A stretch of DNA of 64,000 nucleotides, taken from Roseivirga sp. (GTDB lineage: Bacteria > Bacteroidota > Bacteroidia > Cytophagales > Cyclobacteriaceae). The translations under genes and the position numbers were made by a program. Of this stretch, positions 1 through 64,000 are shown piece after piece. Each line of letters starts with the position of its first letter. The first letter of the stretch is position 1. Where the stretch lies: NCBI RefSeq assembly GCF_034669765.1, contig NZ_JAXMOQ010000007.1, positions 75,595-139,594 on the forward strand, in the 5' to 3' direction. The notes beneath the pieces are model-generated. The model worked only from the letters and a program-made list of their open reading frames with translations, was not told the origin of the DNA and did no database searches.

Positions 1-2
1 AG

Positions 3-383
3 ACTTTTAGGAATTACCACATCTATTCCAGTCAGGCTTTTGGTTTTTAGGTGTCTCTCTATACTTTGAAGCATATATCCCTGACCACTCCCGTAGTCGA
101 CAACGGAAGCATTCTCCAGTTCTTTTGCGAATAACTTTACGTATTTATCCTTGTCGTTTATTCCATTAATTAAACTAGTATCTCTACCATAAATAGGAAT
201 AAGCTTAGAATAGAATTCATCATATAATTTTACTCGTTTGTCAAAATTCTTTTCACTAAGCAAGAGTCGGTGATAGTGTTCTTCAACCTTGAAGGCTGCC
301 ACTAAAACTTCTTCAGATAGACCTTCTGAAACTGAATATCTGTGAATATCAGGAAACTCTAAATAACCGTGATTTTTTATCAT
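3..383 (-). CDS. Class I SAM-dependent methyltransferase, partial (runs off window start; not in ORF track)
   Basis: Manual translation from ATG 383: MIKNHGYLEFPD...ASVVDYGSGQGYMLQSIERHLKTKSLTGIDVV, no stop before position 1; DxGxGxG motif I followed by GID motif II. Confidence 0.8.
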   Translation of the reverse strand, partial: MIKNHGYLEFPDIHRYSVSEGLSEEVLVAAFKVEEHYHRLLLSEKNFDKRVKLYDEFYSKLIPIYGRDTSLINGINDKDKYVKLFAKELENASVVDYGSGQGYMLQSIERHLKTKSLTGIDVVIPKS

Positions 384-724
384 ATTTGCCTGCTCTTGCT
401 GTGTATCTATGAATCATCAAAAATATAGATTTTTTATCAATAGTATCCTAAATGAGAATTTTGTCTGTCACTCGTTTTCTGTGAACAACTATGTAAAAAG
501 GGTCCGTAAAATTGCCTCTTGGCTCAGCCAAGGACTAAAGATTTGTGGGTATATTGCGTACTTTGTTTTGCATAGGAGATTTATTTACCTAAAGTTTGTG
601 GTTAGAGGTTTGCGCGATGGCTTAACCAAGTAGTCATCATTCAATTGACTTTGAAACGGTTTGTAATTATCAAAATTTAATAATTTTTTAATCATACTAA
701 CTATTGTCTACTAAGCTAGGTTCA

Positions 725-1879
725 ATGAAAATTCTCCAAGTTCACAATATATATAAAGGAAAGACGGGAGAGGAAACCGTTGTTGAGGAAGAGAAAAAAA
801 TACTGGAGCGTCATGGCCATTGTGTAATTCAGTTTATCAAGGATAACTCTGATTTGGATAAATATTCAAAATTAGATAAGATCAAAATATTGAGTTCTCT
901 TCACTCCTCAAAATCCATTGGGAAGGAATTAGAAGAATTTATTGAAAAGGAGAAGCCGGATATTTGTCATGTGCATAATACATTTCCTTTGATTACACCT
1001 ATTGTCTATGAAGTTTGTAAGTCTAAAAATGTACCAGTTGTTCAGACCTTGCATAACTACAAAATGGTATGTACTAATAGCCTTCTATTTCGTAATGGGG
1101 AGGTGTGTGAAAAGTGTTTGAATAAGAGCCTTTATAACTCTATTAAATTTAAGTGTTATAGAAACTCATATTTTGCAACTGCCGCTCAGGCTCATGTAAT
1201 CCAATATCATAGAAATAAAGGAACTTGGGATAATCTGATTGATCGATACGTATGCTTGACCGAGTTTCAGAAAGAGAAAGTTTTTGGAGATACCTTAAAA
1301 GACAAAGTTGTGGTCAAACCCAATTTTCTGGCTGAGAATAATTTGGTGACTGTTCGGGAAGATTTTTTCCTATTTGTTGGTAGACTAAATGATTCAAAAG
1401 GACTTCAGGATTTACTTTATTTGTTTAGAAGAAATACACATTCCAAATTCATTCTTATTGGTAAATCAGATAATCCAGAGATATTCCGTGATTTTAAGAA
1501 TGTCAAACACTTAGGGGAAAGAAACCGAGATGTTGTTTTGGAAAATATGAGAAAGTGCAAAGCTGTCATTTTCCCTTCTAAATATTATGAGGGAATGCCA
1601 ATGGTTATTCTTGAGGCTTTTTCATTAAAAAAACCTGTAATTTCAAGAAATAGAGGGGCCATGGCTTCCATGATTAATGATGGGGTTAATGGCCTTAAAT
1701 ATGAAATTGAAAGTGGGTTGATAGATGCTATTGAAACGATGGAAGAAAACCCCACATTGGTAAACCAATTGGGAGAACGGGCCTATGTAGATTATAAGGA
1801 AAATTATACCGAAGAAAAAGGGTATGAAAACTTGATAAACCTTTATGATGAAGTATTGAGCTCTCGATCACTCGTTTAG
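725..1879 (+). CDS. Glycosyltransferase family 4
   Basis: MKILQVHN start (ATG 725 preferred to TTG 704); FVGRL..SKG and YEGMPMVILEA GT-B motifs. Confidence 0.9.
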   Translation: MKILQVHNIYKGKTGEETVVEEEKKILERHGHCVIQFIKDNSDLDKYSKLDKIKILSSLHSSKSIGKELEEFIEKEKPDICHVHNTFPLITPIVYEVCKSKNVPVVQTLHNYKMVCTNSLLFRNGEVCEKCLNKSLYNSIKFKCYRNSYFATAAQAHVIQYHRNKGTWDNLIDRYVCLTEFQKEKVFGDTLKDKVVVKPNFLAENNLVTVREDFFLFVGRLNDSKGLQDLLYLFRRNTHSKFILIGKSDNPEIFRDFKNVKHLGERNRDVVLENMRKCKAVIFPSKYYEGMPMVILEAFSLKKPVISRNRGAMASMINDGVNGLKYEIESGLIDAIETMEENPTLVNQLGERAYVDYKENYTEEKGYENLINLYDEVLSSRSLV

Positions 1880-1903
1880 TTGACTTAATGATAAAATAAT
1901 CGA

Positions 1904-3295
1904 ATGACTATCGTTGCTACTTTTCTTTTAATACTTTATTCCATATTATTTTTCTATGTGCTCGATGCTGTCCTTAGGGGAAAGTTTGAATATGTGCTAC
2001 TTTTTTCCGTAATCTTTTTCCCTATTTATGCACTTTTTTTAACCTTTAATTACGATGCTTTTGAATTGCCTATTTTAGTTAATTTGATTCAATACTCTAA
2101 AGAGATTGTAATCTTTGGAGCTCTTGGTGTATGGATATCTGGCCAAAGAAACATGCTAAATAGGAAGTGGGAAATATCTTTTTTGGATGGCCTTTTTCTT
2201 TCCTTTCTTGTGCTCTCTTTTATCTTCTTTGTATTGGGTGTTGGCGAAGCCACATTTACCAATAGAGCCGTCTATTTAAAAAATATCTTGTTAATAGGGA
2301 TATTTTACTTTTTTGGTCGTCAGATCAAAATTGACTTTAAGTATTGGGATAGAGTTTTCAACGTCATATTTATCATGACTGTTTTAGCGTGTGGGCTGAT
2401 TATTTTGGAAAGGGTTTTCAGTACTCATTTTCATACTTTAGTAGGCTATGCCAAGTATAATTTACATTTGAAGGATTTTGAACCCGTAGGTACGTATGGT
2501 CTTAATTGGACCTTCGAGGCAGAGGGTGGGCGACCAAGGTATGGCTCATTTTTCGCAAACCCATTGGAGCTTTCATCCTCTATGCTCATTTCGGTTGCCT
2601 TGAGTACTATTTATTTGCTTTCAGTTCCATATAAAACAAACAAGAGTAAATACTTTGTAATTCTAGCTTGTTCATTTATTTGTGTTTTACTCGCATATTC
2701 TAGAGCTTCATTTGTGGCTTTTTTTTTAATGCTCATATTTATAGCTTTTTTAATGAGGTATTATAAGATTTTGAAAGCAGCCATTGCCGTTGCGGTTTGT
2801 ATAGTTTTATATATTTCTTTTTTTGCCGCTGATGAAGTTCGGTATTTTGTTATCGATACACTTACATTTCAAAACTCTTCCAGTTTGACTCATATCGTGG
2901 ATTGGCTAAAAGCAGTGGAGAGTATGTTGTCAAACCCAATGGGGATTGGGTTGGCAATGAGCGGTAATGCTGGAGGAGTCGAAGAAAGCTTGATTGTAGG
3001 TGGTGAGAATCAATACTTGATCTATGGTGTTCAACTGGGCTTTCTTGGAGCATTAATTTACATAGGAATGCTCTTTTTTGGTATCCGTGACTCGTGGAGG
3101 GCTTTCCGCTTATCAAGAAGCAGACAAGAAGCAGTCATTCCCTTCGTTGCGGCTTCAGTCAAATTCGGATTACTATTACCTTTATTCACAGCTAACGCTG
3201 AAGCATATATATATGTATCATTAATTTCATGGTGGTTTATTGGTTATGCAGAAACCATTTACCAAAGAAATAAGAAGTATCAAGTTTTATCATAA
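1904..3295 (+). CDS. O-antigen ligase/polymerase (Wzy/WaaL-like) membrane protein
   Basis: About 12 hydrophobic segments; RYGSFFANP, SRAS and P.GIG motifs; polysaccharide gene context. Confidence 0.75.
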   Translation: MTIVATFLLILYSILFFYVLDAVLRGKFEYVLLFSVIFFPIYALFLTFNYDAFELPILVNLIQYSKEIVIFGALGVWISGQRNMLNRKWEISFLDGLFLSFLVLSFIFFVLGVGEATFTNRAVYLKNILLIGIFYFFGRQIKIDFKYWDRVFNVIFIMTVLACGLIILERVFSTHFHTLVGYAKYNLHLKDFEPVGTYGLNWTFEAEGGRPRYGSFFANPLELSSSMLISVALSTIYLLSVPYKTNKSKYFVILACSFICVLLAYSRASFVAFFLMLIFIAFLMRYYKILKAAIAVAVCIVLYISFFAADEVRYFVIDTLTFQNSSSLTHIVDWLKAVESMLSNPMGIGLAMSGNAGGVEESLIVGGENQYLIYGVQLGFLGALIYIGMLFFGIRDSWRAFRLSRSRQEAVIPFVAASVKFGLLLPLFTANAEAYIYVSLISWWFIGYAETIYQRNKKYQVLS

Positions 3296-3301
3296 ATAAG
3301 C

Positions 3302-4213
3302 GTGAGAACGAACAGAGTATATAGTATTAGAGAACATTTTTCGGCTGTGAGAAAGTACTTCATTACTAAACTCTCTTTGTTCTTTCTCAAATTTTTTAAT
3401 AACCAGAGTCTAACTATTATTCGAGATGGTGGGTTTGGAGATGCTATTATGGCTTCATCAGTGGTTAAGGTTATTCAACATAAATACCCAAAAGCAAGAA
3501 TTTTGGTGAGCTCGGGATTCCCTGAGGTGTTTGATGGTGTACAGTTTACTGAGCATTCACGTTTAACTTTTCCCGTGATTTGGTTGAGCTACAGCCACTA
3601 TGACTTCTTTCCATGGACAATAAGGAAACCACTTCACTGTAGGCTTATAATGAAGGAAATGGCAGGTGTATTAAACGAACATAAAAATCATCAAGCTATT
3701 TCCATTGATGAGAGAGAATATAAAGACTTTTTAAGAGATCATGTTGAGAATAAAAAGTACCTCGTTATTCAATCTGGAGCAGGTGCTTGGTTTCAAGAGA
3801 AAAATTGGGATCAAAATAAATGGTTACACCTTGTGGAAGAGCTCAAGGCTATGGGTTATGCCGTTTATCATATTGGCACACAAGATAATGCCCCTTTAGA
3901 AGGAGTGGTAGACTTCAGGGGTAAAACTAATATTTATGAAAGCTTACTTTTAGTAAAGCATGCCAAACTGCTAATTGGAGTAAACTCGTTTGCCGAACAA
4001 GCGGCTTGGGTATTTAATGTGCCATCTGTTATTCTTTATGGACCTACAAATCCAAGATACTCTCTAAACCCTGGCCAAGTAGCTGTTTTCTCAAATCAAG
4101 CTTTTGAATATCGAGATTTATATAACTTGCCATATCAATTTCAGAATATGAATAGTATTGAAGTGAAAACTGTTTTGAAAGCTGCATCTACGATTCTTAA
4201 TCAAGTTAATTAG
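3302..4213 (+). CDS. Glycosyltransferase family 9 (heptosyltransferase-like)
   Basis: GGFGDAIM, KNW..W, DFRGKT, VILYGPTNP motifs. Confidence 0.8.
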   Translation: MRTNRVYSIREHFSAVRKYFITKLSLFFLKFFNNQSLTIIRDGGFGDAIMASSVVKVIQHKYPKARILVSSGFPEVFDGVQFTEHSRLTFPVIWLSYSHYDFFPWTIRKPLHCRLIMKEMAGVLNEHKNHQAISIDEREYKDFLRDHVENKKYLVIQSGAGAWFQEKNWDQNKWLHLVEELKAMGYAVYHIGTQDNAPLEGVVDFRGKTNIYESLLLVKHAKLLIGVNSFAEQAAWVFNVPSVILYGPTNPRYSLNPGQVAVFSNQAFEYRDLYNLPYQFQNMNSIEVKTVLKAASTILNQVN

Positions 4214-4260
4214 GAGCTGCATAATTTTTAAAACGTTAAAGTAATTGAGACAAAACTGAA

Positions 4261-5028
4261 ATGAGCCTACCGTTTAAGAAGTATAAATTATTTGTACCTG
4301 AATATGCGAATGTAGATTATGAACTCGCTTCAGAAATCATTGTGGAAAATGGTATTCAAAGATGTAGTTTCGGTGTTTCTGCCCTTGCTGTGCATGGATT
4401 GATGACTAGCATTACCAATTCTGAATTGGGGCAAGTAATAAACAATATTGACCTAATAGTTCCGGATGGCCAACCTGTGAGGTGGGCGCTCAATAGTTTC
4501 TATAAACTAGGAATGCAGGATAGGGTTTATGGTCCAGAGCTCACGCTCTGGGTGCTGAAAAAAGCAAATGAAAAGGCTTTGAAAGTTTACCTTTACGGAA
4601 GTACTGAACATACCTTATCTAAATTTCAAGAATTTATTGAAAGGGACTATCCAGACGTGGATATATGCGGGGTACATATCGATAGATTTAGAGAGGCAAC
4701 TACTGAGGAAGATCTTGAAGATATTGAGAAAATAAATAGTAGTGGAGCAAACATAGTACTTGTAGGCCGAGGTTGCCCAAGGCAAGAGTTTTGGGTGGCT
4801 CACCACAAAGGTAAGGTGAATGCCGCTATGATGGCCGTTGGTGCCGCTTTTGACTTCCATGCAGGAACGGTAAAACAGGCGCCTAGTTGGATGCAGAAAA
4901 ATGGACTCGAGTGGTTATATAGGCTAGCTCAGGAGCCAAAAAGATTAGCAAAAAGGTATTTTATAACAAATAGTCATTTTATATTAAAATTTATTAAACA
5001 TAGGTATTTTTTAAGGAGGCCGTATTAG
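4261..5028 (+). CDS. WecB/TagA/CpsF family glycosyltransferase (GT26)
   Basis: VPDGQPV, RVYGPEL, VGRGCPRQE, GAAFDF, APSWMQ..GLEWLYRL..EP.RL motifs. Confidence 0.92.
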   Translation: MSLPFKKYKLFVPEYANVDYELASEIIVENGIQRCSFGVSALAVHGLMTSITNSELGQVINNIDLIVPDGQPVRWALNSFYKLGMQDRVYGPELTLWVLKKANEKALKVYLYGSTEHTLSKFQEFIERDYPDVDICGVHIDRFREATTEEDLEDIEKINSSGANIVLVGRGCPRQEFWVAHHKGKVNAAMMAVGAAFDFHAGTVKQAPSWMQKNGLEWLYRLAQEPKRLAKRYFITNSHFILKFIKHRYFLRRPY

Positions 5029-5062
5029 TCCGATCTCTTTGAAAAACATTTAATCATACATT

Positions 5063-6118
5063 ATGAATCGATTATTAGTAACGGGTTCTGCAGGCTTAAT
5101 AGGCAGTGAAGTTGTGAGTTTTTTCGCCCAAAGAAATTGGGAGGTTATTGGAATAGACAATAACATGAGGGCCGATTTTTTCGGCAGTGCAGGTGATACT
5201 CAATGGAATGCTAAAAGATTAGAAGAGTCGTACGGCAATTATACGCATCATGTAATTGATATTAGGAATAGAGCTGAAGTAGGTGACTTTTTACAGAAAG
5301 TTAAGCCCGATGCAATTGTTCATGCTGCAGCACAACCTAGCCATGATCTGGCGGCTTCGAGGCCCTTTGATGATTTTGATGTTAATGCCGTGGGCACCTT
5401 AAACCTTTTGGAAGGGCTAAGAAGAGTTTCTACTAGTGTACCCTTTGTTCATATGTCAACAAATAAAGTATATGGCGATGCACCAAATAGTCTTAACCTT
5501 ACTGAGCATGAAAAGAGATGGGATTATACGGACGATGAGTATTACAATGGTATAAAAGAGAGCTTCACAATTGACCAATCAAAGCACTCCATTTTTGGCG
5601 CCTCAAAGGTGGCGGGGGATGTGATGGTTCAAGAATATGGCAGATACTTTAACATGCCTACTTGCTGTCTGCGAGGAGGCTGTTTAACTGGTCCAAACCA
5701 CAGTGGTGTTGAATTGCACGGTTTCCTCAGTTATCTAATCAAGTGTAATTTGATAGAAAGAGAATATACAATCTTTGGATACAAAGGAAAACAGGTGCGT
5801 GATAATATACACTCGTATGATGTGGCAAGATTTATTGAAGAGTTCTTGATGAATCCGAGGATTGGCGAAGTATATAATCTAGGTGGTGGACGATCAAACT
5901 CCGTCTCAATTCTCGAAGCTTTTGATTTGATCTCTGAAATTTCAGGGAAACCAATGAAGTATAAGTATTCTGAGCAGAACCGTTCAGGAGATCACATTTG
6001 CTACATATCGGATTTAAGCAAAATGAAGGATCATTATCCAAATTGGGATATCACTAAGGACCTAAGAACTACCTTTCAGGAAATACATGATTCATGGGTA
6101 CTGAGAATGCCTTCTTAA
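5063..6118 (+). CDS. NAD-dependent epimerase/dehydratase (CDP-paratose 2-epimerase-like)
   Basis: [33 protein letters not shown] motifs. Confidence 0.85.
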
Positions 6119-7794
6119 AAGGTGTAAGCCAAGTTGATGTCTAAATTAAAGTTATCTCGATCTTTCCCTGGATAGTAAGGAAATGGAGAAGCATTAGGGT
6201 CAAATATAACTTCCCACTGATAGTTCAGTGACTTAGTGTAGAATAAGGAACCTCTTAGTAATAGTTTGTCAAATTGCCATTCAACAAAACCATGTAGGTT
6301 ATAATCCACCCAATACCTTGTGAAATCACCCGAGAAAGTGAAAGTAGCAAAGTCGTTATTATGAACATATCTTTCAACGGCTCCGCCAATCCGCTTTAAA
6401 CCTTTTACCCACGAAACTTCGAGATATTGTGCATTACCCCCTGGGCCCAAGGCTGAGCCAAGCACCTCTCCATTATTCGTATACCCATCTCGAACAACAC
6501 CATGGATATACCAGGATAGAGCATTTCTAAAAAACCTGCTCTCCGTTTGTGACATTTGCGTTAATTCAAAATTGAATTGGTAAAATTCATCTTTCTTGGA
6601 TGTTGGAAATAGCTTATTGAAGCCTATGGTTAGGGCTCTTGAGTGATCGGAGTCAACTAATAAATCTCTTAAGTTGATGGCAGCATCATTCTTTCCAAAT
6701 TCAAAATATACTTCGGCTTTAGAATCAAACCAGACCCATCGTCCAAAAAGGCTTGCCGCCTCATCTTGTCGTAATTCAGATCCAAATTCGTTAGGGTCTT
6801 TTCCCCTAAATATGCCAGAAACCGCAGGAAAATAGTCTTTTCCTGCTTTGGCATTTGCGTAATACTGCTGAACCCATCTTGTCACTCCAAATGAAAGCCC
6901 TTGAATCCATTTTGGGGAATAAGAGAAACTTATTGCCTGAAAATAACGCCAATCATTCGGTTTTGGGGCAAACTGTACTTGTCCGCTAAATAGGGAGTCA
7001 ACATAGGGAGGGTTAAATCCAGACGCTTTAAGTTGGCCTGTCAATATTTGTCCTTCGAATGAGCCAATGATAGTTTTAATTGGTCGCTGAGTGTTAAAGG
7101 TTATGTGCGGAAATCCCTGAGCATTATTGCTCATCATTAAGCTATTACGTATGGCTGGCCCCCACCAAATATTTTCAGTGGATAGACCCAAAGATAAACC
7201 CCATTGATTTAGCCGTATACTTGACTGGCCAAGTGTGGCTTGTGTATAATTACCATCTCCATAGCGTTCAGGTTCATCTATCCGATTAAAAAACACATAC
7301 CTAGATTGCCATGTACTCTCAAAATGGCGAGGCTTAAATGGGAAGCCCTGATATCTATTATTTTCTGCAAATATTAATTCTGGTTTCAACTGAATTGTAA
7401 GCGGACCCCACTCCGAATATATTCCCGCACTTAAATAGGTTTGAAAACCTCTTGAGCGAATCATTGCTCCGTCATTTCTGCTATCAGGATGATCGCTATC
7501 ATAGGCTAGCCTGAAATCTAGGGGTAAAACTTTTAATTTGCCCTTGTTACCATCAAAACTAGTGATGGTTTTAAAGTAGTTATTGGTATCAAATACTAAG
7601 GAGTCGACCTTAAGACCGTTCTTTCCAAAGACTAATGGTCGATAATTAAATGAAAATGAAGAATCAAGATTCCCAAGTAGCTGCTGTCTTCTTAAATAAT
7701 CTTGGACAACCGCTGATCCTAAAGGGATCGTTTGGGCAAATAGATGGCTGCCAAAAAGTAAGAAAGTATAGATTAACAATATTATTTTTTTCAT
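6115..7794 (-). CDS. Capsule assembly Wzi family outer-membrane protein (paralog 1)
   Basis: Signal peptide; [10 protein letters not shown]...LMMSNNA.GFPH; GEVLGS; C-terminal aromatic residue. Confidence 0.8.
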
Positions 7795-8474
7795 CTTTTC
7801 TTAAAAACGCTTATCGATAAATTGTCTAAAGACCAGCTTTCATCACATAATGGGTTATCGGAATTTGGTTGTACTAATCTATCATAAAAACTTATAGTTG
7901 TACTATTTCTTTTATGTAGAAAGACTTTGTCAAACTTGTATAGAGATGTGCCATTTGGAGAATCTTTCCATGCGCAAAGACCCGGAAGACTGGTAGAAAA
8001 AGCCTCTAATTTTGAGTCATTTGGAAAGGGGAACTCACGCGGGTAAGATTGGCTATAGCAGAAGCCAGGAATACATAGCCCGTTCGAAAATGTTGTTTCG
8101 AAATATAATTTTTCAGAGGATTTTAGGTTTTCATTTGGATCAAATTCTAATATCCAAGCGTCATGGTCTTCTCCCAAAGGGTTTGTTCCGTTTGTATTTC
8201 CATCCCAAGAATCGTGAATATACAGATCGAAGGAAACTCTTACATATTCATGATCAGGTAAATTATCTAAAGAAAGTTGAAATCCATTATTATTGAAATT
8301 ACCCATCACAAAATCGCCATCAAAGCTTGAAATCTTCACGCCTGAAATACCTGCGTAATCCCCATTATCAAAGTCGTTGAAGTAAATAAGATCTTCCTCG
8401 GGTACAATGTCCTCGCACGAAAAACATAACAAAGCAAAAGCGCAAAAGATATAGTTGATGGACTTTCTATTCAT
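7791..8474 (-). CDS. Hypothetical lipoprotein
   Basis: Lipobox LCFSC at residue 20; beta-rich; stop overlaps the Wzi start (ATGA). Confidence 0.7.
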   Translation of the reverse strand: MNRKSINYIFCAFALLCFSCEDIVPEEDLIYFNDFDNGDYAGISGVKISSFDGDFVMGNFNNNGFQLSLDNLPDHEYVRVSFDLYIHDSWDGNTNGTNPLGEDHDAWILEFDPNENLKSSEKLYFETTFSNGLCIPGFCYSQSYPREFPFPNDSKLEAFSTSLPGLCAWKDSPNGTSLYKFDKVFLHKRNSTTISFYDRLVQPNSDNPLCDESWSLDNLSISVFKKR

Positions 8475-8683
8475 TTAATCAGTAAACGCAGGTTTATAAT
8501 TGTTAAGGAACCATCAAAAATGGGAAACTTATTCTGAATAAGTAAGAAATGCCATGAAATATGCAGAGTAAAGTAACAGGAGCAACAGTAATACTTAAGA
8601 TTAATTTTGAAGCCATAAGTTTTTCATGCTCATTATTATGAATAAGATCCTTCTTAAAATAAAGATCGACTAGAGAAATACAT

Positions 8684-10222
8684 GTGGGATTTGATATATT
8701 TGAAGGATTAAAATTAATTGTATTGAGACTCTTTTTATTAGGCATATTCCTGATTCTTTATAAAGTGACGCTGGCTCAGGATGTTTCAGCTAAACTTGAC
8801 ACGCTAGACCTGAAAATTCAATCAGGAACTCTTCTCTCCTCCAAGAGCTTTGCTCCTCATTACCTTGTTAATAACCAGTATGGCGAAGTTGATGGTGATG
8901 CGCCTGTCTTTCTGAAAGGGGAGCTACAGTATAAAAGAATAATGAGCGAGTCTTGGACGCTTTCTTCAGGCTTGAGTTTTAGAAACGAAAGATTATCAAC
9001 CCTTTATTTAGGGGCAAAATTTGAAGACTGGGAATTTAGCGCTGGAAGAGTCAAAAAAACATATGGCGGTTTACACGCTGATCTGTCATCTGGGTCACTG
9101 GCATTGAGCGAAAATGCACTACCAATTCCAATGCTTGAAATTAGCTTGAATAAATACAAGTCAGTTCCTTTCACGCATGGTTATTTGAAGTTTAGAGGTT
9201 CTTTGAGTCAAAGGTGGATGGAAAAAGATCGGTACATTTCAAAAGCGCTCTTGCATGGTAAGACCTTTTATGGGATGATTGATTTAGACGATTTAATTGG
9301 TTTACAAATCTCATCTGGGATTGTTCATTTTGCTCAGTATGGGGGTATTTCACCTCAAGGAGATAAACAGCCGAGTAGTTTAAACGACTATTTCAGGGTG
9401 TTTATGGGGAGAGGCATTCATAATCCAGATGGTACAAGCGCTGGCGAGGGAAATGCCATTGGTAATCATCTTGGTTTAACAGAATTCATCTTCAAAAAAA
9501 GAGTAGGAGATCATACACTGAGCCTAAATTATCAAAAGCCATTTGAAGATGCCGGTAGTATCCAATTCATAAGCTTTAAGGATTTTTTAATTGGGTTGGA
9601 ATGGGCTTTGCCAGAGGACCAATCTTTAGTAAATAAGCTCTATATCGAGGTGGTAAGAACAAAATGGCAGAGTGGACGTGGACTTCCAGATCCCACAGAT
9701 GATATTCAAACGGAAGAAGAAAACAGGAACAATGAATTTGGTGAAAGAGATGATATCTACAATAACTATTTGTATCGTTCGGGTTGGACATACCATGATC
9801 AAGTAATTGGAAATCCATTGATTTTAACTTTTAAGCATACACTTAACTTTCTTGAACCGTATCCAGATTACGGTGTGGCTATTGCTAACAATAGATTATC
9901 AGCACTACATATAGGGATTGAGGGAAGCTTTACTTCTAAAATTACCTATAAAGGGTTATTGACATACTCAAAAAACTTCGGTACTTATGCGGGGTTGTAT
10001 GAGGGTAGATTTAATTGGGGAGGGATAGATAGAGACCCTAATTTTGAATATGTTTTTCTACCAGCTAAAAAACAATGGTATACTTCTATTGAAGTTAATT
10101 ACGAACAAGTGCTTGAAATAAAGCCATTGTCATTGAATATAAGGCTTGCAAACGATTTTGGGCAATTGTATCAGGCTGTTGGCTTTGAACTTTCTGCCCT
10201 ATATAGATTGTCAAATTATTAA
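8684..10222 (+). CDS. Capsule assembly Wzi family protein (paralog 2); start uncertain
   Basis: LSSGSLALSENALPIP, LLHGK, GNAIGNHLG, YQKPFED, YNNYLYRSGWTY...IGNP motifs. Confidence 0.8.
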   Translation: MGFDIFEGLKLIVLRLFLLGIFLILYKVTLAQDVSAKLDTLDLKIQSGTLLSSKSFAPHYLVNNQYGEVDGDAPVFLKGELQYKRIMSESWTLSSGLSFRNERLSTLYLGAKFEDWEFSAGRVKKTYGGLHADLSSGSLALSENALPIPMLEISLNKYKSVPFTHGYLKFRGSLSQRWMEKDRYISKALLHGKTFYGMIDLDDLIGLQISSGIVHFAQYGGISPQGDKQPSSLNDYFRVFMGRGIHNPDGTSAGEGNAIGNHLGLTEFIFKKRVGDHTLSLNYQKPFEDAGSIQFISFKDFLIGLEWALPEDQSLVNKLYIEVVRTKWQSGRGLPDPTDDIQTEEENRNNEFGERDDIYNNYLYRSGWTYHDQVIGNPLILTFKHTLNFLEPYPDYGVAIANNRLSALHIGIEGSFTSKITYKGLLTYSKNFGTYAGLYEGRFNWGGIDRDPNFEYVFLPAKKQWYTSIEVNYEQVLEIKPLSLNIRLANDFGQLYQAVGFELSALYRLSNY

Positions 10223-10315
10223 TTCAAGGCACAACATGTGAAAGGTTTGGCTTGTTTTAATATCTTTGTGGCAATATTTTTTTTGTGATATAATTGAAAT
10301 AAAAATAATTCTCAA

Positions 10316-11695
10316 GTGGTGAGAAAAAGGTTTAACAGATACTTTCCGTATTTATTTGTGTTAGGGGAAATGATTGTTTTAACAATCATTTTCTTTAGTT
10401 CAGTGTATGTAGCTGAGGGTCAGTTTGTTGTTAGTAAACCGTACCTCTTATTATTGACAATTTATTTGTCTACTTGGCCGATTATTTCATACCTGAATAA
10501 AGATTATAAAATTGGCAGAGCAGTAAGTTACTACACCACATTTAAAAAAGCCTTTTTTAGCGTATTCATTTTCATCTCTGTTATTTCAATTTTTTGGTTG
10601 TTTTCTGAATCTGAATCTTTGGAACGTCATTTTTTGACCACTTTAGTTCTGCTTCTCTTCCTTTGGTTAACCATTTATAGGGTTTCGGTTCATCTTGTGC
10701 TAGATAAGTACAGGGAATTTGGTGGTAATATCAGGTATGCCATTATACTAGGTTATGATGACCTAGGGACTAAGTTATTTGAGACGCTTAAAAAGAAAAG
10801 CCACTATGGAATAAGATGTCTTGGGTTTTATGGAGATCCTAATAGCAAGAATCAGGAGTATTCATATTTGGGAGACTTCAAAGATTTTCTGAAGGCAAAT
10901 CTTGACAATGTAGATCATATTTATGTGAGTGAGAGAGCTCCCAAATATGTATTAGAAAGGGCAATTGAGATTGGAGAGAGTAGTTTAAAAAGAGTAAAAC
11001 TCTTACCAGAATTCAAAACCGAAGCGATTAAGAACTTTGTGCTTCGAAGGTATGATGCGGTACCAGTAATTGACGTTAATAACTTACCACTAGATGCCAA
11101 GGTAAACACTTTTGTGAAACGTGCTTTCGATGTGGTATTTGCTTTTCTGATTTTTGTGTTTTTTCTAAGTTGGATGTACCCTGTATTTGGCTTGATTATA
11201 AAGTTAGAATCCAAAGGGCCAATTCTTTTTAAACAACTCCGGCATGGTAAAGGGAATACGCCATTTTACTGTTATAAATTCAGAACCATGGTGAAAAATA
11301 ATGAATCTGATTTCGTTTGGGCCAGTAAGAATGATCCAAGGATAACCAGGTTTGGTACTTTTTTACGGAAAACAAGCTTGGACGAGTTTCCGCAATTCTT
11401 CAATGTATTGATTGGTAACATGTCAATTGTGGGACCAAGGCCCCATCCACTTTCTCTCAACAAGGCTTATGAAAGTAAAATAGAAAAGTATGCTAAGCGA
11501 CATGCTTATAAGCCAGGAGTTACGGGCTTGGCGCAAGCCATGGGCTTTAGAGGCGAGATAACCGATTACTATCAAATGAATTCTAGGGTGAGACTGGACA
11601 GGTTTTACCTTCAGAATTGGTCTTTCGTATTAGACATTAAAATTATTTTTCTTACAATTTATGCTCTGATGAAGGGGCAAAAGCTGGCTTACTAG
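10316..11695 (+). CDS. wcaJ: Undecaprenyl-phosphate glucose phosphotransferase (priming glycosyltransferase)
   Basis: N-terminal TMs; KRAFDV, KFRTM, DPRITRFGTFLRKTSLDEFPQ, GPRP, KPGVTGLAQ motifs. Confidence 0.9.
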   Translation: MVRKRFNRYFPYLFVLGEMIVLTIIFFSSVYVAEGQFVVSKPYLLLLTIYLSTWPIISYLNKDYKIGRAVSYYTTFKKAFFSVFIFISVISIFWLFSESESLERHFLTTLVLLLFLWLTIYRVSVHLVLDKYREFGGNIRYAIILGYDDLGTKLFETLKKKSHYGIRCLGFYGDPNSKNQEYSYLGDFKDFLKANLDNVDHIYVSERAPKYVLERAIEIGESSLKRVKLLPEFKTEAIKNFVLRRYDAVPVIDVNNLPLDAKVNTFVKRAFDVVFAFLIFVFFLSWMYPVFGLIIKLESKGPILFKQLRHGKGNTPFYCYKFRTMVKNNESDFVWASKNDPRITRFGTFLRKTSLDEFPQFFNVLIGNMSIVGPRPHPLSLNKAYESKIEKYAKRHAYKPGVTGLAQAMGFRGEITDYYQMNSRVRLDRFYLQNWSFVLDIKIIFLTIYALMKGQKLAY

Positions 11696-11719
11696 TTTTG
11701 ATGTTGAGAGTTTTTTAGA

Positions 11720-13117
11720 TTATCTTTTTCTCAGCATAATTTCTTTCTGAAACTCTACCCTAAAACCAATATGTGGAGGAGCGTAATTGCTCCAGTTGTA
11801 TTCTGTACCAATTAATAAGTTATTTTTTTTGATATTAATACTAGTGTTTAGTGCAACGGAGCTAAGCTCTAAAGCGGTGTTTAGCGGTATATGCTTCCTT
11901 CCAAAATTTACGAACTGCCTAAATGAAAGAGTATATTTAAAATTTCGAATGTGGCCTTGAGAGTAAAAACTGAGGCCAGTTATTACATTATTTATCGTAT
12001 TGCTAAGCGTGTTTTCTGGGTTGATAATGAGGAAAATAGGACTCCCAATGAGCTGGCTATTATAGGTCCATCCATTTCGATAAACACTGTTATTTAAAAA
12101 ATTATCAGGGCCTGCGCCAAGCCCACTAAGTGAGCCTCCTTGATTAGAGGTATTAACTATCTCAACTCCTAGTTTATTTAAAGAACCCAATTCATCTATC
12201 TGGTTTATAGAAAACCCATATACCCCAGCATTCCAATTCTTTGGTTTCAACCCAGAACCATCTTCCCATAACCATTGAATATAGCTTTCTATAGTCCAAT
12301 TTTCACTAATGTTAATTTTTAACAGCAGATCCCATGTGCCAAGGTGGTTGCCAAGGGCATTGATCTTATCTGTGTCAAGAGCATTCCGGCCCCCCTTGCT
12401 CGCAAGTAAAATCCGCATGAAATTGGAAAACCCTGTAGGCTGTCTTAGGTTATTCTCACGGTTTTGACCTCCCCACTGCGCATTATGGGTTATTCCAAAA
12501 TTAAACTGAATGGGCAGGCTTTCTGTATTAAATTTGAAATGAAGATATTTTTCATGAAGAAGAGCACCACTTTGATACCTGTCAGCTTCAAGCCATCCAT
12601 GGGCAATATATCCTTTTACACTAAGAAAGGAACTGATGAGTGGAAACCAATCACGAGTTTGTAAGGATAACTTGGGGATTGGGCGTGAATTATTTCCATT
12701 CACGAGATTTCCAAAACCGAGTGCTGGGTTGTAACCGAAAAACTCTTCTTTTTGGCCGACAGTAAAAATAAAGCTTGAGTAACTTAGCCCAATATAATTT
12801 TGAATTAAGTTTCCATATTCTTTGTCAGAGGCAATCCCTGACCACTCAATCCCATAGAAATAGTTGAGGTTATTTGTTCTACCTATGTCTTTATTAAGAA
12901 AGAGATTACTATAGACAAAATTTGCCTCCCCATTTTTAAAACGCTGACTATTATTTCCTCGCATCCAGAACGGTACTGAACCATTTGTTGACGAGATTAA
13001 TCCCTGTTTTACTACAAGGGTATGTGATTTTTGAATTGAGTCATTCGAATATTGGAATCCGTATAAAAATGGCCCATAGAACAGGGCAAATAGGATTAAG
13101 ATTATTTTTGTGAGCAT
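11720..13117 (-). CDS. Capsule assembly Wzi family protein (paralog 3)
   Basis: PFWMRGN, NSRPIP, LHEK, AQWGG, NALGNHLG, LWEDGSG, NNSVYRNGWTY...IGSP motifs. Confidence 0.8.
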   Translation of the reverse strand: MLTKIILILFALFYGPFLYGFQYSNDSIQKSHTLVVKQGLISSTNGSVPFWMRGNNSQRFKNGEANFVYSNLFLNKDIGRTNNLNYFYGIEWSGIASDKEYGNLIQNYIGLSYSSFIFTVGQKEEFFGYNPALGFGNLVNGNNSRPIPKLSLQTRDWFPLISSFLSVKGYIAHGWLEADRYQSGALLHEKYLHFKFNTESLPIQFNFGITHNAQWGGQNRENNLRQPTGFSNFMRILLASKGGRNALDTDKINALGNHLGTWDLLLKINISENWTIESYIQWLWEDGSGLKPKNWNAGVYGFSINQIDELGSLNKLGVEIVNTSNQGGSLSGLGAGPDNFLNNSVYRNGWTYNSQLIGSPIFLIINPENTLSNTINNVITGLSFYSQGHIRNFKYTLSFRQFVNFGRKHIPLNTALELSSVALNTSINIKKNNLLIGTEYNWSNYAPPHIGFRVEFQKEIMLRKR

Positions 13118-13155
13118 GTAATTGAGACACTAAATAACAAGCCTTAGTTGTAGGC

Positions 13156-14139
13156 TTATTTTATATAGTGGTCAAAATTCTTGTGATCTTTATCGAAAAG
13201 CTTCTCTTCTGAAAATGACTTGAAATAATCGTATGTTATTCTTAGTCCCTCAGCACGCGATATTTTAGGCTCCCATCCTAGTATGTCTCTGGCTTTGTCA
13301 ATGTTAGGTTGTCGCTGCATTGGATCATCTTTTGGTAATGGCTTATAAATCACCTTTTGCTGAGTTCCTGTTAATTTGATGATTTCTTCAGCAAATTGAG
13401 AAATAGTAATTTCATCAGGGTTGCCAATATTTACGGGGTGTGCGTAGTCTGATAATAAAAGTCTATAAATTCCTTCTACCAAGTCATCAACATAACAGAA
13501 AGACCTTGTTTGAGAGCCATCTCCAAAGATTGTCAAATCTTCACCGCGTAAAGCTTGGCCAATAAAGGCTGGTAATACACGGCCATCATTCAGGCGCATA
13601 CGTGGCCCATAGGTGTTGAATATTCTTACGATTCGAGTTTCTAACTTGTGATAGGTGTGGTATGCCATGGTTATTGCTTCCTGAAACCTTTTAGCTTCAT
13701 CATAAACACCTCTTGGGCCAACTGGGTTTACGTTACCATAGTATTCTTCAGTTTGGGGGTGAACCATCGGGTCACCATATACTTCTGAAGTTGAAGCAAT
13801 TAGCATTCTAGCACCCTTATTTAGCGCTAATCCTAAAAGGTTATGAGTGCCCAAAGAGCCAACTTTCAAAGTTTGAATCGGAATCTTTAGGTAGTCAATT
13901 GGGCTTGCAGGAGAGGCAAAGTGAAGTATATAGTCGAGTTTACCTGCTACATGAACAAATTTTGAAACATCATGGTGATGAAACTCAAATTGCTCTAGGG
14001 GCATAAGGTGCTCAATATTTGATAAGTGACCAGTAATAAGGTTATCCATACCAATTACGTGATATCCTTCTTTTATAAAACGATCACATAAATGAGAACC
14101 AAGAAACCCTGCCGCGCCTGTAATTAAAACTCTTTTCAT
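13156..14139 (-). CDS. uxs: UDP-glucuronate decarboxylase family SDR
   Basis: [39 protein letters not shown] motifs. Confidence 0.9.
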
Positions 14140-14141
14140 AA

Positions 14142-15455
14142 TTATATACCTATGCCGTAGTAATCGAAACCAAGACTTTTAACCTCTTCCTTGTCGTAAA
14201 TATTTCTTCCATCAAAAATCACTTTTGATTTCATCAATCTTGCCACAACATCAAAGTTTGGAACTCTGAACTCTGGCCATTCTGTAACCAAAAGCAAGGC
14301 GTCTACATCGATAAGTGTGTCATATTCATCCTTTGCGTAGGTGACAGTGTCTTTCAGGTCGTGTTTAGCTTCTGCCATTGCAATTGGGTCATAAACTTTT
14401 ATTTTGGCTCCCATCTCCAATAATGCATTGATGATTACAATAGAAGGGGCTTCCCTCATATCATCGGTTTTAGGTTTAAAAGAAAGACCCCATACCGCAA
14501 ATGTTTTACCAGCTAAGTCACTTCCAAAGTGGGACTTAACCTTCGTGACCATTACAGATTTCTGACGTTCATTTACCTCTTCTACGGCCTTTAAAACGGA
14601 CATGGTATATCCATTATCTTCTGCTGTTTTAATTAAGGCTTTTACATCCTTAGGGAAGCAAGATCCTCCATAACCTACTCCTGGGTAAATAAACTTATTT
14701 CCAATCCGATTATCGCTGCCTATACCTTTGCGCACCATGTTTACATCGGCACCCATGATCTCGCAGAGGTTAGCAATGTCGTTCATGAAGCTAATTTTAG
14801 TGGCAAGCATCGAGTTTGCGGCATATTTAGTCATTTCAGCAGATGGCACGTCCATGAAAATGGTAGGGTGTCCGTTAAGAAGAAAAGGCTTATAAAGCTT
14901 TTTCATCATTTCTTCGGCTTTTTCTGATTCTACACCCACAACGATTCGATCGGGCTTTAAGAAATCTGCAATCGCAGCACCTTCCTTTAAGAACTCGGGG
15001 TTGGAAGCAACATCAAATGGAATGTCTACTCCTCTTCTTTTTAAAGCCTCTGCTACTTCTTTTTTTACTTTTTGAGCTGTCCCTACTGGTACGGTACTTT
15101 TGGTGACCACTACCATGTAGTTATTCATATTTTCACCAATGGATCTGGCTACGGCCAAAACATATTTTAAGTCCGCACTTCCATCTTCACCTGGAGGAGT
15201 TCCTACGGCAATAAAAGCAGTTTCACAACCTTGAATGCTCTCTGCTAAATTTGTAGAGAAATGTAAACGGCCTTTGTCATAGTTCTTTTTCACCATGGTT
15301 TCCAAACCAGGCTCATATATGGGCATTACGCCCTCTTTAAGACCGTCAATTTTCTTTTGATCAATATCAATACAAGCTACGTCAATACCTACTTCGGCAA
15401 AACATGTTCCTGTTACTAAACCTACATAACCAGTTCCTACTACTGCTATTTTCAT
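14142..15455 (-). CDS. ugd: UDP-glucose 6-dehydrogenase
   Basis: [33 protein letters not shown] motifs. Confidence 0.95.
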
Positions 15456-15561
15456 TACTTATTTTTTTTTGACAAAGGTTTGATAAATAAGGGTCCTATT
15501 AATTGAAATTAGTTGAATGCACCGATTTCTCAGATGGGCGTTAACTTATATTAGATAAGTA

Positions 15562-16581
15562 TCAAATATCTTTAGTTAATGTCTTTTGCCAATTCCAAGA
15601 GTCTTTTAGTGAATCCTTCAATGACTTTTCGGTTTGCCAACCTAAAGTCTCAGTCGATTTGGTAACATCAGCATAGATTTTTTCTATATCTCCATTTCTT
15701 CTTTCACCCACTTTGTAGTTTAACTTAACTCCAGAGACTTCTTCGAATGTATTCACCATTTCCAAAACGGTATTGCCTCTTCCTGTTCCAATATTGAAGA
15801 TATCGAAAGACAATTTTGAATGGAGTGTTAAATACGCTAAGCTTTTAACATGGGCTTTGGCCAAATCCACAACATGAATATAATCTCTCACGCAAGAGCC
15901 GTCTTCAGTATCATAATTATCCCCAAACACGGTAAGTTGTTCTCTCCAGCCTGCCGCAGTTTGAGTGATAAAAGGGACCAAATTATTTGGGATACCTAAA
16001 GGTAATTCTCCAATCTCGGAGGATGGATGTGCTCCCACAGGATTAAAGTAACGCAAGGCAATGGCTCGAAATGACTTATCAGAAATTGATGTGTCTTCAA
16101 TGATTTCTTCACAGACCTGTTTTGTGTTCCCGTATGGGGATTCTGCTGTTTTCTTAGGACTTTGTTCTGTTACAGGGAGTTGGTCAGGTTGGCCATAAAC
16201 CGTGCACGATGAAGAGAAAATTAATTTTTCAACTTCTTCTTCCTTCATCAAACGAATAAGGGTCATTAGTGAGCCTACATTGTTTTCGTAATAGTCTAAA
16301 GGCTTTGCAACTGATTCTCCAACTGCTTTATATGCAGCGAAGTGTATTACGCCTGAAATCTCATGTGCTTTAAAAACTTGTCTAAAAGCTTCTTTGTTAT
16401 TGCAGTCAATTTGATAAAAAGTAAAGTCTTTACCCGTAATGTTCTTTAGTCCATTTAAAACTGACTTTCTAGAATTAGATAAATTATCGACTATAATAGG
16501 GTTATAACCCGCATTATGGAGCTCAACCACTGTATGTGAACCTATATAACCAGCACCACCTGTAACAAGGATATTCTGCAT
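15562..16581 (-). CDS. galE: UDP-glucose 4-epimerase
   Basis: GGAGYIGSH, HFAAYKAVGES, YGNTK, LRYFNP, RDYIHV motifs. Confidence 0.95.
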   Translation of the reverse strand: MQNILVTGGAGYIGSHTVVELHNAGYNPIIVDNLSNSRKSVLNGLKNITGKDFTFYQIDCNNKEAFRQVFKAHEISGVIHFAAYKAVGESVAKPLDYYENNVGSLMTLIRLMKEEEVEKLIFSSSCTVYGQPDQLPVTEQSPKKTAESPYGNTKQVCEEIIEDTSISDKSFRAIALRYFNPVGAHPSSEIGELPLGIPNNLVPFITQTAAGWREQLTVFGDNYDTEDGSCVRDYIHVVDLAKAHVKSLAYLTLHSKLSFDIFNIGTGRGNTVLEMVNTFEEVSGVKLNYKVGERRNGDIEKIYADVTKSTETLGWQTEKSLKDSLKDSWNWQKTLTKDI

Positions 16582-16586
16582 AAATA

Positions 16587-16594
16587 CAAATTTA
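16587..16594 (-). promoter_or_regulatory. Bacteroidota -7 promoter element (TAAATTTG) for galE
   Basis: Matches TAnnTTTG, 5 nt upstream of the start codon. Confidence 0.5.
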
Positions 16595-16626
16595 GAAGCT
16601 TAGAGGGATTAATTAATATCAAACCC

Positions 16627-16634
16627 TATTTTTG
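16627..16634 (+). promoter_or_regulatory. Bacteroidota -7 promoter element (TATTTTTG) for pheS
   Basis: Matches TAnnTTTG, 20 nt upstream of the ATG. Confidence 0.45.
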
Positions 16635-16654
16635 TATCGAAATACTAATGCAAT

Positions 16655-17674
16655 ATGTCGAATTCGATCGAAGAAATTAAGAAAGAAGTAGAAGCCTTTG
16701 TGGTAAGTTCTGATACTGAGCTTGAAGCTTTTAGGATGAGGTTCATAAGCCGTAAAAGTGTTATTGGAGAACTCTTTGGTAATATGAAGACTGTGCCTGC
16801 TGAAGAAAGGAAAGCTTATGGTCAGGATGTTAATGCATTAAAGAACTTGGCTGAAGATCGTTTTCAATTCCATATTGATAACCTAAAGTCAGGGTCAAAG
16901 AAGACTGAAGATCACGCAGATCTTACTTTGCCGCCTATTGAAAGTCAATTTGGAACAATTCATCCTTTAACGGCTACGCGCCAAAGGTTCATTGAAATAT
17001 TTGAGAGAATTGGGTTTAATGTTTCTTCGGGACCAGAAATTGAAGATGATTGGCATAATTTCACTGCGTTAAACTTCCCTGAAAATCACCCAGCGAGAGA
17101 AATGCAGGATACTTTCTTTTTAGAGAAGAACCCTGACATTGCCTTGAGAACTCATACTTCATCCGTTCAGATCAGGGTGATGGAAAATGAAAAACCTCCA
17201 ATCAGAACACTTTCTCCAGGAAGGGTTTTTAGAAACGAGGCAATTTCAGCTAGAGCGCATTGTGTATTCCATCAAATGGAAGGCTTATACATTGACAAAG
17301 GTGTTTCGTTTGCCGATTTAAAGCAAACGCTTTATCATTTCGCTAAGGAGATGTATACTAAGGAGACTCAGGTGCGCTTCAGGCCATCATACTTCCCTTT
17401 CACAGAGCCTAGTGCCGAAATTGACATCTCTTGTCAGATATGCCATGGCGAGGGTTGTAACATTTGCAAATACAGTGGTTGGGTAGAAATTGGTGGCGCT
17501 GGAATGGTAGATCCAAACGTATTAGAAAGCTGCGGAATAGATCCTTCTGTATATTCAGGATTTGCCTTTGGAATGGGTATCGAACGTATTACCATGCTTC
17601 GGTATGGTATTAAGGATTTACGCTTGTTTACAGAAAATGACATTCGCTTTTTAAAGCAATTCAATTCGCTATGA
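16655..17674 (+). CDS. pheS: Phenylalanine-tRNA ligase alpha subunit
   Basis: HPAREMQDTF, LRTHTS, FHQMEG, FRPSYFPFTEPS, GFAFGMGIER motifs. Confidence 0.98.
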   Translation: MSNSIEEIKKEVEAFVVSSDTELEAFRMRFISRKSVIGELFGNMKTVPAEERKAYGQDVNALKNLAEDRFQFHIDNLKSGSKKTEDHADLTLPPIESQFGTIHPLTATRQRFIEIFERIGFNVSSGPEIEDDWHNFTALNFPENHPAREMQDTFFLEKNPDIALRTHTSSVQIRVMENEKPPIRTLSPGRVFRNEAISARAHCVFHQMEGLYIDKGVSFADLKQTLYHFAKEMYTKETQVRFRPSYFPFTEPSAEIDISCQICHGEGCNICKYSGWVEIGGAGMVDPNVLESCGIDPSVYSGFAFGMGIERITMLRYGIKDLRLFTENDIRFLKQFNSL

Positions 17675-18534
17675 TGAAATTACAAGACATTAAGAAAGTT
17701 GGAGTAGTAGGTGCTGGAACTATGGGGCAAGGAATTGCTCAGATTTCTGCTTTAGCGGATTATAGCGTTGTATTGTACGACCTTCAAACTGCAGCTCTGG
17801 ATAAGGCCAAACTGAATATTGAAAAGAACCTCGAGAAGGGGATTGAGCGTGGTAAGGTTACCCTTCAAGAAAAGGATCAAGCACTTTCCAATATCACTTT
17901 TAGCACCGATTTTGAACAGCTTAAGGCAGACATCATTATTGAGGCAATAGTAGAAAGGCTTGATGTAAAAAAAGAGCTATTTGAGAAATTGGAAAACCTG
18001 AATTCTGAGAAGACCATTTTGGCTTCAAATACTTCATCAATTCCAATTACAAGAATTGCCAGAGATTTGAAGCATCCAGAACGCTTTGTAGGAATGCACT
18101 TTTTCAACCCTGCCCATATCATGAAATTGGTAGAAGTGATTTCTGGTGTTGCTACTTCAGATGAAACTTCTAAAGTTGTTTTTGACTTGGCGAAAGCATT
18201 AGGAAAAGTGCCAGTTATGGCAAAAGATGCTCCTGGCTTTATTGTTAACAGAGTGGCGCGTAATTTCTATGTTGAAGGATTAAAAGTGCTAGAAGAAGGC
18301 GTTTCCGATGTCAAAGGAATCGATCGACTTGTAGAAGCTTCTGGTTTTAAAATGGGGCCATTTAGGTTGATGGATTTAATTGGTGTCGACACTAATTTCT
18401 CAGTCACCACATCAATGTTCAACGCATTTCATCAAGACTCGAAATTCAGACCTTCACGCATTCAAGAGCAAAAGGTAGATGCGGGTCATAATGGTCGTAA
18501 ATCTGGAAAAGGCTTTTACGATTACTCGGCTTAG
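17671..18534 (+). CDS. 3-hydroxybutyryl-CoA dehydrogenase
   Basis: GAGTMGQGIA, SNTSS, GMHFFNPA, PGFIVNR, KSGKGFY motifs. Confidence 0.9.
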   Translation: MMKLQDIKKVGVVGAGTMGQGIAQISALADYSVVLYDLQTAALDKAKLNIEKNLEKGIERGKVTLQEKDQALSNITFSTDFEQLKADIIIEAIVERLDVKKELFEKLENLNSEKTILASNTSSIPITRIARDLKHPERFVGMHFFNPAHIMKLVEVISGVATSDETSKVVFDLAKALGKVPVMAKDAPGFIVNRVARNFYVEGLKVLEEGVSDVKGIDRLVEASGFKMGPFRLMDLIGVDTNFSVTTSMFNAFHQDSKFRPSRIQEQKVDAGHNGRKSGKGFYDYSA

Positions 18535-19496
18535 AGCAATTCTTCAATCAATTTGTCGATGGTAATACCTTCGGCTTCTGCCTTAAAGTTTCTCACGATT
18601 CTATGACGTAGAATTGGTTTCGAAACCGCTTTTACATCTTCAATATCAGGTGAATATTTGTTATTGAGTAGGGCATTGCATTTGGCAGCAATAATCAAAT
18701 TCTGGGAGGCTCTTGGGCCCGCTCCCCATTCCACATACTCTTTTGTAATGGCAGGAGCTCTTTCTGATTCAACCCTAGTTTTGTGCACGAGATTAACTGC
18801 GTATTCAATTACATTATCTGCAACAGGTACTCTACGTACCAAGTGTTGGTAAGCCAGTACTTCTTCTGCACCGAGTATTTTATTGACTACTTTTTGCTCA
18901 TCAGTAGTTGTACCTTTTACAATGTCTACTTCTGAAGCAAATGATGGGTATGACAATTGAATATTGAACAAGAAACGATCTAGCTGAGCTTCTGGCAGAG
19001 GATAGGTTCCTTCCTGTTCAATTGGGTTTTGCGTAGCCAATACAAAGAATGGTTTCTGTAACGGGATTGTCTGTCCAGCAACTGTTACAGCATACTCTTG
19101 CATGGCCTCTAACAAAGCAGCCTGTGTTTTAGGTGGTGTTCTGTTAATCTCATCTGCCAAAATGATATTGGCAAAGATTGGGCCTTGAATAAATTTGAAA
19201 TTTCTGTCCTTATCTAACGTTTCAGCCCCTAGAATGTCTGAAGGCATTAAATCTGGAGTAAACTGAATCCTATTGAATTTCAGATCCAGGGCCGAAGAAA
19301 TTGTGCTAATCAATAAAGTTTTGGCCAAGCCGGGTACTCCGACCAAGAGGCTGTGACCCTGACAAAAAATTGAAGTCAAAAGTAGATTAACCACTTCATC
19401 TTGACCAATTATTATTTTTGAGATTTCCTTTTTAAGAATATTGAAATCCTCAAAAAACTTATTTGCAAGGGCTACTTCCGACTTTATTTCTTCCAT
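18531..19496 (-). CDS. moxR: MoxR family AAA+ ATPase
   Basis: GVPGLAKT, RIQFTPDLMPSD, DEINR, ATQNPIEQEGTYPLPEAQLDRF motifs. Confidence 0.95.
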   Translation of the reverse strand: MEEIKSEVALANKFFEDFNILKKEISKIIIGQDEVVNLLLTSIFCQGHSLLVGVPGLAKTLLISTISSALDLKFNRIQFTPDLMPSDILGAETLDKDRNFKFIQGPIFANIILADEINRTPPKTQAALLEAMQEYAVTVAGQTIPLQKPFFVLATQNPIEQEGTYPLPEAQLDRFLFNIQLSYPSFASEVDIVKGTTTDEQKVVNKILGAEEVLAYQHLVRRVPVADNVIEYAVNLVHKTRVESERAPAITKEYVEWGAGPRASQNLIIAAKCNALLNNKYSPDIEDVKAVSKPILRHRIVRNFKAEAEGITIDKLIEELL

Positions 19497-19501
19497 TCTT
19501 A

Positions 19502-20845
19502 TTAATTATTCGTTATTCCACAACGATTGAATTCTGGGTCAACCATCACATAAACTTCTTTCATTTTTTCTTTAATATACTCAGTTCTTTTTTGAGCTTT
19601 TTTCATTCCTAAAGTGGCTGCTTTTAATTTTTCATAATCATCCGTCATATTGGCCCTATGAGGCCCTACTTTGGACTTGAAATATATGATTTGAACCGCC
19701 TTTGAACCATCCGGCATGTCAATGATTTCAGGCTTGGAGATATCTCCTTCTTTCATTTCATCAATGATAAAAAACATGGTCGGATCTAGCGCGTCTGATG
19801 GGATTCTGTTTGTTCCAAACTGACCGCTCAAAAAGCCACCATTTACCTTTGTACCCTCATCATCGGAATATTGTTTCGCAGTAGCGGCAAAAGTTATACT
19901 GTCGGATAAAATAAGGGTTCTAAGGCTGTCCAAAAGATTGGAAGTTTTTTGAACGTCTTGCTCTGTTGGCTTAGGGGTAATAAGGATGTGGCGTGAATTG
20001 AATTCGTTTCCTCGTTTTTCTATCAACTGAATGAGGTGTATTCCGAATGACGAAACTATTGGCATTGAGATTTCTCCAGGTTTTAATGCTAAGGCACCAG
20101 CCTCATAAGCAGGGTCAAATTGCCCTCTTTTTGCCATGCCTAAATTGCCTCCGTTTGGGCCAGTTGGGCCTTGAGAATTTTCAATGGCCAATACCTCGAA
20201 ATTCTCGCCTTTCATGGCCCTTTCTCTAATTTTCATCAACTGATCTTTTGCCTTCTGTACTTCAGCTTCGTTTGGCTCAGGCTTTTTAATGATGATCCCT
20301 ATTTCAAATTCAGTATTGAAAAGCGGTAAGCTGTCTTTAGGAATATTATTGAAAAACTTACGGATTTCAGCGGGAGTTACGGTTACCGTATTCAAGATGT
20401 TTTCTTCTTGTGCCCCTATTTTCAACTGCTCTTCAATATTCGGTCTTAACTCTTCCATCAATTGATCGACAGATTTTCCATAGGCCTCTTGAATAGCACG
20501 TTCTGACCCCACTTGTGCAATAATATTCTGCATTCTCATTTGGAGTTCATAATCCACTCTTCCTGCATCGACATCCACCGAATCTAATTCAGACATGGCC
20601 AACATAAGTTTGGTTTCGATGATCTGTTCTAAAATATAGCATCGGGCATCACCTGTAAAATTTGCCGCTTCACCGCTGGATAAAAAGCCAGCATAGGCTT
20701 GTTCAATTTCACTTTTGAGAATAATGTGATTGTCCACTTTGGCCACAATTTTATCTACCACTTCTTGCCCAAAAGCTAAGTTGAGTGAAAGCACCGTAAA
20801 CAGTATTGCCGTCAATCCCTTATTTATAAATCTCGTAGTCCTCAT
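19502..20845 (-). CDS. surA: SurA-like parvulin peptidyl-prolyl isomerase/chaperone
   Basis: DKIVAKV N-domain; two parvulin domains (GGNLG, FGIHLI, HILI); start 20845 preferred to 20890. Confidence 0.8.
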   Translation of the reverse strand: MRTTRFINKGLTAILFTVLSLNLAFGQEVVDKIVAKVDNHIILKSEIEQAYAGFLSSGEAANFTGDARCYILEQIIETKLMLAMSELDSVDVDAGRVDYELQMRMQNIIAQVGSERAIQEAYGKSVDQLMEELRPNIEEQLKIGAQEENILNTVTVTPAEIRKFFNNIPKDSLPLFNTEFEIGIIIKKPEPNEAEVQKAKDQLMKIRERAMKGENFEVLAIENSQGPTGPNGGNLGMAKRGQFDPAYEAGALALKPGEISMPIVSSFGIHLIQLIEKRGNEFNSRHILITPKPTEQDVQKTSNLLDSLRTLILSDSITFAATAKQYSDDEGTKVNGGFLSGQFGTNRIPSDALDPTMFFIIDEMKEGDISKPEIIDMPDGSKAVQIIYFKSKVGPHRANMTDDYEKLKAATLGMKKAQKRTEYIKEKMKEVYVMVDPEFNRCGITNN

Positions 20846-21695
20846 TTCTTTTTGCTCTTTCATAAACTTTATTCTCCAGACTCTTGGCAATCTCTACCTT
20901 ACGCTTGTTAATTATAATGTTTTTAATGTCTTCCTTAACATACTCCAATGGAGAAACCTGCTCAGACAGCTTAAATTCATGAATTCTGAAAAGGTAAAGA
21001 TAGAGAGAATCTGATTCTTCAACATATCGGTTTCTACTTAGAAACTGAATCTTATTTTCAATAGTAGAAAAAGGTGAATTTTTGATGAGATCATCAAAAT
21101 TAATCCAAGTAGAATCTTGCAGAGAGAAGTCGCTTGCAAATTGAAATCCATAAGACTTGAGTGATTCTAAGTCATCTGGTCGATCAGACTTCATCCACCT
21201 TCTTACGTCTGCCTTTTTTTGTGCGGCTTGCAAAATTTTCAAATATCGGCCTCTTAAAATATTCTGTCTAAGTTGAAAATTTTCAATATTGTCACTGTAA
21301 TACTGCCTTATTTCTTCTTCGCTTACTTCTCGACTGAGCTGTTGTTCCACCATTAATTTCTGGTATTCATAAGAAATAAGTGTGTAGCGATAGGCCTCAA
21401 CTTTTCTTTGAATCTCTGTTTGATCAATGTTGCTATTGCTTGAAGCTTCTCGAACAAACAGTTCTTTCTTAATCCAAGTATCAATAAAACGTTCTGTGAT
21501 TCTAGCACTGTCTTCTGAAGACATACTTGCATCGGTTAAATCACTAATGTCGGTTTTGTATAAAAAGGTATTACCCACCCTAGCCACAAGGTTTTCGGTA
21601 TTATCTACATTGTTATCAGATTCCATACCAAGAAACTCGCAAGAGCTAGCCGCAAGTAAAGTGATGAGCAATATGTAGTATTTACCTTTTTTCAT
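20820..21695 (-). CDS. PPIase-associated lipoprotein (PpiC/Rotamase_2-like)
   Basis: Lipobox AASSC; VARVG..FLY, FID.WIK.EL; lies between two PPIase genes. Confidence 0.7.
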   Translation of the reverse strand: MKKGKYYILLITLLAASSCEFLGMESDNNVDNTENLVARVGNTFLYKTDISDLTDASMSSEDSARITERFIDTWIKKELFVREASSNSNIDQTEIQRKVEAYRYTLISYEYQKLMVEQQLSREVSEEEIRQYYSDNIENFQLRQNILRGRYLKILQAAQKKADVRRWMKSDRPDDLESLKSYGFQFASDFSLQDSTWINFDDLIKNSPFSTIENKIQFLSRNRYVEESDSLYLYLFRIHEFKLSEQVSPLEYVKEDIKNIIINKRKVEIAKSLENKVYERAKRNEDYEIYK

Positions 21696-23598
21696 CAGAA
21701 GCGATTTGCCTCAATATTTTAGTGTCAATGTCAATTTTATTGGCCTTTCTTAAAGATTTCACCCAATCCTTTTCCAACCAATCCTGATAGTCTGCCATAA
21801 CAAGGCCCTTTATTTCCTCTAAACGGTATAGCCCTTCAGGAATTATTTCTTCAATGGCGTAAATTCGATTTTCAGCTGGCTGACTAAAAAGAATCTGTTC
21901 TTTCCAGTTGTGCGCGAAATTAGGTAAATCATCTCGTTGATATGTTCTTTTAGCAATTTTTAACGCACTAAATACTTGAGGATCAAGCTGAGCCTTTAAC
22001 GTTTTTTCAAGGGACATATTCTGGTTCCATGTAAAATTACTAGACACCTTTTCAAGGCTTTCAGAATCTACAGACTCAATTACCCAAACAGAAGCTCTTT
22101 CAGGAGCGACATAGTTCTTTTTGTTTGATTTGAAAAAAGAGTTAAGGCCAATGCTGTCTTCTGCAGCTTTGTTCCAGACCTCTTTTTCCATAATTTCGAA
22201 AAGCATTAATCCTTCCTTGTACTCATCAAGTAAAAAGCCGTATTCTGGATATTTTTGTGCTGCTAAACTGTCTTCATACTGTATGATTTCCTCTCGCTCA
22301 AAGAGTATATAGCGGTTCCATAATGAGGTTAAGGTAATTTGATTTGCATTGCCCAATGAATTGAAAAAATCGGAAAATGGGACTTCTTTTTCACCTATTT
22401 TGAAAATTGTTTGGGTAGACAAACTGGCTAAATCTATGTTAGGTAAACCTACAGCTGCAATTTGAGCAATGGTATTTTGAAGTCTGGGTAAGTCTTGTTC
22501 AAACCCATTTTCATGTTTTAGTTTATTGACCAATACCTCTGGCGATAATTGATTTCTTCCTGATCGTCTGATATTCTCAGAAATCTTTGACCTCAACTCT
22601 TCCAAAGAAGGCATTTGTTCTATGGCATCAAGGCGGATAATGTGCCAGCCGTATGAGGCCTCTAAAGGAGTGGCAATGTCGCCTGGAGTTTCTATACTAT
22701 AGGCCACATTCAAGAATTCTTCAGGCAATTGCCCTGTTCCTGCAAAAGGAAGAGACCCTCCATTCAGTTGTGTCTGACTATCTTCAGTATATTGTTTGCA
22801 GAGCGCCTTCCAGTCTCCACCATTTTGAATAGAATCGTAAATTGTTTTGATCAACTGGTTTCCACTTTCCCTTGAACGATCGTTTTTAGTCAGAAAAATG
22901 TGTGATGTTTTTATTCTGCCTTTGGCTTGCCTCTTGTCATTGACTTTAATAATATGATAGCCGAATTGCGAACGAATAATTTTTGAAATGCCATCCACAG
23001 GAGTTTCGTAAGCGCCATTTTCAAAGGGATAAACCATGGACATGGCAGTAAACCAGCCTAAGCTTCCACCATCTTTGGCGGATCCGTCTTGTGAGTTATT
23101 TTTAGCCAAAAGCCAAAAATCAGCTCCATTTACAGCTAAGCTTCTAAGACTATCAGTTTTTTCATAAGCCGCGAGCGTATCCATTGGGTTGGATTCATTG
23201 GCTATTCGAATTAGAATATGTGAAGCATTCACTTCATACTTCAGTCGGTTGTAAACCTCTAAAATAAGGCTCTCCTCTGATACTGGGTTCTGCAAATAAG
23301 GCTTTTGAATTTGGGCAATATACCCATTGTACTCCTCTTGAAAAGCTTCTGAAACATCAATCCCAGCTTTTTTGGCAGCTAATACTTTGAGCTTGAAATC
23401 AATGTATTGGTTCAAATACTTTTCGAGTGAATCGTAAATGATAGGTGTATCTGCCTTTTGATTTTTATGAAAAGCATAGAGGAATTCAGCTTTTGAAATA
23501 GGGGTTCCATTGATCTGAGCGACATTGGTATTGCTTTGAAAAGCTGATACTGGAGCAAAGGAATAGAAACAGAAAATCAATAAAACAAGGAAACGCAT
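21682..23598 (-). CDS. Parvulin-type peptidyl-prolyl isomerase (SurA/PpiD-like)
   Basis: ASHILI, GGSLGWF, FGYHII, GWHII motifs (two parvulin domains). Confidence 0.85.
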   Translation of the reverse strand: MRFLVLLIFCFYSFAPVSAFQSNTNVAQINGTPISKAEFLYAFHKNQKADTPIIYDSLEKYLNQYIDFKLKVLAAKKAGIDVSEAFQEEYNGYIAQIQKPYLQNPVSEESLILEVYNRLKYEVNASHILIRIANESNPMDTLAAYEKTDSLRSLAVNGADFWLLAKNNSQDGSAKDGGSLGWFTAMSMVYPFENGAYETPVDGISKIIRSQFGYHIIKVNDKRQAKGRIKTSHIFLTKNDRSRESGNQLIKTIYDSIQNGGDWKALCKQYTEDSQTQLNGGSLPFAGTGQLPEEFLNVAYSIETPGDIATPLEASYGWHIIRLDAIEQMPSLEELRSKISENIRRSGRNQLSPEVLVNKLKHENGFEQDLPRLQNTIAQIAAVGLPNIDLASLSTQTIFKIGEKEVPFSDFFNSLGNANQITLTSLWNRYILFEREEIIQYEDSLAAQKYPEYGFLLDEYKEGLMLFEIMEKEVWNKAAEDSIGLNSFFKSNKKNYVAPERASVWVIESVDSESLEKVSSNFTWNQNMSLEKTLKAQLDPQVFSALKIAKRTYQRDDLPNFAHNWKEQILFSQPAENRIYAIEEIIPEGLYRLEEIKGLVMADYQDWLEKDWVKSLRKANKIDIDTKILRQIASDEKR

Positions 23599-23605
23599 GA
23601 TAGGG

Positions 23606-24025
23606 CTACTTTTCGAAAGTCACTTTTTTGAACAAACGTAGGGTATTTTGATTCGGGCTTGAATCAAATTCTATTTTGTCCATGATTTTCTTTACCAACA
23701 TAATGCCCACGCCTCCTTTCTGTTTGGTTCGAATTAAATCTCCTAAAATAGGCTCGTTGTACTTTATAATATCGAAAGCAGCCCCTTTGTCAATAATATC
23801 AAACCAAACGCCTTCTTTATTAAAGCTGATTGAAATTTTTACATAATCTTCAAGGTCAGAACATTGACCATGGATAATAATGTTTGCACATACCTCATCC
23901 ACCGCCAATACCATCATATTGGTTTCAATATCAGGCACAGAGTGTTCATGTAACACTTCGGTTACAAACTTTCTCATTAACCTGAGTTTGTTTTTGCTGT
24001 ACGGTATGTTAAAACTATAAGCCAT
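23606..24025 (-). CDS. Anti-sigma factor / Ser kinase (RsbW-like HATPase_c_2)
   Basis: LAVDEVCANIIIHG (N box), DKG, GGVGIMLV motifs. Confidence 0.85.
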   Translation of the reverse strand: MAYSFNIPYSKNKLRLMRKFVTEVLHEHSVPDIETNMMVLAVDEVCANIIIHGQCSDLEDYVKISISFNKEGVWFDIIDKGAAFDIIKYNEPILGDLIRTKQKGGVGIMLVKKIMDKIEFDSSPNQNTLRLFKKVTFEK

Positions 24026-24359
24026 TTAATTCTACTAAAGCTTCTTCTTTTGTATTTTTAAGTATAAGCAACTGGTCTAGACCGAGAATGCCAAAAACTT
24101 TCAGCACTTTTTCGGATAGGCCGTAAATAACAAAGGTGGTATTGGTTTGATTTATCTCTTCGATGTAGGACATGAATACGCCCAATCCAGCAGAAGAAAT
24201 ATAATTAAGGTTAGTGCAATCTATTATGATGTTACTGTGACTTTCGTCAAAAGCCGAGCGAAGCCCCTTGTCCAACTTGATAGAAGAACTGGCATCTGCA
24301 TCTCCTGTTACGGCAATGGAGATGTAATTGTTTTCGTTGGTCTGTACAATTTCTAACAT
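24015..24359 (-). CDS. STAS anti-anti-sigma factor (RsbV-like)
   Basis: GDADAS, LNYISSAGLGVF with phosphoacceptor Ser. Confidence 0.9.
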   Translation of the reverse strand: MLEIVQTNENNYISIAVTGDADASSSIKLDKGLRSAFDESHSNIIIDCTNLNYISSAGLGVFMSYIEEINQTNTTFVIYGLSEKVLKVFGILGLDQLLILKNTKEEALVELNGL

Positions 24360-24376
24360 AAGCTTTTATACGTTCT

Positions 24377-26449
24377 TTATTTGAACTTGATCACCACCAT
24401 CGTGTAGTCATCATTTAAATTTTTATCCTCACAAAACTCAAAGAGCTTTTTAATAAATGTTTTTTGAATTGAAACTGCATCGAACTTTGCGTTGTCGGTC
24501 AATATCTTTTTCATTCTGTCATAACCAAATTCCTCGCCACTATTGTTAGAAGCCTCTGAAATGCCATCGGTATACAGTACTATGACGTCATCTTTTTGGA
24601 AAGTCATTTTATTGACGAACACATAGTTTTTGAAGCTGTCATTCCGTAGGATCCCAAGTCCAAGTCCTTTGTTTTCAAGGAATTCGGCACTGGAGTTTTG
24701 GCTGGAATAAAATAATGTTGGGCAGTGGCCAGCTCTGGAATACTCAACCGATTTATGCTCGGTATCGATGACAAAATACGAAAGCGTGATAAAAGAGGTT
24801 TTCTCTAGACAGCCACTCAAAGCCTTATTGGCTTTGACCAAAAATTCGTCAGGTGCGAGGTCCAGTTGAACTAGGCTTTGAAAAATACCCTTCATTTGCG
24901 ACATGTGGAAAGCTGCCGAAGTTCCTTTTCCAGAAACATCTCCAATGACAACTGCAAACTTATGCTCGCTCAGTCTGAAGGTATCATAATAATCACCCCC
25001 AACTTCATCTGGCGCTTGGGTAAAGGCATGAATCTGAAAAGAATCATTATGATCGAGGTTTACAGGTAAAAGTGCCCGCTGTACCTTTTTAGCAATGTTA
25101 AGTTCTTTTTTATAGCGTTCGTTTTCTAATGCTTCACCCAAAAGGCGGAAGTTTTCAATGGAGATACTGGCTTGGCTGGCAAAGGTATTGATGATGTTAA
25201 TCATCTCTTTATTGAAGCCATCGCTCAACTCATTGAGTAAGTACATGTGCCCCGCTATTTTCTCTTGAATGATTAGGGGAACAATTAGTACTGATCTAAA
25301 ATTTGACTTCTTAAATAAGATAAGCGTTTGGTCTTGTTCTGAGGCTTTTGAAAGCGGGTTTTTCAGCACATATTTTTGCTTGCTCACTTTTATTTGCTCT
25401 ATTACCTCTAGTCGGTTTGTGGGGCTAAGGTTTTTTCTTCTGATTTCAGACTCTTCTGTACCTTGTTTGTTACGCTCAATTTCTAGCCAACCAGCATCAG
25501 CATATACAGCACTCATGGAGCTGGTTAGCAAAATATCAAAAATCTGGTTTTCGTTTTCACCTTGTTGAATGGATTGACTTAAGCGCTGGAAGTTGATTGC
25601 CTCTTCCATTTTCTTCTCAAAAACAGAAGACGTAGGAAGGTTAAAGAGGATCACCAAAAGTGAAAAAATGCTGTAGAAAAGCAAGAAGACAAACAGCGAA
25701 ACAATAAAGAGGTTGTCTATCGACTTTAAGATATCCATCGTCTCTTCCCCTGGAACATATATTGAGGTAAAGAAATAACCCAAGTAAATGGTGATAAGTA
25801 GAATGAGCAAAATGCTTTTCCACTTCTGCTTAAAATTGAGAAAAGCCACCCACTTTAAATTGGCCGATAGTATTAATGCCATTAGGGTAATTACACCGAA
25901 AAGGATTTTAAATAGATCATTGGTTTGTAGGTCTCCACCTATAAGGTTGAAAAATATGGAAAGCAGTATTACGCCTTCAAATACATTCCACCAGATGACT
26001 AGTCTTTTTGACTTTTGGTACAGAATAAGCTTTTTCCAAACCGTAAAAGTAGAAACGAGGAATACGGAAATTAATCCGAAGCGGATACTATACAACACCT
26101 CCTCTAAAAATGGATTATTGGCCAATGCCGAATCAGCAATGGAGTTGTTGAACAGGCCAAGGGCAAGTGAGACTAATGTAGCAATAAGGCCAATGGCAAA
26201 TACTCGCCAGAGATAATCGATGAAATCTGTACTTTCTACTTTTGTAATTCTAAGGCGGTAAAACAATACCACAAAGACAAAAAAGAAGTCGATTATAAGT
26301 ACCGGAACGATTGGAGAAATGCCTAAATCTACATCACTTCTTACCGCTAAAACCTGCAAAACATCCAATAGCGTCATGATTAGCCAGAGTAGCGTGGATA
26401 TCGCTAGGCTAATACGCATGTAGAATTTTTTTGTAAGCTTGGTTTTCAT
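24377..26449 (-). CDS. Membrane-bound SpoIIE/PP2C phosphatase with GAF domain (RsbU-like)
   Basis: About 8 N-terminal TMs; GAF region; VGGDYYD, GDVSGKG, YTDG, DDYT motifs. Confidence 0.9.
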   Translation of the reverse strand: MKTKLTKKFYMRISLAISTLLWLIMTLLDVLQVLAVRSDVDLGISPIVPVLIIDFFFVFVVLFYRLRITKVESTDFIDYLWRVFAIGLIATLVSLALGLFNNSIADSALANNPFLEEVLYSIRFGLISVFLVSTFTVWKKLILYQKSKRLVIWWNVFEGVILLSIFFNLIGGDLQTNDLFKILFGVITLMALILSANLKWVAFLNFKQKWKSILLILLITIYLGYFFTSIYVPGEETMDILKSIDNLFIVSLFVFLLFYSIFSLLVILFNLPTSSVFEKKMEEAINFQRLSQSIQQGENENQIFDILLTSSMSAVYADAGWLEIERNKQGTEESEIRRKNLSPTNRLEVIEQIKVSKQKYVLKNPLSKASEQDQTLILFKKSNFRSVLIVPLIIQEKIAGHMYLLNELSDGFNKEMINIINTFASQASISIENFRLLGEALENERYKKELNIAKKVQRALLPVNLDHNDSFQIHAFTQAPDEVGGDYYDTFRLSEHKFAVVIGDVSGKGTSAAFHMSQMKGIFQSLVQLDLAPDEFLVKANKALSGCLEKTSFITLSYFVIDTEHKSVEYSRAGHCPTLFYSSQNSSAEFLENKGLGLGILRNDSFKNYVFVNKMTFQKDDVIVLYTDGISEASNNSGEEFGYDRMKKILTDNAKFDAVSIQKTFIKKLFEFCEDKNLNDDYTMVVIKFK

Positions 26450-26524
26450 CAGTTTTTAGACGCGCCCGAATTTACGAATTTAACACTACGGCCAAATCTT
26501 AAAACTAAGTTTTAAGTAAACGGC

Positions 26525-28270
26525 TTATCTCAAATTTATCCCTAACTCTTTGAGTTGTGTTTCATCAATGGTAGATGGCGAGTCAATCATTACATCGCGG
26601 CCCGAAGTATTTTTAGGGAAAGCGATGTAATCTCTGATACTGTCAGAGCCACCAAACATGGCGCAAAGTCTATCGAAACCGAAGGCAATTCCACCGTGTG
26701 GAGGTGCACCATATTCGAAAGCGTCCATTAAAAAGCCGAATTGGGCTTTAGCCTCGTCTTCAGTAAAGCCTAAGTGTTTGAACATCAGCTGCTGTGTAGC
26801 ACGGTCGTGAATTCTGATAGAACCGCCACCAATTTCAACACCGTTGATGACCAAATCGTAAGCGTTGGCTCTCACTTTTCCTGGGTCGGTATCGAGCAAG
26901 GCCATGTCTTCCGCCTTTGGCGAAGTGAATGGATGGTGCATGGCATGGAAACGCTTCGTTTCTTCATCCCATTCCAATAGCGGGAAGTCGATTACCCAAA
27001 GTGGTTGGAAAGTATTTTTATCGCGTAAACCCAATTCTTTACCCATGTGCAAACGTAATTCGCTCATTTGCTTGCGGGTTTCGTTGGTGGTTCCGCTAAG
27101 TACCAAAATTAAGTCACCCGCTTGGGCGCCTGCTTTATCTGCCCAAGCTTTTAAGTCTTCTTGAGCATAGAATTTATCTACTGAAGATTTGAAAGTGCCA
27201 TCGACATTGCATTTTACATACACCAAACCTTTGGCACCAATTTGTGGTCTTTTCACATAATCGGTAAGGGCATCTAACTGCTTACGGGTGTATTCAGCAC
27301 AACCTTCGGCACAAATTCCAAGTACCAATTCTGCCTGATCGAAAATGCTAAAACCTTTGTTTTGTGCCAGCTCATTCAGTTCAACAAACTCCATCCCAAA
27401 ACGGATGTCGGGTTTGTCGTTTCCGTATTTGCGCATGGCATCGGCATAAGTCATGTGCGGGAAATCGCCCAATTCTACACCTCTTACGGCAGAGAACATG
27501 TGGCGGGTCATGCCTTCGAAGGTATTCAGAATGTCTTCTTGATTTACGAAAGACATTTCGCAGTCAATTTGAGTAAACTCAGGCTGGCGATCGGCCCTAA
27601 GGTCTTCATCTCTAAAGCATTTTACGATTTGGAAATACCTGTCGAAACCAGAAACCATTAGCAGCTGCTTAAAGGTTTGTGGTGATTGCGGCAACGCATA
27701 GAATTCACCTTGGTTCATTCTAGAAGGCACAACAAAGTCACGCGCTCCTTCAGGCGTAGACTTGATCAAAACAGGCGTTTCAACCTCAATAAAGTCTTGT
27801 TCGGTTAAGTAATTACGAACCGCCATGGCCAATTTAGAGCGCAGTTGCAGCTTACTGCGCACCGCATTTCTACGTAAATCCAAGTAGCGGTATTTCATTC
27901 TGAGTTCTTCACCACCATCGGTGTCGTCTTCAATAATGAATGGAGGTACTTTTGAGCCATTTAAAATCTCTAAGCTTTCTACTTTAATCTCGATGCCTCC
28001 TGTAGGAATATTGTCGTTTTTAGAATAGCGTTCTACTACGGTCCCAGTGGCTTTCACAACAAATTCACGCCCAAGTTTTCTGGCAGTTTCCAACACTTCA
28101 GCAGGGGTACTTCCTTCTTCAAAAGAAAGCTGAGTAATGCCGTAACGGTCCCTTAAGTCGGTCCACATAAGGCCGCCTTTATCGCGCGACCGCTGTACCC
28201 AACCACAAAGTGTAACTTGCTCGTTGCTATTGCTTTCTCTTAATTCGCCACAGGTATGCGTTCTTAACAT
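26525..28270 (-). CDS. aspS: Aspartate-tRNA ligase
   Basis: [41 protein letters not shown] motifs. Confidence 0.98.
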
Positions 28271-28295
28271 GGTATGCTTTCGTAAAATTGAGCCG

Positions 28296-28303
28296 CAAAT
28301 TTA
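28296..28303 (-). promoter_or_regulatory. Bacteroidota -7 promoter element (TAAATTTG) for aspS
   Basis: Matches TAnnTTTG, 25 nt upstream of the ATG. Confidence 0.55.
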
Positions 28304-28424
28304 GTAATTGTTTTAGCAAATGGGGCTAATATTAGGCTTCAATCGAAAGAGACTTTTAATCTTTACTTATTCTGAAAAGATTTTTGCTTTCAATGGCCTG
28401 TTGGGTAAATAAAACGTTTGAACT

Positions 28425-28874
28425 TTGGAACTATCAGTACATAAAGACGAGTTTTTCATGGGTGAGGCTTTAAAGCAAGCCCAAATGGCTTTCGACAGGG
28501 GAGAAGTTCCTGTTGGGGCGGTGGTAGTTGCTGAAAAACGAATTATTGCTCGGGCCTATAACCAAACAGAGCAATTGAATGATGTTACTGCCCATGCTGA
28601 AATGCTGGCATTGACTTCGGCCTTTAATTATTTGGGGGCGAAATATTTGAAAGAGTGTACTTTGTATGTTACGTTAGAGCCTTGCGTCATGTGTGCCGGA
28701 GCTCAATATTGGGCGCAGCTCGGCAAACTGGTGTACGGAGCCAAGGATATCCGAAGAGGATACAGCATTCACCAAAGAAACTTGCTACATCCTAAAACAG
28801 AAGTGGTAGGAGGCTTGTTAGAAGTAGAGAGCGAAGCGCTTATGAAGTCGTTTTTCTCTAAATTGAGACCATAA
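28425..28874 (+). CDS. tadA: tRNA adenosine(34) deaminase
   Basis: EVPVGAV, TAHAEM, TLEPCVMCAG motifs. Confidence 0.85.
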   Translation: MELSVHKDEFFMGEALKQAQMAFDRGEVPVGAVVVAEKRIIARAYNQTEQLNDVTAHAEMLALTSAFNYLGAKYLKECTLYVTLEPCVMCAGAQYWAQLGKLVYGAKDIRRGYSIHQRNLLHPKTEVVGGLLEVESEALMKSFFSKLRP

Positions 28875-28905
28875 ATTTTTGTTCAACATAAAATCATAAA
28901 TAAAC

Positions 28906-29511
28906 ATGGCATTTAAACTTCCAGATTTACCATATGCATTTGACGCGCTTGAACCGCACGTGGATGCAAGAACGATGGAAATCCATCACGATAAACATCA
29001 TGCAGGTTATACCAACAACCTGAACGCAGCAATTGAAGGTACTGAAATGGCGGGCAAAAGTATTGAAGAGCTTTTGGCCAATCATACTGACAATGCAGCA
29101 GTAAGAAATAACGGTGGCGGTTACTTTAACCACGATCTTTTTTGGACAGTAATGTCTCCAAACGGTGGCGGTAAGCCTTCAGGCGATTTAGCCGCAGCAA
29201 TCGATTCAGCTTTTGGCTCTTTCGATGCTTTTAAAGAGGCCTTCTCAAAAGCAGCAGCTACGAGATTCGGTTCTGGTTGGGCTTGGCTTTGCGTTCACTC
29301 AGGTGGCAAAGTAGAGGTTTGCTCTTCTCCTAACCAAGATAACCCAATGATGCCAAATGTAGGCTGTGGCGGAAAGCCAATTTTGGGTCTTGATGTTTGG
29401 GAACACGCTTATTACTTGAACTACCAAAACAGAAGACCTGATTACATTAACGCTTTCTTTAACGTAATTAACTGGGACGAAGTAACCAGAAGATACAACG
29501 AAGGAAAGTAA
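28906..29511 (+). CDS. sodA: Superoxide dismutase (Mn/cambialistic-type signature)
   Basis: [29 protein letters not shown] motifs. Confidence 0.93.
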
Positions 29512-29534
29512 GATTCTAAAATCTTGATGAATTC

Positions 29535-29566
29535 AAAACCACCTCTGAAAAGGGGTGGTTTTTTGT
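29535..29566 (+). terminator. Intrinsic terminator after sod
   Basis: AAAACCACCTCT-GAAA-AGGGGTGGTTTT hairpin with T tract. Confidence 0.85.
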
Positions 29567-29716
29567 TTTATTAATATTGTTTTTGACCTCAGTCAAAAGA
29601 CACTATCAATTGATTGATGGACTTATTTAAAATAATAGGGTGAATATATTAGTTTTTTCTTGTGTTGAAGAGGGGGTTGTCCTATTTTGACACGTTAACC
29701 TTATAATTTTTTAAAA

Positions 29717-31630
29717 ATGGAACGAGTAATCTTGTGTGTCGCCATTCTGTGTTTGAGCTATTTTAATGTCACAGCGCAGGTCGAATCCCACGAATTTGGG
29801 AAAATAGATAAAGCGGATTTGGAAATGACGGTGTATTCACCCGATTCAGGAGCTGCTGCGGTTTACCTAGTAGATAAGGGAAGAGCAATATTTAATGAGA
29901 GTAGTTTCGATATGTACCTCACACAACTGGTGCGAATTAAGATATTGAAAGAAGAAGGTTTTAAGTGGGCGGATATAAAACTTGACTACTTAAAAGGTAA
30001 CGGAATTACTAAGCTAAAAGCTGCTACTCACAATTTGGTCGATGGAAAAATAGTAACCACTGAAATGGGGAAGAAGGATTGGGTTGATGAGAAAATCAAT
30101 GATGACCTTTGGTCAAAAAAGGCTTCCCTCCCAGATGTTAAAGTGGGATCTATAATAGAATATACTTATACGCGAAAAACTGGTGATTTCTCCCGTCTTC
30201 CAGCATGGATATTCCAAACGTCAATTCCTGTTAGATACTCTGAATACGAGATTGATATACCAAGGTATGGCGATTATCAAACGATGATGAAGGGCTATAT
30301 CCAACCCGCATTTGTCGACAATTCTCTTGGTAAACAGCATATCGTAATGAAAAATGTTTCTTCCTTAGATAATGAACCTTATGTCGCAACCATGGAAAAT
30401 TTCAGGTCAAAAATTGAGTTTGAAATTAAGGCCATTGATATACCTGGTTACTTTAAAGAGGTATATATGGAAAACTGGGAGGCAATTAATAAGGATTTAC
30501 TTGAAGACGTTGCCTTTGGTAAGGCATTGGAGGCCAGTGGTCAAATAAGAAAAATATATCCTGACGAAAAGGAATGGAAGAATGATGAAGCGAGTCTAAT
30601 TGATATCTTCAATTTTGTTAGAGACAATTATGAATGGAATGAAAGAACAGGGCTCTACATGTATGATAGTCCTCGTCAGACTTGGGGAGACAAAAAGGCC
30701 TCGGCTCCAGAAATTAACATGACACTTATTATGTTTTTGAGAAATGCGGGAATTAGTGCCGATCCCGTGATTCTAAGCACGCGGGCGCATGGCTATTTAA
30801 ATACATATGTTCCATTGATCAAACAATTCAATAGAACTATTGCCTCGGCAACGATAGATGGTAAAACTTACTTGATGGATGCTACCAATAAACTTAGACC
30901 CTATAATATACTCCCAACGAGTTGCCTTAACGGTCAGGGACTCAAAATTACATTAACCGGGCCAGAATGGGTTGACTTGAGTTTGAATAAGGAAATGGAT
31001 ACTGAAATTGTAACGGGTAATTTACGGGTAAATGATGACGATATTTTAGAAGGAGATGTGAGCGTAGTGTTTAGAGGAACAGCCTCTACACGAACGAAGA
31101 GCACTATTGCTGACCTCGAAGAAGAAGATTTGAAGGATGTTTTTGAAGATTTTGATGGTGAGATTGAAAACGTTTCGTTCAAATATGCGGATGAGGCCAA
31201 GGATAATGTAGAGGGTCAGTTTGACTTTACAAGAGAGAGTGGTGTGAGTTTTATTGGGGATAAAATATTTGTGAATCCAGTGTTAACTAAATTCATCAAG
31301 GAAAACCCTTTTAAGCTTGAAACCCGGCTTTATCCAGTTGAATTTTCTGCACCCATAATTAATATGTACATGTTTAATGTTGCTATTCCAGAAGGCTTTG
31401 AAGTAGAAGAGTTACCAGAAAGTAAGAATATTGCGTTGCCTGATAATGGAGGTAAGTACAGTTACCTATCTGCCATTCAGGGAGATAAAATCCAGGTTGT
31501 TGTTCGCTTGAACTTGTATAAAACAAGCTATTTACCCGATGAATATCCTCTGCTCAAAGAGTTTTTTAATCATGTTATAGCCAAGCAGGAAGGGCAAATT
31601 GTATTTAAGAAAAAGAAAGTTAAGCCATGA
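29717..31630 (+). CDS. DUF3857/DUF3858 transglutaminase-like protein, apparently lacking the catalytic Cys and His
   Basis: Signal peptide; RIKILKEEG, GSIIEY, EINMTL..L..AGI.A.PV.LSTR, FNRTI, YLMDAT. Confidence 0.8.
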   Translation: MERVILCVAILCLSYFNVTAQVESHEFGKIDKADLEMTVYSPDSGAAAVYLVDKGRAIFNESSFDMYLTQLVRIKILKEEGFKWADIKLDYLKGNGITKLKAATHNLVDGKIVTTEMGKKDWVDEKINDDLWSKKASLPDVKVGSIIEYTYTRKTGDFSRLPAWIFQTSIPVRYSEYEIDIPRYGDYQTMMKGYIQPAFVDNSLGKQHIVMKNVSSLDNEPYVATMENFRSKIEFEIKAIDIPGYFKEVYMENWEAINKDLLEDVAFGKALEASGQIRKIYPDEKEWKNDEASLIDIFNFVRDNYEWNERTGLYMYDSPRQTWGDKKASAPEINMTLIMFLRNAGISADPVILSTRAHGYLNTYVPLIKQFNRTIASATIDGKTYLMDATNKLRPYNILPTSCLNGQGLKITLTGPEWVDLSLNKEMDTEIVTGNLRVNDDDILEGDVSVVFRGTASTRTKSTIADLEEEDLKDVFEDFDGEIENVSFKYADEAKDNVEGQFDFTRESGVSFIGDKIFVNPVLTKFIKENPFKLETRLYPVEFSAPIINMYMFNVAIPEGFEVEELPESKNIALPDNGGKYSYLSAIQGDKIQVVVRLNLYKTSYLPDEYPLLKEFFNHVIAKQEGQIVFKKKKVKP

Positions 31631-33531
31631 AAAGCATCACTTTTATTATCGTACTGTATCTCAGTATAGCTTCAGTTTATGCGCAAGACTATGCTGTCAG
31701 CAAAATACCAGAGAACCTTAAGAAGGGGGCTAATGCGATTGTAAGAACTTGGGATAGTCAATTCACTATTGAAAATGAAGAATTGTCTGTTTACCAAGTT
31801 AAGAAGGCCATTACTATTCTTAAAGAAGAAGGGAAGTCTTGGGGGCAGTTTATAGAGTTTTATGATAAACTGGATAAAATTAAAAGCATCAAAATCACCC
31901 TTTTTGATGCAGAAGGGAAGTCGGTAAAAAAAGTAAAATCTTCCGAAATAGAAGATGTGAACATTACCAGTTCTGGGTCTCTCTACGATTCTAATCGATT
32001 GAAAGGGTACATTGCTTCTGATATTGAGTTACCATATACGATTGAAATTGAATTTGAGAAAATCGAAAAATCTTCTTTACATTACCCCGTTTGGGGCTTA
32101 AGATCAGCTCCAGGCTTGGCGGTTGAAAAGGGTACATTAGAGGTACGTACACCTCCTGCCTATGGCCTTCGATATAGAGAAGAGCATTATGATGGAGAGG
32201 CAGTAATTAATACCAATGATTCAGGTATTACATATCAATGGGAAGTTTCTAATCTTCCAGCGATAGAGCAGGAATACCTTGGCTCTTCTGTCTTCGATAT
32301 GAGCCCACATGTGCTTTTGGCTCCTTCCACTTTTAGTATGGAAGGGTTTAGTGGTTCAATGGATAGCTGGAAGTCTTTTGGAATGTGGATCAATAAATTG
32401 AATAATGGACGCGATCAATTACCTGTCGAGTTAGAGTCTAAGCTAAAATCGATGGTGGCTGGTGTTTCAGATGATAAAGAGAAAATAAAATTAATTTACG
32501 AATACCTCCAATCCAATACCCGATACGTGAGTATTCAGCTTGGAATAGGAGGTTACCAACCTTTTGAGGCTACCGATGTTGCCGAAACTGGTTATGGCGA
32601 TTGCAAGGCCCTAAGCTACTTTACCTATAGCATGTTAAAAAGTGTTGGAATCAAGTCTAACTATACTCTTGTTCGTGCGGGGGAAGATGAAGATGATATT
32701 ATTACAGACTTTCCAAGCAGCCAGTTCAATCATGTAATTCTTTCTGTGCCGATGGAAAAAGATACCGTATGGCTGGAATGTACAAGTCAGGATGCGCCCT
32801 TTAACTTTTTAGGAGGCTTTACCAGCGACAGACATGTATTAATGATTACTGAAGACGGTGGAAAATTAATCAAAACACCGAGCTACCCAATGGAAGTAAA
32901 TACCCAAACGCGCGTTGGTGAGGTAGCTTTTGACAAAGAGGGAAATGGGCAAGCATCTATAGAAACAATATATAAAGGAAGACGCTACGATGATTATGCG
33001 ATGGTAGTGAAAGCGGGGAAAGAAGACCAGCGGAAACATTTGTTAAATAGTATTGACATTCCCGCATTTGATTTAGGTGATTTCAGCTTTGAACGTGAAA
33101 AGTCAGAGAACCCTACCCTCAAGCAAACGCTTAGCATTGGTTTAAGAAAATATGCCTCTCAATCTGGGGAAAGATTATTTTTTGTACCCAACCTACTTAC
33201 CAGGCAAGAGTACGTTCCTCCAAAAATCGAAGATCGTGAATCGCCCATTGTGCTTAAGTATGCTTATGTAAATACTGATTCCATAAAATTCAAAATCCCA
33301 GAAAGCTATCGACTGGAATTTCAACCCGAACCGGTGACTCATAAGTCAGAATTTGGGGAATATAATGTGAGCTACCAGTTTGACGTGGAAACCAATGAAC
33401 TGACTTATATCAGGAGCATTCAAATGAAAAAGGGTACGTACTCAGCGGAGTTATACAATGATTACCGAGATTTTAGGAGAGAAATATCAAGAACTGATAG
33501 AAGTAAACTGGTTTTGATTGGTTCGACTTAG
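31627..33531 (+). CDS. DUF3857 + transglutaminase-like domain protein
   Basis: YLQSNTRYVSIQLGIGGYQP, GYGDCKALS, FNHVIL, WLECTS motifs. Confidence 0.88.
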   Translation: MKSITFIIVLYLSIASVYAQDYAVSKIPENLKKGANAIVRTWDSQFTIENEELSVYQVKKAITILKEEGKSWGQFIEFYDKLDKIKSIKITLFDAEGKSVKKVKSSEIEDVNITSSGSLYDSNRLKGYIASDIELPYTIEIEFEKIEKSSLHYPVWGLRSAPGLAVEKGTLEVRTPPAYGLRYREEHYDGEAVINTNDSGITYQWEVSNLPAIEQEYLGSSVFDMSPHVLLAPSTFSMEGFSGSMDSWKSFGMWINKLNNGRDQLPVELESKLKSMVAGVSDDKEKIKLIYEYLQSNTRYVSIQLGIGGYQPFEATDVAETGYGDCKALSYFTYSMLKSVGIKSNYTLVRAGEDEDDIITDFPSSQFNHVILSVPMEKDTVWLECTSQDAPFNFLGGFTSDRHVLMITEDGGKLIKTPSYPMEVNTQTRVGEVAFDKEGNGQASIETIYKGRRYDDYAMVVKAGKEDQRKHLLNSIDIPAFDLGDFSFEREKSENPTLKQTLSIGLRKYASQSGERLFFVPNLLTRQEYVPPKIEDRESPIVLKYAYVNTDSIKFKIPESYRLEFQPEPVTHKSEFGEYNVSYQFDVETNELTYIRSIQMKKGTYSAELYNDYRDFRREISRTDRSKLVLIGST

Positions 33532-33557
33532 AATGGATTATAAATATTGCCTTATTC

Positions 33558-33589
33558 AAAACCACCTCTACAAAGGGGTGGTTTTTTGT
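33558..33589. terminator. Bidirectional intrinsic terminator between the DUF3857 pair and vapC
   Basis: AAAACCACCTCT-ACAA-AGGGGTGGTTTT hairpin between convergent genes. Confidence 0.8.
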
Positions 33590-33593
33590 CTGG

Positions 33594-33998
33594 CTAAAGT
33601 CTCCAATTTTTGATATTCAGGCCTTTTATTGGAGCATAGTGTTTTTCATTATTTGTCACTAATGTAAGATCATTTTCCATAGCAATTCCAGCAATGAGGA
33701 GGTCGGATGTTCCAATAGTAATACCTGACTGCCTAAGTTCAGCATATTTACCTCCGGAAATTCTGGCAGACTCCTCTGATAAATGAATAACTGTATTGTT
33801 GCTTACAAACTCTTCAAAATCATTGAGTTGCTTTTGAGCGTTTTTGAATTTAAGACCTCCAATAATTTCAAAATAGGTAATGATTGATATGTTGATTTGA
33901 TCGTATTCTTTTAGGTATTTGGTGAATTCCCGAACAACGTTAGGTTCACCTCGAAAATAAAAGGATAGTATATCAGTATCGACTAAACACTCTGTCAT
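33594..33998 (-). CDS. vapC: VapC PIN-domain toxin
   Basis: LVDTDIL, E, DLLIAGIA, LVTNNEKHY motifs. Confidence 0.9.
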   Translation of the reverse strand: MTECLVDTDILSFYFRGEPNVVREFTKYLKEYDQINISIITYFEIIGGLKFKNAQKQLNDFEEFVSNNTVIHLSEESARISGGKYAELRQSGITIGTSDLLIAGIAMENDLTLVTNNEKHYAPIKGLNIKNWRL

Positions 33999-34225
33999 AA
34001 AATTTGACGGTCGTTACTCCTCCTGGTATGAAGGTCTTCTGTAAGGTCAGAAAATAGGTCTTCACTCAAATCACTCCAAGAGCCAGCTAGCTTTAGGGTT
34101 TCTTCTTTTGATTTGAATTTACTTTCAATTTTATTCAACTCTTTACTTAACTCGGTAAGTTTATCCGTGGAAAGCATCTGAATTTTTCTAATCAGACTGT
34201 TTCTTAATTTGTTTCTGACGTTCAT
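33995..34225 (-). CDS. Putative antitoxin (VapB position)
   Basis: 76 aa, 4-nt overlap with vapC; LAGSWSD motif and acidic C-terminus. Confidence 0.65.
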   Translation of the reverse strand: MNVRNKLRNSLIRKIQMLSTDKLTELSKELNKIESKFKSKEETLKLAGSWSDLSEDLFSDLTEDLHTRRSNDRQIL

Positions 34226-34375
34226 AAGTTAAAAATAAGAAGAATTCGACAGTTTATGTAATTCTATGATTTATTCATTTCAAGCCTACAATCTGTTTGA
34301 AGGTCATTTTGAAAGTAAAAGGGTCGAATTCGACTCCTTAAAACCCTATTAATTTGACCTAATGTCAAACAGATA

Positions 34376-35611
34376 CTATAGAACCTTATCCAATACCCCA
34401 ATCAACCTATCCACTTCTTCCAGTGTATTGTAATGCACAAAGCTTACGCGTACTGGGCCGCCCTTGGCTTCTAGGTTGAGGGATTGCACCAATTTTTTGG
34501 CATAAAAATCACCGAAACGAATACCAATGCGGTGCGGGTCTACTTGCTTTACAATGGCTTCGCTTTTTAAAGTATCATGATGAAAAGCAATGGTGGATAC
34601 TCTTCTTTTCTGATCCCCATTTTGCACGCCAAGGGTGGTTACCGTGTCTTTAGTTTTTAGAAAATCCATAAAGCGATTGGCCAACGCTTCTTCATGGGCG
34701 GCAAATAAATCGAAGCTTTTCTGAAATTTTATCTGGTCATCCGCTTTGGTGTCATTTGAAAAATGATGATCGTGAACATCTCTCAAATATTCCGTCAGTC
34801 CAGCCATGCTATAGGTCAGTTCAAAGTTCTTATTGCCAGGTTGAAGTTTGTAAGGCACTTCTGTGATAAAGTAATGGTTAATGCCTGCCATGGCCTCCAG
34901 AATTTCCAGTTTTCCATACATCAAAGCGCAATGCGGTCCATATACTTTATAGCAACTGAATACATAAAAATCGACATCCAAAGCTTGAACATCCACTAAG
35001 CGGTGAGGAGCCAGTGCAACGCCATCCACACAGAATAGCGCTCCAGCTTCATGCACCACTTTGGCCACTTCGGCTATTGGGTTGATGGTGCCTAAAATAT
35101 TGGAAGCATGCACCATAGTCACCAGTTTTGTTTTGGCTGAAAGCAGTTGCTTTAGATCTTCGATTTCAAACTCAAGGCTTTCTGGGTTTACCTCCCAAAT
35201 TTTCACCACAATGCCTTTTTCTTGTAGGTCCATCCATGGCGAGCAGTTGGACTCATGTTCGGAATTGGTAGTAATTACCTCGTCTCCGGCTTTCCATGCT
35301 TTTGAAAGCGTTAGGCTCAAAATTCTAAACATCATGGTGGAGGAGTGACCCATCACAATTTCTTTTGGGTCTTTGGCATTCACGAGTTTTGCCATTTCTT
35401 TAGTAGCAAAATCGACTTTCTCTCCTGCCAAACGCGAAATTTCATAGGAAGCTCCGTGCTGTACATCATAGTTGAGTAGGTATTCCGAAATTCTATCGAC
35501 CACAGGTTTTAGGGTTTGAGAACCACCGGCATTGTCCATAAAAACGAAACCGTTTTTTAAGGCAGGGAAGTAACTTCTAACAAAATCGAGATCGAGTTGA
35601 GGGCTGTTCAT
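34376..35611 (-). CDS. Class V PLP aminotransferase / cysteine desulfurase-like protein
   Basis: MDNAGGSQ, HESN, SNILGT, DGVALAPH, FSCYKVYGPH, RVSFVHYNT motifs. Confidence 0.88.
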   Translation of the reverse strand: MNSPQLDLDFVRSYFPALKNGFVFMDNAGGSQTLKPVVDRISEYLLNYDVQHGASYEISRLAGEKVDFATKEMAKLVNAKDPKEIVMGHSSTMMFRILSLTLSKAWKAGDEVITTNSEHESNCSPWMDLQEKGIVVKIWEVNPESLEFEIEDLKQLLSAKTKLVTMVHASNILGTINPIAEVAKVVHEAGALFCVDGVALAPHRLVDVQALDVDFYVFSCYKVYGPHCALMYGKLEILEAMAGINHYFITEVPYKLQPGNKNFELTYSMAGLTEYLRDVHDHHFSNDTKADDQIKFQKSFDLFAAHEEALANRFMDFLKTKDTVTTLGVQNGDQKRRVSTIAFHHDTLKSEAIVKQVDPHRIGIRFGDFYAKKLVQSLNLEAKGGPVRVSFVHYNTLEEVDRLIGVLDKVL

Positions 35612-35696
35612 AAGTTGGTAATTAGACGGATAATATAAGAAAGGGTAGCGATCTCTGCTACCCTTAGTTTTTAAATGGTGGACGAGTTAAACTCCT

Positions 35697-36122
35697 TTAC
35701 TTTTTTCCAATGAATTGATCTACCTCTAGAAACGGCTCTTTAATTAATGAAAGCCCGAATGCGGCAGCAGCTGCTGAAAATACTGAATAATCAAGCGGGG
35801 CTTTTATACCGAAAGAAAAGGCCATTGATAGACCGAAAATCAGTAGCAGAATACCACTCAATTGCGCGGTAAGCCTAGTTTTGAAGCCAAGGATAAGTAA
35901 TACTGCAAATAGGACTTCTAGAATTGTAGCGCTCCACCCCATAAAGGGTACTAAACTTTCGGGTGCCCACGGAACCATACTACTAGTGTAGGTCAAAAAA
36001 GTCTCCATATTTCCCCATACAGAAATTTCTGCAGGCCAAAACCCAAAACGGTCGGCTACTGCGGAAAGGAATGCTATACTTAAGGCAAGTCTCAATAACA
36101 CTTTTATCCAATGTGCTTTCAT
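35697..36122 (-). CDS. DoxX family membrane protein
   Basis: LRLAL...FLSAVADRFG.W, WGN...F, KAPLDYSVF; ATG 36122 preferred. Confidence 0.85.
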   Translation of the reverse strand: MKAHWIKVLLRLALSIAFLSAVADRFGFWPAEISVWGNMETFLTYTSSMVPWAPESLVPFMGWSATILEVLFAVLLILGFKTRLTAQLSGILLLIFGLSMAFSFGIKAPLDYSVFSAAAAAFGLSLIKEPFLEVDQFIGKK

Positions 36123-36210
36123 ACCAGCAAAGTAAAGACTCCTTGGCTTGAAAAAAACAAAAAGGGATGCTTTTGACACCCCTTTCTCTCAAACAAAAAT
36201 TCAAAACCTA

Positions 36211-36981
36211 TTAATGTAATTTCTTAGCAATCAAATCAATTTTAGGCTTAGCGTCTTCTCTACCTAATTCAAGAGCTTTTTGATAGTTTTCTAAAGCCTG
36301 TTTGTAAGTAGATTTCTTCTTGCTAGGCGCCAGTTTTGTTCTCTGTGCAGCAAGAGAGTAAGCCTCACCTCTGGTATAATAAGAGTCTGCCTCACTAATT
36401 TGGAAGGCCGATTTCATTGCTGAAATTTGCTGATCCAAAAGCTCTAATTCCATTGTTTTTGCTTCAATCATTTCATCTTGATTCAAAATGGTTTCTGATT
36501 GAATGTTGTTCAATGCTGCTAACTTCTGGTTATTGTTGGCTTCTGTATCTAAACGAGCTTCTAACAAGGCGATGTCATTCTTTTGCGATTCAAAATCTGC
36601 CTTCAATTTCTTTAAGCTATTCGCATAAGTGTTTTGCGCTGAAGTCGAGGTTTTCAGTGACTTTTCTAAGCTCGAAATCTGAAGAGAAGTTTGAGCTATG
36701 TAAGATTTCAACTCGGTTAAATGCGCGATAAAGTCTTCTTGAGAATCGCTGTTCTCTAAAGTTACTCTGAGCATTTTTCTGCCCAAATCAATTGAATCCA
36801 TTAATGTCATGGCCTTGAATAAAGTAGCAGAAGTTTTTTGGCTGCTTTTTATTTCTAAAGAAAGGCTGTCTATTTTGGCAACAAGGTTTGAGTTTTCACT
36901 CATCAATACTTCTTTCTCTTTTTCATTAGAGCAGCTGAACAATGTCAAGATGATTACTCCAATGATAATTTGCTGTTTCAT
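36211..36981 (-). CDS. Coiled-coil lipoprotein, hypothetical
   Basis: Lipobox LFSC; heptad-rich body; TPR-like C-terminal helices. Confidence 0.7.
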   Translation of the reverse strand: MKQQIIIGVIILTLFSCSNEKEKEVLMSENSNLVAKIDSLSLEIKSSQKTSATLFKAMTLMDSIDLGRKMLRVTLENSDSQEDFIAHLTELKSYIAQTSLQISSLEKSLKTSTSAQNTYANSLKKLKADFESQKNDIALLEARLDTEANNNQKLAALNNIQSETILNQDEMIEAKTMELELLDQQISAMKSAFQISEADSYYTRGEAYSLAAQRTKLAPSKKKSTYKQALENYQKALELGREDAKPKIDLIAKKLH

Positions 36982-37075
36982 GTTTTATTTTCTGTGGTTT
37001 TAGCCATTTGACGCAAACTTTAGAAAAGGTCACAGCAGAAGAACAGAAATATTTTTGGAGACAGATAAAGGGCAG

Positions 37076-39106
37076 TTAATGTGATTGTTTTTTTCTTAAT
37101 AACTCCTTCAATTCAGCTAGTTCATCACGCAGTCTGGCGGCTTCGATAAAGTCGAGGTCTTTGGCGGCTTTCTCCATCGACTTTTGGGTTTTGAGGATCA
37201 TTTTTTCCATCCCTTCTTTGCTCATATACGCCACAACAGGATCGGCAGCTATGGAAATACTTTCGTTTTCAGTATAGTAGTTCTTTTTCTGTTTTCTAGA
37301 ATCTGCCACCGAAGTTTGGTTCCTAATGTCTTCTTTCGATTTATGAATGGTAGTTGGCGTGATACCATGTTCCTCATTATAGGCCTGTTGAATGGCCCTT
37401 CTTCTTCGTGTTTCGTCAATGGCGCGCTGCATGGAAACCGTGGTTCGGTCGGCATACATAATCACCATACCGTTTTGGTTTCTTGCAGCACGGCCAATGG
37501 TTTGTACCAAAGAGCGTTCATTTCGAAGAAAACCTTCTTTGTCGGCATCTAAAATCGCGACCAATGAAACCTCTGGCAAATCGAGCCCTTCCCTTAATAA
37601 GTTTACGCCTACCAGTACATCGAAAACACCAAGTCTTAGATCACGCAGAATTTCAACCCTATCCAAGGTGGTTACTTCTGAGTGGATATAGCGGACTTTA
37701 ACATTGGCCCTTTCTAAATACTTAGAGAGCTCTTCGGCCATTCTCTTGGTTAAAGTGGTAATGAGTACGCGCTCATCTTTTTTCACACGAATGTCAATTT
37801 CTTCCAGAATATCATCGATCTGGTTGGGGCTAGGTCTTACTTCAATAATTGGGTCGAGTAAACCAGTAGGACGAATCACCTGTTCTACCACTTCGCCTTG
37901 AGTAAGGTTAAGTTCATAATCGGCCGGGGTAGCGCTTACGTAAACTGTTTGCTTGGCCAAACCTTCGAACTCGTCAAATTTTAACGGGCGGTTATCCATG
38001 GCTGATGGTAGCCTGAAACCGTATTCCACCAAGTTTTCTTTTCTTGATCTATCGCCACCCCACATGGCCCGCACTTGCGGTAGTGTTACGTGACTTTCGT
38101 CAACTACCATTAAAAAATCTTCTGGAAAATAATCGAGCAAACAGAAAGGTCTTTGCCCTCTTTCGCGTCTATCGAAATAGCGTGAATAGTTTTCCACGCC
38201 AGAGCAGTAGCCCAATTCGCGCATCATTTCTAGGTCGAATTCAGTCCGTTCCTTCAGTCTTTTGGCTTCTAAGAATTTGCCATCTTCTTCAAACTGGTGG
38301 AGGCGCTCCACTAAATCATCTTGAATTTCAAGAATGGCTTGGTTCAATACATCTTTTCCAGTTACAAAAAGGTTGGCAGGGAAAATGGTGATGATTTTTT
38401 CGTCCGAGATCTTCATTCCTGACATTGGGTCAATCATTTGTATGGCCTCAATTTCATCACCCCAGAAGTATATACGATAAGCGAAATCGCCATAAGCAAT
38501 GAAAATATCTACGGTGTCGCCCTTTACCCGAAAAGTACCCCGTTTGAATTCAGCCTCTGTCCGGCTATAAAGAATATCGACAAAGGCAAAAAGAAGTTTG
38601 TTGCGTGAAATAGCATCACCTACTTGTAGTGTAATCACATTTTTACCAAACTCTTCTGGGTTTCCAATACCGTAAATGCAGGAGACAGAAGCTATCACAA
38701 TCACATCCCTTCGGCCTGTAAGTAAGGCGGAAGTAGCACTCAATCTTAGCTTTTCAATTTCTTCATTAATAGAAAGGTCTTTTTCTATAAAAAGGTTGCT
38801 ACCCGGAATAAAGGCTTCAGGTTGATAGTAATCGTAGTATGAAATGAAATACTCAACCGCATTGTCTGGGAAGAACTGCTTGAATTCCCCATAGAGCTGG
38901 GCTGCCAAGGTTTTGTTATGGCTTAAGATCAAGGTGGGTTTTTGAACTTCTTGAATAAGGTTGGCTACTGTAAAGGTTTTACCAGAGCCTGTAACACCCA
39001 ATAGCACTTGGCTAGCTTCTCCTGCATTAACACCTTCGGTTAAGGCCTTGATGGCTGTAGGTTGGTCACCGGTAGGTACAAAGTCAGAAGCAAGCTTGAA
39101 ATCCAT
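37076..39106 (-). CDS. uvrB: Excinuclease ABC subunit B
   Basis: [37 protein letters not shown] motifs. Confidence 0.98.
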
Positions 39107-39110
39107 AAGG

Positions 39111-39118
39111 CAAAACTA
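39111..39118 (-). promoter_or_regulatory. Bacteroidota -7 promoter element (TAGTTTTG) for uvrB
   Basis: Matches TAnnTTTG, 4 nt upstream of the ATG. Confidence 0.45.
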
Positions 39119-39199
39119 AGGGAAAGTGTTAGCAACAAAAACCTCTTTCAGTTGTTTTTAGTTCAGCAATTTTTGAGTGAACTCGGCAGTGAGGAAAAC

Positions 39200-39967
39200 T
39201 TACTTATTCCAAATTTCCCATGAGGCTTCAGCTTGGCCATGTAACATTTCCAAACCGTTTTTTACCCAACATTTGGCTTCAATTCCTTTTTGCATAAAAG
39301 CGGTAATGAGTGGGTTATATACCAAATCATAGAGAAAATGATCGGTAGTTAGTTGATGGTAAGGTAAGTCTGGAAGACTATCTATTTGAGGAGCCATGCC
39401 TAATGGCGTGGTATTGATGATGAGTTTGTAGGTGTTGAGGTGTTGAGCTGTTAAAGTGTTGGAGTGCTGGGGTGTTGAGGTGCTGAAGTGTTGGTATGAA
39501 AGTTCATCTGTTTGTGGATTGCGGGAGATCAATTTGAATCGAATATCTAAGTCTGAAAGCGCAGTTTGGACTGCTTTTGAAGCCCCGCCTGTTCCTAAAA
39601 TCAAGGCGTTTGTGGGCATAGGATTGGCGCCAATAAACTTCACTAACGAAGTTTTAAAGCCCAGGTAATCGGTGTTAAAGCCCTTCAGTTTTCCTTTCTG
39701 GATTTTAATGGTGTTTACTGCGCCAATGGCAGCGGCTTTTTCATCCACATCATCAAGGAATTTCATTACCGATTCTTTGTAAGGAATGGTAACATTAATG
39801 CCTTCTAGGCCATTTGTGTTTTTTACTAAGGCAGGAAATTCCTCAATATCCTCAAGAGGGTAAAGCTCATATTCGGCTTCTATTCCTTCTTTTTCGAATT
39901 TATCAGAGAAGTGTTTTTTCGAAAACGAATGGCCGAGAGGGTAACCGATCAGTCCAAATTTTCGCAT
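39200..39967 (-). CDS. aroE: Shikimate dehydrogenase with a repeat-encoded internal segment
   Basis: GYPLGHSFS, NVTIPYK, GAVNT, NTD, GTGGA, NTTPLGM, DLVYNP, QAE motifs. Confidence 0.95.
   Translation of the reverse strand: MRKFGLIGYPLGHSFSKKHFSDKFEKEGIEAEYELYPLEDIEEFPALVKNTNGLEGINVTIPYKESVMKFLDDVDEKAAAIGAVNTIKIQKGKLKGFNTDYLGFKTSLVKFIGANPMPTNALILGTGGASKAVQTALSDLDIRFKLISRNPQTDELSYQHFSTSTPQHSNTLTAQHLNTYKLIINTTPLGMAPQIDSLPDLPYHQLTTDHFLYDLVYNPLITAFMQKGIEAKCWVKNGLEMLHGQAEASWEIWNK
39431..39494. repeat. Eight tandem degenerate 8-mers inside aroE
   Basis: GGTGTTGA GGTGTTGA GCTGTTAA AGTGTTGG AGTGCTGG GGTGTTGA GGTGCTGA AGTGTTGG. Confidence 0.9.
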
Positions 39968-40906
39968 TTACTTTTTAGGGTTTAGCGCAGCTGCAACTCT
40001 ATCCATTGCCAATACAATCAGGAAGCCACCAGCAGCAAATAAAATGGCTTCTAAAAAGAAAGGTTCGGCACCAGTCTTTGCGAAATATTGATTGGGTAAA
40101 ATATTAGCTTCAACCAAAGGTTTTAAGTCACCATGACGGTCTATATAGGTCTCAATGGCTTCTTTCCAAGGCCAAACTTTGTTCAATGAGCCAATCATAA
40201 ACCCTGATAAAATACCTACTGTAATGTTATGATATTTGTTGAAAAGCCAACCCACTAAACGGGCAAAACTGAGTAAGCCCACTATGCAACCCAAGCCAAA
40301 AATGGCAATGTCTACAATTCTAAATTCCTTTACCGCTGATAGTATGAACTCATACTTCCCAAAAATAAGAAGAATAAATGCCCCTGAAATACCGGGCAAA
40401 ATCATGGCGCAAATGGCCACTGCACCTGCTATAAATAGAAACCAATAGGCTTCTGGCGTTTCAGCAGGAGTGGCAGATGTAATGAAGTAAGCAGCAGCAA
40501 TGCCCAAGGCAATGGCCACAAAAACGCTAATATTCCAATGTTTGATTTCCCTTAGGATAATCAGGGCTGAAATAACAATAAGACCAAAAAAGAAAGACCA
40601 AACCTGTATTGGATACTCGGCCAACAAATGGGTAATTACTTTTGCTAGTGTGAGAACACTGGTGGCAATTCCCGCTAAAAGTGGCAATAAGAAGTTTCCA
40701 TTAACATGCTTCCAAAGCGCTTTAATCTGAAATTTCTTGAGGTACTGAAGTGCCTGAAGGTCAACGCTGCGAATAGCATTCAGTAGGGTTTCGTAAATGC
40801 CAGTAATAAAGGCAATCGTCCCGCCCGAAACTCCAGGAACCACATCAGCACTACCCATGGCAATACCCTTGAAGTAAAGGAGAATGAATTCCTTAAGGTT
40901 CTTCAT
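39968..40906 (-). CDS. DUF368 membrane protein (PopT/VCA0040-like undecaprenyl-phosphate translocase family)
   Basis: GSADVVPGVSGGTIAFITGIYE, AMILPGISG, GSLNKVWPW motifs. Confidence 0.9.
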   Translation of the reverse strand: MKNLKEFILLYFKGIAMGSADVVPGVSGGTIAFITGIYETLLNAIRSVDLQALQYLKKFQIKALWKHVNGNFLLPLLAGIATSVLTLAKVITHLLAEYPIQVWSFFFGLIVISALIILREIKHWNISVFVAIALGIAAAYFITSATPAETPEAYWFLFIAGAVAICAMILPGISGAFILLIFGKYEFILSAVKEFRIVDIAIFGLGCIVGLLSFARLVGWLFNKYHNITVGILSGFMIGSLNKVWPWKEAIETYIDRHGDLKPLVEANILPNQYFAKTGAEPFFLEAILFAAGGFLIVLAMDRVAAALNPKK

Positions 40907-40912
40907 TCTTAA

Positions 40913-41674
40913 TTATTTGTCCAAAAAGTGACTGAAAGTATCTCCTCTTAAACCTAAACGAATGGTTTCAAGTGGAATCAACTCTTCTGGTGAAATGTTT
41001 CCAAGATTTACATTGGCGCCAACCAGCTTAATGAAATACACTTGTTGCGCTTTTTGTGGAGCTTCCCAAATGATTTTTTCAAAAGGAATTTTGGTTAGAA
41101 TTTCTTGAACCAAACCTGAACGAACTTCTCCGCTTGACCTGAAAAGGCCAACATTACCACCTTCACGTGCCTCACCAATTACTTTCCATGCTCCAGCATC
41201 TAGCTCTTTCTGCATCAGTTCAATCCATTTGTACGGAGGGATAATTTTCTCCTCATCCTTGGAACCAACTTCTGAAAGCACAGTAACTTGTTTGGATAAT
41301 TCAGTGATATACTCACACTTCTTATCGTGATCCATATCCAATGAACCATCAGATACTTCAGCAAACGGAACTTGAAATTTGTCTAGTAATTTTCTGTAAT
41401 CGTCAAATTTATTTCTGACAGCAAAGGCTTCGAAAAGTGTCCCTCCAAAGTAAAAAGGGATTCCTGCAGCTCTAAATACATTAAGCTTATCTTCTAGGCC
41501 AGCCGTTACATACGAGGTAGCCCAGCCTAACTTAATTATGTCTACATGGTCAGCGCTAACGCTAAGGAAATCTTCCGCTTGTCTAACACTTAGGCCTTTG
41601 TCCATGACCATGGTGAAGCCTTTTTCTCTTGGTTTCTGTGTCCTTTCGGGCAGGTTATCTAAAAAGTAGTGCAT
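40913..41674 (-). CDS. comA: Phosphosulfolactate synthase
   Basis: KPREKGFTMVMDKG, KLGW.TS, GGTLFE, EVSDG, SEVGSK, EAREGG, WEAP, GLRGDT motifs. Confidence 0.92.
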   Translation of the reverse strand: MHYFLDNLPERTQKPREKGFTMVMDKGLSVRQAEDFLSVSADHVDIIKLGWATSYVTAGLEDKLNVFRAAGIPFYFGGTLFEAFAVRNKFDDYRKLLDKFQVPFAEVSDGSLDMDHDKKCEYITELSKQVTVLSEVGSKDEEKIIPPYKWIELMQKELDAGAWKVIGEAREGGNVGLFRSSGEVRSGLVQEILTKIPFEKIIWEAPQKAQQVYFIKLVGANVNLGNISPEELIPLETIRLGLRGDTFSHFLDK

Positions 41675-43078
41675 TTAAATTTTATTTCGGTGCTGATCAA
41701 TGATCTTGTATAATGCTTTTTGGGTTTCAATTTTAGGAAAGAAATCAAAAAGTACTTCGTGATTTTCAAAGTCCAAAATTAAAGCATTTTCTAGATAAGC
41801 AAAGGCTTCTTTGTATCTACCTGCCGATATTTGGTAAACCACCATTCTATACATTAAGTCAGAATGTTCGGGAAGTTCTTCCAAAGCCCTATCAATCAAT
41901 TCGATGGCTTTTATATGCTCTCCTTGTTCGTAATGAATGAGCGACCAATCAAGCCAAATCATTTCGTTGTTGGGTTCAAGCATGGCGGCCTCTTGATAGG
42001 CCTCAAAACTGGAAACGATATTGCCTACGTGCTGTTCAGCATCAGCTATAGCCAGCCAATAGTTCGCATTTTCGGGGTCCAACTTTAGTGCTTTGTTAAA
42101 GAAATGAATGGCTTCATAGTACTTGTCTTGTTCAGACAAGCAACAACCTATTCCATACCAAGCATCTTCATAAAACTGATCAAGCTTTGTGGATTTTCGG
42201 TAATACTTCATGGCCAACTCGTATTGCTCGAGTTTTTCATAAGAGGTGCCAATACAACAGTAGGTTTCAGCTGAGGGGCCTTCATTCGTTAGCGTATTCT
42301 TATATGCTTCTAGCGCCTCATCATACTTGTCAATGTTCATGTAGGAATTACCCATGTTGAACCAAGCCGATGAAAATGTATCGTCAATGACCAAAGCATA
42401 ATCGTAAGCTTTTATCGCTTCTTCATAGCGTTCGAGCTTGTTTAATACGATTCCCAAATTATACCATGCGTAGGTAGAATAAGGATCTTGATCGATGAAC
42501 TGCTTATAATAATCAACGCTGTCTTCCAATTTGCCTGTAACGTCTAGGCAATAAGCAAGCTCGTAAAGTGCACTTTCGTGATTTAAATTAAGCTCGATGG
42601 CCTTTTTATAATGTCCTATTGCCTCTTCAAATTTGGAATTGGTTTGGTAGGTAAGGCCCACATTATAATATACTTCTGATTTGTCTTCGGCATAATCCAA
42701 TGTGCTGAGCAAAAGTTCAACTGCTTTTTTATACTCACCTAAAAAGGAATAAATGGTTCCTTTCACGGTGTTCAATTCCACATCATTCGGATGCAAATTT
42801 TGAGCTTCATCAATCACCCTAAGGGCTTCTTGATAATTTTCTTTACCAATGTAGCACTGCGACATGAGCAAGCTTATTTCTTGAGAAAACGGGAATTGAT
42901 CAATGGCGAGCTTGCACGCTTTTAAGCCCTTGCCAAATTGAAGGTGATCGATGTAATACTGAATAATCGTTTCGTATTCAGTGATATCGAAAAAATTATA
43001 TGTCTTTTGCTTGAGTTGCTCTTCGAATTTCTTGATCAGCCCACGTTCCTCTTCTCTGCTAGGATAGTCTTCTTGCAT
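41675..43078 (-). CDS. Tetratricopeptide repeat protein
   Basis: Serial 34-aa TPR units (AWYNLG..., AWFNMG..., AWYGIG...). Confidence 0.9.
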   Translation of the reverse strand: MQEDYPSREEERGLIKKFEEQLKQKTYNFFDITEYETIIQYYIDHLQFGKGLKACKLAIDQFPFSQEISLLMSQCYIGKENYQEALRVIDEAQNLHPNDVELNTVKGTIYSFLGEYKKAVELLLSTLDYAEDKSEVYYNVGLTYQTNSKFEEAIGHYKKAIELNLNHESALYELAYCLDVTGKLEDSVDYYKQFIDQDPYSTYAWYNLGIVLNKLERYEEAIKAYDYALVIDDTFSSAWFNMGNSYMNIDKYDEALEAYKNTLTNEGPSAETYCCIGTSYEKLEQYELAMKYYRKSTKLDQFYEDAWYGIGCCLSEQDKYYEAIHFFNKALKLDPENANYWLAIADAEQHVGNIVSSFEAYQEAAMLEPNNEMIWLDWSLIHYEQGEHIKAIELIDRALEELPEHSDLMYRMVVYQISAGRYKEAFAYLENALILDFENHEVLFDFFPKIETQKALYKIIDQHRNKI

Positions 43079-43173
43079 CTATTTTCGAAAGGTTTATTCA
43101 AAGTAAGGAATAAATGAATGGCAAACTATATGGCCCTGTCTTTTTTTTCCTGATCCGTTTATATCCCTGTTTT

Positions 43174-44154
43174 TTAAAGGTTGTGCATAGATTTAAGTTC
43201 TCTAACGCTCCAGTCTAGAGTTTCGTTCACAGGGCGAAACTCAAAGTTTAAAGCTTTTTTCACTTTATCATTTCTGAAGTGATAATGCATACGTGATAGC
43301 TTGGCGGTATCGCTTGTGATTAGTGCACTTTGGCGCATTATTCTAGAACGTACAAACTCTAATTTTACGGCTACTTTGAGCATCCAGTAAGGAACTGGTT
43401 TGGTGGGTGGTTTTTTGCCAAATCGGCTAGCCACTTCGGTAAAGAAATCTCTAAATTCTTTTGTGCCTGCGTTAAGAACGAACCTTTCGTTTTGAACATT
43501 CGCACTTAGTAATTTAACACAGATTTCTGCTACATCGCGTACGTCCACAAAATTGATGGTACCTTCTGGATGAAATTTTTTGCTGTCGTAAGCATATTTA
43601 AAAACCGAAGTGCTTCCGCTACCCCATAAGCCGGGGCCCAATACTACGGAAGGGTTTACAATTTTCACATTCAAGCCTTCTTGAGCGCCACGCCAAACTT
43701 CCAGTTCTTGTAAATATTTGGATCGTGCATAAATGGAGTCATATTCTGTGCCTTCCCATTTGTCTTTTTCGTCAATAAATTTCTGTCCAGGCTTTCTGCC
43801 CAAGGCGGCCACAGAACTTATTTGCACAAAGCTTTTTACATCAGCTTTTAAACATGCGTTTACCAGATCGGCAGTGCCCTGTACATTGGTTTTGTACATT
43901 CGATCCTCATCTCTTTTGTCAAAAGAAATAATCGCAGCCCCATGAATTACTCCGTCAATACCTTCCAGTGCTTCGAGCAGAAAGGTGGTGTCGTTCATAT
44001 CGCCATCTACCCATTCAATTTGGTCGGCAATATCTTCAATCAAAGTCAGTTGGCTACTTCCGCGTTTGACAGCCCGAATGGACTCCCCATTTTTAATGAG
44101 TTCTCTACAAATAAAGCTACCGAGTAGGCCCGTAGCGCCAGTGACAAAAACCAT
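43174..44154 (-). CDS. NAD-dependent epimerase/dehydratase (extended SDR)
   Basis: TGATGLLG, SSVAALG, YARSK, VNPSVVLG motifs. Confidence 0.88.
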   Translation of the reverse strand: MVFVTGATGLLGSFICRELIKNGESIRAVKRGSSQLTLIEDIADQIEWVDGDMNDTTFLLEALEGIDGVIHGAAIISFDKRDEDRMYKTNVQGTADLVNACLKADVKSFVQISSVAALGRKPGQKFIDEKDKWEGTEYDSIYARSKYLQELEVWRGAQEGLNVKIVNPSVVLGPGLWGSGSTSVFKYAYDSKKFHPEGTINFVDVRDVAEICVKLLSANVQNERFVLNAGTKEFRDFFTEVASRFGKKPPTKPVPYWMLKVAVKLEFVRSRIMRQSALITSDTAKLSRMHYHFRNDKVKKALNFEFRPVNETLDWSVRELKSMHNL

Positions 44155-44159
44155 AAGTT

Positions 44160-44901
44160 CTAAAGGGAATTATTTAGAAGATCTAAATCCATTAATTTTT
44201 TAAAGTACTTTGTTTTCACCGCTTCTTTCAACAGTTCAATATGCCCCATATTGTGACAATCGGTGCCTACTAATTTCACCGCTTTCATGTCAATGAGTTT
44301 TTCGGCAAACTTTTGCACAGGCTTAGAATAACAACCTGTAAGCGCAATGATGTTCAACTGTAGAATTACATTTCTATCAATCAATTCATCCAGTAAATAT
44401 TCGCTTTGCATTAAGTATAAATAGCGTTCTGGATGGGCAAAAACAGGTTTATAACCTTTTAAACTCAGCTTAAAGGTGACTTCTTTTAATTGTGGGGGCA
44501 TGTTCATAAAAGGGGTTTCGAACAAAACGTGCTTATTGCCAAAAGTCATTAATGGAGCTCCTGAGTCTATCAGCTCTACAAACGATTCATCGAGGTAATA
44601 TTCTGTGGCGGCCTCTAGCTGAATATTGATACCTTCTTTTTTGATTGCTTCACGCATGATTTCCAACCCAGCATAAATATTCTCTGGAGAGTTATCGTAT
44701 GTGCCAGGCATGGAGTGGGGGGGTGGTGATAACCTTCTCATAGCCAATGGCTTCCATTTCGCGTAAAACCGTTAGCGATTCTTCAATAGACTGTACCCCG
44801 TCATCAATCGCAGGAATTAGATGCGAATGAATGTCTGTTTTGATAGGCAAAACAGAGGCGGGAGAAGTATCCTTTGGCTTTAAAAAAGAAAGTATACTCA
44901 A
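44160..44901 (-). pseudogene. CpsB/CapC PHP-family tyrosine phosphatase split by a one-base insertion in a G7 tract (44717-44723)
   Basis: 5' ORF has DIHSHLIPAIDDG...VITT; 3' ORF continues PHSM...AHPERY...GTDCHN; removing one G restores a 246-aa protein. Confidence 0.88.
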
Positions 44902-45443
44902 AATAAAGGTGCGTTTTTGTAGGCTACAAAATTAGGTAAAAGTTTATCCTTTTCAGACACGATTGGGTTTTCTATTTGCCAGTCGATATTTAGCTCTGGA
45001 TCATTCCATAAAATACCGCCTTCTGATGCTTTATTGTAATAGTTAGTACACTTGTATGAAAAAACACTGTCTTCTAAAGCCAAGAAACCATGAGCGAAAC
45101 CGGCAGGTACGAGGAATAGATTATGTCTTTTGGCGTCTAAAATTACTGTATGATGTTTTCCGAAAGTAGGAGAGTTAGGCCTTAGGTCTACTGCCACATC
45201 CATTACTTTGCCCAACGCTACTCTAACGAGTTTTGCTTGTGCGTAAGGTTCACTTTGGAAGTGAAGCCCACGTAATGTACCCTTCACAGAAAACGATTCG
45301 TTGTCTTGAACAAAGTCGGTTTGTATTCCGAGGTCCTCAAAAGTCTTTTTTCGATAAGATTCAAAAAAATACCCTCGGTCATCTCCAAACACGGTAGACT
45401 CAATTTCGTAAAGGCCATCAAAGCCTGTTTCTATAATTTTCAT
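44898..45443 (-). CDS. rfbC: dTDP-4-dehydrorhamnose 3,5-epimerase
   Basis: DDRGYFFE, QDNES.S.KGTLRGLHFQ, PAGFAHGF, YKC motifs. Confidence 0.95.
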   Translation of the reverse strand: MKIIETGFDGLYEIESTVFGDDRGYFFESYRKKTFEDLGIQTDFVQDNESFSVKGTLRGLHFQSEPYAQAKLVRVALGKVMDVAVDLRPNSPTFGKHHTVILDAKRHNLFLVPAGFAHGFLALEDSVFSYKCTNYYNKASEGGILWNDPELNIDWQIENPIVSEKDKLLPNFVAYKNAPLF

Positions 45444-45609
45444 TGCTAAAAGATTCCTTTCAAACTTAAGCTGTTAAGCTTTCTTATCAAACGATAAGGT
45501 GTTACAAAACTATTATACCCTTAAATGGTGTTTATACTTTTTAGTTTCATGACGCAATTTCTGGGTTGAATTTAGAAATGGCTTCGATAAGTAGTAATTT
45601 TGATGCTTT

Positions 45610-46809
45610 ATGGGAGGATATTTAACAACGGATACGGACGAAAAAACAGCAGTGATGGTCGCGCTCATCACTAAAGGCCAACCCGAGGAAAAGGTAGTAG
45701 AGTATTTGGATGAATTGGCCTTCTTGGCCGAAACGCTGGGGCTTGAAGTTGTAAAGTCATTTACACAAAGGATGGAAAGGCCAGAGGTAAGGACATTTGT
45801 AGGTAAGGGTAAGCTCGAAGAGATTAAAACTTACTGTATAGCAGAAGGTGTTAAAACAATTATTTTTGATGACGACCTTTCTCCTTCTCAGTTACGAAAT
45901 TTAGAAAAGGAGCTGGAAGTTAAAATCTACGACCGTAGTTTACTCATCCTAGATATCTTTCTTTATCGTGCACAAACAGCCCAAGCTAAAACTCAGGTGG
46001 AACTGGCAAGATCCAAATATTTGCTACCTCGATTAACCAGAATGTGGACTCACCTAGAAAGACAAAGAGGTGGTACGGGCACAAGAGGCGGGGCTGGTGA
46101 AATGGAAATTGAAACTGACCGTAGGATTGTCAGGAATCAGATTGATGTACTGAAAAAGAAGCTGGAGAAAATTGAAATGCAGAATGCAGTTCAGCGAAAA
46201 TCCAGAACGAGCATTGTGCGTGTGGCATTGGTTGGATACACCAACGTGGGTAAATCCACCCTTATGCGTTTAATGACCAAAGCGGATGTATTGGCTGAAA
46301 ATAAACTTTTCGCTACCGTGGATTCCACGGTTAGAAAAATAGCCATTGACGATATTCCTTTCCTGTTGTCCGATACCGTAGGTTTTATTAGAAAACTGCC
46401 TACACACTTGATCGAATCTTTTAAATCTACTTTGGATGAGGTAAGAGAGGCTGATATTCTTTTACACGTAGTAGATGTTTCGCACCCTTATTTTCAAGAC
46501 CAGATGGAAACGGTAAACCAAACTTTGGTAGATCTTGGTGCAGCAGATAAACCAACAATTATCGTTTTCAATAAAATTGACAAGTTGGTTGAATCTTTAG
46601 ATCCAGAAATAGAGGAGGAAATGGAACATCCGCCAATGACATTGGAAAGGCTGAAAAAAACCTATTTAAATGCTGAAGGTGAAAGCGTTGTGTTTATTTC
46701 GGCAGAGAAAAAAGAGAACATTGCAGAAATGCGTGAAGTGATTTTCGAGAAGGTGAAAAAACAGCACATGACCATTTTTCCCAACTACTTGAAGGACACA
46801 TATTATTAA
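45610..46809 (+). CDS. hflX: GTPase HflX
   Basis: GYTNVGKST, LFAT, DTVGF, NKID, ISA motifs and HflX N-domain. Confidence 0.97.
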   Translation: MGGYLTTDTDEKTAVMVALITKGQPEEKVVEYLDELAFLAETLGLEVVKSFTQRMERPEVRTFVGKGKLEEIKTYCIAEGVKTIIFDDDLSPSQLRNLEKELEVKIYDRSLLILDIFLYRAQTAQAKTQVELARSKYLLPRLTRMWTHLERQRGGTGTRGGAGEMEIETDRRIVRNQIDVLKKKLEKIEMQNAVQRKSRTSIVRVALVGYTNVGKSTLMRLMTKADVLAENKLFATVDSTVRKIAIDDIPFLLSDTVGFIRKLPTHLIESFKSTLDEVREADILLHVVDVSHPYFQDQMETVNQTLVDLGAADKPTIIVFNKIDKLVESLDPEIEEEMEHPPMTLERLKKTYLNAEGESVVFISAEKKENIAEMREVIFEKVKKQHMTIFPNYLKDTYY

Positions 46810-46827
46810 AGGATTAATATACTTCAA

Positions 46828-46857
46828 CTGATAGACCGTTATTTTTGGGTCTATCAG
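46828..46857. terminator. Hairpin between convergent hflX and the SQR-module small ORF
   Basis: CTGATAGACC-N10-GGTCTATCAG, perfect 10-bp stem. Confidence 0.5.
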
Positions 46858-46894
46858 AATGAGGTGATTATCGTTTTTTCTTTAGAATAAATTC

Positions 46895-47026
46895 TTATTT
46901 CCTAGTACCCCCGTGTCCGCCCGCTACTATCCTAATGATCCGAACATTCAAATAAATAAATTTGAAAAACTGGATGACTGGATTACGCATGTACGCTTTT
47001 TGGCGCTTTGTTATGGTTTGTTTCAT
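46895..47026 (-). CDS. 43-aa basic amphipathic peptide directly after the SQR-like gene (below ORF-track cutoff)
   Basis: MKQTITKRQKAYMRNPVIQFFKFIYLNVRIIRIVAGGHGGTRK; ATG 6 nt after the SQR stop. Confidence 0.6.
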   Translation of the reverse strand: MKQTITKRQKAYMRNPVIQFFKFIYLNVRIIRIVAGGHGGTRK

Positions 47027-47032
47027 GGTATT

Positions 47033-48490
47033 TTATTCTGGAATTAACCACCAAAATGGTTTCATTTTGGCTTTGTAAATAAATGCATAGTGTAGGGAAA
47101 GCTTTACCCAATGACCGGCAAGCCCAATATCTCCAAATGTCTTTTTAATGTCCCTTCCGCCTGTTTTTTCATATTTTTTGTAATCTGGAACAATAGGGAA
47201 AGTTGTGATACTAACGCCACTGCCAGTTATAAGCCCATAACCTGCGGAAGCAATACATGCTGCCCCCATATTCCCTAAGGAACCTTTATGGTTTAATGAC
47301 TCTTTTCCGCTTTTGATGGAATCGATAATATTGTCTGCTACTAGTTTAGCTGTAATACCTGATGGCATTCCTGTCCTTGGAGGTGCTGGAAATATTTCTG
47401 TTCCATTCGGGTTTTTTCTAGGTTTTGAAATACTATGCGGTGGCGCAAAAGCAATGCCTGGCGCGAAAATGTTTGGATAGTTCGGGTTCTGATAGGTTTC
47501 CGGCCAATCTTGAACTGTCCATTCCTCGTATGGCTTGGCGGTATAGTCGGCATCTACAACCATAAAGCCTTTGAAAAGCTTAGGAGTTATATCTCCTCCT
47601 TGTTGGTCATAAGCTTTGAATCCATGACCCGAAAACGCTGGAATCAGCATGGCGAAATCAAACTCTTCGGTGTTGTGTTCTCCTTCGAGATTTTCATAGA
47701 AGGCTTTTCCTTGATCTATTTTATTGACACCTGCCCCTAAAATCCATTCTATTTCTCTATCCCGGAAAACCATTTCTACCATATCACTTGATTTCATTGG
47801 TTTCCCTTGATAAGACAGCAGCATTCCATCCATGCCAAAGTCTCCTAAAGAGGACTCATTGGTAATCCATTTTATGGCTACTTTATCCCGAACCTTTCTT
47901 CTCCTTAGTTCTTGCTCTACATTGAGAATATATTCAAAAGCAGCTCCTTGACAGGTAGCTTTTGCATGCCCTGTTCCTATAAGTACTTTTAGTTTGGAGG
48001 AGGAATTCTTTGCTTTTTCAATTAGCTTTTCCAATCCACTTGCGGCATGCTGTGCATGATCATAGGTGCAGACGGAATAAACATCATCTGTACCAGGGTT
48101 AAGTCCCTCTGTTAAGTCAAAAGCTAATTTTGGTCCTGTTGCATTGACGAGGTAGTCGTAAGCAACTTTCTCTGTTTTCCCCTTCTGTTCACCAAAAACA
48201 TATTCCACAACTACGTATGGTGGGGTACTGTCATCTCCATCAGGATGGAATGACACAACTTTGGCTTGCTTAAAGTTGATGCCTTTCTTTTTGTAGAGCG
48301 GTTCCAATGGAAAAATAATCTGCTCTGGTTGCATCCTTCCTATCCCCACCCAAATATTTGAGGGAATCCATTGGTAGTTCCGGTTTGGCGAAACGACCAG
48401 CACTTCATGTTTCTTTGAGAGCTTTCTTCTCAAATGGGAAGCGGCAGTATGACCCGCTATTCCCGATCCTAATATTACGACTTTAGACAT
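47033..48490 (-). CDS. FAD-dependent sulfide:quinone oxidoreductase-like flavoprotein
   Basis: VVILGSGIAG FAD motif, WIPSNIWVG, ATGP, YSVCT, CQGAAFEY, PPRTG; C-terminal amphipathic helices. Confidence 0.75.
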   Translation of the reverse strand: MSKVVILGSGIAGHTAASHLRRKLSKKHEVLVVSPNRNYQWIPSNIWVGIGRMQPEQIIFPLEPLYKKKGINFKQAKVVSFHPDGDDSTPPYVVVEYVFGEQKGKTEKVAYDYLVNATGPKLAFDLTEGLNPGTDDVYSVCTYDHAQHAASGLEKLIEKAKNSSSKLKVLIGTGHAKATCQGAAFEYILNVEQELRRRKVRDKVAIKWITNESSLGDFGMDGMLLSYQGKPMKSSDMVEMVFRDREIEWILGAGVNKIDQGKAFYENLEGEHNTEEFDFAMLIPAFSGHGFKAYDQQGGDITPKLFKGFMVVDADYTAKPYEEWTVQDWPETYQNPNYPNIFAPGIAFAPPHSISKPRKNPNGTEIFPAPPRTGMPSGITAKLVADNIIDSIKSGKESLNHKGSLGNMGAACIASAGYGLITGSGVSITTFPIVPDYKKYEKTGGRDIKKTFGDIGLAGHWVKLSLHYAFIYKAKMKPFWWLIPE

Positions 48491-48628
48491 GTTGCTCTAT
48501 TTATAGAACAAGTTTACGACTAGTAATAATAGTATTATGACACAAATGTTACATATAAAAAATAAGGGTAACATTTGTTACAGAACTTTCTATTGATTTA
48601 GTTTTACTTTATTGAAAAAGATAGAATT

Positions 48629-49243
48629 ATGAGGCGACTAATAATCCCACTTATTTTGATTGTAACGGGCTGTACTAATCATAAAGGAACTTCCACACCA
48701 TCTATTAATGAGTTAACAGAATTGGCGATGAATGAGGGGGGTGAAATTTCAATTTTGGCACAAAAGACACTCGGTAGCCAATTGAAAAAATCGATCTCAG
48801 ATAATGGAGTTACTTCTGCGGTGCAGTTTTGCAATTTGGCCGCATATCCCATTCTTGACACATTGAAAATAGCACCTAATGCTATTATTAAGAGAGCTTC
48901 GCTTAGGGTTAGGAATCAGAAGGATGAACCTTCAGATGTGGAACGAGCAATACTTGAGCAATATGCTTTATCGCTGGAAAATGATGGCGATCTCAACCCT
49001 GTGGTAGAAGTAATTAATGAGAAGCAGGTACTCTATGCTAAACCAATTTTATTAGATAGTCCTCTTTGTTTGAACTGTCATGGTCAGGCAGGTAGTCAGG
49101 TTACTTCAGAAACACTAAAGTCGATACAGGAATTGTACCCAAATGACAATGCTCTAAATCATAAAATGGGTGATTTGAGAGGAATATGGAGTATCACATT
49201 TGATATCAGTGAGCTGACCAATTACCTAAAAAATATCAAGTAA
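48629..49243 (+). CDS. DUF3365 (Tll0287-like) heme c-binding lipoprotein
   Basis: Lipobox VTGC; RASLRVRN, YAKPI, CLNCH heme motif, GDLRGIWSI. Confidence 0.85.
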   Translation: MRRLIIPLILIVTGCTNHKGTSTPSINELTELAMNEGGEISILAQKTLGSQLKKSISDNGVTSAVQFCNLAAYPILDTLKIAPNAIIKRASLRVRNQKDEPSDVERAILEQYALSLENDGDLNPVVEVINEKQVLYAKPILLDSPLCLNCHGQAGSQVTSETLKSIQELYPNDNALNHKMGDLRGIWSITFDISELTNYLKNIK

Positions 49244-49351
49244 CTTCTTTCTGCTAACCTTAGGAACCCGGTTTTTCCCTTGACAGGTGTAACAAATGTT
49301 GCCAATACTCATTTGGCAATTGGCTTTATTTGAATAAAAATATCATAGATC

Positions 49352-49987
49352 ATGAAAAATTTATTCAATTACATATTGTTAAGCTTATCCGTGGTAACGC
49401 TCTCGTGTAGTGATTCCAGTGATGAGATGATTACTACAGACGATGAATTAATCAATATACAAATTTGGGCACTTCCAGTAGAGCCTTTGAGTGAAACTGA
49501 AATAGAGGCGCTTTTATTTATGCGAGAGGAAGAAAAATTAGCAAGGGATGTGTATGATCATCTATATACGATTTGGTCATCAAAAATCTTTAATAATATC
49601 TCAGCGAGCGAGCAGTCTCATACAGACGCAGTACGAACACTCTTAAATAAATATAAATTGGAGGATCCCGCAATTAATAGTGCTCCTGGGGTATTCGTCA
49701 ATCAAGAACTTCAAACATTGTATACAGAATTAATTCAGATTGGATCGGTAAGTTTAGAGAGTGCGCTTAAAGTAGGTGCGGCTATTGAAGAAATTGATAT
49801 TTTGGACCTTCAAAGAGAGTTAGGTTCCAATGTGGATAATGAAGACATTATTTTAGTTTTTGAAAATTTGATGAAGGGGTCAAAAAATCACCTTAAATCT
49901 TTTGTGCTGAACTTAAAAAATCAAAATATTGCTTATATCCCTCAATATTTAACTCAAGAAGAATTTGATGCGATCATCAATTCTTAA
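49352..49987 (+). CDS. DUF2202 ferritin-like lipoprotein
   Basis: Lipobox TLSC; MREEEKLARDVY, SEQSH, GAAIEEIDILDL, GSKNHL motifs. Confidence 0.88.
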   Translation: MKNLFNYILLSLSVVTLSCSDSSDEMITTDDELINIQIWALPVEPLSETEIEALLFMREEEKLARDVYDHLYTIWSSKIFNNISASEQSHTDAVRTLLNKYKLEDPAINSAPGVFVNQELQTLYTELIQIGSVSLESALKVGAAIEEIDILDLQRELGSNVDNEDIILVFENLMKGSKNHLKSFVLNLKNQNIAYIPQYLTQEEFDAIINS

Positions 49988-50191
49988 TTTCAGAGCAGCT
50001 GGGTATCTATAAACTCCTGTTACATTTGTCATAATCTATCCCCAGCAGGGTTTTATTAGCCATTGGTTGTCTTTATCATTGTTTACCAAGAGAAGCGTCT
50101 GTCTTTGTGGTAAAGTCTCCTAAAGCGATCTTCCCAAATTACTTGAAAGACACATATTATTAATTAATTTTGTTCCTCCAAAAAAAGGAAT

Positions 50192-50263
50192 GGTCCCGTA
50201 GTTCAACGGATAGAATAGAAGTTTCCTAAACTTTAGATACAAGTTCGATTCTTGTCGGGATCA
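50192..50263 (+). tRNA. tRNA-Arg (anticodon CCT)
   Basis: Acceptor GGTCCCG/CGGGATC; D arm; anticodon arm GAAGT-TTCCTAA-ACTTT; GTTCGATTC T loop; CCA not encoded. Confidence 0.95.
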
Positions 50264-50296
50264 CACTTAACACTAACTAACAAGTGTAAACAAGAG

Positions 50297-50325
50297 ATAA
50301 GCCACTGAATAACAGTGGCTTATTT
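50297..50325 (+). terminator. Hairpin after the tRNA (terminator or attachment-site palindrome)
   Basis: ATAAGCCACTG-AATAA-CAGTGGCTTAT. Confidence 0.6.
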
Positions 50326-50376
50326 GGTGTTAAGGCATGTTAGTTCTCTTGTCCTATCTTGTTAATTCCCGTAAAT

Positions 50377-50398
50377 TGTTATCCAAAATGTTATACAA
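50377..50398 (+). repeat. Tandem direct repeat, candidate integrase arm-type sites
   Basis: TGTTATCCAA-AA-TGTTATACAA immediately before the int ATG. Confidence 0.5.
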
Positions 50399-50400
50399 CT

Positions 50401-51588
50401 ATGGGAGTTTCATTCAAGCCGATTTTCAACCGAAACAAAACTAAAACCAAGAGCAATCTCTACACTATTCACCTACGGGTGACAATCGATAGGGAGATCC
50501 GGTTCTTTAATCCCAACCTTCCCAAACTAGAAAGTAAATATTGGCAAGGGAGAGAAAACAAATGGGTGAAGGATAGCCATCCGCAAAACCATTTGTTTAA
50601 CAAAGCGCTTATGGACCGAATGCAAGAACTCCAAGAGTACGTAAACAAGCTGTACTTTCTCGATCGTCCAGTAACTTTCCGGCAGCTGTCCGAATTTTTT
50701 GAAAGAAAGGGAGACAAGGAATCTTTCAATGATTATATAGATCACTATTTGAAGATCATCAAGTTTAAATCACCGAACACCCGTAAGAAGTACAATACCT
50801 TCAAGAAGCATATCAAAGAGTTCAATCCAAAAATCAAGTTTAAAGAGTTGGGGGAAGGTCTCATTTTAGAGTACCGGGACTTTCTTTTAAATAAAGGACT
50901 GGTGGGCTCAACCGTAACCAAGTACTTTGATCCATTTAAGAAGATTGCCAGGCATGCTCTTAAAAACGATTATTTAATTCGTGATCCATTTTTTGAGGTC
51001 AAGCTGGAGGTGCCAGTTTCAGTGGTGAAAAGAACAGCTCTTACCATATCAGAAATTGAAGCATTGGTAAACCTTAAGTTCGAGAAAAAGGAAGAACAAT
51101 ATTTAGAGCTGCACCGAGACCTGTTTGTCTTTCAGTGTTTAACTGGGCTATACTATAGTGATGTACGTGGCTTAACGGCCGAGAATTTTATCAATTCTGA
51201 AGCTGGGCTATTACTGGTAAGTGAAAGGTTTAAAAATGGCTACCGCTATATTGTGCCTTTGTACAAGTTTCCAGAAGCAATCAGGCTTTTGAATAAGTAC
51301 AAAGCTGAAGATTCTCCCTTGGTATTTCCAACAGTTGTAGACCAGGCATTTAACAGAGCACTCAAAATAATTGGCCCAATGGCCAAAATAGAAAAGGTGC
51401 TTTATAACAAGGTTGGTCGCCATACATTTTGTGAACTGTTAATATCAAAGGGCTATCCAAGGGAATACGTGGCCAAAATGGCTGGCCACCAAAATTCAAA
51501 AACGACAAAGACTTATTTTGATATAAGCACAAGCCACTTTATTAATGAGCTGAATGGGTTTGGAGCAGTTGAGTTTAAAACTGAATAA
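50401..51588 (+). CDS. int: Tyrosine recombinase/integrase (arm-binding + SAM-like + catalytic domains)
   Basis: N-terminal IHLRVTIDRE arm domain; FQCLTGLYYSD, KVGRHTF, MAGH...TT..Y; ATG 50401 preferred. Confidence 0.92.
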   Translation: MGVSFKPIFNRNKTKTKSNLYTIHLRVTIDREIRFFNPNLPKLESKYWQGRENKWVKDSHPQNHLFNKALMDRMQELQEYVNKLYFLDRPVTFRQLSEFFERKGDKESFNDYIDHYLKIIKFKSPNTRKKYNTFKKHIKEFNPKIKFKELGEGLILEYRDFLLNKGLVGSTVTKYFDPFKKIARHALKNDYLIRDPFFEVKLEVPVSVVKRTALTISEIEALVNLKFEKKEEQYLELHRDLFVFQCLTGLYYSDVRGLTAENFINSEAGLLLVSERFKNGYRYIVPLYKFPEAIRLLNKYKAEDSPLVFPTVVDQAFNRALKIIGPMAKIEKVLYNKVGRHTFCELLISKGYPREYVAKMAGHQNSKTTKTYFDISTSHFINELNGFGAVEFKTE

Positions 51589-51640
51589 TAAATGATAGCA
51601 GTTCCTTAGCCTTTTAAATGTGGAGTAGATTTTCAAGCGC

Positions 51641-52306
51641 TTATCGTTCGTTAGGGTCTACTAGTCCAAATTTTGTCTTTAATCGCTGGAAAACTCCTCC
51701 GGGCTCTGTATCCTCCTCTTTAATAGATGTTAGGGCAACCTCTTTCTCAATTTCATTGACGCCTTCAAACCCTAATTCAATAAGTTTTTTTCTGAATTTG
51801 TGGTTAAGAATAATTGACTTGAAAGTTTGATTGTCAATGGCCTGTTTAGTTTCATGTAATTCTTTAAATTCCTTTTCGAGCTTGGTGTATTCGGCTTTTT
51901 GGTGATTGACTATTTCCCAAAGTTGTTCATTCCTCTTAGTAAGCTCTCCCTCTTCAAAACTCTGCTTTAGCAATTCAACATTCTTTTTGAGTAATTCTAC
52001 AATTTCCTTCCATTGCTCATTTTCCTTCTCCAGTAGTTCGTTTTTCTTTTTTAATGCTTCAATTGTAACTTCTGATTCCTTGTCAAAAAATGGCCATTCA
52101 TCTTTGTCCTCGTTATAAAGGAGCATAAAAACAGGGGTATCAAGCTTTTTGGCAATTTCAAACAGCTTATTAAGTGTTATTTGAGAGCTTCCTCTTTCTA
52201 CTTTACCATAATTTGATTGATTTACACCAATAGCCTCAGCCATTTGGTCTTGACTCAATCCTCTAGAAACTCTTAATTCCTTAATTTTTTTCAGAACATA
52301 GTCCAT
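51641..52306 (-). CDS. XRE-family HTH repressor with C-terminal coiled coil
   Basis: KIKELRVSRGLSQDQMAEAIGVNQSNYGKVERG; ATG 52306 (alternative TTG 52312). Confidence 0.88.
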   Translation of the reverse strand: MDYVLKKIKELRVSRGLSQDQMAEAIGVNQSNYGKVERGSSQITLNKLFEIAKKLDTPVFMLLYNEDKDEWPFFDKESEVTIEALKKKNELLEKENEQWKEIVELLKKNVELLKQSFEEGELTKRNEQLWEIVNHQKAEYTKLEKEFKELHETKQAIDNQTFKSIILNHKFRKKLIELGFEGVNEIEKEVALTSIKEEDTEPGGVFQRLKTKFGLVDPNER

Positions 52307-52307
52307 T

Positions 52308-52404
52308 TTCAAATATAGTATATTTGAATGGAGACTATATTAGTTGTTCTTTAATTATTTTTTATTCAATCCCTTGCGTTTCTAATTAATTAGAAATAGT
52401 TTTG
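52308..52404. promoter_or_regulatory. Divergent switch region: two palindromes and TAnnTTTG promoter elements
   Basis: TTCAAATATA-G-TATATTTGAA (52308-52328); TTTCTAATTAATTAGAAA (52379-52396); TAGTTTTG (52397-52404). Confidence 0.65.
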
Positions 52405-52435
52405 AAATAATTAAAATAGTCTAAAAATAACTACA

Positions 52436-52714
52436 ATGGAAAATCAGTTTCTAATCATCCCTAAAAGTGAGTTTGACGAACTCAAGTTTGGACAGCAAAG
52501 AATACTCGAAGCATTACGGGCGAAGCATGATTCAACTAATACAGATCAATCCGAATACCTGACTACTAAAGAATTTATGGGCAGAGTTAAAATTGCTCGA
52601 TCGAAATTCGATGAATTAGTTGCTGATGGAAAGGTGAAAACTGTTAGGCCAAATGGAGGTAGAAAAATCTATGTGCCAGTAACTGAAGTTGCGAGGTACT
52701 TTGAGGCGGAATAA
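52436..52714 (+). CDS. Excisionase-like HTH_17 DNA-binding protein
   Basis: YLTTKEFMGRVKIARSKFDELVADGKV...GGRKIYV pattern; divergent from the repressor. Confidence 0.8.
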   Translation: MENQFLIIPKSEFDELKFGQQRILEALRAKHDSTNTDQSEYLTTKEFMGRVKIARSKFDELVADGKVKTVRPNGGRKIYVPVTEVARYFEAE

Positions 52715-52718
52715 AAAA

Positions 52719-52743
52719 GCATGGACTGCAATCCATGCCTTTT
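52719..52743 (+). terminator. Intrinsic terminator after xis
   Basis: GCATGGA-CTGCAA-TCCATGC-CTTTT. Confidence 0.65.
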
Positions 52744-52775
52744 CAATTAAGTAATCTAATTAACAAATTATAATC

Positions 52776-53147
52776 ATGACAAATCTACAAAATTCTTTGG
52801 AAAGGTTAAGAACCTTAGCCAATGACCTACCGGAAAATCAGAAAAGCGTAATTCTTGATTCTATCCAAGATATCCATAACACCTGGCGCATTAGTCATCA
52901 TGTGGAAGAACACATAGAGAGCCTGAGACAGTCTTGTATAAATAAAAACATAACTGCGAAGGGCGAAAGGACTATTCGTCATTATATGGCATTGGCCTCT
53001 AGGTTCAAAGAACAAGAACAATCGAACTTTCAAGAGTTCATTACTGCCCTTAAAAAGGAATTTGCTCTTAATGAAAAGGAGCGAGACTACTGGAAGGAAC
53101 AATTCTTAGGAATTAGGGGTGAATTATCAACCACTACTACAGAATAA
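52776..53147 (+). CDS. Hypothetical all-helical protein
   Basis: 123-aa ORF co-oriented within the rightward arm; no motif recognised. Confidence 0.6.
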   Translation: MTNLQNSLERLRTLANDLPENQKSVILDSIQDIHNTWRISHHVEEHIESLRQSCINKNITAKGERTIRHYMALASRFKEQEQSNFQEFITALKKEFALNEKERDYWKEQFLGIRGELSTTTTE

Positions 53148-53152
53148 TTATT

Positions 53153-53173
53153 AGGGGCTTGATGCCCCTTTTT
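53153..53173 (+). terminator. Intrinsic terminator before the DUF3987 gene
   Basis: AGGGGC-TTGAT-GCCCCT-TTTT. Confidence 0.65.
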
Positions 53174-53249
53174 CAAAACTTAATTTTTCAAATCAACAAC
53201 CAGTGTATGACTCCTCATACTTATTCATCACGTCCAATTCAATCTCCCC

Positions 53250-54656
53250 ATGTCCATTGAACCGAAACATGAAAGTCTTGAAACAGCTACTCTATTAGTT
53301 GAGGAAATAGAGAATCATAAGGGTGAATTAGCCAAGGTTGAGACACCACTCTTTCCTGCGCACATTTATAAAATACTTCCAAAATTTCTGAGAGAAACAT
53401 GTGCCTTTTTTGATCAAGGTAGAGATAAGGATGTATTTCTTGCGAGTACACTTACCGTATTAAGCGGCTGTATGCCTGGAGTAAAATTTCAACACGATGG
53501 GAAGACGTACTGGAATAACCTTTTCTTATTCATAATCGCTCCAGCAGCCAGCGGTAAAGGAAAAATGAATTATGGTAAATTTCTAGCCCAACCTATTCAA
53601 AGAAGATACATAAAGGAAAATGACCTGAAAAAAGAGGATTATCAATCACAGCTTTCTCTATATCGAGCAACTCCAGCTAAAGATAGACTATATTCGGCTG
53701 AACCATTAGAACCAGAATACCAATACTTATTCATTCCAGCGAATAGTAGTAGTGCCTCTTTTGTCGAGACTATGGCACGCATGCAAAGTTCCATTCTTTT
53801 TGAGTCTGAAGCCGATACATTAGGCAATACGCTAAAGCAAGATTGGTCTGGGTATAGTGATGTGTTGAGAAAGGCTTTTGAGCATGAAACACATTCTCAA
53901 AACCGAAAGGGACCGGGTAATTATAAAGAAATTGAAGACCCTTGCCTTTCGGTAGCATTGAGCGGTACACCTGGGCAGTTAAGGGGGATTATCCCAAACT
54001 CTGAAGATGGTTTATTCAGTCGGTTTATGTTCTATTACTTCGATGGGGATGAAGAGTTTAGGAACGTCTTTGGCAGTAAATCAAAACCAATACCCTATAG
54101 TGATCAATTAGAGCCTTATTCAAAGGAATTATTACAGATTTATGAAAAGTGCGAAAAATGGGGTGAGGTACGTTTTTCGTGGAAACCAGATCAGGAGAAT
54201 CAATTACAGGACTTATACGAGAAATTGACTAAGTATTATGTCCGATCGTTTGGCTCAGATGTCAAGAGTATCATATTCAGATCAGCAATAATTATTACCC
54301 GAATAGCCTCAATACTAACCGTTCTGCGCACTTGGGAGCGTCAAGACTATTCTAACAACCAACAAGTATGTTCAGGAAAGGACTTTGATATTGCTGTAGC
54401 GTTAGCAGAAACATTCATTGAGCATTCAATGAAAATGCATTCTCATCTTTTGAAAAGAGACCCAACGGATGTATTTCCTCTTAAGAAAAAACAATTCTTT
54501 TTAGCCCTTCCTGATTCTTTTGAAACCAACGAGGCTGAAAGAATAGGCGATGAGCACAGTATCAAGGACAGAACAGTTCGAAAATATTTAAGAGACTGGG
54601 ATATTAATGGACTGCTAGTAAAACTTGATCAAGGAAAATATGAAAAGGCAACATAA
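53250..54656 (+). CDS. DUF3987 P-loop helicase-like replication protein with C-terminal winged helix
   Basis: NLFLFIIAPAASGKG (Walker A), FESEADTL (Walker B), LSVALSGTPGQ, DGLFSRF. Confidence 0.85.
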   Translation: MSIEPKHESLETATLLVEEIENHKGELAKVETPLFPAHIYKILPKFLRETCAFFDQGRDKDVFLASTLTVLSGCMPGVKFQHDGKTYWNNLFLFIIAPAASGKGKMNYGKFLAQPIQRRYIKENDLKKEDYQSQLSLYRATPAKDRLYSAEPLEPEYQYLFIPANSSSASFVETMARMQSSILFESEADTLGNTLKQDWSGYSDVLRKAFEHETHSQNRKGPGNYKEIEDPCLSVALSGTPGQLRGIIPNSEDGLFSRFMFYYFDGDEEFRNVFGSKSKPIPYSDQLEPYSKELLQIYEKCEKWGEVRFSWKPDQENQLQDLYEKLTKYYVRSFGSDVKSIIFRSAIIITRIASILTVLRTWERQDYSNNQQVCSGKDFDIAVALAETFIEHSMKMHSHLLKRDPTDVFPLKKKQFFLALPDSFETNEAERIGDEHSIKDRTVRKYLRDWDINGLLVKLDQGKYEKAT

Positions 54657-54775
54657 CGTGCCGTGTGCCTTTTGTGCCGTTCATACCGCAATTGTGATAA
54701 AACGGCACGAAAGGCATGGACGGCATCTTTAAAATTTAGAAAAAGGCATAAAAGGCACGAATGGCACACGGCACG
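54647..54775. repeat. Iteron-like GGCA repeat cluster with inverted arms (candidate origin)
   Basis: CGTGCCGTGTGCC (54657-54669) / GGCACACGGCACG (54763-54775); GTGCCGTT/AACGGCAC; about 11 GGCA/TGCC units. Confidence 0.8.
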
Positions 54776-54780
54776 ATAAA

Positions 54781-55824
54781 ATGAAATTTATAAATCCATC
54801 ATATCAACTTGAACCAGGAAGTAAGAAGCACATTTGCCCCAGCCCTAGCTGTGGTAAAAAGCGCTTTGTCCGATATGTAGAAAAAGCAACTGGAGACTAT
54901 CTGCCTGAGCAGTACGGCCGCTGTGATCGTGAAGCTAATTGTGGTTACCATCTCAACCCATACAAAGACGGTTATGTAATTAAAGATCAAGACCTTCAGG
55001 GCGGAAAGGTTAATGTAGGTATGGGTAAATCAACCCCCGTTCTCCCGTTCGCGAAGGCGTTCGTTCCTTTTTCTGTGCTTCAGCTAACGCTATTAGCAAA
55101 CGGATATAAACGCAACATATTCATCCAAAACCTTCTGAAAAACATTCCTTTCCCCTTCTCTGAGAAGGATGTGGAGAAAGTAATAGAGCTTTATTACCTC
55201 GGTACATTAAACAAAGGCTATCTGTCGGGTGCACTTACAATTCCCTACATAGATCGTTCGGGGAACGTTCGGGCTGTTCAGGTAAAAACCTTTGATGAAC
55301 AGAACCACACTATTAAAACAAACTTCCTGCATTCCATTGCTGAAAAGCATTACCTAAAACAGGGACATGAAATGCCAAAATGGCTAAAGGATTACTTAAA
55401 GAACGAATCAAAGGTATCATGCCTGTTCGGTGAACATTTACTAGATAAGTATCCGGATAATCCGATAGCACTTGTAGAGGCTCCTAAAACGGCAATCTAC
55501 TCAACGCTGTACTTTGGGTTACCTGATCAACCCGATAACTTTCTTTGGTTGGCAGTTTTTAACCTCAGCAGCTTAAAGCTGGAGAAGTGCAAAGTACTGA
55601 AAGGGCGTAGGATAATACTCTTTCCGGATCTATCTAAAACGGGCAATGCCTTCAAATTGTGGAGTAACAAGGCTGTAGAATTTGAAAAAGAAATGCCAGG
55701 TACCACGTTCACCGTTTCAGATTTGCTTGAACGCAATGCGAACGATCAAGAACGAGAAGCAGGTTTAGATTTAGCTGATTATTTGATAAAGCTAGACTGG
55801 AGAGCGTTCAAAATGGACAAATAA
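54781..55824 (+). CDS. DUF6371 protein with N-terminal Zn ribbon and Toprim-like domain (primase-like)
   Basis: CPSPSCGKKRF...GRCDREANCGYH; CLFGEHLL, IALVEAPKTA, LFPDL, DLADY motifs. Confidence 0.8.
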   Translation: MKFINPSYQLEPGSKKHICPSPSCGKKRFVRYVEKATGDYLPEQYGRCDREANCGYHLNPYKDGYVIKDQDLQGGKVNVGMGKSTPVLPFAKAFVPFSVLQLTLLANGYKRNIFIQNLLKNIPFPFSEKDVEKVIELYYLGTLNKGYLSGALTIPYIDRSGNVRAVQVKTFDEQNHTIKTNFLHSIAEKHYLKQGHEMPKWLKDYLKNESKVSCLFGEHLLDKYPDNPIALVEAPKTAIYSTLYFGLPDQPDNFLWLAVFNLSSLKLEKCKVLKGRRIILFPDLSKTGNAFKLWSNKAVEFEKEMPGTTFTVSDLLERNANDQEREAGLDLADYLIKLDWRAFKMDK

Positions 55825-55859
55825 CTCCTCAGCAAGTGAATTCACCTATTAAAAGTAGT

Positions 55860-55990
55860 TTACGCCATTCCGTTTTTAACACATAGTCAAGCCGTTTTAT
55901 CACGTTTGTGCCGTTTGCGAACGGCACAATAGGCCATTACAAGGCGTTGCAAGCGCCAATGGTGGCCGTTTCAGCCGTTTGAAAACGGCA
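55860..55990. repeat. Second palindrome-rich cluster
   Basis: TTGTGCCGTT-TGCG-AACGGCACAA (55906-55929); GCCGTTT-GA-AAACGGC (55974-55989); several GCCGTT. Confidence 0.75.
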
Positions 55991-56090
55991 GTTACCTCAC
56001 ATGGCGTATTGTAATTTGATTTGTCTTTTAGGTACATAATAATCCTACTGATGACAGTTTTATAGTACTTTAATACACGTTATGGAGCAT

Positions 56091-57065
56091 TCACTTATTT
56101 CTAATCATCAAACCGATAGTCCAAATTGGTTTTTGATCTTTCATGAATATTGTTGAGGCTCTAAACCCTAAAGGTAGGCCAGGAATTGGAACTGTAATAC
56201 CCATGTTTGCACCTGATAATTTTCTCTTACGCTCCCCAGTCAATTGTTCATAAAGCCCCTCATTAAATCCTGTTTGAAATAGCCCAATAAATAATTGGAC
56301 AGGCTTCTTAGCTTGGCTGTCATTATTCAAAGAGAGTCCCTCAAATTCAATTCCCGCATTGAATATTGATTGGCTAAAGTTCAATTGTTCATCATTTGTG
56401 CCTTCATTTAAACTCATATACTTGAAGCCCACATTGGCATATGTGTATAATTGGTAAGCATCATTGGCTAAGGTTCCCTTCTTAATTATATATGTTGGGG
56501 TAAGTGCAATACTCACTCCTCTTGATCCCTGAACCAAAGCATTTATATTTTTTTCAGTGTCTACTGAGATTTCAGAAGCAATATTCGATATGTTGCCTGT
56601 GAGATATAAAATGAACTTGTCTGATATAATATTGAAATCACCAATTTGAATCGGTGCAGAACCGACAAAATTTTCAATATTACCATCTCCGACAAAATTA
56701 TATGAGGCTTCTGCTCCATACCAAAAACTTACGGGAGAACTACCGCTTGCAGTAACTACTACTTCTTCTCCAATGTCATCTGCATCTAATGGTGTAAGAC
56801 TAACTGTCAAAAAATCCGAATTTATTTCAACATATTGAGTACTAAACCCTATGTAGGTAAATTTGAGTGTGTTAAATCCTTCAGGAATTGTAATACTGAA
56901 CTTACCATCAATATCAGTAGAAGTTTCTGATTGAGTGCCTGGAACTAATACTGAGACACCAGGTAAAGGACTACCTGGCTCAATTTGAACAATGCCATTA
57001 ACAATTTTTTGAGCAAATATTAGGTTTGATAAACACAGCATTAAAAGTATGATAATGTATTTCAT
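56091..57065 (-). CDS. Exported protein: SusC-type N-terminal carboxypeptidase-regulatory-like domain fused to a short beta-rich domain
   Basis: Signal peptide; PLPGVSVLV.GT...TSTDIDGKFSI...L.F.YIGF; EEVVVT; only 324 aa. Confidence 0.75.
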   Translation of the reverse strand: MKYIIILLMLCLSNLIFAQKIVNGIVQIEPGSPLPGVSVLVPGTQSETSTDIDGKFSITIPEGFNTLKFTYIGFSTQYVEINSDFLTVSLTPLDADDIGEEVVVTASGSSPVSFWYGAEASYNFVGDGNIENFVGSAPIQIGDFNIISDKFILYLTGNISNIASEISVDTEKNINALVQGSRGVSIALTPTYIIKKGTLANDAYQLYTYANVGFKYMSLNEGTNDEQLNFSQSIFNAGIEFEGLSLNNDSQAKKPVQLFIGLFQTGFNEGLYEQLTGERKRKLSGANMGITVPIPGLPLGFRASTIFMKDQKPIWTIGLMIRNK

Positions 57066-57229
57066 GATAAAGATGGTTTAGTGAAATCAGTGAATACTAC
57101 AAGTACATATGACAGTAATGTAATAATAATAGTGTGGTATTTGGCTATTATTATTTAATAATGTTCCGTTGTGAGAGTTTTAATCGGTTAACCATAGTTT
57201 ACTTAGAAACTTTAAGCGATTTGGATTAA

Positions 57230-57329
57230 GCCGTTGCAGGTATTTTAGCCGTTTGGAAACTGCAGCTTTGGGGCGTTCGTTAGGCGTTCGCGAACGCCAT
57301 GGTCAAGTCGTTCGGGACGTTCGCAAACG
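57230..57329. repeat. Third palindrome-rich cluster
   Basis: GGCGTTCGCGAACGCC perfect 16-mer (57283-57298); CGTTCG x4; CGTTCGCAAACG (57318-57329). Confidence 0.75.
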
Positions 57330-57646
57330 GGGTTTAATCAAAATAATTTGAGTCACAGGGATTTCTTTGTAGAATCGCTTATGTCATTAGATGTTACAGG
57401 TTCACACCAGACTACGTTTGAAATGAACGACTCAGTCTGAACGGATTGGGTTAAGTATCGCCAGAAATGGAATAACGTTTTAATGTTTATTGTTTTTGAC
57501 CCAATTGACGGCCATTATCCATTCTACCTGAATGATGTGAAGGATCGGAAAGAACTGTATGAGGCCTACGAGTCCTATCTACCACAACCCAAGGAAACCA
57601 TACTAGAAGAGAGGGACGTAAAGTCAAATACCAGGATAAACTAAGG

Positions 57647-58066
57647 CTATTCTGGCTTGTGATGACCTTTGCTCAGGTACTTGAATATTTTCTCCTTCCT
57701 ATATTTATCAGCCCAAAACCGATCTACTAAGCCAGGGAAGCATTTGAATATTTTTTCAAACTGCTCTCCAGATCTACTGGTGAAAATATGAGATGTACCT
57801 TTGTCACTGGTTGCCTTTACAATTATCTCAATTTTTTCGAATTTGGGATGATAGGAGTTGGAGAGGTTAAATTCTACATGAATATCTTCTAAAAAGGCAT
57901 TATGATCATCCTTATCAATCAACTGCTTAGCGCTATGATCTGTCTGAAACCACCAGCCCTGTTTCGTTTTCCAGATTTTAAGAAAATGGTGGATGGATTC
58001 TAGCCCATGTCTTCTTAACTGCACAATATATTTACCCGCTTCAACCTTCATAGAACAAAGTAACAA
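57647..58066 (-). CDS. Hypothetical protein (likely start MKVEAG at 58051)
   Basis: Open frame co-oriented downstream of SRAP; no motif recognised. Confidence 0.55.
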   Translation of the reverse strand: MLLCSMKVEAGKYIVQLRRHGLESIHHFLKIWKTKQGWWFQTDHSAKQLIDKDDHNAFLEDIHVEFNLSNSYHPKFEKIEIIVKATSDKGTSHIFTSRSGEQFEKIFKCFPGLVDRFWADKYRKEKIFKYLSKGHHKPE

Positions 58067-58122
58067 GAAGGTAAAATAATAATCAAATTAGTAATGAACT
58101 AAATATATTAGTTTTCACTAAT

Positions 58123-58959
58123 TCAGAATAAACTGCCTTGTTCAAATGATTGAGCATAATGTTTCCACCCTCCTTTTAACGCCTCGTATTCCATTGGTTC
58201 TAACACTTCTGGAATGTTGGCATTCGCGGTTTTAGCCTTTAATCCTTGTCGTACAGGGACGGCCTTCATGCCATCACTTGGGAAAGGTTTAGCAAATTTC
58301 ATTAGTCCTTCAAGCGTTTGGCTTTCCTCTAACCAGTTACTCCACTCTTGGGGCAATAGAATTACAGGCATTCGAGAGCCGCTATGTGCATTAGGGTTAT
58401 TATGAATCACTGACATTAGCTCATTTGGCTTAGTAGTAAGTATGCTAAATGAATTGATGATTTCACCAGTATCAGTGTCGTTCCAACTGTCCCATAGGCC
58501 AGCAAATGCAAACATTGGGTGGTCTTGGAGACTAATCAAATGAGGATAGGTTTGCTTGTTATTCCTATGGTGATAGAACTCGAAAAAGCCAGTCGCTAAA
58601 ACTAAACACCTTCTTGTTTTGTAAAGCCTCTTCCATGTTGGTTTTTCAGCCATTGTTTCCATCATTGCATTGGCAGTTTTGGAATAGTAATTACCAAAGT
58701 CCCAAGGGTGCAAATGCCTCCCATCCTTTTCTATATACTTGGCAAATGGTGGTATCAGACCCCAATGGAAAAACTGTATCTCTGAAGGCTTATCTTGAGT
58801 GATTACAGGCATAGAAGGGTGCCAATCCTTGTAGGCATCCATGAAGTAAAATTGATTGCCAAAATCTAGGAGCTTTTGAATTTCGTTACCGGTTAACTTC
58901 TGGTAAAACTTATTGACCTCCATTTCCTCTTTGTAGGACATCGAATAGCTATAGCACAT
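58123..58959 (-). CDS. SOS response-associated peptidase (SRAP/HMCES/YedK family)
   Basis: N-terminal Met-Cys, WGLIPPF, RCLVLATGFFEF, FAFAGLWDSW, SFSILT, IH...RMPVIL. Confidence 0.92.
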   Translation of the reverse strand: MCYSYSMSYKEEMEVNKFYQKLTGNEIQKLLDFGNQFYFMDAYKDWHPSMPVITQDKPSEIQFFHWGLIPPFAKYIEKDGRHLHPWDFGNYYSKTANAMMETMAEKPTWKRLYKTRRCLVLATGFFEFYHHRNNKQTYPHLISLQDHPMFAFAGLWDSWNDTDTGEIINSFSILTTKPNELMSVIHNNPNAHSGSRMPVILLPQEWSNWLEESQTLEGLMKFAKPFPSDGMKAVPVRQGLKAKTANANIPEVLEPMEYEALKGGWKHYAQSFEQGSLF

Positions 58960-59072
58960 ATATCATTATTTAGCCCTTCCTGGCTTAAAAGTATACAACC
59001 AATCATAAGCATTGGCTAATAGTACTTTATTAAAAGTAGATAATAAAGGAGATAATGGAAAAAGCTTCATGG

Positions 59073-59256
59073 CCGTTTAAACGCGTTGACACCCCGTTGA
59101 TGGTGCGTTTAAACGCATTGACTCTCCGTTTAAACGCATTGACACCCCGTTGATGGTGCGTTTAAACGCATTGACAGTGCCGTTGATGGTGCGTTTAAAC
59201 GTGTGGAAAGTGCCGTTTATCTTACTATGGCAGGCTTTCATGGCGTTTGCAAACGC
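59073..59256. repeat. Tandem array with five CGTTTAAACG palindromes and a terminal GCGTTTGCAAACGC
   Basis: Copies at 59074, 59106, 59127, 59159, 59192; CGTTGATGGTG x3; (C/G)(A/G)TTGAC linkers. Confidence 0.92.
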
Positions 59257-59352
59257 AATTCTTAATCTTAAAATTGCATGAGACAAGATTGAAGAGAAAT
59301 ATCCTATTACCTCCCTGAGGTATGAGTATTCATAAGAAAGAATTAGGAACAA

Positions 59353-59380
59353 GAAAGGCTATTGTCTCCAGTAGCCTTTC
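59353..59380 (-). terminator. Terminator downstream of hsdM
   Basis: GAAAGGCTAT-N8-GTAGCCTTTC stem. Confidence 0.6.
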
Positions 59381-59412
59381 AAATTTAGATTTACTAAATG
59401 AAATATTAAGGT

Positions 59413-60942
59413 TTAATCTTCTGAGCCATTAATTGTGAGCATAATCTCCCTGAAGCTATTCAGACCAGATTCAATGTTTTCGATGATTTCATTCGCTAAA
59501 ACGTCCGGATCAGGTAAGTTGTCTAAGTCAGTTAGACTTTTGTCTTTGAGCCAAAATATATCTAAACTGGTTTTATCTCTTGATACGATTTCTTCATACG
59601 TGAATTTACGCCATCTACCATCTTCATTTTCAGCATCCCATGTTTCCAATCTCTTATTCCGGTTTTCTGACTTATATAGCTCAATAAAGTCTTCCAAATG
59701 CTGAATGGTCATCGGTGACTTCTTCGGGGTATGATGCACATTGGTTCTGTAATCGTAAAACCAAACTTCCTTGGTCCAGGCTTCTTTACTCGCAGGCTTA
59801 TTGGTAAAGAACAATACATTAGCTTTTACTCCCGGTGCGTAGAATATACCAGTAGGTAGGCGTAGAATTGTATGAAGCTCAGTTGTCTTCAGCAATTGCT
59901 TTCGAACCTCTTCACCAGCACCTCCTTCAAATAGGACGTTATCAGGCAAAACAACTGCAGCTTCTCCATTAATCCTTAGCATAGTTTTAATATGCTGCAA
60001 GAAGTTCAATTGTTTGTTTGAAGTTGTTTCCCAAAAGTCCTGACGGTTGTAGCTCATGTCTTGCTTTTCGGCTTCACCTTCTTCATTGGTGATGGTCATG
60101 CTACTCTTCTTCCCAAAAGGAGGATTGGCCAGCACATAGTCTACTCTAAAACCATCATCAGAAATCAATGCATCGGTAGACTTAATCGGAGTATCGCCAA
60201 TGATATCTCCAATATTATGGAGATACATATTCATTAAACACATTCTACGGGTATTGTCTACAATCTCATTGCCATAGAAGGTTTTATTCTTCAAGAACTC
60301 CTTTTCTTCTCTATCCAGCGAATTGTTTGCAATCACCCAATCATAAGCTGCCAAGAAGAAACCACCTGTACCACAAGCTGGATCTGCAATAGTTTTGAGT
60401 GGCTTTGGTTGAACACAGGCAACAATGGCTTTGATCAATGCTCTTGGTGTAAAGTATTGTCCTGCTCCAGAACTGCCGCTACTATCCATAGCGTTCTTTT
60501 CTAACAGCCCTTCATAGATGGTTCCTTTAATGTCGGCACCCATCATATTCCAATTCTCTTTATCAATCAAGTCGATGACTTTTAAGAGTTTGGAAGGGTC
60601 TTGAATTTTGTTCTGACTCTTGGTGAAAATCTGACCTAACATTCCTTTTTCAGTAGATAAACTACGGAGCAATTGGCTATAAAATGATTCCAGCTCAGCA
60701 CCTCTTTTGCCAGAAAGTGTTTCCCAATCACAGATTTCGCCATCAGGAATTTCATTGCCATCGACATCTTTCAGTTTGGGGAAAACAAGGCCTTTGCTGT
60801 ATGGCGGCTTATTGAGCTCGTCTGCCATTTTAAGGAACAGCAAATAGGTGATTTGCTCCAAGTAATCGCCATAGCCCACCCCATCATCACGCAATACGCC
60901 AGCGAGGTTCCAAATTTTTGAAATTATTGTAGAGTCTGTCAT
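59413..60942 (-). CDS. hsdM: Type I restriction-modification methyltransferase subunit M
   Basis: GAGQYFTPR, DPACGTGGF, NPPF, VLPDNVLF, LRLPTGIFY motifs. Confidence 0.96.
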   Translation of the reverse strand: MTDSTIISKIWNLAGVLRDDGVGYGDYLEQITYLLFLKMADELNKPPYSKGLVFPKLKDVDGNEIPDGEICDWETLSGKRGAELESFYSQLLRSLSTEKGMLGQIFTKSQNKIQDPSKLLKVIDLIDKENWNMMGADIKGTIYEGLLEKNAMDSSGSSGAGQYFTPRALIKAIVACVQPKPLKTIADPACGTGGFFLAAYDWVIANNSLDREEKEFLKNKTFYGNEIVDNTRRMCLMNMYLHNIGDIIGDTPIKSTDALISDDGFRVDYVLANPPFGKKSSMTITNEEGEAEKQDMSYNRQDFWETTSNKQLNFLQHIKTMLRINGEAAVVLPDNVLFEGGAGEEVRKQLLKTTELHTILRLPTGIFYAPGVKANVLFFTNKPASKEAWTKEVWFYDYRTNVHHTPKKSPMTIQHLEDFIELYKSENRNKRLETWDAENEDGRWRKFTYEEIVSRDKTSLDIFWLKDKSLTDLDNLPDPDVLANEIIENIESGLNSFREIMLTINGSED

Positions 60943-62399
60943 TCCTTGAACTTGTTTTTAATTTCCTTTTCCTCTGGTATATAAGCCCAATATTCTAAGT
61001 CTATTTGAATCAACTTTTTGAGCCTTTCAAAGTAGGCCTTTTCAATATCGCTCATTCGAGCAGGGCCAATAATAATTAAACGATTGCAAGTGATATCAGC
61101 ATCGAGCATTGCGTATTCAAAGATCTGACCTATTGCCTGTCTAATGTTTTTGAGAGCAGTATTGCTTGTTTTGATTTCAAATAAATCAAACTCGTCATTT
61201 TGCTTCAGTACAACATCAACAATGGCACCTCCTACACGAGTTTTTTCTACCGATATCTGTCTTTTACCGAATCCTTTTAAAATTAAGTAATCATATAGAT
61301 TATCGGTGATCTCACTATGCCTTCTTATCACCTTAGATTGCTTACCAGAAGTTGTTTTGGTATACTCACTTTGACTTGAAGCTTTACCACTCTGAAAATC
61401 AAATTTGATTTTTTTCGCAAATGATGATTTGAGTAGCACCTCTAATTCCTCAGATAAATGATATGGCATAAATCGGTTAAATTCAGGGCCATCGAGGAAA
61501 TCAACTGAAAACGGTTCATTGAATAACTCCGCTTCATTCCATTTAAATTTAATATTCGGAGAGTATTCACCTTTTCGGAAGACTCTGTAGTCAGCATTTA
61601 CACTTTTTAATTCAGCCTTCATTGTGGCATGATTCGACTCAAGCAATTGTGCGATTTTAGCTAATTCTTCTTCATACCCCTCAATTATTTCAACATTATA
61701 GAGATTGCCAACCAAACATCTTTGCTGATCGTCTCTTATTGTATAAAGTGTTATCTGGTCAATTCGTTCAGCTTTCTGTGAGAGGCCATCTACCCCTCTT
61801 ACATAACCATACTGATATCCATCTAATCTAAACCTTTCATTGAACAACCATTCCTCGTGGCCATAGCCATACTGGTTCTCGTATGCAATATTGGTATTAC
61901 CTTGATTTTCTGGACGCCAAGAGTGTCCACTTGGAGTTTCCCAATTGTTTGAATTCCAAGTTAACCGCATAATTCGCTTGTCCGGAATAGCTTTTGAACC
62001 CAACCATAATTCAGTTGCTTTTTTCTTTATTTTTTCTAAATGAACTTTTACTATTCCTTGTTGTAACTTGTATTTGAATACTTGCTGGTTGCTTAGAACT
62101 AAAATTTCTGCATCGTAATAAGATATCTTATCGAACCTCTTGACATTATAAGCACTGAATTCGCTAACTAATTCTTTATTATCATAAATAGGAATGGCAT
62201 TACTTTTAACCTTTGCGATAGCTTTCACGGAGTGCCCCTCAGCGATTAACACTATGTCATCCTGCTTATAAATCCCGTTCGATTCATAACCTATTACAAA
62301 ACTTTTTCGAATAAGTACATTGTAGAAACTAGGCTCATTCGAATCCCAATTACACCCAAGTTTCCAAAACTGGATATCGGAAAAATAACTCTCTGCCAT
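60939..62399 (-). CDS. Multidomain protein with a C-terminal PD-(D/E)XK nuclease and two uncharacterised N-terminal modules
   Basis: VEK...VDVV...LFEIKTS...IRQAIGQIFEY; middle module RLTWNSNNWETPSG...GYGHEEWLF; stop overlaps the hsdM start. Confidence 0.7.
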   Translation of the reverse strand: MAESYFSDIQFWKLGCNWDSNEPSFYNVLIRKSFVIGYESNGIYKQDDIVLIAEGHSVKAIAKVKSNAIPIYDNKELVSEFSAYNVKRFDKISYYDAEILVLSNQQVFKYKLQQGIVKVHLEKIKKKATELWLGSKAIPDKRIMRLTWNSNNWETPSGHSWRPENQGNTNIAYENQYGYGHEEWLFNERFRLDGYQYGYVRGVDGLSQKAERIDQITLYTIRDDQQRCLVGNLYNVEIIEGYEEELAKIAQLLESNHATMKAELKSVNADYRVFRKGEYSPNIKFKWNEAELFNEPFSVDFLDGPEFNRFMPYHLSEELEVLLKSSFAKKIKFDFQSGKASSQSEYTKTTSGKQSKVIRRHSEITDNLYDYLILKGFGKRQISVEKTRVGGAIVDVVLKQNDEFDLFEIKTSNTALKNIRQAIGQIFEYAMLDADITCNRLIIIGPARMSDIEKAYFERLKKLIQIDLEYWAYIPEEKEIKNKFKE

Positions 62400-62430
62400 C
62401 CTTAATCTAAGTTTTAATTTTTATTCCAAT

Positions 62431-63363
62431 TTAACTCTTCACCTGAAGGGTAAACTGCTTATCCAATCGGATTATTAATTGTCTGCCTTTCGACAGCTTC
62501 ATGAATTCTGAATGGTTAGATAACACTCTGGCCAAATCCCTTGCAACGGCACTTCCACTAATGTTATTAGCTACTTGGCCATTGTTTAATTCTAGGTTAA
62601 ACGTATAGGATTTCCGGTTTCCGACTGCGGCAAAAGGAGCTTTTCCGATATAAATATCGGTTGATCTACCTTCCTTAAGAGCATCTAATATTGTTGGAAT
62701 CACTTGTTTCCAAATGTCTTCGTATTTGTGTACATCCGCTGATATAGCCCTTGGTGCTGTTGCTTTAACAATTTTCTTTTTCGGGCTAGGGTCACTATGA
62801 GGATCGCCATAAGCGATCATTCCTGTTTCTTTCCGTAACGCACTGATGATTGACTTAGATGGATTACCTTGATTCTTTCGATCGATGTTCAACAATGGCA
62901 CTTGCATCTGAATAAGACGCGTTTCTAGTTCATCGAGTGCTGACAAAGAACCATTGTGCTCATGGAAAGACAAAGCTAAGTTCGCTCTCATCCATTGGCT
63001 CAACTTTTTCTCTGATGCTTCATCAAACTTGTAATGGCTTGTTCGCTTTTTCTCTATGTCAGCAAGCCCTCTTGGAATTGGTATAAGGTTGAGGCTCTTC
63101 CTAAGCATAGCGCCAAAGCTTCTTCGTAGGGTAGAGCTGCCTGTTTTGCCATCGGCAAAGTGTGTATCACGATCCCGAGAGGCTTGGCTCGATTCTGTTT
63201 TACCGATGTAGATAATTTGATCCTGTTTGGGCTTGCAGTTTTCCAAAGGAAAATCCGATCCAATGAAAAAGAGGGCATATATCCCCGGTTTATTGGAAAA
63301 TGAGTTAATCTCTTCATAGGGTGTTTTTTGCCCGACTAAGTGAGTGATGATGTCTAGACTCAT
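62431..63363 (-). CDS. GIY-YIG nuclease fused to an unassigned C-terminal domain
   Basis: KPGIYALF...IIYIGKTE, STLRR, ELETRLI...PLLN; C-terminal GNRKSYTFNLE...SAVARDLARVL. Confidence 0.78.
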   Translation of the reverse strand: MSLDIITHLVGQKTPYEEINSFSNKPGIYALFFIGSDFPLENCKPKQDQIIYIGKTESSQASRDRDTHFADGKTGSSTLRRSFGAMLRKSLNLIPIPRGLADIEKKRTSHYKFDEASEKKLSQWMRANLALSFHEHNGSLSALDELETRLIQMQVPLLNIDRKNQGNPSKSIISALRKETGMIAYGDPHSDPSPKKKIVKATAPRAISADVHKYEDIWKQVIPTILDALKEGRSTDIYIGKAPFAAVGNRKSYTFNLELNNGQVANNISGSAVARDLARVLSNHSEFMKLSKGRQLIIRLDKQFTLQVKS

Positions 63364-64000
63364 GATTTCTCCTTTTTGATTTTCGCTAATAAAACCGAAG
63401 CCGGCTCATAATCCTCTGCCTGCTTGCATTTGGCTATTTCTGCTGTGGAAAGCAACGTGCCTTCAAAGGCTTTTTTTAGAATGCTTTGGCGTAGTGCTTT
63501 GGCTTTTTCTAAGCTCTCGGTAATGCTTTCCTCTACCTTATAGCATACAGAAAGGCGAGATTCGATTTCTTTTAATATTTGGTGTTGTTCTTCAATTGGA
63601 GGAATAGGAATCGGAATTTCCTTTAATTCAGCCATACCGACCATATTGGGCATCGCAGAACCTAATGATTTTTGAAAAATTAATCTCTGAAATGATCCTG
63701 ATCTAAATAGTTGAATGAAATAACGCTTTAACATAATAGACTCATCCATATCTATTTTTAGCAGGGCTTGATTAATTACTCCTATATCAGCATCTTCAGG
63801 TAATAGACAAATTCGACCAAGAGTTACTCCGGAGCAGCTTATTATCATGTCTCCTGCCTTTGTTTCAAAAGCTTTTAGTTCTTTGAATTTTTCGTTTGTT
63901 ATGTAATATCTATGGCGATATGGTTCATCATTAATAGCGTGTCCTTGCTCATAAACTACAATGCCTTTTTCGACAAAGAATTCCTTTTTCAAAGCACTGC
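63360..64000 (-). CDS. hsdS: Type I RM specificity subunit S, partial (5' part outside the window)
   Basis: Frame open to the window edge (SALKKEFF..G..VYEQ); GDMIISCSGVTLG, PIPIPPIEEQ..I, LRQSILKKAFEG. Confidence 0.93.
   Translation of the reverse strand, partial: SALKKEFFVEKGIVVYEQGHAINDEPYRHRYYITNEKFKELKAFETKAGDMIISCSGVTLGRICLLPEDADIGVINQALLKIDMDESIMLKRYFIQLFRSGSFQRLIFQKSLGSAMPNMVGMAELKEIPIPIPPIEEQHQILKEIESRLSVCYKVEESITESLEKAKALRQSILKKAFEGTLLSTAEIAKCKQAEDYEPASVLLAKIKKEKS

Follow-up and report, generated by a model that had tools for sequence, protein, structure and literature searches.

A defence island without a relaxase on a Tn4555/NBU-type backbone in a Roseivirga tRNA-Arg gene

Most genomic defence islands show no transfer genes, and the way they move is still an open question. 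From its sequence, we identify a site-specific integrative island of 27,060 bp in the 3′ end of a tRNA-Arg(CCT) gene of a marine, Roseivirga-type Cytophagales host. The island is probably an excising, self-replicating, helper-dependent defence island on a Tn4555/NBU-type backbone that lacks the relaxase. Because no transfer function is encoded in the island, it would depend on a helper and thus move as a "hitcher".

Boundaries, layout and cargo of the island

The target tRNA gene starts at position 50,192 of the window (the whole stretch of 64,000 nucleotides that was analyzed), and the island continues beyond the window end. Its insertion site and backbone comprise the following features:

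50192..50264, + strand: tRNA-Arg(CCT), the integration target (ARAGORN; Rfam tRNA, 64 bits)
50250..50264, no strand: attL core, 15 bp, TCTTGTCGGGATCAC, identical to the tRNA 3′ end (from the empty-site alignment)
50359..51588, + strand: tyrosine integrase (Pfam Arm-DNA-bind_5, Phage_int_SAM_5 and Phage_integrase; start at 50401 in a public gene call)
51641..52312, − strand: XRE-family repressor candidate with an N-terminal HTH_3 domain (Pfam, E = 1e-13) and a C-terminal coiled coil
52313..52435, no strand: divergent promoter/operator region that separates the XRE gene from the xis operon (from its repeats, a palindrome and an inverted repeat)
52436..52714, + strand: HTH_17 excisionase-like protein, 92 aa (Pfam HTH_17, E = 1.6e-5, under the gathering score)
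52776..53147, + strand: helical ORF of 123 aa in the slot that a ~100-aa "c7" gene fills in related elements
53250..54656, + strand: DUF3987 protein, predicted replicative 5′-3′ helicase (Pfam DUF3987, E = 1.7e-45; PHROG "DNA helicase")
54657..54780, no strand: iteron cluster of 124 bp, candidate replication origin (repeat architecture and covariation)
54781..55824, + strand: Zn-ribbon and DUF6371 protein, predicted DnaG-type (Toprim) primase (Pfam Zn_ribbon_16 and DUF6371; NCBIfam PG0870_Nterm)
55903..55990, no strand: two hairpins at the backbone/cargo junction with TGCCGTT/AACGGCA units as in the iterons (repeat search)

The layout described in the first-pass annotation, namely int, a divergent repressor-xis pair, helicase-ori-primase and defence cargo, is therefore real, with each feature located where it had been placed (Pfam, ARAGORN and repeat searches). 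When the contig was followed onward, an identical 15-bp direct repeat, attR, was found at L002:13310-13324 (window-equivalent 77310-77324), which puts the right end of the island 13.3 kb past the end of the window. The expected number of chance recurrences of this 15-mer in the 120 kb searched is ~1e-4, and both att cores are perfect. An exact empty site is present in two genomes of the same genus, G014 and G028, and alignment with these sites mapped the crossover exactly to the att core, so the 27,060-bp insertion is precise. Since the empty site of the closest sister genome is clean, the gain or loss of the island must also have been recent. The island does not stand out by its GC content, and public contigs contain the same element in the integrated state only.

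The left 5.6 kb of the island form the integration-replication backbone, while the other 21 kb are cargo, of which the following features lie in the window:

56091-57065, − strand: CarboxypepD_reg-like protein (Pfam)
57647-58066, − strand: 139-aa ORF
58123-58959, − strand: SRAP/YedK-like protein (Pfam)
59413-60942, − strand: hsdM of a type I restriction-modification (R-M) operon (Pfam)
60939-62399, − strand: unknown 486-aa protein nested in the type I R-M operon (ORF)
62431-63363, − strand: GIY-YIG protein nested in the type I R-M operon (Pfam)
63360 onward, past the window end, − strand: hsdS of the type I R-M operon (Pfam)

Beyond the window follow, in order, PIN_10/DUF433, WYL, a NERD-SF1 helicase (1125 aa), hsdR, two HsdR fragments, a signal-peptide protein, a second Xis-like HTH_17 gene, a SocA/Panacea pair, and attR. 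PADLOC recognized only the WYL protein and the NERD helicase among the cargo proteins, with the latter matching PDC-M16A and Mokosh-type helicases, and it returned no match for the cargo at 56091..58959. Judged by its protein families, the 21-kb cargo is a set of defence and addiction genes: type I R-M with nested nucleases, the NERD-SF1 helicase, PIN/DUF433, and SocA/Panacea pairs. Three right-end genes (303, 189, and 113 aa) gave no family match in Pfam, NCBIfam or PHROGs. They were considered as relaxases and rejected; the 303-aa product carries a signal peptide, and the 113-aa product is an HsdR N-terminal fragment. Copies similar to the junction hairpins occur at three places in a related element, L221.

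Integration, regulation and replication genes

The integrase retains the conserved residues K292, R354, and H377 and the catalytic Y386 in an alignment of 112 sequences. With the integrase of a related element in genome G010, it shares 94% identity; that element occupies the same tRNA gene but has lost its attR, and its defence genes are wholly different ones (AbiE, Qat-like, and AbiH). Conservation with G010 is also high for the HTH_17 protein (88% identity), which weakly matches a local Tn4555-type Xis profile (E = 4e-4), and lower for the 123-aa ORF (66%), which has no match in Pfam, NCBIfam or PHROG. For the XRE protein, conservation with G010 is limited to the N-terminal 105 aa (55%), and matches to PDB sequences are confined to the HTH. 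No S24 peptidase domain was found in this protein by Pfam or sequence inspection. The adjoining divergent region contains a perfect 18-bp palindrome (52379-52396) and a second inverted repeat (52295-52341), and its partial conservation in G010 is consistent with a diverged repressor.

The DUF3987 protein contains a P-loop-like AASGKG motif, as seen by sequence inspection, and 5′-3′ helicase activity has been demonstrated experimentally for a member of this family, AgaPH (PMC11724360). D5_N/DUF5906 helicases, which are found in sister elements, are absent from the island. The iteron cluster that follows the helicase gene consists of ~12 GGCA/TGCC units in inverted blocks flanking an AT-rich patch. 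At matching positions, the repeats are of the GGCA type in G000, L221, and L227 and of the GGAA type in G010 and L224, a concerted change across ~12 positions in five elements. The repeats thus appear to behave as co-evolving iterons, with both types potentially deriving from one switch event, and their architecture and covariation make this segment a candidate origin.

The DUF6371 protein models as a DnaG-type primase: when its AlphaFold model (pLDDT 90.2) was used in a fold search, the top 21 PDB matches were DnaG, T7 gp4, and T4 gp61 primases, and its invariant residues are Cys4, E233, D283, D330, and D333. PDB sequence searches with the primase and the DUF3987 protein gave no matches, so that only the fold search was informative, for the primase. 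Single-protein scans likewise yielded no relatives of the primase, which were recovered only once an alignment served as the query. Self-replication of the island, as the first-pass annotation had proposed, is plausible because of the DUF3987 helicase family, the DnaG-type primase model, the co-evolving iterons, and the existence of circular relatives (seven circular contigs of 4.7-12.2 kb in the wider family). The same annotation had named a DUF3987+DUF6371 replicon and possibly an undescribed satellite family; the replicon is not of undescribed design, and this pairing is also found in relaxase-bearing relatives.

These features suggest how the island might work. The XRE protein would hold the xis-helicase-primase operon off until inactivated by an external factor, which would be needed because the repressor has no self-cleaving peptidase domain. 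The integrase and Xis would then excise the island as a circle, and the helicase and primase would load at the iterons, allowing the circle to replicate.

Transfer, packaging and the relatives of the island

The first-pass annotation had seen no capsid, terminase, relaxase or T4SS gene in the window, and this was borne out up to attR, where scans of the ORFs against Pfam, NCBIfam and/or PHROGs revealed no relaxase, MobC, T4SS, terminase, portal or capsid gene in the whole island. Neither terS nor a mob gene was encountered in extending the contig, and none of the sequence features that the annotation had named as contradicting its reading (a relaxase, a tra operon or a full prophage) is present as far as attR. 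Specifically, the island ORFs had no PHROG head-and-packaging match, no TerS or capsid-remodelling gene, no match to a T4SS or coupling-protein family, and no tail or other prophage structural genes (Pfam and PHROGs). A six-frame translation of the island was without a match to local relaxase, MobC, NikA, TerL, portal, and TerS profiles; the relaxase, MobC, and NikA profiles do recognize Tn4555 Mob, and the TerS profiles were built from relatives. Small ORFs of the island and of a lineage-specific block were also considered as TerS or Mob homologs and rejected on the basis of PHROGs, the local profiles, and hhalign. It is possible that relaxase or packaging proteins of unknown families are among the unannotated ORFs of 123, 139, 91, 189, and 154 aa.

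In the genome, which is 99.99% complete, one Pfam model each for a relaxase (PF03432), a coupling protein (PF12696), a large terminase (PF03354), a portal (PF04860), and the HK97 capsid (PF05065) gave no match, nor did the local transfer and packaging profiles. By these searches, this genome does not harbor the helper, whether a phage or a conjugative element.

The backbone occurs across Bacteroidota in three settings: relaxase-bearing mobilizable elements, true phages, and a large class that is neither, in which a few members are small circles with a small terminase only. The first setting bears on whether the island could be an integrative mobilizable element that conjugation moves in trans. 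Like "oriT-only" hitchers without a relaxase, it would then retain just an oriT, to be nicked by the relaxase that an incoming conjugative transposon supplies. Its backbone is of the Tn4555/NBU type, whose members are mobilized by CTnDOT-type conjugative transposons, and 20 related IMG/VR loci have MobC/NikA plus a relaxase, or a Mob_Pre gene, after or near the primase; moreover, the hairpins at 55903..55990 sit where relatives have Mob and oriT. However, comparison of the island with the primase-mob intergenic regions of Tn4555 and of relaxase-bearing relatives revealed only chance-level similarity, the genome has no match to the relaxase or coupling-protein model, and no relaxase lies within 10 kb in any of the 80 closest genomic relatives. 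We therefore consider trans-mobilization distinctly improbable. The 0/80 count further indicates that, in this branch, loss of the relaxase is the norm and not an accident. PF03432 relaxases in five DUF6371-carrying genomes lie mostly on other contigs.

The other two settings bear on whether the island is a true phage satellite, as the first-pass annotation had suggested. An infecting, probably virulent phage would inactivate the XRE protein, and the island would be excised, replicated, and packaged in helper capsids, while its defence cargo would shield the host from other phages. The resemblance of the layout to PICI and P4 stands, as does the lack of a relaxase or oriT in the island, and the repressor has no autocleavage domain and so would need an external inducer. 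The backbone is also shared with real phages, in which TerS-TerL-portal lie directly 3′ of the primase, and with small elements that carry TerS only (the circular L048, 12.2 kb; the circular L101, 8.8 kb; and the genome locus L153), and encapsidated integrative elements are reported for marine Flavobacteria (PMC9618062). A positive tie to a phage, on the other hand, did not emerge. No TerS, packaging or capsid-related gene was found in the island or in four close relatives, the genome has no match to the three prophage marker models tried (terminase, portal, and capsid), and the island is big for a satellite at 27 kb. One relative was assembled from a Tara <0.22 µm virome, but as integrated DNA with a host flank rather than as an excised unit. 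A 217-aa protein of the lineage (AlphaFold pLDDT 75) had no significant BFVD match, its best named match being a small terminase at E = 0.3, and its gene is absent from this copy anyway. We accordingly regard the satellite reading as unlikely. A broader proposal, which we regard as quite unlikely, is that the island belongs to an undescribed, Bacteroidota-wide class of phage satellites that arose from the Tn4555/NBU backbone by relaxase loss. In the Roseivirga lineage, the XRE protein, which lacks a peptidase and diverges fast in its C-terminal domain, would detect a virulent marine helper phage, and DNA signals or small proteins specific to the lineage would direct packaging in place of a recognizable TerS.

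The gene for the 217-aa protein belongs to a post-primase block of six genes (75, 87, 217, 129, and 78 aa plus a reverse 241-aa gene) that is present in L221, L224, L227, and G010 but has no match anywhere in the genome of the island. We assign this copy to a Roseivirga lineage as a member that has lost the block. Replication or induction may no longer work as a result of this loss, and the island may be a partly stranded derivative because of it. In the stronger form of this idea, the island is a stranded, domesticated defence island in which induction and transfer are gone after the loss and which is kept by its R-M and toxin-antitoxin cargo. Retention of the block by all four relatives examined fits this form, as do the debris at the right end (the two HsdR fragments and the orphan second Xis-like gene), a sign of accretion and decay, the missing attR of the G010 relative, and the integrated state of all public contigs. 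In contrast, the att cores are perfect, int, xis, helicase, and primase all remain intact as ORFs, the integrase retains its catalytic residues, and the clean empty site in the closest sister genome implies a recent, precise event. We thus view complete stranding as somewhat unlikely, and favor the helper-dependent, excising island described at the outset.

This copy itself adds little beyond insight into the backbone family. The Tn4555/NBU backbone, which is well studied in gut Bacteroides, exists Bacteroidota-wide in a relaxase-less form that still has an integrase, an excisionase, a helicase, and a primase together with an iteron origin that co-evolves. This form serves as a swappable anti-phage platform in marine Roseivirga, with type I R-M here and, in a sister species, AbiE, Qat-like, and AbiH systems at that same tRNA. 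Since the backbone is also found in phages and TerS-only circles, the family offers a concrete system in which to test whether a lineage of mobilizable transposons can change from conjugative hitch-hiking to hitch-hiking by phage.

Comparison with known systems

VEIMEs are encapsidated integrative elements of marine plankton, some of them integrated in Flavobacteria (PMC9618062). Like these elements and PICMI (PMC10803314), in which packaging genes are often unrecognizable, the island combines an integrase, an excisionase, and a primase/helicase in a marine host. VEIMEs are defined by their presence inside virions; the island is larger and belongs to a lineage seen only in the integrated state.

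With PICI/SaPI and P4-like satellites, as defined for SatelliteFinder in a paper whose text does not mention Bacteroidota (PMC10085698), the island shares an integrase, a repressor divergent from a xis/replication operon, a primase-helicase beside an iteron origin, accessory defence genes, and the absence of virion genes. Unlike them, it has no packaging or capsid-redirecting genes of the TerS, Ppi, Cpm, Psu, Sid or Delta type, its proteins are not homologous to their core genes, its 27 kb exceed their typical size, and no helper is known. Searches with PHROG and Pfam also found none of the P4-type genes psu, delta, sid, eps, and alpha (a D5-type primase-helicase) in the island.

AgaPP-AgaPH elements of Flavobacteriia, for which the authors infer an origin from a replicative mobile element and state no transfer route (PMC11724360), are likewise tRNA-associated integrase islands that are enriched in defence genes and use a DUF3987 helicase in a two-protein replication kit. 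Their primase is an AEP PrimPol (BT4734-like) encoded upstream of a PriCT-DUF3987 fusion (PMC11724360), whereas the DnaG-type DUF6371 primase of the island is encoded downstream of a DUF3987 protein without PriCT, and the island has no pAgo.

The closest correspondence is with the mobilizable transposons of Bacteroides of the Tn4555, NBU1, and NBU2 type. The island differs from them in lacking a Mob relaxase (MobA/MobN1) and a detectable oriT, in having a DUF3987 helicase where they have an AAA_25-type ATPase, in having a divergent XRE repressor in place of a TnpC-like gene, in lacking a TnpA-like double-HTH gene, and in carrying 21 kb of defence cargo rather than an antibiotic-resistance gene in a marine Cytophagales host. 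The circular excised form of Tn4555 (CP103138.1) has the order AAA ATPase, DUF6371, Mob, cfxA, HTH, Int, TnpC, and Xis, and the NBU-like MTnBf8 has the same gene order with mobN1 (PMC13597742). The island shares with these elements, MTnBf8 included, the gene order and a set of homologous proteins, namely a tyrosine integrase, a Xis-type HTH_17 protein, a P-loop helicase/ATPase, and a Zn-ribbon/Toprim DUF6371 primase, and with NBU1 and NBU2 integration at a tRNA 3′ end. Every protein of the Tn4555 circular form falls into the neighbourhood clusters built here, and the island integrase clusters with that of Tn4555. Thus, by gene content, the backbone is not a new replicon but a Tn4555/NBU-type integrase, Xis, helicase/ATPase, and DUF6371 primase, minus Mob.

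Integration site and gene content of the island

The sole tRNA in the window, tRNA-Arg(CCT), occupies positions 50192-50264, and its last 15 bases, TCTTGTCGGGATCAC, recur once within the following 120 kb. Since the contig (C7, 243 kb, of which the window is C7:75595-139594) extends past the window, the element could be traced to its right end, as the first-pass annotation had proposed: the second copy lies at 13310-13324 of L002, the DNA to the right of the window (window-equivalent 77310-77324), and the next gene beyond this attR is chromosomal dinB. In G014 and G028, two genomes of the same genus with an empty site (G028 is the closest relative, with a flank identity of 94%), the tRNA directly abuts the DNA that flanks the second 15-mer copy on the right, and a four-way alignment placed the crossover exactly at the 15-mer. 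Thus, the island is a precise, tRNA-targeted insertion of 27,060 bp with attL and attR both intact. Pfam bore out all the genes that had been listed downstream of the tRNA.

Backbone genes of the island (window coordinates)
50359-51588, + strand, tyrosine integrase (Pfam)
51641-52312, - strand, XRE/HTH_3 gene (Pfam)
52436-52714, + strand, HTH_17 gene (Pfam)
between the HTH_17 and DUF3987 genes, 123-aa ORF
53250-54656, + strand, DUF3987 protein (Pfam)
54781-55824, + strand, Zn_ribbon_16+DUF6371 protein (Pfam)

The recombination genes are likewise intact, with the conserved K, R and H and the catalytic Y of the integrase all kept. In the XRE protein, a long coiled coil comes after the HTH; since it lacks an S24 peptidase domain and its conservation with the counterpart in the related genome G010 is confined to the HTH half, derepression would probably need an external partner. 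We infer that excision would be under the control of this repressor and that the excised circle would replicate autonomously.

Cargo of the island, from the primase to the right end
in window, after the primase: CarboxypepD_reg-like protein, then SRAP protein
in window: type I R-M operon, hsdM and hsdS split by a 486-aa protein and a GIY-YIG protein
past window, 1: remaining hsdS
past window, 2: PIN_10/DUF433 pair
past window, 3: WYL protein
past window, 4: NERD-SF1 helicase, 1125 aa (PADLOC matches: PDC-M16A, Mokosh-type helicases)
past window, 5: hsdR
past window, 6: two pieces of another HsdR
past window, 7: 303-aa signal-peptide protein; 189-aa coiled-coil protein
past window, 8: L002:11574-11903, - strand, second HTH_17 gene, Tn4555-Xis homologue (local profile, E 5e-26)
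past window, 9: SocA/Panacea pair, then attR

The cargo is rich in defence genes and rapidly exchanged. The 486-aa protein (no family match) and the GIY-YIG_2 protein nested between hsdM and hsdS (window 60939-63363) were not recognised by PADLOC, and five palindromes centred on CGTTTAAACG, spaced 21-33 bp apart, lie between the SRAP gene and hsdM (window 59073-59208). The second type I HsdR is represented near the right end by two oppositely oriented fragments, an EcoR124_C piece (L002:8691-9128, +) and an N-terminal motif piece (L002:11128-11469, -), with the signal-peptide and coiled-coil proteins in between; these fragments look like debris of older R-M cargo. The right-end HTH_17 is a far better match to Tn4555-Xis than the repressor-adjacent HTH_17 (E 4e-4 with the same kind of local profile, built here from clustered neighbour proteins). 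This gene could have been left behind by another element that accreted in tandem, or could serve as an antitoxin-like partner, as in the related locus L221, where an HTH_17 gene adjoins a PIN_3 gene.

Replication module and candidate origin in the Roseivirga lineage

A Cys4 ribbon and the acidic residues E...D...DxD are invariant in the DUF6371 protein, and the 21 top PDB matches of its structural model (pLDDT 90.2; 49 homologues as input) were all DnaG-type primases (21/21): Aquifex (zinc-binding plus RNA-polymerase domains), the E. coli DnaG core, T7 gp4 and T4 gp61. The island's DUF3987 protein carries a P-loop-like motif; 5'-3' helicase activity has been shown biochemically for a DUF3987 protein, which has a partner primase, of a Flavobacteriia mobile element (PMC11724360). 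Eight close relatives of the island's DUF3987 protein share 66-88% identity with it (two of the eight are named Roseivirga), while all others reach at most ~41%.

The 124-bp spacer separating the two genes is dense in GGCA/TGCC units. Across the five lineage members compared (~12 matching positions), the units read GGCA in this island, L221 and L227 and GGAA in G010 and L224, with inverted copies altered correspondingly.

Iteron clusters compared
window 54657-54780 (this island)
L017:15790-15920 (G010 element)
L221:11408-11508
L224:11408-11519
L227:7277-7401

Such concerted change is the pattern expected of sites co-evolving with their binding protein, making these repeats candidate iterons, and the two "alleles" suggest a specificity switch of an origin-binding protein.

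Gene contexts were obtained for four lineage members (L221, L224/L225, L227 and G010), all of which (4/4) carry integrase, variable genes, HTH_17, small ORF, DUF3987, primase, a conserved block (genes of 75, 87, 217, 129 and 78 aa, and one of 234-257 aa in reverse orientation) and differing cargo (Qat-like, AbiE, AbiH, toxin-antitoxin pairs). No similarity of this block to TerS, Mob or any other protein could be detected. A tblastn search did not find it anywhere in the island's genome, and this copy has lost it; immediately after the primase come two hairpins of iteron-type units, and behind them reverse-strand cargo.

The G010 element (L017/L018 = G010:C23:13000-47999; merged ~1,700-22,004) occupies the same tRNA-Arg in a sister species, with AbiEi/AbiEii, a Qat-like set (KAP NTPase, QatB-like, QueC-like, TatD) and AbiH in place of type I R-M. 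The small HTH gene (~75 aa) behind the primase is present in four paralogous copies, all inside one 2.5-kb stretch of this element (L017:11872-14358). Having lost attR and the initial ~55 bp of its right flank, the G010 element is probably locked in.

Transfer genes and routes

No island ORF matched a relaxase, MobC, T4SS, terminase, portal or capsid family in Pfam, NCBIfam or PHROGs. Thus, neither a relaxase/tra operon nor a full prophage, which would have spoken against the helper-dependent element first proposed, was found over the whole island to attR, although a relaxase or packaging protein of an unrecognised family may sit among its ORFs. The 99.99%-complete genome likewise had no match to PF03432 (relaxase), PF12696 (coupling protein), PF03354 (TerL), PF04860 (portal) or PF05065 (HK97 capsid), a non-exhaustive screen with a single model per function, nor to the local profiles. 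A helper of whatever kind has to be supplied from outside the cell. That the island is currently stranded is possible, and we hold this reading tentatively, given that its own recombination genes and sites are intact.

A virome contig, L223 (ERR594368, PRJEB4419; Tara Oceans, <0.22 um assembly), encodes a DUF3987 protein 88% identical to the island's, in an integrated element bordered by 5 kb of host sequence. By some route, then, element-bearing host DNA enters the viral size fraction, but this origin does not discriminate between transfer routes; the probability not assigned to the other readings falls to unspecific ones, e.g. transformation, vesicles or generalized transduction.

Relatives gathered with a DUF6371 alignment (164 in IMG/VR, >579 in species-representative genomes across Bacteroidota) and ~3000 clustered neighbouring ORFs, a survey leaning partly on local profiles from few clusters, gave the canonical order (double-HTH protein), integrase, variable ORF, HTH_17, ~100-aa ORF, helicase (D5_N/DUF5906, DUF3987 or AAA_25 type), DUF6371 primase, small ORFs, cargo. 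Class A carries MobC/NikA with a PF03432 relaxase, or a Mob_Pre relaxase, after or near the primase (20 IMG/VR loci); class B, with TerS, TerL and portal genes after the primase, consists of real phages; class C has neither of these gene sets within 10 kb (80/80 closest genomic relatives). Directly upstream of many relaxase-less elements in distant Bacteroidota lies mnmE (16 genome loci, e.g. L125, L128, L133, L134, L142, L146), so that the position behind mnmE is another integration site preferred by the family.

A small terminase alone is present in a few members of class C (genome locus L153; circular contigs L048 and L101). Seven small relatives of 4.7-12.2 kb with integrase, Xis, helicase and DUF6371 assemble as circles with terminal overlaps of 114-127 bp (L048, 12,244 bp; L101, 8,791 bp; L033, L035, L037, L038, L042), and one gene set recurs in L035 and L036 in circularly permuted form. 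Because L048 and L101 have TerS and lack large terminase and portal, they are candidate Bacteroidota phage satellites. Taken together, these data indicate that the family forms episomes and plausibly includes satellite-like members.

Comparison with known mobile elements

The B. fragilis "plasmid" CP103138.1, a 10-kb circle, is Tn4555; its genes read AAA ATPase, DUF6371, mobilization protein, cfxA, HTH, integrase, "transposase", excisionase. Every Tn4555 protein was assigned to a neighbourhood cluster of the DUF6371 family, and this order is shared by the NBU-like MTnBf8, where mobN1 comes last (PMC13597742). The DUF3987+DUF6371 "replicon", which the first-pass annotation assigned to a possibly undescribed satellite family, is thus a backbone already known from mobilizable transposons of Bacteroides. 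The island's helicase/primase/iteron module is homologous to that of Tn4555/NBU, but the relaxase/oriT that defines those elements is missing, and we regard conjugative mobilization in trans as distinctly improbable. The satellite claim held for the PICI/P4-like layout and failed for the defining packaging feature and for homology to PICI/P4 core genes; transfer by phage, with the island as a satellite, seems unlikely. Since it combines Tn4555/NBU homology without relaxase/oriT and PICI/P4 layout without packaging, we file the island as a relaxase-less, Tn4555/NBU-type integrative-replicative defence island.

Follow-up and report, generated by a model that had tools for sequence, protein, structure and literature searches.

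A short intergenic gap between a type I restriction-modification operon and a SRAP gene, at positions 59073-59256 of the window (the whole 64-kb stretch of DNA that was analyzed), is filled with copies of one small palindrome, which raises the question of what kind of sequence this is and what it may do. The sequence-only reading of this locus had proposed a same-face platform for loading protein, such as a centromere-like site, a second origin, a packaging signal, or a titration array. The host genome is that of a Cytophagia-like Bacteroidota (4.02 Mb, 38% GC) and was assembled from a plastic-surface metagenome.

Anatomy and origin of the array

Exact matching recovered the 10-bp palindrome CGTTTAAACG five times within 59074..59201, with starts at 59074, 59106, 59127, 59159, and 59192. 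The spacings of 32, 21, 32, and 33 bp, as well as the linkers that begin with CGTT or CATT, were therefore as first described. Two of the palindromes extend to the 14-bp palindrome TGCGTTTAAACGCA. A sixth match in the 64-kb window has one mismatch, and there are no further ones. In dinucleotide-preserving shuffles of the window 1.6 matches are expected, and at least six were found in 0 of 100 shuffles.

The linkers between the palindromes are repeats themselves. When the sequence is read in units, it forms a tandem array of 13 co-oriented hexamers, C(G/A)TT(T/G)A (59073..59225), all on the plus strand and in steps of 10-12 bp. Every unit starts with this hexamer; unit A is CGTTTAAACG, unit B is CRTTGAC followed by 4-5 variable nucleotides, and unit C is CGTTGATGGTG, and their order along the array is A B C A B A B C A B C A B' A'. 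The phase of the hexamers gave a Rayleigh statistic of 0.94 at a period of 10.7-10.8 bp, which was reached by 0 of 20000 random placements. Tandem repetition of a subunit of about 10.7 bp yields such phasing automatically, so the phasing is not independent evidence of function. The single-stranded DNA fold of the array had a z-score of -3.7.

Clustered regularly interspaced repeats of the CRISPR type are 24-48 bp long, have unique spacers of similar length, and are usually accompanied by cas genes. In this case the units are 10-12 bp, the apparent spacers are repeated, and cas genes are absent, and we agree with the earlier view that the array is not a CRISPR. A coding repeat was also rejected because the 32-bp spacings destroy any reading frame. 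The overlapping open reading frames (32 aa on the plus strand with an ATG at 59055, read by eye, and 91 aa on the minus strand) had no family match, and no known RNA family was detected at E <= 1 within 55.5-59.7 kb.

TRF identified periods of 53 bp (1.9 copies, 98%), 33 bp (2.8 copies, 88%), and 21 bp. The 53-bp unit occupies 59073..59178 on the plus strand in two copies that are 98% identical (one base differs), and it coincides with a double-depth unitig. The 53-bp and 33-bp units show that the growth of the array took two or more successive tandem duplications, an older one of a unit of about 33 bp and a very recent one of the 53-bp unit. The right end (59177..59260, plus strand) is unamplified and contains a 12-bp palindrome, CGTTTGCAAACG, at 59244-59255. 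It aligns with another cluster of CGTT sites on the same island (cluster 2, at 57229-57300) and with element c of a related island, L167 (local alignment, z = 6.7 against shuffles). By this alignment the array is a paralogous copy of an element, with its left arm expanded. The 10-bp palindrome that was multiplied is presumably the 12-bp CGTTTGCAAACG minus its central GC, and it was absent from every relative examined. Judged by these comparisons, the array is a young tandem amplification and the third and most expanded copy of what we refer to as the CGTT element. The duplication is so recent that selection on the amplification cannot be inferred, and the amplification itself may be due to neutral slippage.

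Misassembly had been raised as a possible refutation of the array and variation in repeat number as a point to check, and neither was seen in unitigs. Short-read contigs of the same organism end inside the array. In Logan unitigs from three runs, the left contig ends at 59115, a 37-mer has about twofold depth, a unique 76-mer spans 59093-59168, and the right contig begins at 59146, which matches the assembled order exactly. No alternative joints or array length variants were present in the unitigs of these three runs, which come from the same study and were compared at the contig level only.

The position of the array between the hsdM terminator (hairpin at 59353-59380) and the SRAP start codon (ATG at 58959) was confirmed. 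On the left, a spacer (58966..59072) that is 70% A+T, an A+T content ordinary for intergenic DNA of a 38% GC genome, separates the array from the SRAP start; within it are a directly repeated 12-mer (59033-59056) and, on the minus strand, weak boxes that resemble a promoter for SRAP. Scans for sigma-70 and for Bacteroidota -33/-7 promoters returned weak matches only. The SRAP gene itself (58123..58959, minus strand, product starting with MC) has the array upstream and is paired with a gene for a 134-aa protein (57647-58051). At 58965 there is a mosaic joint: an unrelated marine metagenome contig is 99% identical to the SRAP 5' end and has a different sequence beyond it.

A second mosaic joint lies at about 59285 on the right. 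From there, 59293..59380 (plus strand) holds the fossil 3' end of an FtsX-like permease gene and the shared bidirectional terminator hairpin, and this segment is 77-78% identical to the host's own FtsX-like copy and to that of a congener. The hsdM gene (59413..60942, minus strand) is the last of the type I restriction-modification operon, with its stop at 59413, and ends before the array. In another congener (G010), an intact FtsX-like permease gene is convergent to an hsdM homologue, which suggests that a chromosomal site was probably the source of the operon and that about 90 bp of the neighboring gene came along with it. The two joints, at 58965 and at about 59285, mark the array segment as a separate piece between the SRAP module and the captured restriction-modification module.

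A search for similar arrays beside SRAP or hsdM, proposed with the first description, was negative, since SRAP homologues and an hsdM relative were without one. A tie to SRAP was rejected because homologues at about 60% identity keep the partner gene and have no array upstream, and because the 99% identical SRAP 5' end has other upstream sequence. A tie to hsdM was rejected because the intervening DNA is a fossil of a neighboring FtsX-like gene.

Two further observations concern these flanks. Every Cytophagia SRAP homologue examined (L130, L132, L133) is followed by a gene for a protein of 134-145 aa of unassigned function in otherwise unrelated neighborhoods, and the two look like a conserved two-gene module. 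A Bacteroidota-type promoter-like site is found on the plus strand at 59246-59276 (TTTG, 19 nt, TAAAATTG), with its -33 box within the 12-bp palindrome. It faces the fossil and terminator, and a predicted RNA of about 100 nt that could start from it would run antisense to the 3' region of hsdM.

Island setting and distribution of the CGTT element

The array is part of a 27-kb island with tRNA-Arg(CCT) (50192-50264) at one end and a 15-bp repeat of the tRNA 3' end at window coordinate 77310 at the other. The integrase gene (50359-51588) is of the tRNA-targeting Arm-DNA-bind_5/Phage_int_SAM_5 type. It is followed by a divergent HTH_3 repressor gene, an HTH_17 Xis-like gene, a gene for a 123-aa protein, and a replication module on the plus strand (53250..55824), which is composed of a DUF3987 helicase (53250-54656) and a Zn-ribbon/DUF6371 primase (54781-55824) in a short form of 347 aa. 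DUF3987 proteins have been shown by experiment to be 5'-3' helicases that, together with a primase-polymerase, form the replication machine of tRNA-linked elements of Flavobacteriia (PMC11724360).

Past the primase, the minus strand carries an orphan CarboxypepD_reg gene, the 134-aa gene, SRAP, and the type I restriction-modification operon with embedded nucleases, and beyond this operon there are toxin-antitoxin genes and further cargo. The CarboxypepD_reg protein, encoded between clusters 1 and 2, had no homologue at E <= 1e-30. Scans with Pfam and PHROG found no ParA, ParM, ParB, or ribbon-helix-helix adaptor among the island open reading frames, and no terminase or capsid gene among those scanned. 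Contigs with island sequence only and contigs that join island and chromosome had equal depth, about 200x, in three runs, which indicates that the island is single-copy and integrated in these samples, with no sign of replication there.

Within the restriction-modification operon, a PIN_10/DUF433 pair, a WYL-domain gene, and a gene for a 1125-aa NERD and superfamily-1 helicase protein are located between hsdS and hsdR (contig L101, 1-9171; window about 63400-72600), and genes for a GIY-YIG protein and a 486-aa protein are located between hsdS and hsdM in the same segment. A second HTH_17 (excisionase-like) gene is found by the right end of the island (L101, 12168-12497, minus strand; window about 75574-75903) and is followed by unannotated genes for proteins of 113, 189, and 303 aa. 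With this second HTH_17 gene near its right end, the island may be a composite of two elements.

Three clusters of CGTT sites were found on the island. Cluster 1 (55860..55995, plus strand) starts 40 bp past the primase stop codon and has palindromes at 55912 and 55976. Cluster 2 (57165..57335, plus strand) has palindromes at 57285 and 57318, which are 33 bp apart, and is homologous to elements of related islands. Cluster 3 is the array, in the third intergenic gap. When the 4.02-Mb genome was scanned in 150-bp windows, six or more [GC]CGTT[TCG] sites were reached in these three clusters and nowhere else. The genome has 28 CGTT-N4-AACG and 29 CGTT-N2-AACG sites, five of each kind within the 3.4-kb cluster stretch, and no copy of the element was found outside the island in the genome. 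Solo half-sites, meaning those outside palindromes, are oriented 16:0 in favor of the plus strand, the one on which the replication genes are encoded. Dispersed palindromes of the REP/BIME kind were rejected, as the motif is confined to three gaps of one island.

Related islands were found by way of closer primase relatives, with integrases 91-94% identical in two of them (L167 and L168) and primases 77-86% identical. The closest is on a Tara scaffold with the same chromosomal flank (L167/L185), where the integrase is 94%, the helicase 81%, and the primase 86% identical; here the three gaps around a gene for a 235-aa protein, an NYN gene, and AbiH are full of CGTT-N4-AACG palindromes that have solo CGTTCG sites beside them. 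The distal cargo of this island (Qat, AbiE) has no CGTT palindromes. L168 (integrase 92%, primase 79% identical) has the CGTT pattern seen in L167, and a D5_N/DUF5906 helicase replaces DUF3987. In L165 the primase is 77% identical and of the same short form as in this genome, and CCGTT-rich tandem repeats occur after the primase and again after a PLD-nuclease cargo gene; the first cluster begins 40 bp past the primase stop codon, as it does here. A distant island, L188, has a DUF3987 gene, the same palindromes 33 bp apart, and a gene for a 236-aa protein that is about 36% identical to the 235-aa protein of L167. An 863-bp contig (L187) encodes a 60% homologue of the 235-aa protein along with CGTT clusters.

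The elements of the related islands are in the first intergenic gaps after the replication and core genes, and none were found further along the cargo. Cluster 2 has 72-76% identity over 82 bp to elements of L167 and L168, and 87% over 38 bp to another copy in L168. Across the islands there are nine different palindrome centers, and the outer CGTT/AACG bases are invariant. Palindrome spacings are near whole helical turns (21-23, 31-33, and 42-43 bp). Solo half-sites are oriented 9:2 in L167 and 1:7 in L188, which is inverted. From these comparisons, we describe the CGTT element as a non-coding element of 12-bp CGTT-N4-AACG palindromes and solo CGTT half-sites, the solo ones facing as the replication genes do. 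It is a conserved and previously undescribed element that belongs to one lineage of Bacteroidota islands integrated at tRNA-Arg(CCT). The gene order of this lineage is integrase, Xis-like HTH_17, DUF3987 helicase, and DUF6371 primase, with defense cargo behind them.

Searches outside this group had little yield. Islands with primases of 46-61% identity had no CGTT clusters in the 14-16 kb downstream, and in 400 genomes of the family the palindrome pattern occurred only at the chance level given by reversed controls. A primase search of JGI metagenome contigs returned no close relative. Further copies of the array itself were absent from its own genome, from 40 relatives, and, by blastn, from plasmids and phages; its amplified part had no BLAST match, and the pattern of A and B units had none in metagenome or viral contigs. 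The longer motif GCGTTYGCRAACGCCATG gave chance-like single matches in coding DNA of viral contigs, with no phage family that carries it, and a full-text literature search for the palindrome returned cloning primers only. Pairs of CGTTTAAACG were found at 89 loci in 185,579 species genomes, but these have other linkers and were rejected as relatives of the array. Examples are a 32-bp repeat with CGTTTAAACG in a Saprospiraceae MAG (L014, 3697-3860) and a 12-copy complex array with CGTTTAAACG in a Lewinellaceae MAG (L052, 1363-1700).

A third example is a family of dispersed intergenic repeats in the Bacteroidota MAG G438 (L019, L020, L024, L026, L063), which has TTAATCCGTT-type units of 10-12 bp around CGTTTAAACG. 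These are long imperfect dyads at eight or more loci, and CGTTTAAACG has 31 copies in that genome compared to 17 for a control. The family may be MITE- or REP-like, with the CCGTT motif in common.

Several observations were made on the relatives themselves. The tandem repeats of L165 are CCGTT-rich units of 229-232 bp with 11-bp AATCACCNNTG sub-repeats (2183-2984, 3.5 copies; 6576-7174, 2.6 copies), and they bracket a PLDc_2 cargo gene in direct orientation. In L185, either side of the attR core has a copy of an AbiEi/AbiEii pair that includes roughly 100 bp from upstream of the pair (590-700 and 2555-2655), a duplication that suggests tandem accretion of island remnants. Four paralogous proteins of 71-81 aa with an HTH-like core are encoded past the primase in L167 (7452-7676, 7680-7925, 9177-9392, and 9488-9715), with equivalents in L168. 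These candidate DNA-binding proteins are without a homologue in the genome studied here. The family of the 235-aa protein, seen in L167 (9928-10635, minus strand), L168 (11346-12053, minus strand), L187, and L188 (3001-3711), has 908 representatives at E <= 0.001 and invariant residues H25-D26, W31, E118, D138, E183-x-K185, R196-Q197, and Y201. An AlphaFold model of it reached pLDDT 93 and pTM 0.85, and a fold search against PDB returned nothing significant, the best match being MspJI at E = 0.15.

Possible roles of the element

The CGTT element is probably a protein-docking site. Its outer bases are invariant while its centers are free, its palindromes keep helical-turn spacing, its strand polarity flips in the inverted island, and it is restricted to one lineage. 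These features together suggest a multi-site docking platform for a putative sequence-specific DNA-binding protein of the island lineage. Through the amplification, one face of the DNA came to carry 13 hexamers and five identical palindromes. The platform for loading protein on one face, as first proposed in general terms, fits the phased co-oriented half-sites, the conserved outer bases, the helical spacing in relatives, and the occurrence in one lineage; the specific roles named with it are hypothetical.

The most likely role of such a platform would be an iteron-like one, in which the sites act as an origin, priming signals, or copy-control sites for the helicase-primase module. We favor, tentatively and with less than even confidence, an iteron-like same-face platform that would work with the module of DUF3987 helicase and DUF6371 primase. 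This role fits best because the sites come directly after the replication genes, have direct-repeat polarity, and appear to co-vary with the primase lineage. The absence of clusters with primases of 46-61% identity is what co-evolution of the sites with their initiator would predict. In an iteron-like platform, duplication would simply add binding sites.

Several points count against the iteron-like role. In L168 the element is kept although the helicase is D5_N/DUF5906, which makes the helicase an unlikely source of the specificity. No DnaA box (at most one mismatch) was found near any cluster, the sole match in 55.8-59.4 kb being intragenic at 56442, and the island showed no copy-number excess in three runs. 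The same two results, the lack of a DnaA box near the array and an island depth equal to that of the chromosome, also weigh on the second origin of the earlier proposal. Three or four clusters over 2-3.5 kb amid cargo genes are unusual for an origin. The 10-bp palindromes of the array and the conserved 12-bp palindromes differ in half-site geometry, so one and the same dimer may be unable to bind both. The candidate partners of the relatives (the 71-81-aa HTH-like paralogues and the nuclease-like 235-aa gene) are absent here.

A different reading, which we consider rather unlikely, is that the clusters are arrays of operators or upstream sites for an island transcription factor, either the Xis/AlpA-like HTH_17 protein or, in the relatives, the small HTH-like paralogues, and that they switch the proximal cargo. 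In that case the array would supply the operon of SRAP and the 134-aa gene with a reinforced set of upstream operators. Dimeric HTH operators typically have conserved outer bases and free centers, as these palindromes do. Clusters 2 and 3 are located 100-300 bp upstream of minus-strand transcription units, in L167 and L168 the 235-aa gene has one palindrome 10-45 bp ahead of its start, and the HTH_17 protein is kept at 72-79% identity in element-bearing islands. However, cluster 1 and element a of L167 are at convergent 3' ends and not at promoters, and the strict one-strand polarity of the solo half-sites is unexpected for simple operators. The SRAP homologues mentioned above, with other DNA upstream from 58965 or without an array, also argue against it. 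Furthermore, the attachment-site arms, where an Xis would bind, have ATGTYAYCC repeats and no CGTT, a finding that also led us to reject the CGTT sites as integrase arm or Xis sites.

The array could also be an orphan relic, its partner lost from the island and its five palindromes a neutral, unstable slippage expansion without present function, which we regard as no more probable than the operators. The single base difference between the 53-bp copies, the 10-bp palindrome variant seen in no relative, the position of the array between two recombination joints, and the lack of an array copy in any collection searched are all consistent with a relic. So is the absence from this genome of homologues of the genes that accompany the element in L167, L168, and L188 (encoding proteins of 235 aa, 74 aa and HTH-like, 220 aa, and 129 aa). 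An unstable expansion is at odds with the lack of length variants in the unitigs of the three runs, which are of the same study and at contig level only. In addition, L165 has the same short-primase architecture and has both kept and amplified CGTT-rich repeats, which makes a loss of function in two lineages less likely, and the clusters here retain intact palindromes and polarity.

Less likely again is a recognition or recombination role at cargo boundaries, where the putative PD-(D/E)xK-like 235-aa protein would bind or cut the clusters, or where they would serve as flanks for homologous exchange in cassette-like gene swaps. Homologous clusters do enclose different genes, CarboxypepD_reg in this island and the gene of the 235-aa protein in L167 and L168. 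Homologues of that protein at 99%, 60%, and about 36% identity all occur with CGTT clusters, which flank the gene or occupy its upstream gap in all four contexts seen. The family has invariant E, D, ExK, and Q residues, the array is exactly between two mosaic joints, and the cargo of L165 is bracketed by direct CGTT-rich repeats. Against this, the nuclease fold is only putative (a pLDDT 93 model whose best PDB match, MspJI, is at E = 0.15), the composition and copy number of the clusters are too variable for a defined recombination site, there are no attC-like R/L boxes and no integron-type integrase, and the distal cargo boundaries are without the element. A stronger version, which we hold to be very improbable, is that of integron-like, nuclease-based gene capture, with the 235-aa protein recognizing or cutting CGTT-N4-AACG and promoting cargo exchange. 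The array here would then be a hypertrophied boundary site that was left once the nuclease gene had been swapped out.

We give a similarly slight chance to a centromere-like partition site, a packaging (pac/cos) signal, or a decoy that titrates a phage or host regulator. Sites such as parC, sopC, and pac typically consist of short repeats or palindromes arrayed on one face of the DNA, and in a phage contig (L159) three palindromes of a similar kind stand at 38-bp distances ahead of an HNH gene, but the island open reading frames include no ParA, ParM, ParB, ribbon-helix-helix adaptor, or terminase, the matches of GCGTTYGCRAACGCCATG in viral contigs are chance-like and coding, three dispersed clusters argue against a single pac site, and a titration array had no gene-level support. 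In the IMG/VR contig L159 (39% GC), the palindromes are GGCGTTTGCAACGCC, GACGTTTGCAAACGC, and GCCGTTTGCAAACGCC (1900-2000). Genes for an exonuclease and a Sak4-like annealing protein are downstream of them and of the HNH gene's gap, and the likeness to the island element is at the motif level only.

Comparison with known systems and significance

The iteron-like platform that we favor has its nearest counterpart in the ori and crr sites of satellite phage P4, which consist of 8-bp TGTTCACC iterons bound by the C-terminal domain of the fused alpha primase-helicase. Both systems are integrative and satellite-like, encode an integrase and a primase/helicase module, and have lineage-specific sites and separate clusters of short direct and inverted repeats. 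The motif here differs in being CGTT-based, helicase and primase are separate genes, and the binder and the replication are putative. Origins of SaPI/PICI elements have iterons immediately 3' of the rep gene, and the order of integrase, divergent repressor, Xis/AlpA, pri-rep, and repeats is the same here, with cluster 1 right past the primase stop. The SaPI origin, in contrast, is compact, with two sets of iterons around an AT-rich core, whereas the three clusters described here are spread amid cargo over 3.4 kb. Direct repeats in helical register, which an iteron origin should have, are present in this case (13 hexamers at 10.7-10.8 bp; solo half-sites 16:0).

Other systems resemble the element in part. 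The plasmid centromere parC of R1 is built of 11-bp iterons, and sopC of F consists of 43-bp units, each with an inverted repeat. These share with the array tandem short repeats or palindromes in helical register that come from amplification, but the island has no partition ATPase or adaptor gene and is single-copy and integrated in the runs examined. The single-strand priming signals ssiA and ssiB of RSF1010 are recognized by the RepB' primase; they have hairpin-capable short palindromes, strand polarity, and a primase-encoding element in common with the CGTT sites. This is a resemblance only, and the island has far more than two sites.

Integron attC sites are single imperfect dyads with R''/L''-L'/R' boxes after each cassette and depend on an IntI-type integrase. 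They were rejected as a model, as the clusters have several short palindromes in variable number and the integrase is of the tRNA-targeting type and not IntI. REP/BIME sequences and the G438 family are also short GC-rich palindromes in intergenic DNA, and the G438 units contain CCGTTTAAACG and CCGTTGAT. REP sequences, however, are dispersed genome-wide, unlike the motif here with its three gaps in one island, and the G438 repeats are long imperfect dyads and not a one-way array.

In marine Bacteroidota, defense genes are commonly carried by integrative islands that encode a DUF3987 helicase and a primase. As far as could be found in the literature searched, the cis-acting DNA of such islands, including origins, control sites, and cargo boundaries, has not been described. 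The CGTT element has now been located with exact coordinates in at least five islands and tends to amplify, and it could reveal how such islands replicate or exchange cargo.

Follow-up and report, generated by a model that had tools for sequence, protein, structure and literature searches.

The present locus raises the question of what is encoded by a gene that sits between hsdS and hsdM of a type I restriction operon, in the window (the whole stretch of 64,000 nucleotides of Roseivirga sp. DNA that was analysed). The original prediction described its product as a three-module, modification-dependent (type IV-like) endonuclease carrying tandem PUA-superfamily readers. The reading frame of 486 aa lies on the minus strand and runs exactly from 62399 to 60939, including the stop codon (ORF list), and all the strings quoted in that prediction (FWKLGCNW, DDIVLIAEGHSVKAIAKV, WNSNNW, YGYGHEEWLF, YQYGY, EIK and RQAIGQ) were found in it. 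A stored gene call of 429 aa (P0001) was rejected as the start, since 21 aligned homologues, all of about 490 aa and having the N-terminal module (N-module) in common with the query, cover 95-99% of the 486 residues, and the long start is therefore correct. The features discussed below are collected in Table 1.

Table 1. Positions of the gene, its domains and motifs, and the neighbouring genes in the window
Feature	Position	Strand	Evidence
Whole gene: N-module, conserved middle domain, PD-(D/E)XK nuclease	60939..62399	-	ORF, 107 homologues, AlphaFold2
N-module, residues 1-139: EVE-like fold, mobile putative sensor domain	61983..62399	-	Foldseek by elimination; profile search
Middle domain, residues 140-342: family-defining, aromatic-rich	61374..61982	-	Alignment, AlphaFold2, Foldseek, hhalign
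C-terminal PD-(D/E)XK nuclease (predicted), residues 343-486 and stop codon	60939..61373	-	Foldseek; PADLOC
Predicted catalytic core D395 ... E408-I-K410	61170..61217	-	Three residues invariant in 103 sequences
Q425-x3-Y429, after invariant R420	61113..61127	-	Invariant in 103 sequences
hsdM, type I m6A methyltransferase	59413..60942	-	N6_Mtase and HsdM_N; PADLOC MTase_I, E 1.7e-187
310-aa GIY-YIG_2 protein, second passenger	62431..63363	-	PF20815, E 1.2e-21
hsdS, C-terminal part; runs past the window (482 aa in full)	63360..64000	-	Methylase_S

First, the three-module layout was borne out. AlphaFold2 modelling of the full protein with 103 sequences gave a mean pLDDT of 92.8 and three separate domains, at about residues 1-139, 140-342 and 343-486. 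These boundaries are independently supported by the homologues, many of which are ~340 aa long and begin at residue ~140, while in others this core is preceded by unrelated extensions. The invariant columns among the 103 aligned sequences are P156, E183, W184, L185, H361, D395, E408, K410, R420, Q425 and Y429. Scans of the protein against Pfam, NCBIfam, PADLOC and PHROGs gave nothing above noise, with the exception of a weak PADLOC match to Cas4_II over residues 352-436 (E 0.023); the HsdR, HsdM and HsdS families were not matched in Pfam, NCBIfam or PADLOC. Sequence searches of the PDB, whether started from the protein, the family profile or the N-module profile, yielded chance matches only (PadR and Cas12a3). 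None of the 107 homologues has a Pfam domain or a name, and judged by these database searches the family is undescribed and without a family-database entry.

Second, the C-terminal domain is, according to the alignment and the model, a RecB/NucS/Can2-type PD-(D/E)XK nuclease with an intact predicted active site, in agreement with the D...EIK nuclease that had been read from the sequence. Foldseek with the full model recovered the nuclease domains of Can2, Card1, Cdn1 and AF1548 at probabilities of 0.99-1.00 (~120-135 columns, rmsd ~4 A), in agreement with the alpha-beta-beta-beta-alpha-beta core of solved members, and the E-values of these matches were only ~1e-2 because the query was the whole protein. 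The arrangement required of this fold, D ... (D/E)xK on the second and third core strands, is present as D395/E408/K410: in the model, D395 starts the strand 396-400, and E408 and K410 end the strand 403-409. The helix after the ExK strand carries a QxxxY motif in the form of the invariant Q425 and Y429, which we take to be the helix motif that marks the RecB/NucS branch.

Third, the N-module is a mobile domain that is shared with known defence enzymes. In the Foldseek search with the full model, the EVE-HNH enzyme VcaM4I was matched over 155 columns at probability 1.0 (rmsd 3.8), and THYN1, an EVE protein, at probability 0.47. Both matches disappeared when the model of the middle domain was searched alone, and they were therefore assigned to the N-module by elimination instead of by a per-domain search, which suggests that this module is EVE-like by fold only. 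At the sequence level, the PF01878 (EVE) HMM, searched over the genome, matched another gene and not the N-module; no PUA-superfamily HMM matched the N-module or the middle domain (Pfam and EVE HMM searches); and hhalign of the N-module against a profile of 30 EVE sequences gave 12.8%, the EVE and DUF3427 profiles used throughout having been built from Bacteroidota genomes. Pfam has no entry for the N-module family. A profile search of 1.84 billion representatives found the N-module in 242 protein clusters, and 52 of the 76 long N-module proteins contain an AAA_5 domain with McrB-like GTPase motifs. The consensus of the N-module-AAA_5 alignment reads GPPGTGKT, FHQSxxYEDF, IIDEINRxN, MNTADRS and RRRF, including NxxD, and in one verified case (genome G127) an ORF for McrC (PF10117) directly follows the N-module-AAA_5 ORF. 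GmrSD_N was found in 4 of the 76. A true EVE domain stands in tandem with the N-module in five long proteins, and in P0121, the sole tandem case read residue by residue, it directly follows the N-module. Thus, the N-terminal reader of the original prediction is retained as a reader-type domain, from the VcaM4I and THYN1 fold matches and the sharing with McrB and GmrSD, and its assignment to PUA or EVE is not upheld by the HMM searches. The N-module is also present on PtuA-like ABC ATPases, one KAP NTPase and one protein kinase, and for this reason it could be a general DNA or nucleotide sensor instead of a modified-base reader. It was observed in 3 of 401 Bacteroidota genomes and was not present in the same-genus genome that was searched. 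Word searches restricted to the N-module, or to a 260-aa alternative module, returned proteins of the same architecture only, within the reach that the word index permits.

The middle domain is found in all 103 aligned homologues and is the sole putative sensor present in every family member. Its conserved positions are W148, N149, W153, P156, G178xGHEEWL185 and Y197, and a separate AlphaFold2 model reached a pLDDT of 93. No significant structural or sequence relative was obtained for this domain by Foldseek against the PDB and BFVD, by HMM or by hhalign. The top five PDB matches were all ASCH-type (AF2351 and ZmASCH among them) and weak (E 0.06-0.4, probability <=0.44, TM <=0.40); the viral structures of BFVD gave weak, unnamed matches only, the HMM scan gave no match, and hhalign against EVE and DUF3427 remained below 1%. 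Tandem PUA readers are unproven for the family-defining domain, given that profile comparison revealed no similarity to EVE or DUF3427; of the proposed pair, the N-module stands as EVE-like by fold, and the middle domain is only weakly ASCH/PUA-like. These matches, though weak, also bear on an RNA-directed nuclease, in which PUA/ASCH/EVE-like domains would read a modified tRNA or rRNA base and the nuclease would cleave RNA; EVE-like domains of some McrBC-type systems have indeed been predicted to engage RNA (PMC11090510). However, McrB and GmrSD, the chief partners of the N-module, act on DNA. Moreover, the RecB/NucS/Can2-type PD-(D/E)XK domains matched here are, to our knowledge, DNases in the characterised cases, and we regard RNA as a highly improbable target.

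The distribution of the family shows how the domains are combined and where the genes reside. Approximately 370 relatives were found in a scan of one genome per species covering 185,579 species, and they are sporadic and scattered over many phyla. The core, composed of the middle domain and the nuclease, occurs alone or with at least seven unrelated N-terminal modules; Pfam scans of ten homologues with other N-terminal extensions found nothing, and hhalign of the alternative N-modules against the EVE and DUF3427 profiles remained below 21% in all cases and mostly below 1%. In the present operon, the 486-aa gene ends within the first codon of hsdM, stop and start overlapping as ATGA, and the ATG of the GIY-YIG_2 gene likewise overlaps the stop codon of hsdS, both read directly from the sequence. 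The operon is located on a 27-kb tRNA-Arg island with an integrase, and a 15-nt repeat of the end of the tRNA marks the borders of this island. A promoter and terminator scan of the operon gave no more sites than shuffled sequence, and the coding strand has no terminator-like site. About one third of the family is housed in hsdR-hsdS-X-hsdM operons, X being the family member, and ~27 of 80 loci are linked to restriction-modification (R-M) genes, with X directly upstream of hsdM, in several phyla. Outside R-M operons, the neighbours are heterogeneous and no conserved partner gene was detected, no Pfam family being shared by more than 4 of 147 neighbours; neither cyclase nor CRISPR genes were seen next to the relatives.

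A fixed place between hsdS and hsdM with overlapping stop and start codons would fit a protein that assists or guards the type I enzyme, either by acting together with HsdM/HsdS or by being triggered once a phage anti-restriction protein has inhibited the complex. PrrC of the prr locus is triggered in this manner. The order hsdR-hsdS-X-hsdM recurs in Bacteroidota, one Woesearchaeota MAG and Lentisphaerota, and a Planctomycetota locus has the order hsdR-hsdM-hsdS-X, consistent with such a role. However, on the family tree linkage to R-M genes must have been gained or lost at least eight times, and 53 of the 80 members are unlinked. In addition, unrelated passengers occupy the same operon slot (GIY-YIG_2; DUF4062 with SLFN_AlbA_2; AAA_21), indicating that the slot is a general insertion hot-spot, and no ABC ATPase or anticodon-nuclease features were detected in the 486-aa protein by Pfam, PADLOC and NCBIfam scans. 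An accessory or guard role is therefore improbable. The second passenger here, the GIY-YIG_2 protein, has no homologue in the 80 related loci. Together, these loci show that defence passengers have settled repeatedly at the hsdS-hsdM junction in operons of the EcoEI type.

The proximity to a methylase might also reflect an abortive-infection nuclease triggered by a small ligand. Here, the N-terminal domain or domains would bind a free modified nucleotide or a short fragment, e.g. m6-dAMP from a type I-methylated chromosome degraded by phage, and the nuclease would be freed against cellular and phage nucleic acid. In PUA-Cal-HAD, a PUA-like domain has been shown to sense m6-dAMP and to switch on an effector; members of this PUA-like family are also reported as fusions with McrB and HNH, and inside R-M operons that include N6-adenine methylases (preprint 10.64898/2026.01.15.699771). 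The translational coupling of the 486-aa gene to hsdM, the recurrence of this position across phyla, and the nearest nuclease folds, Can2, Card1 and Cdn1, which are ligand-activated effectors, point in the same direction. Nevertheless, the PUA-Cal aromatic motif VWWGWW is missing throughout the N-module set, and two thirds of the relatives, a clade of 28 members among them, have no R-M or methylase gene nearby. Furthermore, McrB motors are the commonest partners of the N-module, and where the N-terminal domains of such motors have been studied they bind DNA (PMC11090510). We consider activation by a small ligand unlikely. A related view, which we hold to be quite unlikely, is that the middle domain represents a new sensor class without recognisable relatives and, together with the N-module, reads products of the host methylome (free m6-dAMP, or methylated fragments from phage-degraded type I-methylated DNA) and not phage DNA. 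If this were true, hsdS-X-hsdM would be a unit that methylates and then listens for its own methylated debris, a nuclease counterpart of the PUA-Cal-HAD filament.

Herein, we propose that the 486-aa protein acts alone, as one polypeptide, in the manner of a type IV restriction nuclease, that it represents an undescribed family and that it cuts modified phage DNA, a proposal to which we give an even chance of being correct. The N-module, and probably the conserved middle domain, would bind DNA containing a non-canonical, phage-type hypermodified base, and the RecB/NucS-type PD-(D/E)XK domain (D395, E408, K410) would then cleave this modified DNA. The core of middle domain and nuclease would constitute an autonomous unit, and the N-terminal module would be an exchangeable specificity add-on. 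That DNA is the substrate, that cleavage depends on modification and what the middle domain does are our inferences; of the two attributes of a type IV enzyme, a nuclease and a reader of modified DNA, the reader is putative and is deduced from the fold and from the occurrence of the N-module on McrB and GmrSD proteins. As a passenger in the type I R-M operon, the protein would complement the type I system, which cleaves unmodified DNA, in that it would intercept phages whose base modifications let them evade that system. There is no cognate protective methyltransferase: R-M genes are absent from the neighbourhood of 53 of 80 relatives, and the adjacent hsdM belongs to a type I system that is complete and includes an hsdR.

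Regarding the base that might be recognised, 5mC as a target signalled by host avoidance of C5-methylases was rejected, as these enzymes are present at an equal rate in the host genomes of relatives (32/50) and in control genomes (9/14). The present host genome has no C5-methylase, in keeping with the proposal. Because the rate equals that of the controls and the gene abuts an m6A methylase, plain 5mC or 6mA is an unlikely target. With these bases seemingly excluded by the genomic company, the family is a candidate source of enzymes recognising hypermodified phage bases, which, if real, would give insight into phage-host conflict and provide reagents for mapping modified DNA. If the proposal is correct, two unnamed building blocks of bacterial immunity are defined. 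One is the core of an unmatched 200-aa domain and a PD-(D/E)XK nuclease, found in ~370 species of many phyla. The other is a reader-type N-terminal domain, absent from Pfam, that heads many McrB motors, some GmrSD enzymes and several other defence NTPases.

The proposed nuclease can be compared with several known systems. Like PrrC-type passengers, it is an extra gene inside a type I operon, but the domains are unrelated and most of its relatives are outside R-M operons. The C-terminal fold and the D...ExK...QxxxY motif set are those of NucS/EndoMS and Can2/Card1, whereas the CARF or SAVED sensor and the NucS N-terminal domain are absent. The same N-module family heads McrB-like GTPases and some GmrSD_N proteins, yet the 486-aa protein has no GTPase motor, McrC partner or DUF262/DUF1524 and is one chain with its own nuclease. 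VcaM4I and TspA15I are EVE-HNH type IV enzymes (PMC7897488); like them, the 486-aa protein joins a putative N-terminal PUA-superfamily-like reader to a nuclease, and among reader-type folds the full model matches VcaM4I best, but the present protein has PD-(D/E)XK instead of HNH, an additional conserved domain of 200 aa, and an N-module that differs from their EVE at the sequence level, with no EVE HMM match. The PUA-Cal motifs read VWWGWWxKxxExxP and TPxYY; identity of the N-module with the PUA-Cal domain was rejected on these motifs, the pattern W-[WFY]-G-[WFY]-W being absent from every protein fetched, including the N-module set, and the stretch corresponding to TPxYY reading FxYxLQQG. In SauUSI, McaZI and YenY4I, DUF3427 (PF11907) is the sensor domain. 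The middle domain here is not DUF3427 (no PF11907 match, hhalign 0.7%), a PF11907 search of the same genome having matched elsewhere, and the Pfam scan reports no nuclease family, DUF3883 included. Despite these differences, the parts follow the same order as in YenY4I (EVE-like, DUF3427, PD-(D/E)XK) and McaZI (DUF3427, PD-(D/E)XK), tested enzymes that restrict T4gt (Lutz et al. 2019, PMC6765204): a second putative sensor and a C-terminal PD-(D/E)XK domain, with an EVE-like reader at the N-terminus as an option, are united in a single polypeptide, often in defence islands, and proteins of two domains, lacking the N-terminal reader, are the more common form.

In the present study, gene X, located between hsdS and hsdM of a type I restriction-modification (R-M) operon in Roseivirga sp., was analyzed, and we give about an even chance to the view that it belongs to a new family of type IV-like, single-chain restriction nucleases whose N-terminal McrB-type reader is exchangeable. 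The original prediction, a three-module type IV-like endonuclease, was accurate as an observation, and its interpretation was supported in part. The open reading frame of 486 aa at 62399-60939 (minus strand) and every quoted sequence string were present exactly as described. The start is the ATG at 62399, because homologues of ~490 aa (21 aligned, covering 95-99% of gene X) share the N-terminal module (N-module) and the N-module profile matched residues 4-138 of this frame. The public gene call (P0001, 429 aa) begins at a GTG inside the frame, at residue 58 of gene X, and halves the N-module. The AlphaFold2 model (mean pLDDT 92.8, 103-sequence alignment) comprised three domains, ~1-139, 140-342 and 343-486, and these boundaries were confirmed independently, since homologues start or change at the same points: approximately 45 of 103 span just 325-360 aa and start at residue ~140, 21 contain the N-module, and the remainder have other N-terminal extensions of ~100-270 aa, of at least six kinds and unrelated in sequence. 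Searches of Pfam, NCBIfam, PADLOC and PHROG revealed no family for gene X beyond one Cas4_II match (E 0.023, residues 352-436), and PDB sequence searches found no relative. None of 107 homologues had a Pfam domain, none was named as anything but "hypothetical", and the same lack of Pfam domains was observed in ten homologues with other N-termini.

The structural check proposed with the prediction was performed on the full protein and on the middle domain, and it returned the three domains, a nuclease fold and an EVE-like match. First, the claimed C-terminal D...EIK nuclease proved correct. H361, D395, E408, K410, R420, Q425 and Y429 are among the invariant columns of 103 sequences; in the model, strand 396-400 starts with D395, strand 403-409 ends at E408 and K410, and the helix after it bears R420, Q425 and Y429, a D...ExK...QxxxY arrangement that we take to be the pattern of RecB/NucS-type PD-(D/E)XK nucleases. 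Foldseek matched the full model to the nuclease domains of Can2, Cdn1, Card1 and AF1548 in the PDB (probability 0.99-1.00) and, at lower rank, to NucS, R2 restriction-like endonucleases and type IIS enzymes (probability ~0.6-0.96). An RNA-directed nuclease is a very improbable reading of this protein.

Second, the tandem PUA-superfamily readers that had been proposed were supported for one module in fold, whereas the other gave only weak matches. The full model matched the EVE protein THYN1 and VcaM4I (probability 1.0, 155 columns, rmsd 3.8 A), the latter an EVE-HNH type IV enzyme (PMC7897488). By elimination, this EVE-like match would belong to residues 1-139, because both proteins were missing from the best 50 matches of the middle domain modelled alone, and the nuclease of VcaM4I is HNH, not PD-(D/E)XK. 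However, a PF01878 search of the genome matched another gene and not gene X, and hhalign of the N-module against 30 Bacteroidota EVE domains gave 12.8%, only over the GD-x-V...G-x-V-x-AIA-x-V stretch; in sequence, the N-module is not related to EVE. The middle domain was present in all 103 homologues and defines the family, with P156, E183, W184 and L185 invariant and R145, W148, N149, W153, G178, G180, H181, E182 and Y197 nearly so. Modelled alone (residues 138-342, pLDDT 93), its best PDB matches were all ASCH-type PUA-like proteins (AF2351 and three ZmASCH entries) at E 0.06-0.4, probability ≤0.44 and TM ≤0.40. Since these matches are weak, a BFVD structure search added nothing, and hhalign gave 0.6% against EVE and 0.7% against DUF3427, "PUA-like" is our best guess for this domain and not a finding.

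Third, the partners of the N-module, which is not in Pfam, mark it as a mobile sensor found in defence proteins and chiefly at the target-recognition end of McrB motors. A profile (A3) built from ten sequences and searched against 1.84 billion representatives retrieved 242 clusters at E ≤0.001 and 189 at E ≤1e-10. Among 76 long N-module proteins, AAA_5 was observed in 52, PtuA/PDC-M01A-like ABC ATPases in seven, a true EVE domain in tandem in five (in one, P0121, read residue by residue, directly after the N-module) and GmrSD_N in four, with single cases of KAP NTPase and protein kinase. The consensus of the AAA_5 fusions contained the McrB GTPase motifs GPPGTGKT, FHQSxxYEDF, IIDEINRxN, MNTADRS and RRRF, including the NxxD signature (PMC11090510), and in one genome (G127) a 583-aa N-module-AAA_5 frame is directly followed by McrC (PF10117).

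When one genome of each species was scanned, 370 relatives were identified in Bacteroidota, Pseudomonadota, Planctomycetota, Myxococcota, Omnitrophota, archaea and other taxa. The order hsdR-hsdS-X-hsdM, with X directly upstream of hsdM, was observed in 27 of 80 loci and among metagenome N-module homologues, beside which patatin, DUF433-PIN_10, and DUF4062 with SLFN_AlbA_2 appear as other passengers; one N-module homologue lay outside any R-M operon. On a maximum-likelihood tree of the core (middle domain plus nuclease), the R-M-linked state required at least eight changes, a mostly proteobacterial clade of 28 members was never linked, and the neighbours of unlinked genes were heterogeneous (at most 4 of 147 with one common Pfam family). 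These sequence-based results argue for an autonomous unit often lodged in type I operons and rule out a type I subunit; we regard a role as type I accessory or guard as improbable. In Rhodonellum psychrophilum, two tandem type I operons on one contig (L010 and L022) each have a copy of the family at the hsdS-hsdM junction; of these copies, the first is intact, and the second, split into two frames (L022:9974-10339 and 10454-11041), is probably a pseudogene. In a metagenome contig (L090:1426-10365), hsdR and hsdM are fragmented into numerous short frames and an intact 490-aa homologue lies between; either the type I system has decayed and left this passenger, or the assembly contains errors. 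An AAA_21/AAA_15 ATPase (~525 aa; e.g. L064:6875-8452) and a 297-aa protein without Pfam family (e.g. L043:8591-9484) lie between hsdS and the family member in 8-9 related loci, as another passenger pair that recurs.

Gene X lies on an integrative island of ~27 kb (window 50192-64000 plus L002:1-13920), which ends just ahead of a DinB-type polymerase gene and also encodes an HTH protein, DUF3987, and a DUF6371 and zinc-ribbon protein. The operon, on the minus strand, runs in the order hsdR, NERD-SF1 helicase, WYL, DUF433, PIN_10, hsdS, GIY-YIG_2, gene X, hsdM, with ATGA overlaps at the hsdS/GIY-YIG_2 and gene X/hsdM junctions, and a terminator scan found no terminator-like site on its coding strand. 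The GIY-YIG_2 protein, translationally coupled to hsdS and without an assigned domain in its C-terminal half, is an independent second passenger, because no homologue occurred in the 80 related loci; it may be a homing-type or a restriction-type nuclease. Three relatives' loci (L003, L010, L085) have the DUF433-PIN_10 pair in the same position, and in three others (L043, L065, L071) SRAP genes are located downstream of hsdM at a distance of a few kb.

Features of the island and operon (L002, locus of the same genome running past the window end)
Feature	Position	Strand	Remark
tRNA-Arg(CCT)	50192-50264		island start
Integrase	50359-51588		follows tRNA-Arg(CCT)
SRAP (SOS-response-associated peptidase)	58123-58959	-	just downstream of hsdM
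GIY-YIG_2 (PF20815) protein	62431-63363	-	310 aa
hsdS		-	482 aa
DUF433/PIN_10 pair	within L002:1531-6360	-	toxin-antitoxin-like; between hsdR and hsdS
WYL protein	within L002:1531-6360	-	90 aa; between hsdR and hsdS
NERD + SF1-helicase protein	within L002:1531-6360	-	1125 aa; between hsdR and hsdS
hsdR		-	EcoEI type, 940 aa
PF12008 ORF	L002:9286-9723	+	145 aa; only C-terminal domain of EcoR124-type HsdR; just upstream of hsdR; probably remnant of another type I system
15-nt direct repeat of tRNA 3' end, TCTTGTCGGGATCAC	L002:13905 (77310 in continued window numbering)		island end

No C5-methylase was found in the Roseivirga sp. genome. C5-methylases were present in 32 of 50 host genomes of relatives, including the three closest, a rate equal to that of controls (9 of 14), and many family members adjoin an m6A methylase. 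In hosts of these kinds, a nuclease with general 5mC or 6mA dependence would poison its own cell, and these targets are therefore disfavoured; if the enzyme is modification-dependent, a hypermodified base of phage DNA, or a modification in a narrow sequence context, is the more likely target. A serious rival is a ligand-triggered abortive nuclease, since a PUA-like domain that senses free m6-dAMP switches on its effector and is noted both as a fusion partner of McrB or HNH and inside R-M operons that have N6-adenine methylases (2026 preprint, 10.64898/2026.01.15.699771); however, a motif search found the tryptophan-rich signature of that domain absent here, the N-module reads FxYxLQQG where the TPxYY pair of that domain would lie, and we consider this reading unlikely. 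Returning to a type IV-like nuclease with an exchangeable reader, the closest comparison is with YenY4I, which joins an EVE-like domain, DUF3427 and a PD-(D/E)XK nuclease, and with the commoner McaZI group, which has DUF3427 and the nuclease only; both restrict T4gt (Lutz et al., PMC6765204). The domains differ, and PF11907 (DUF3427) has no match in gene X, but the order of parts and the logic of an optional N-terminal reader are the same.
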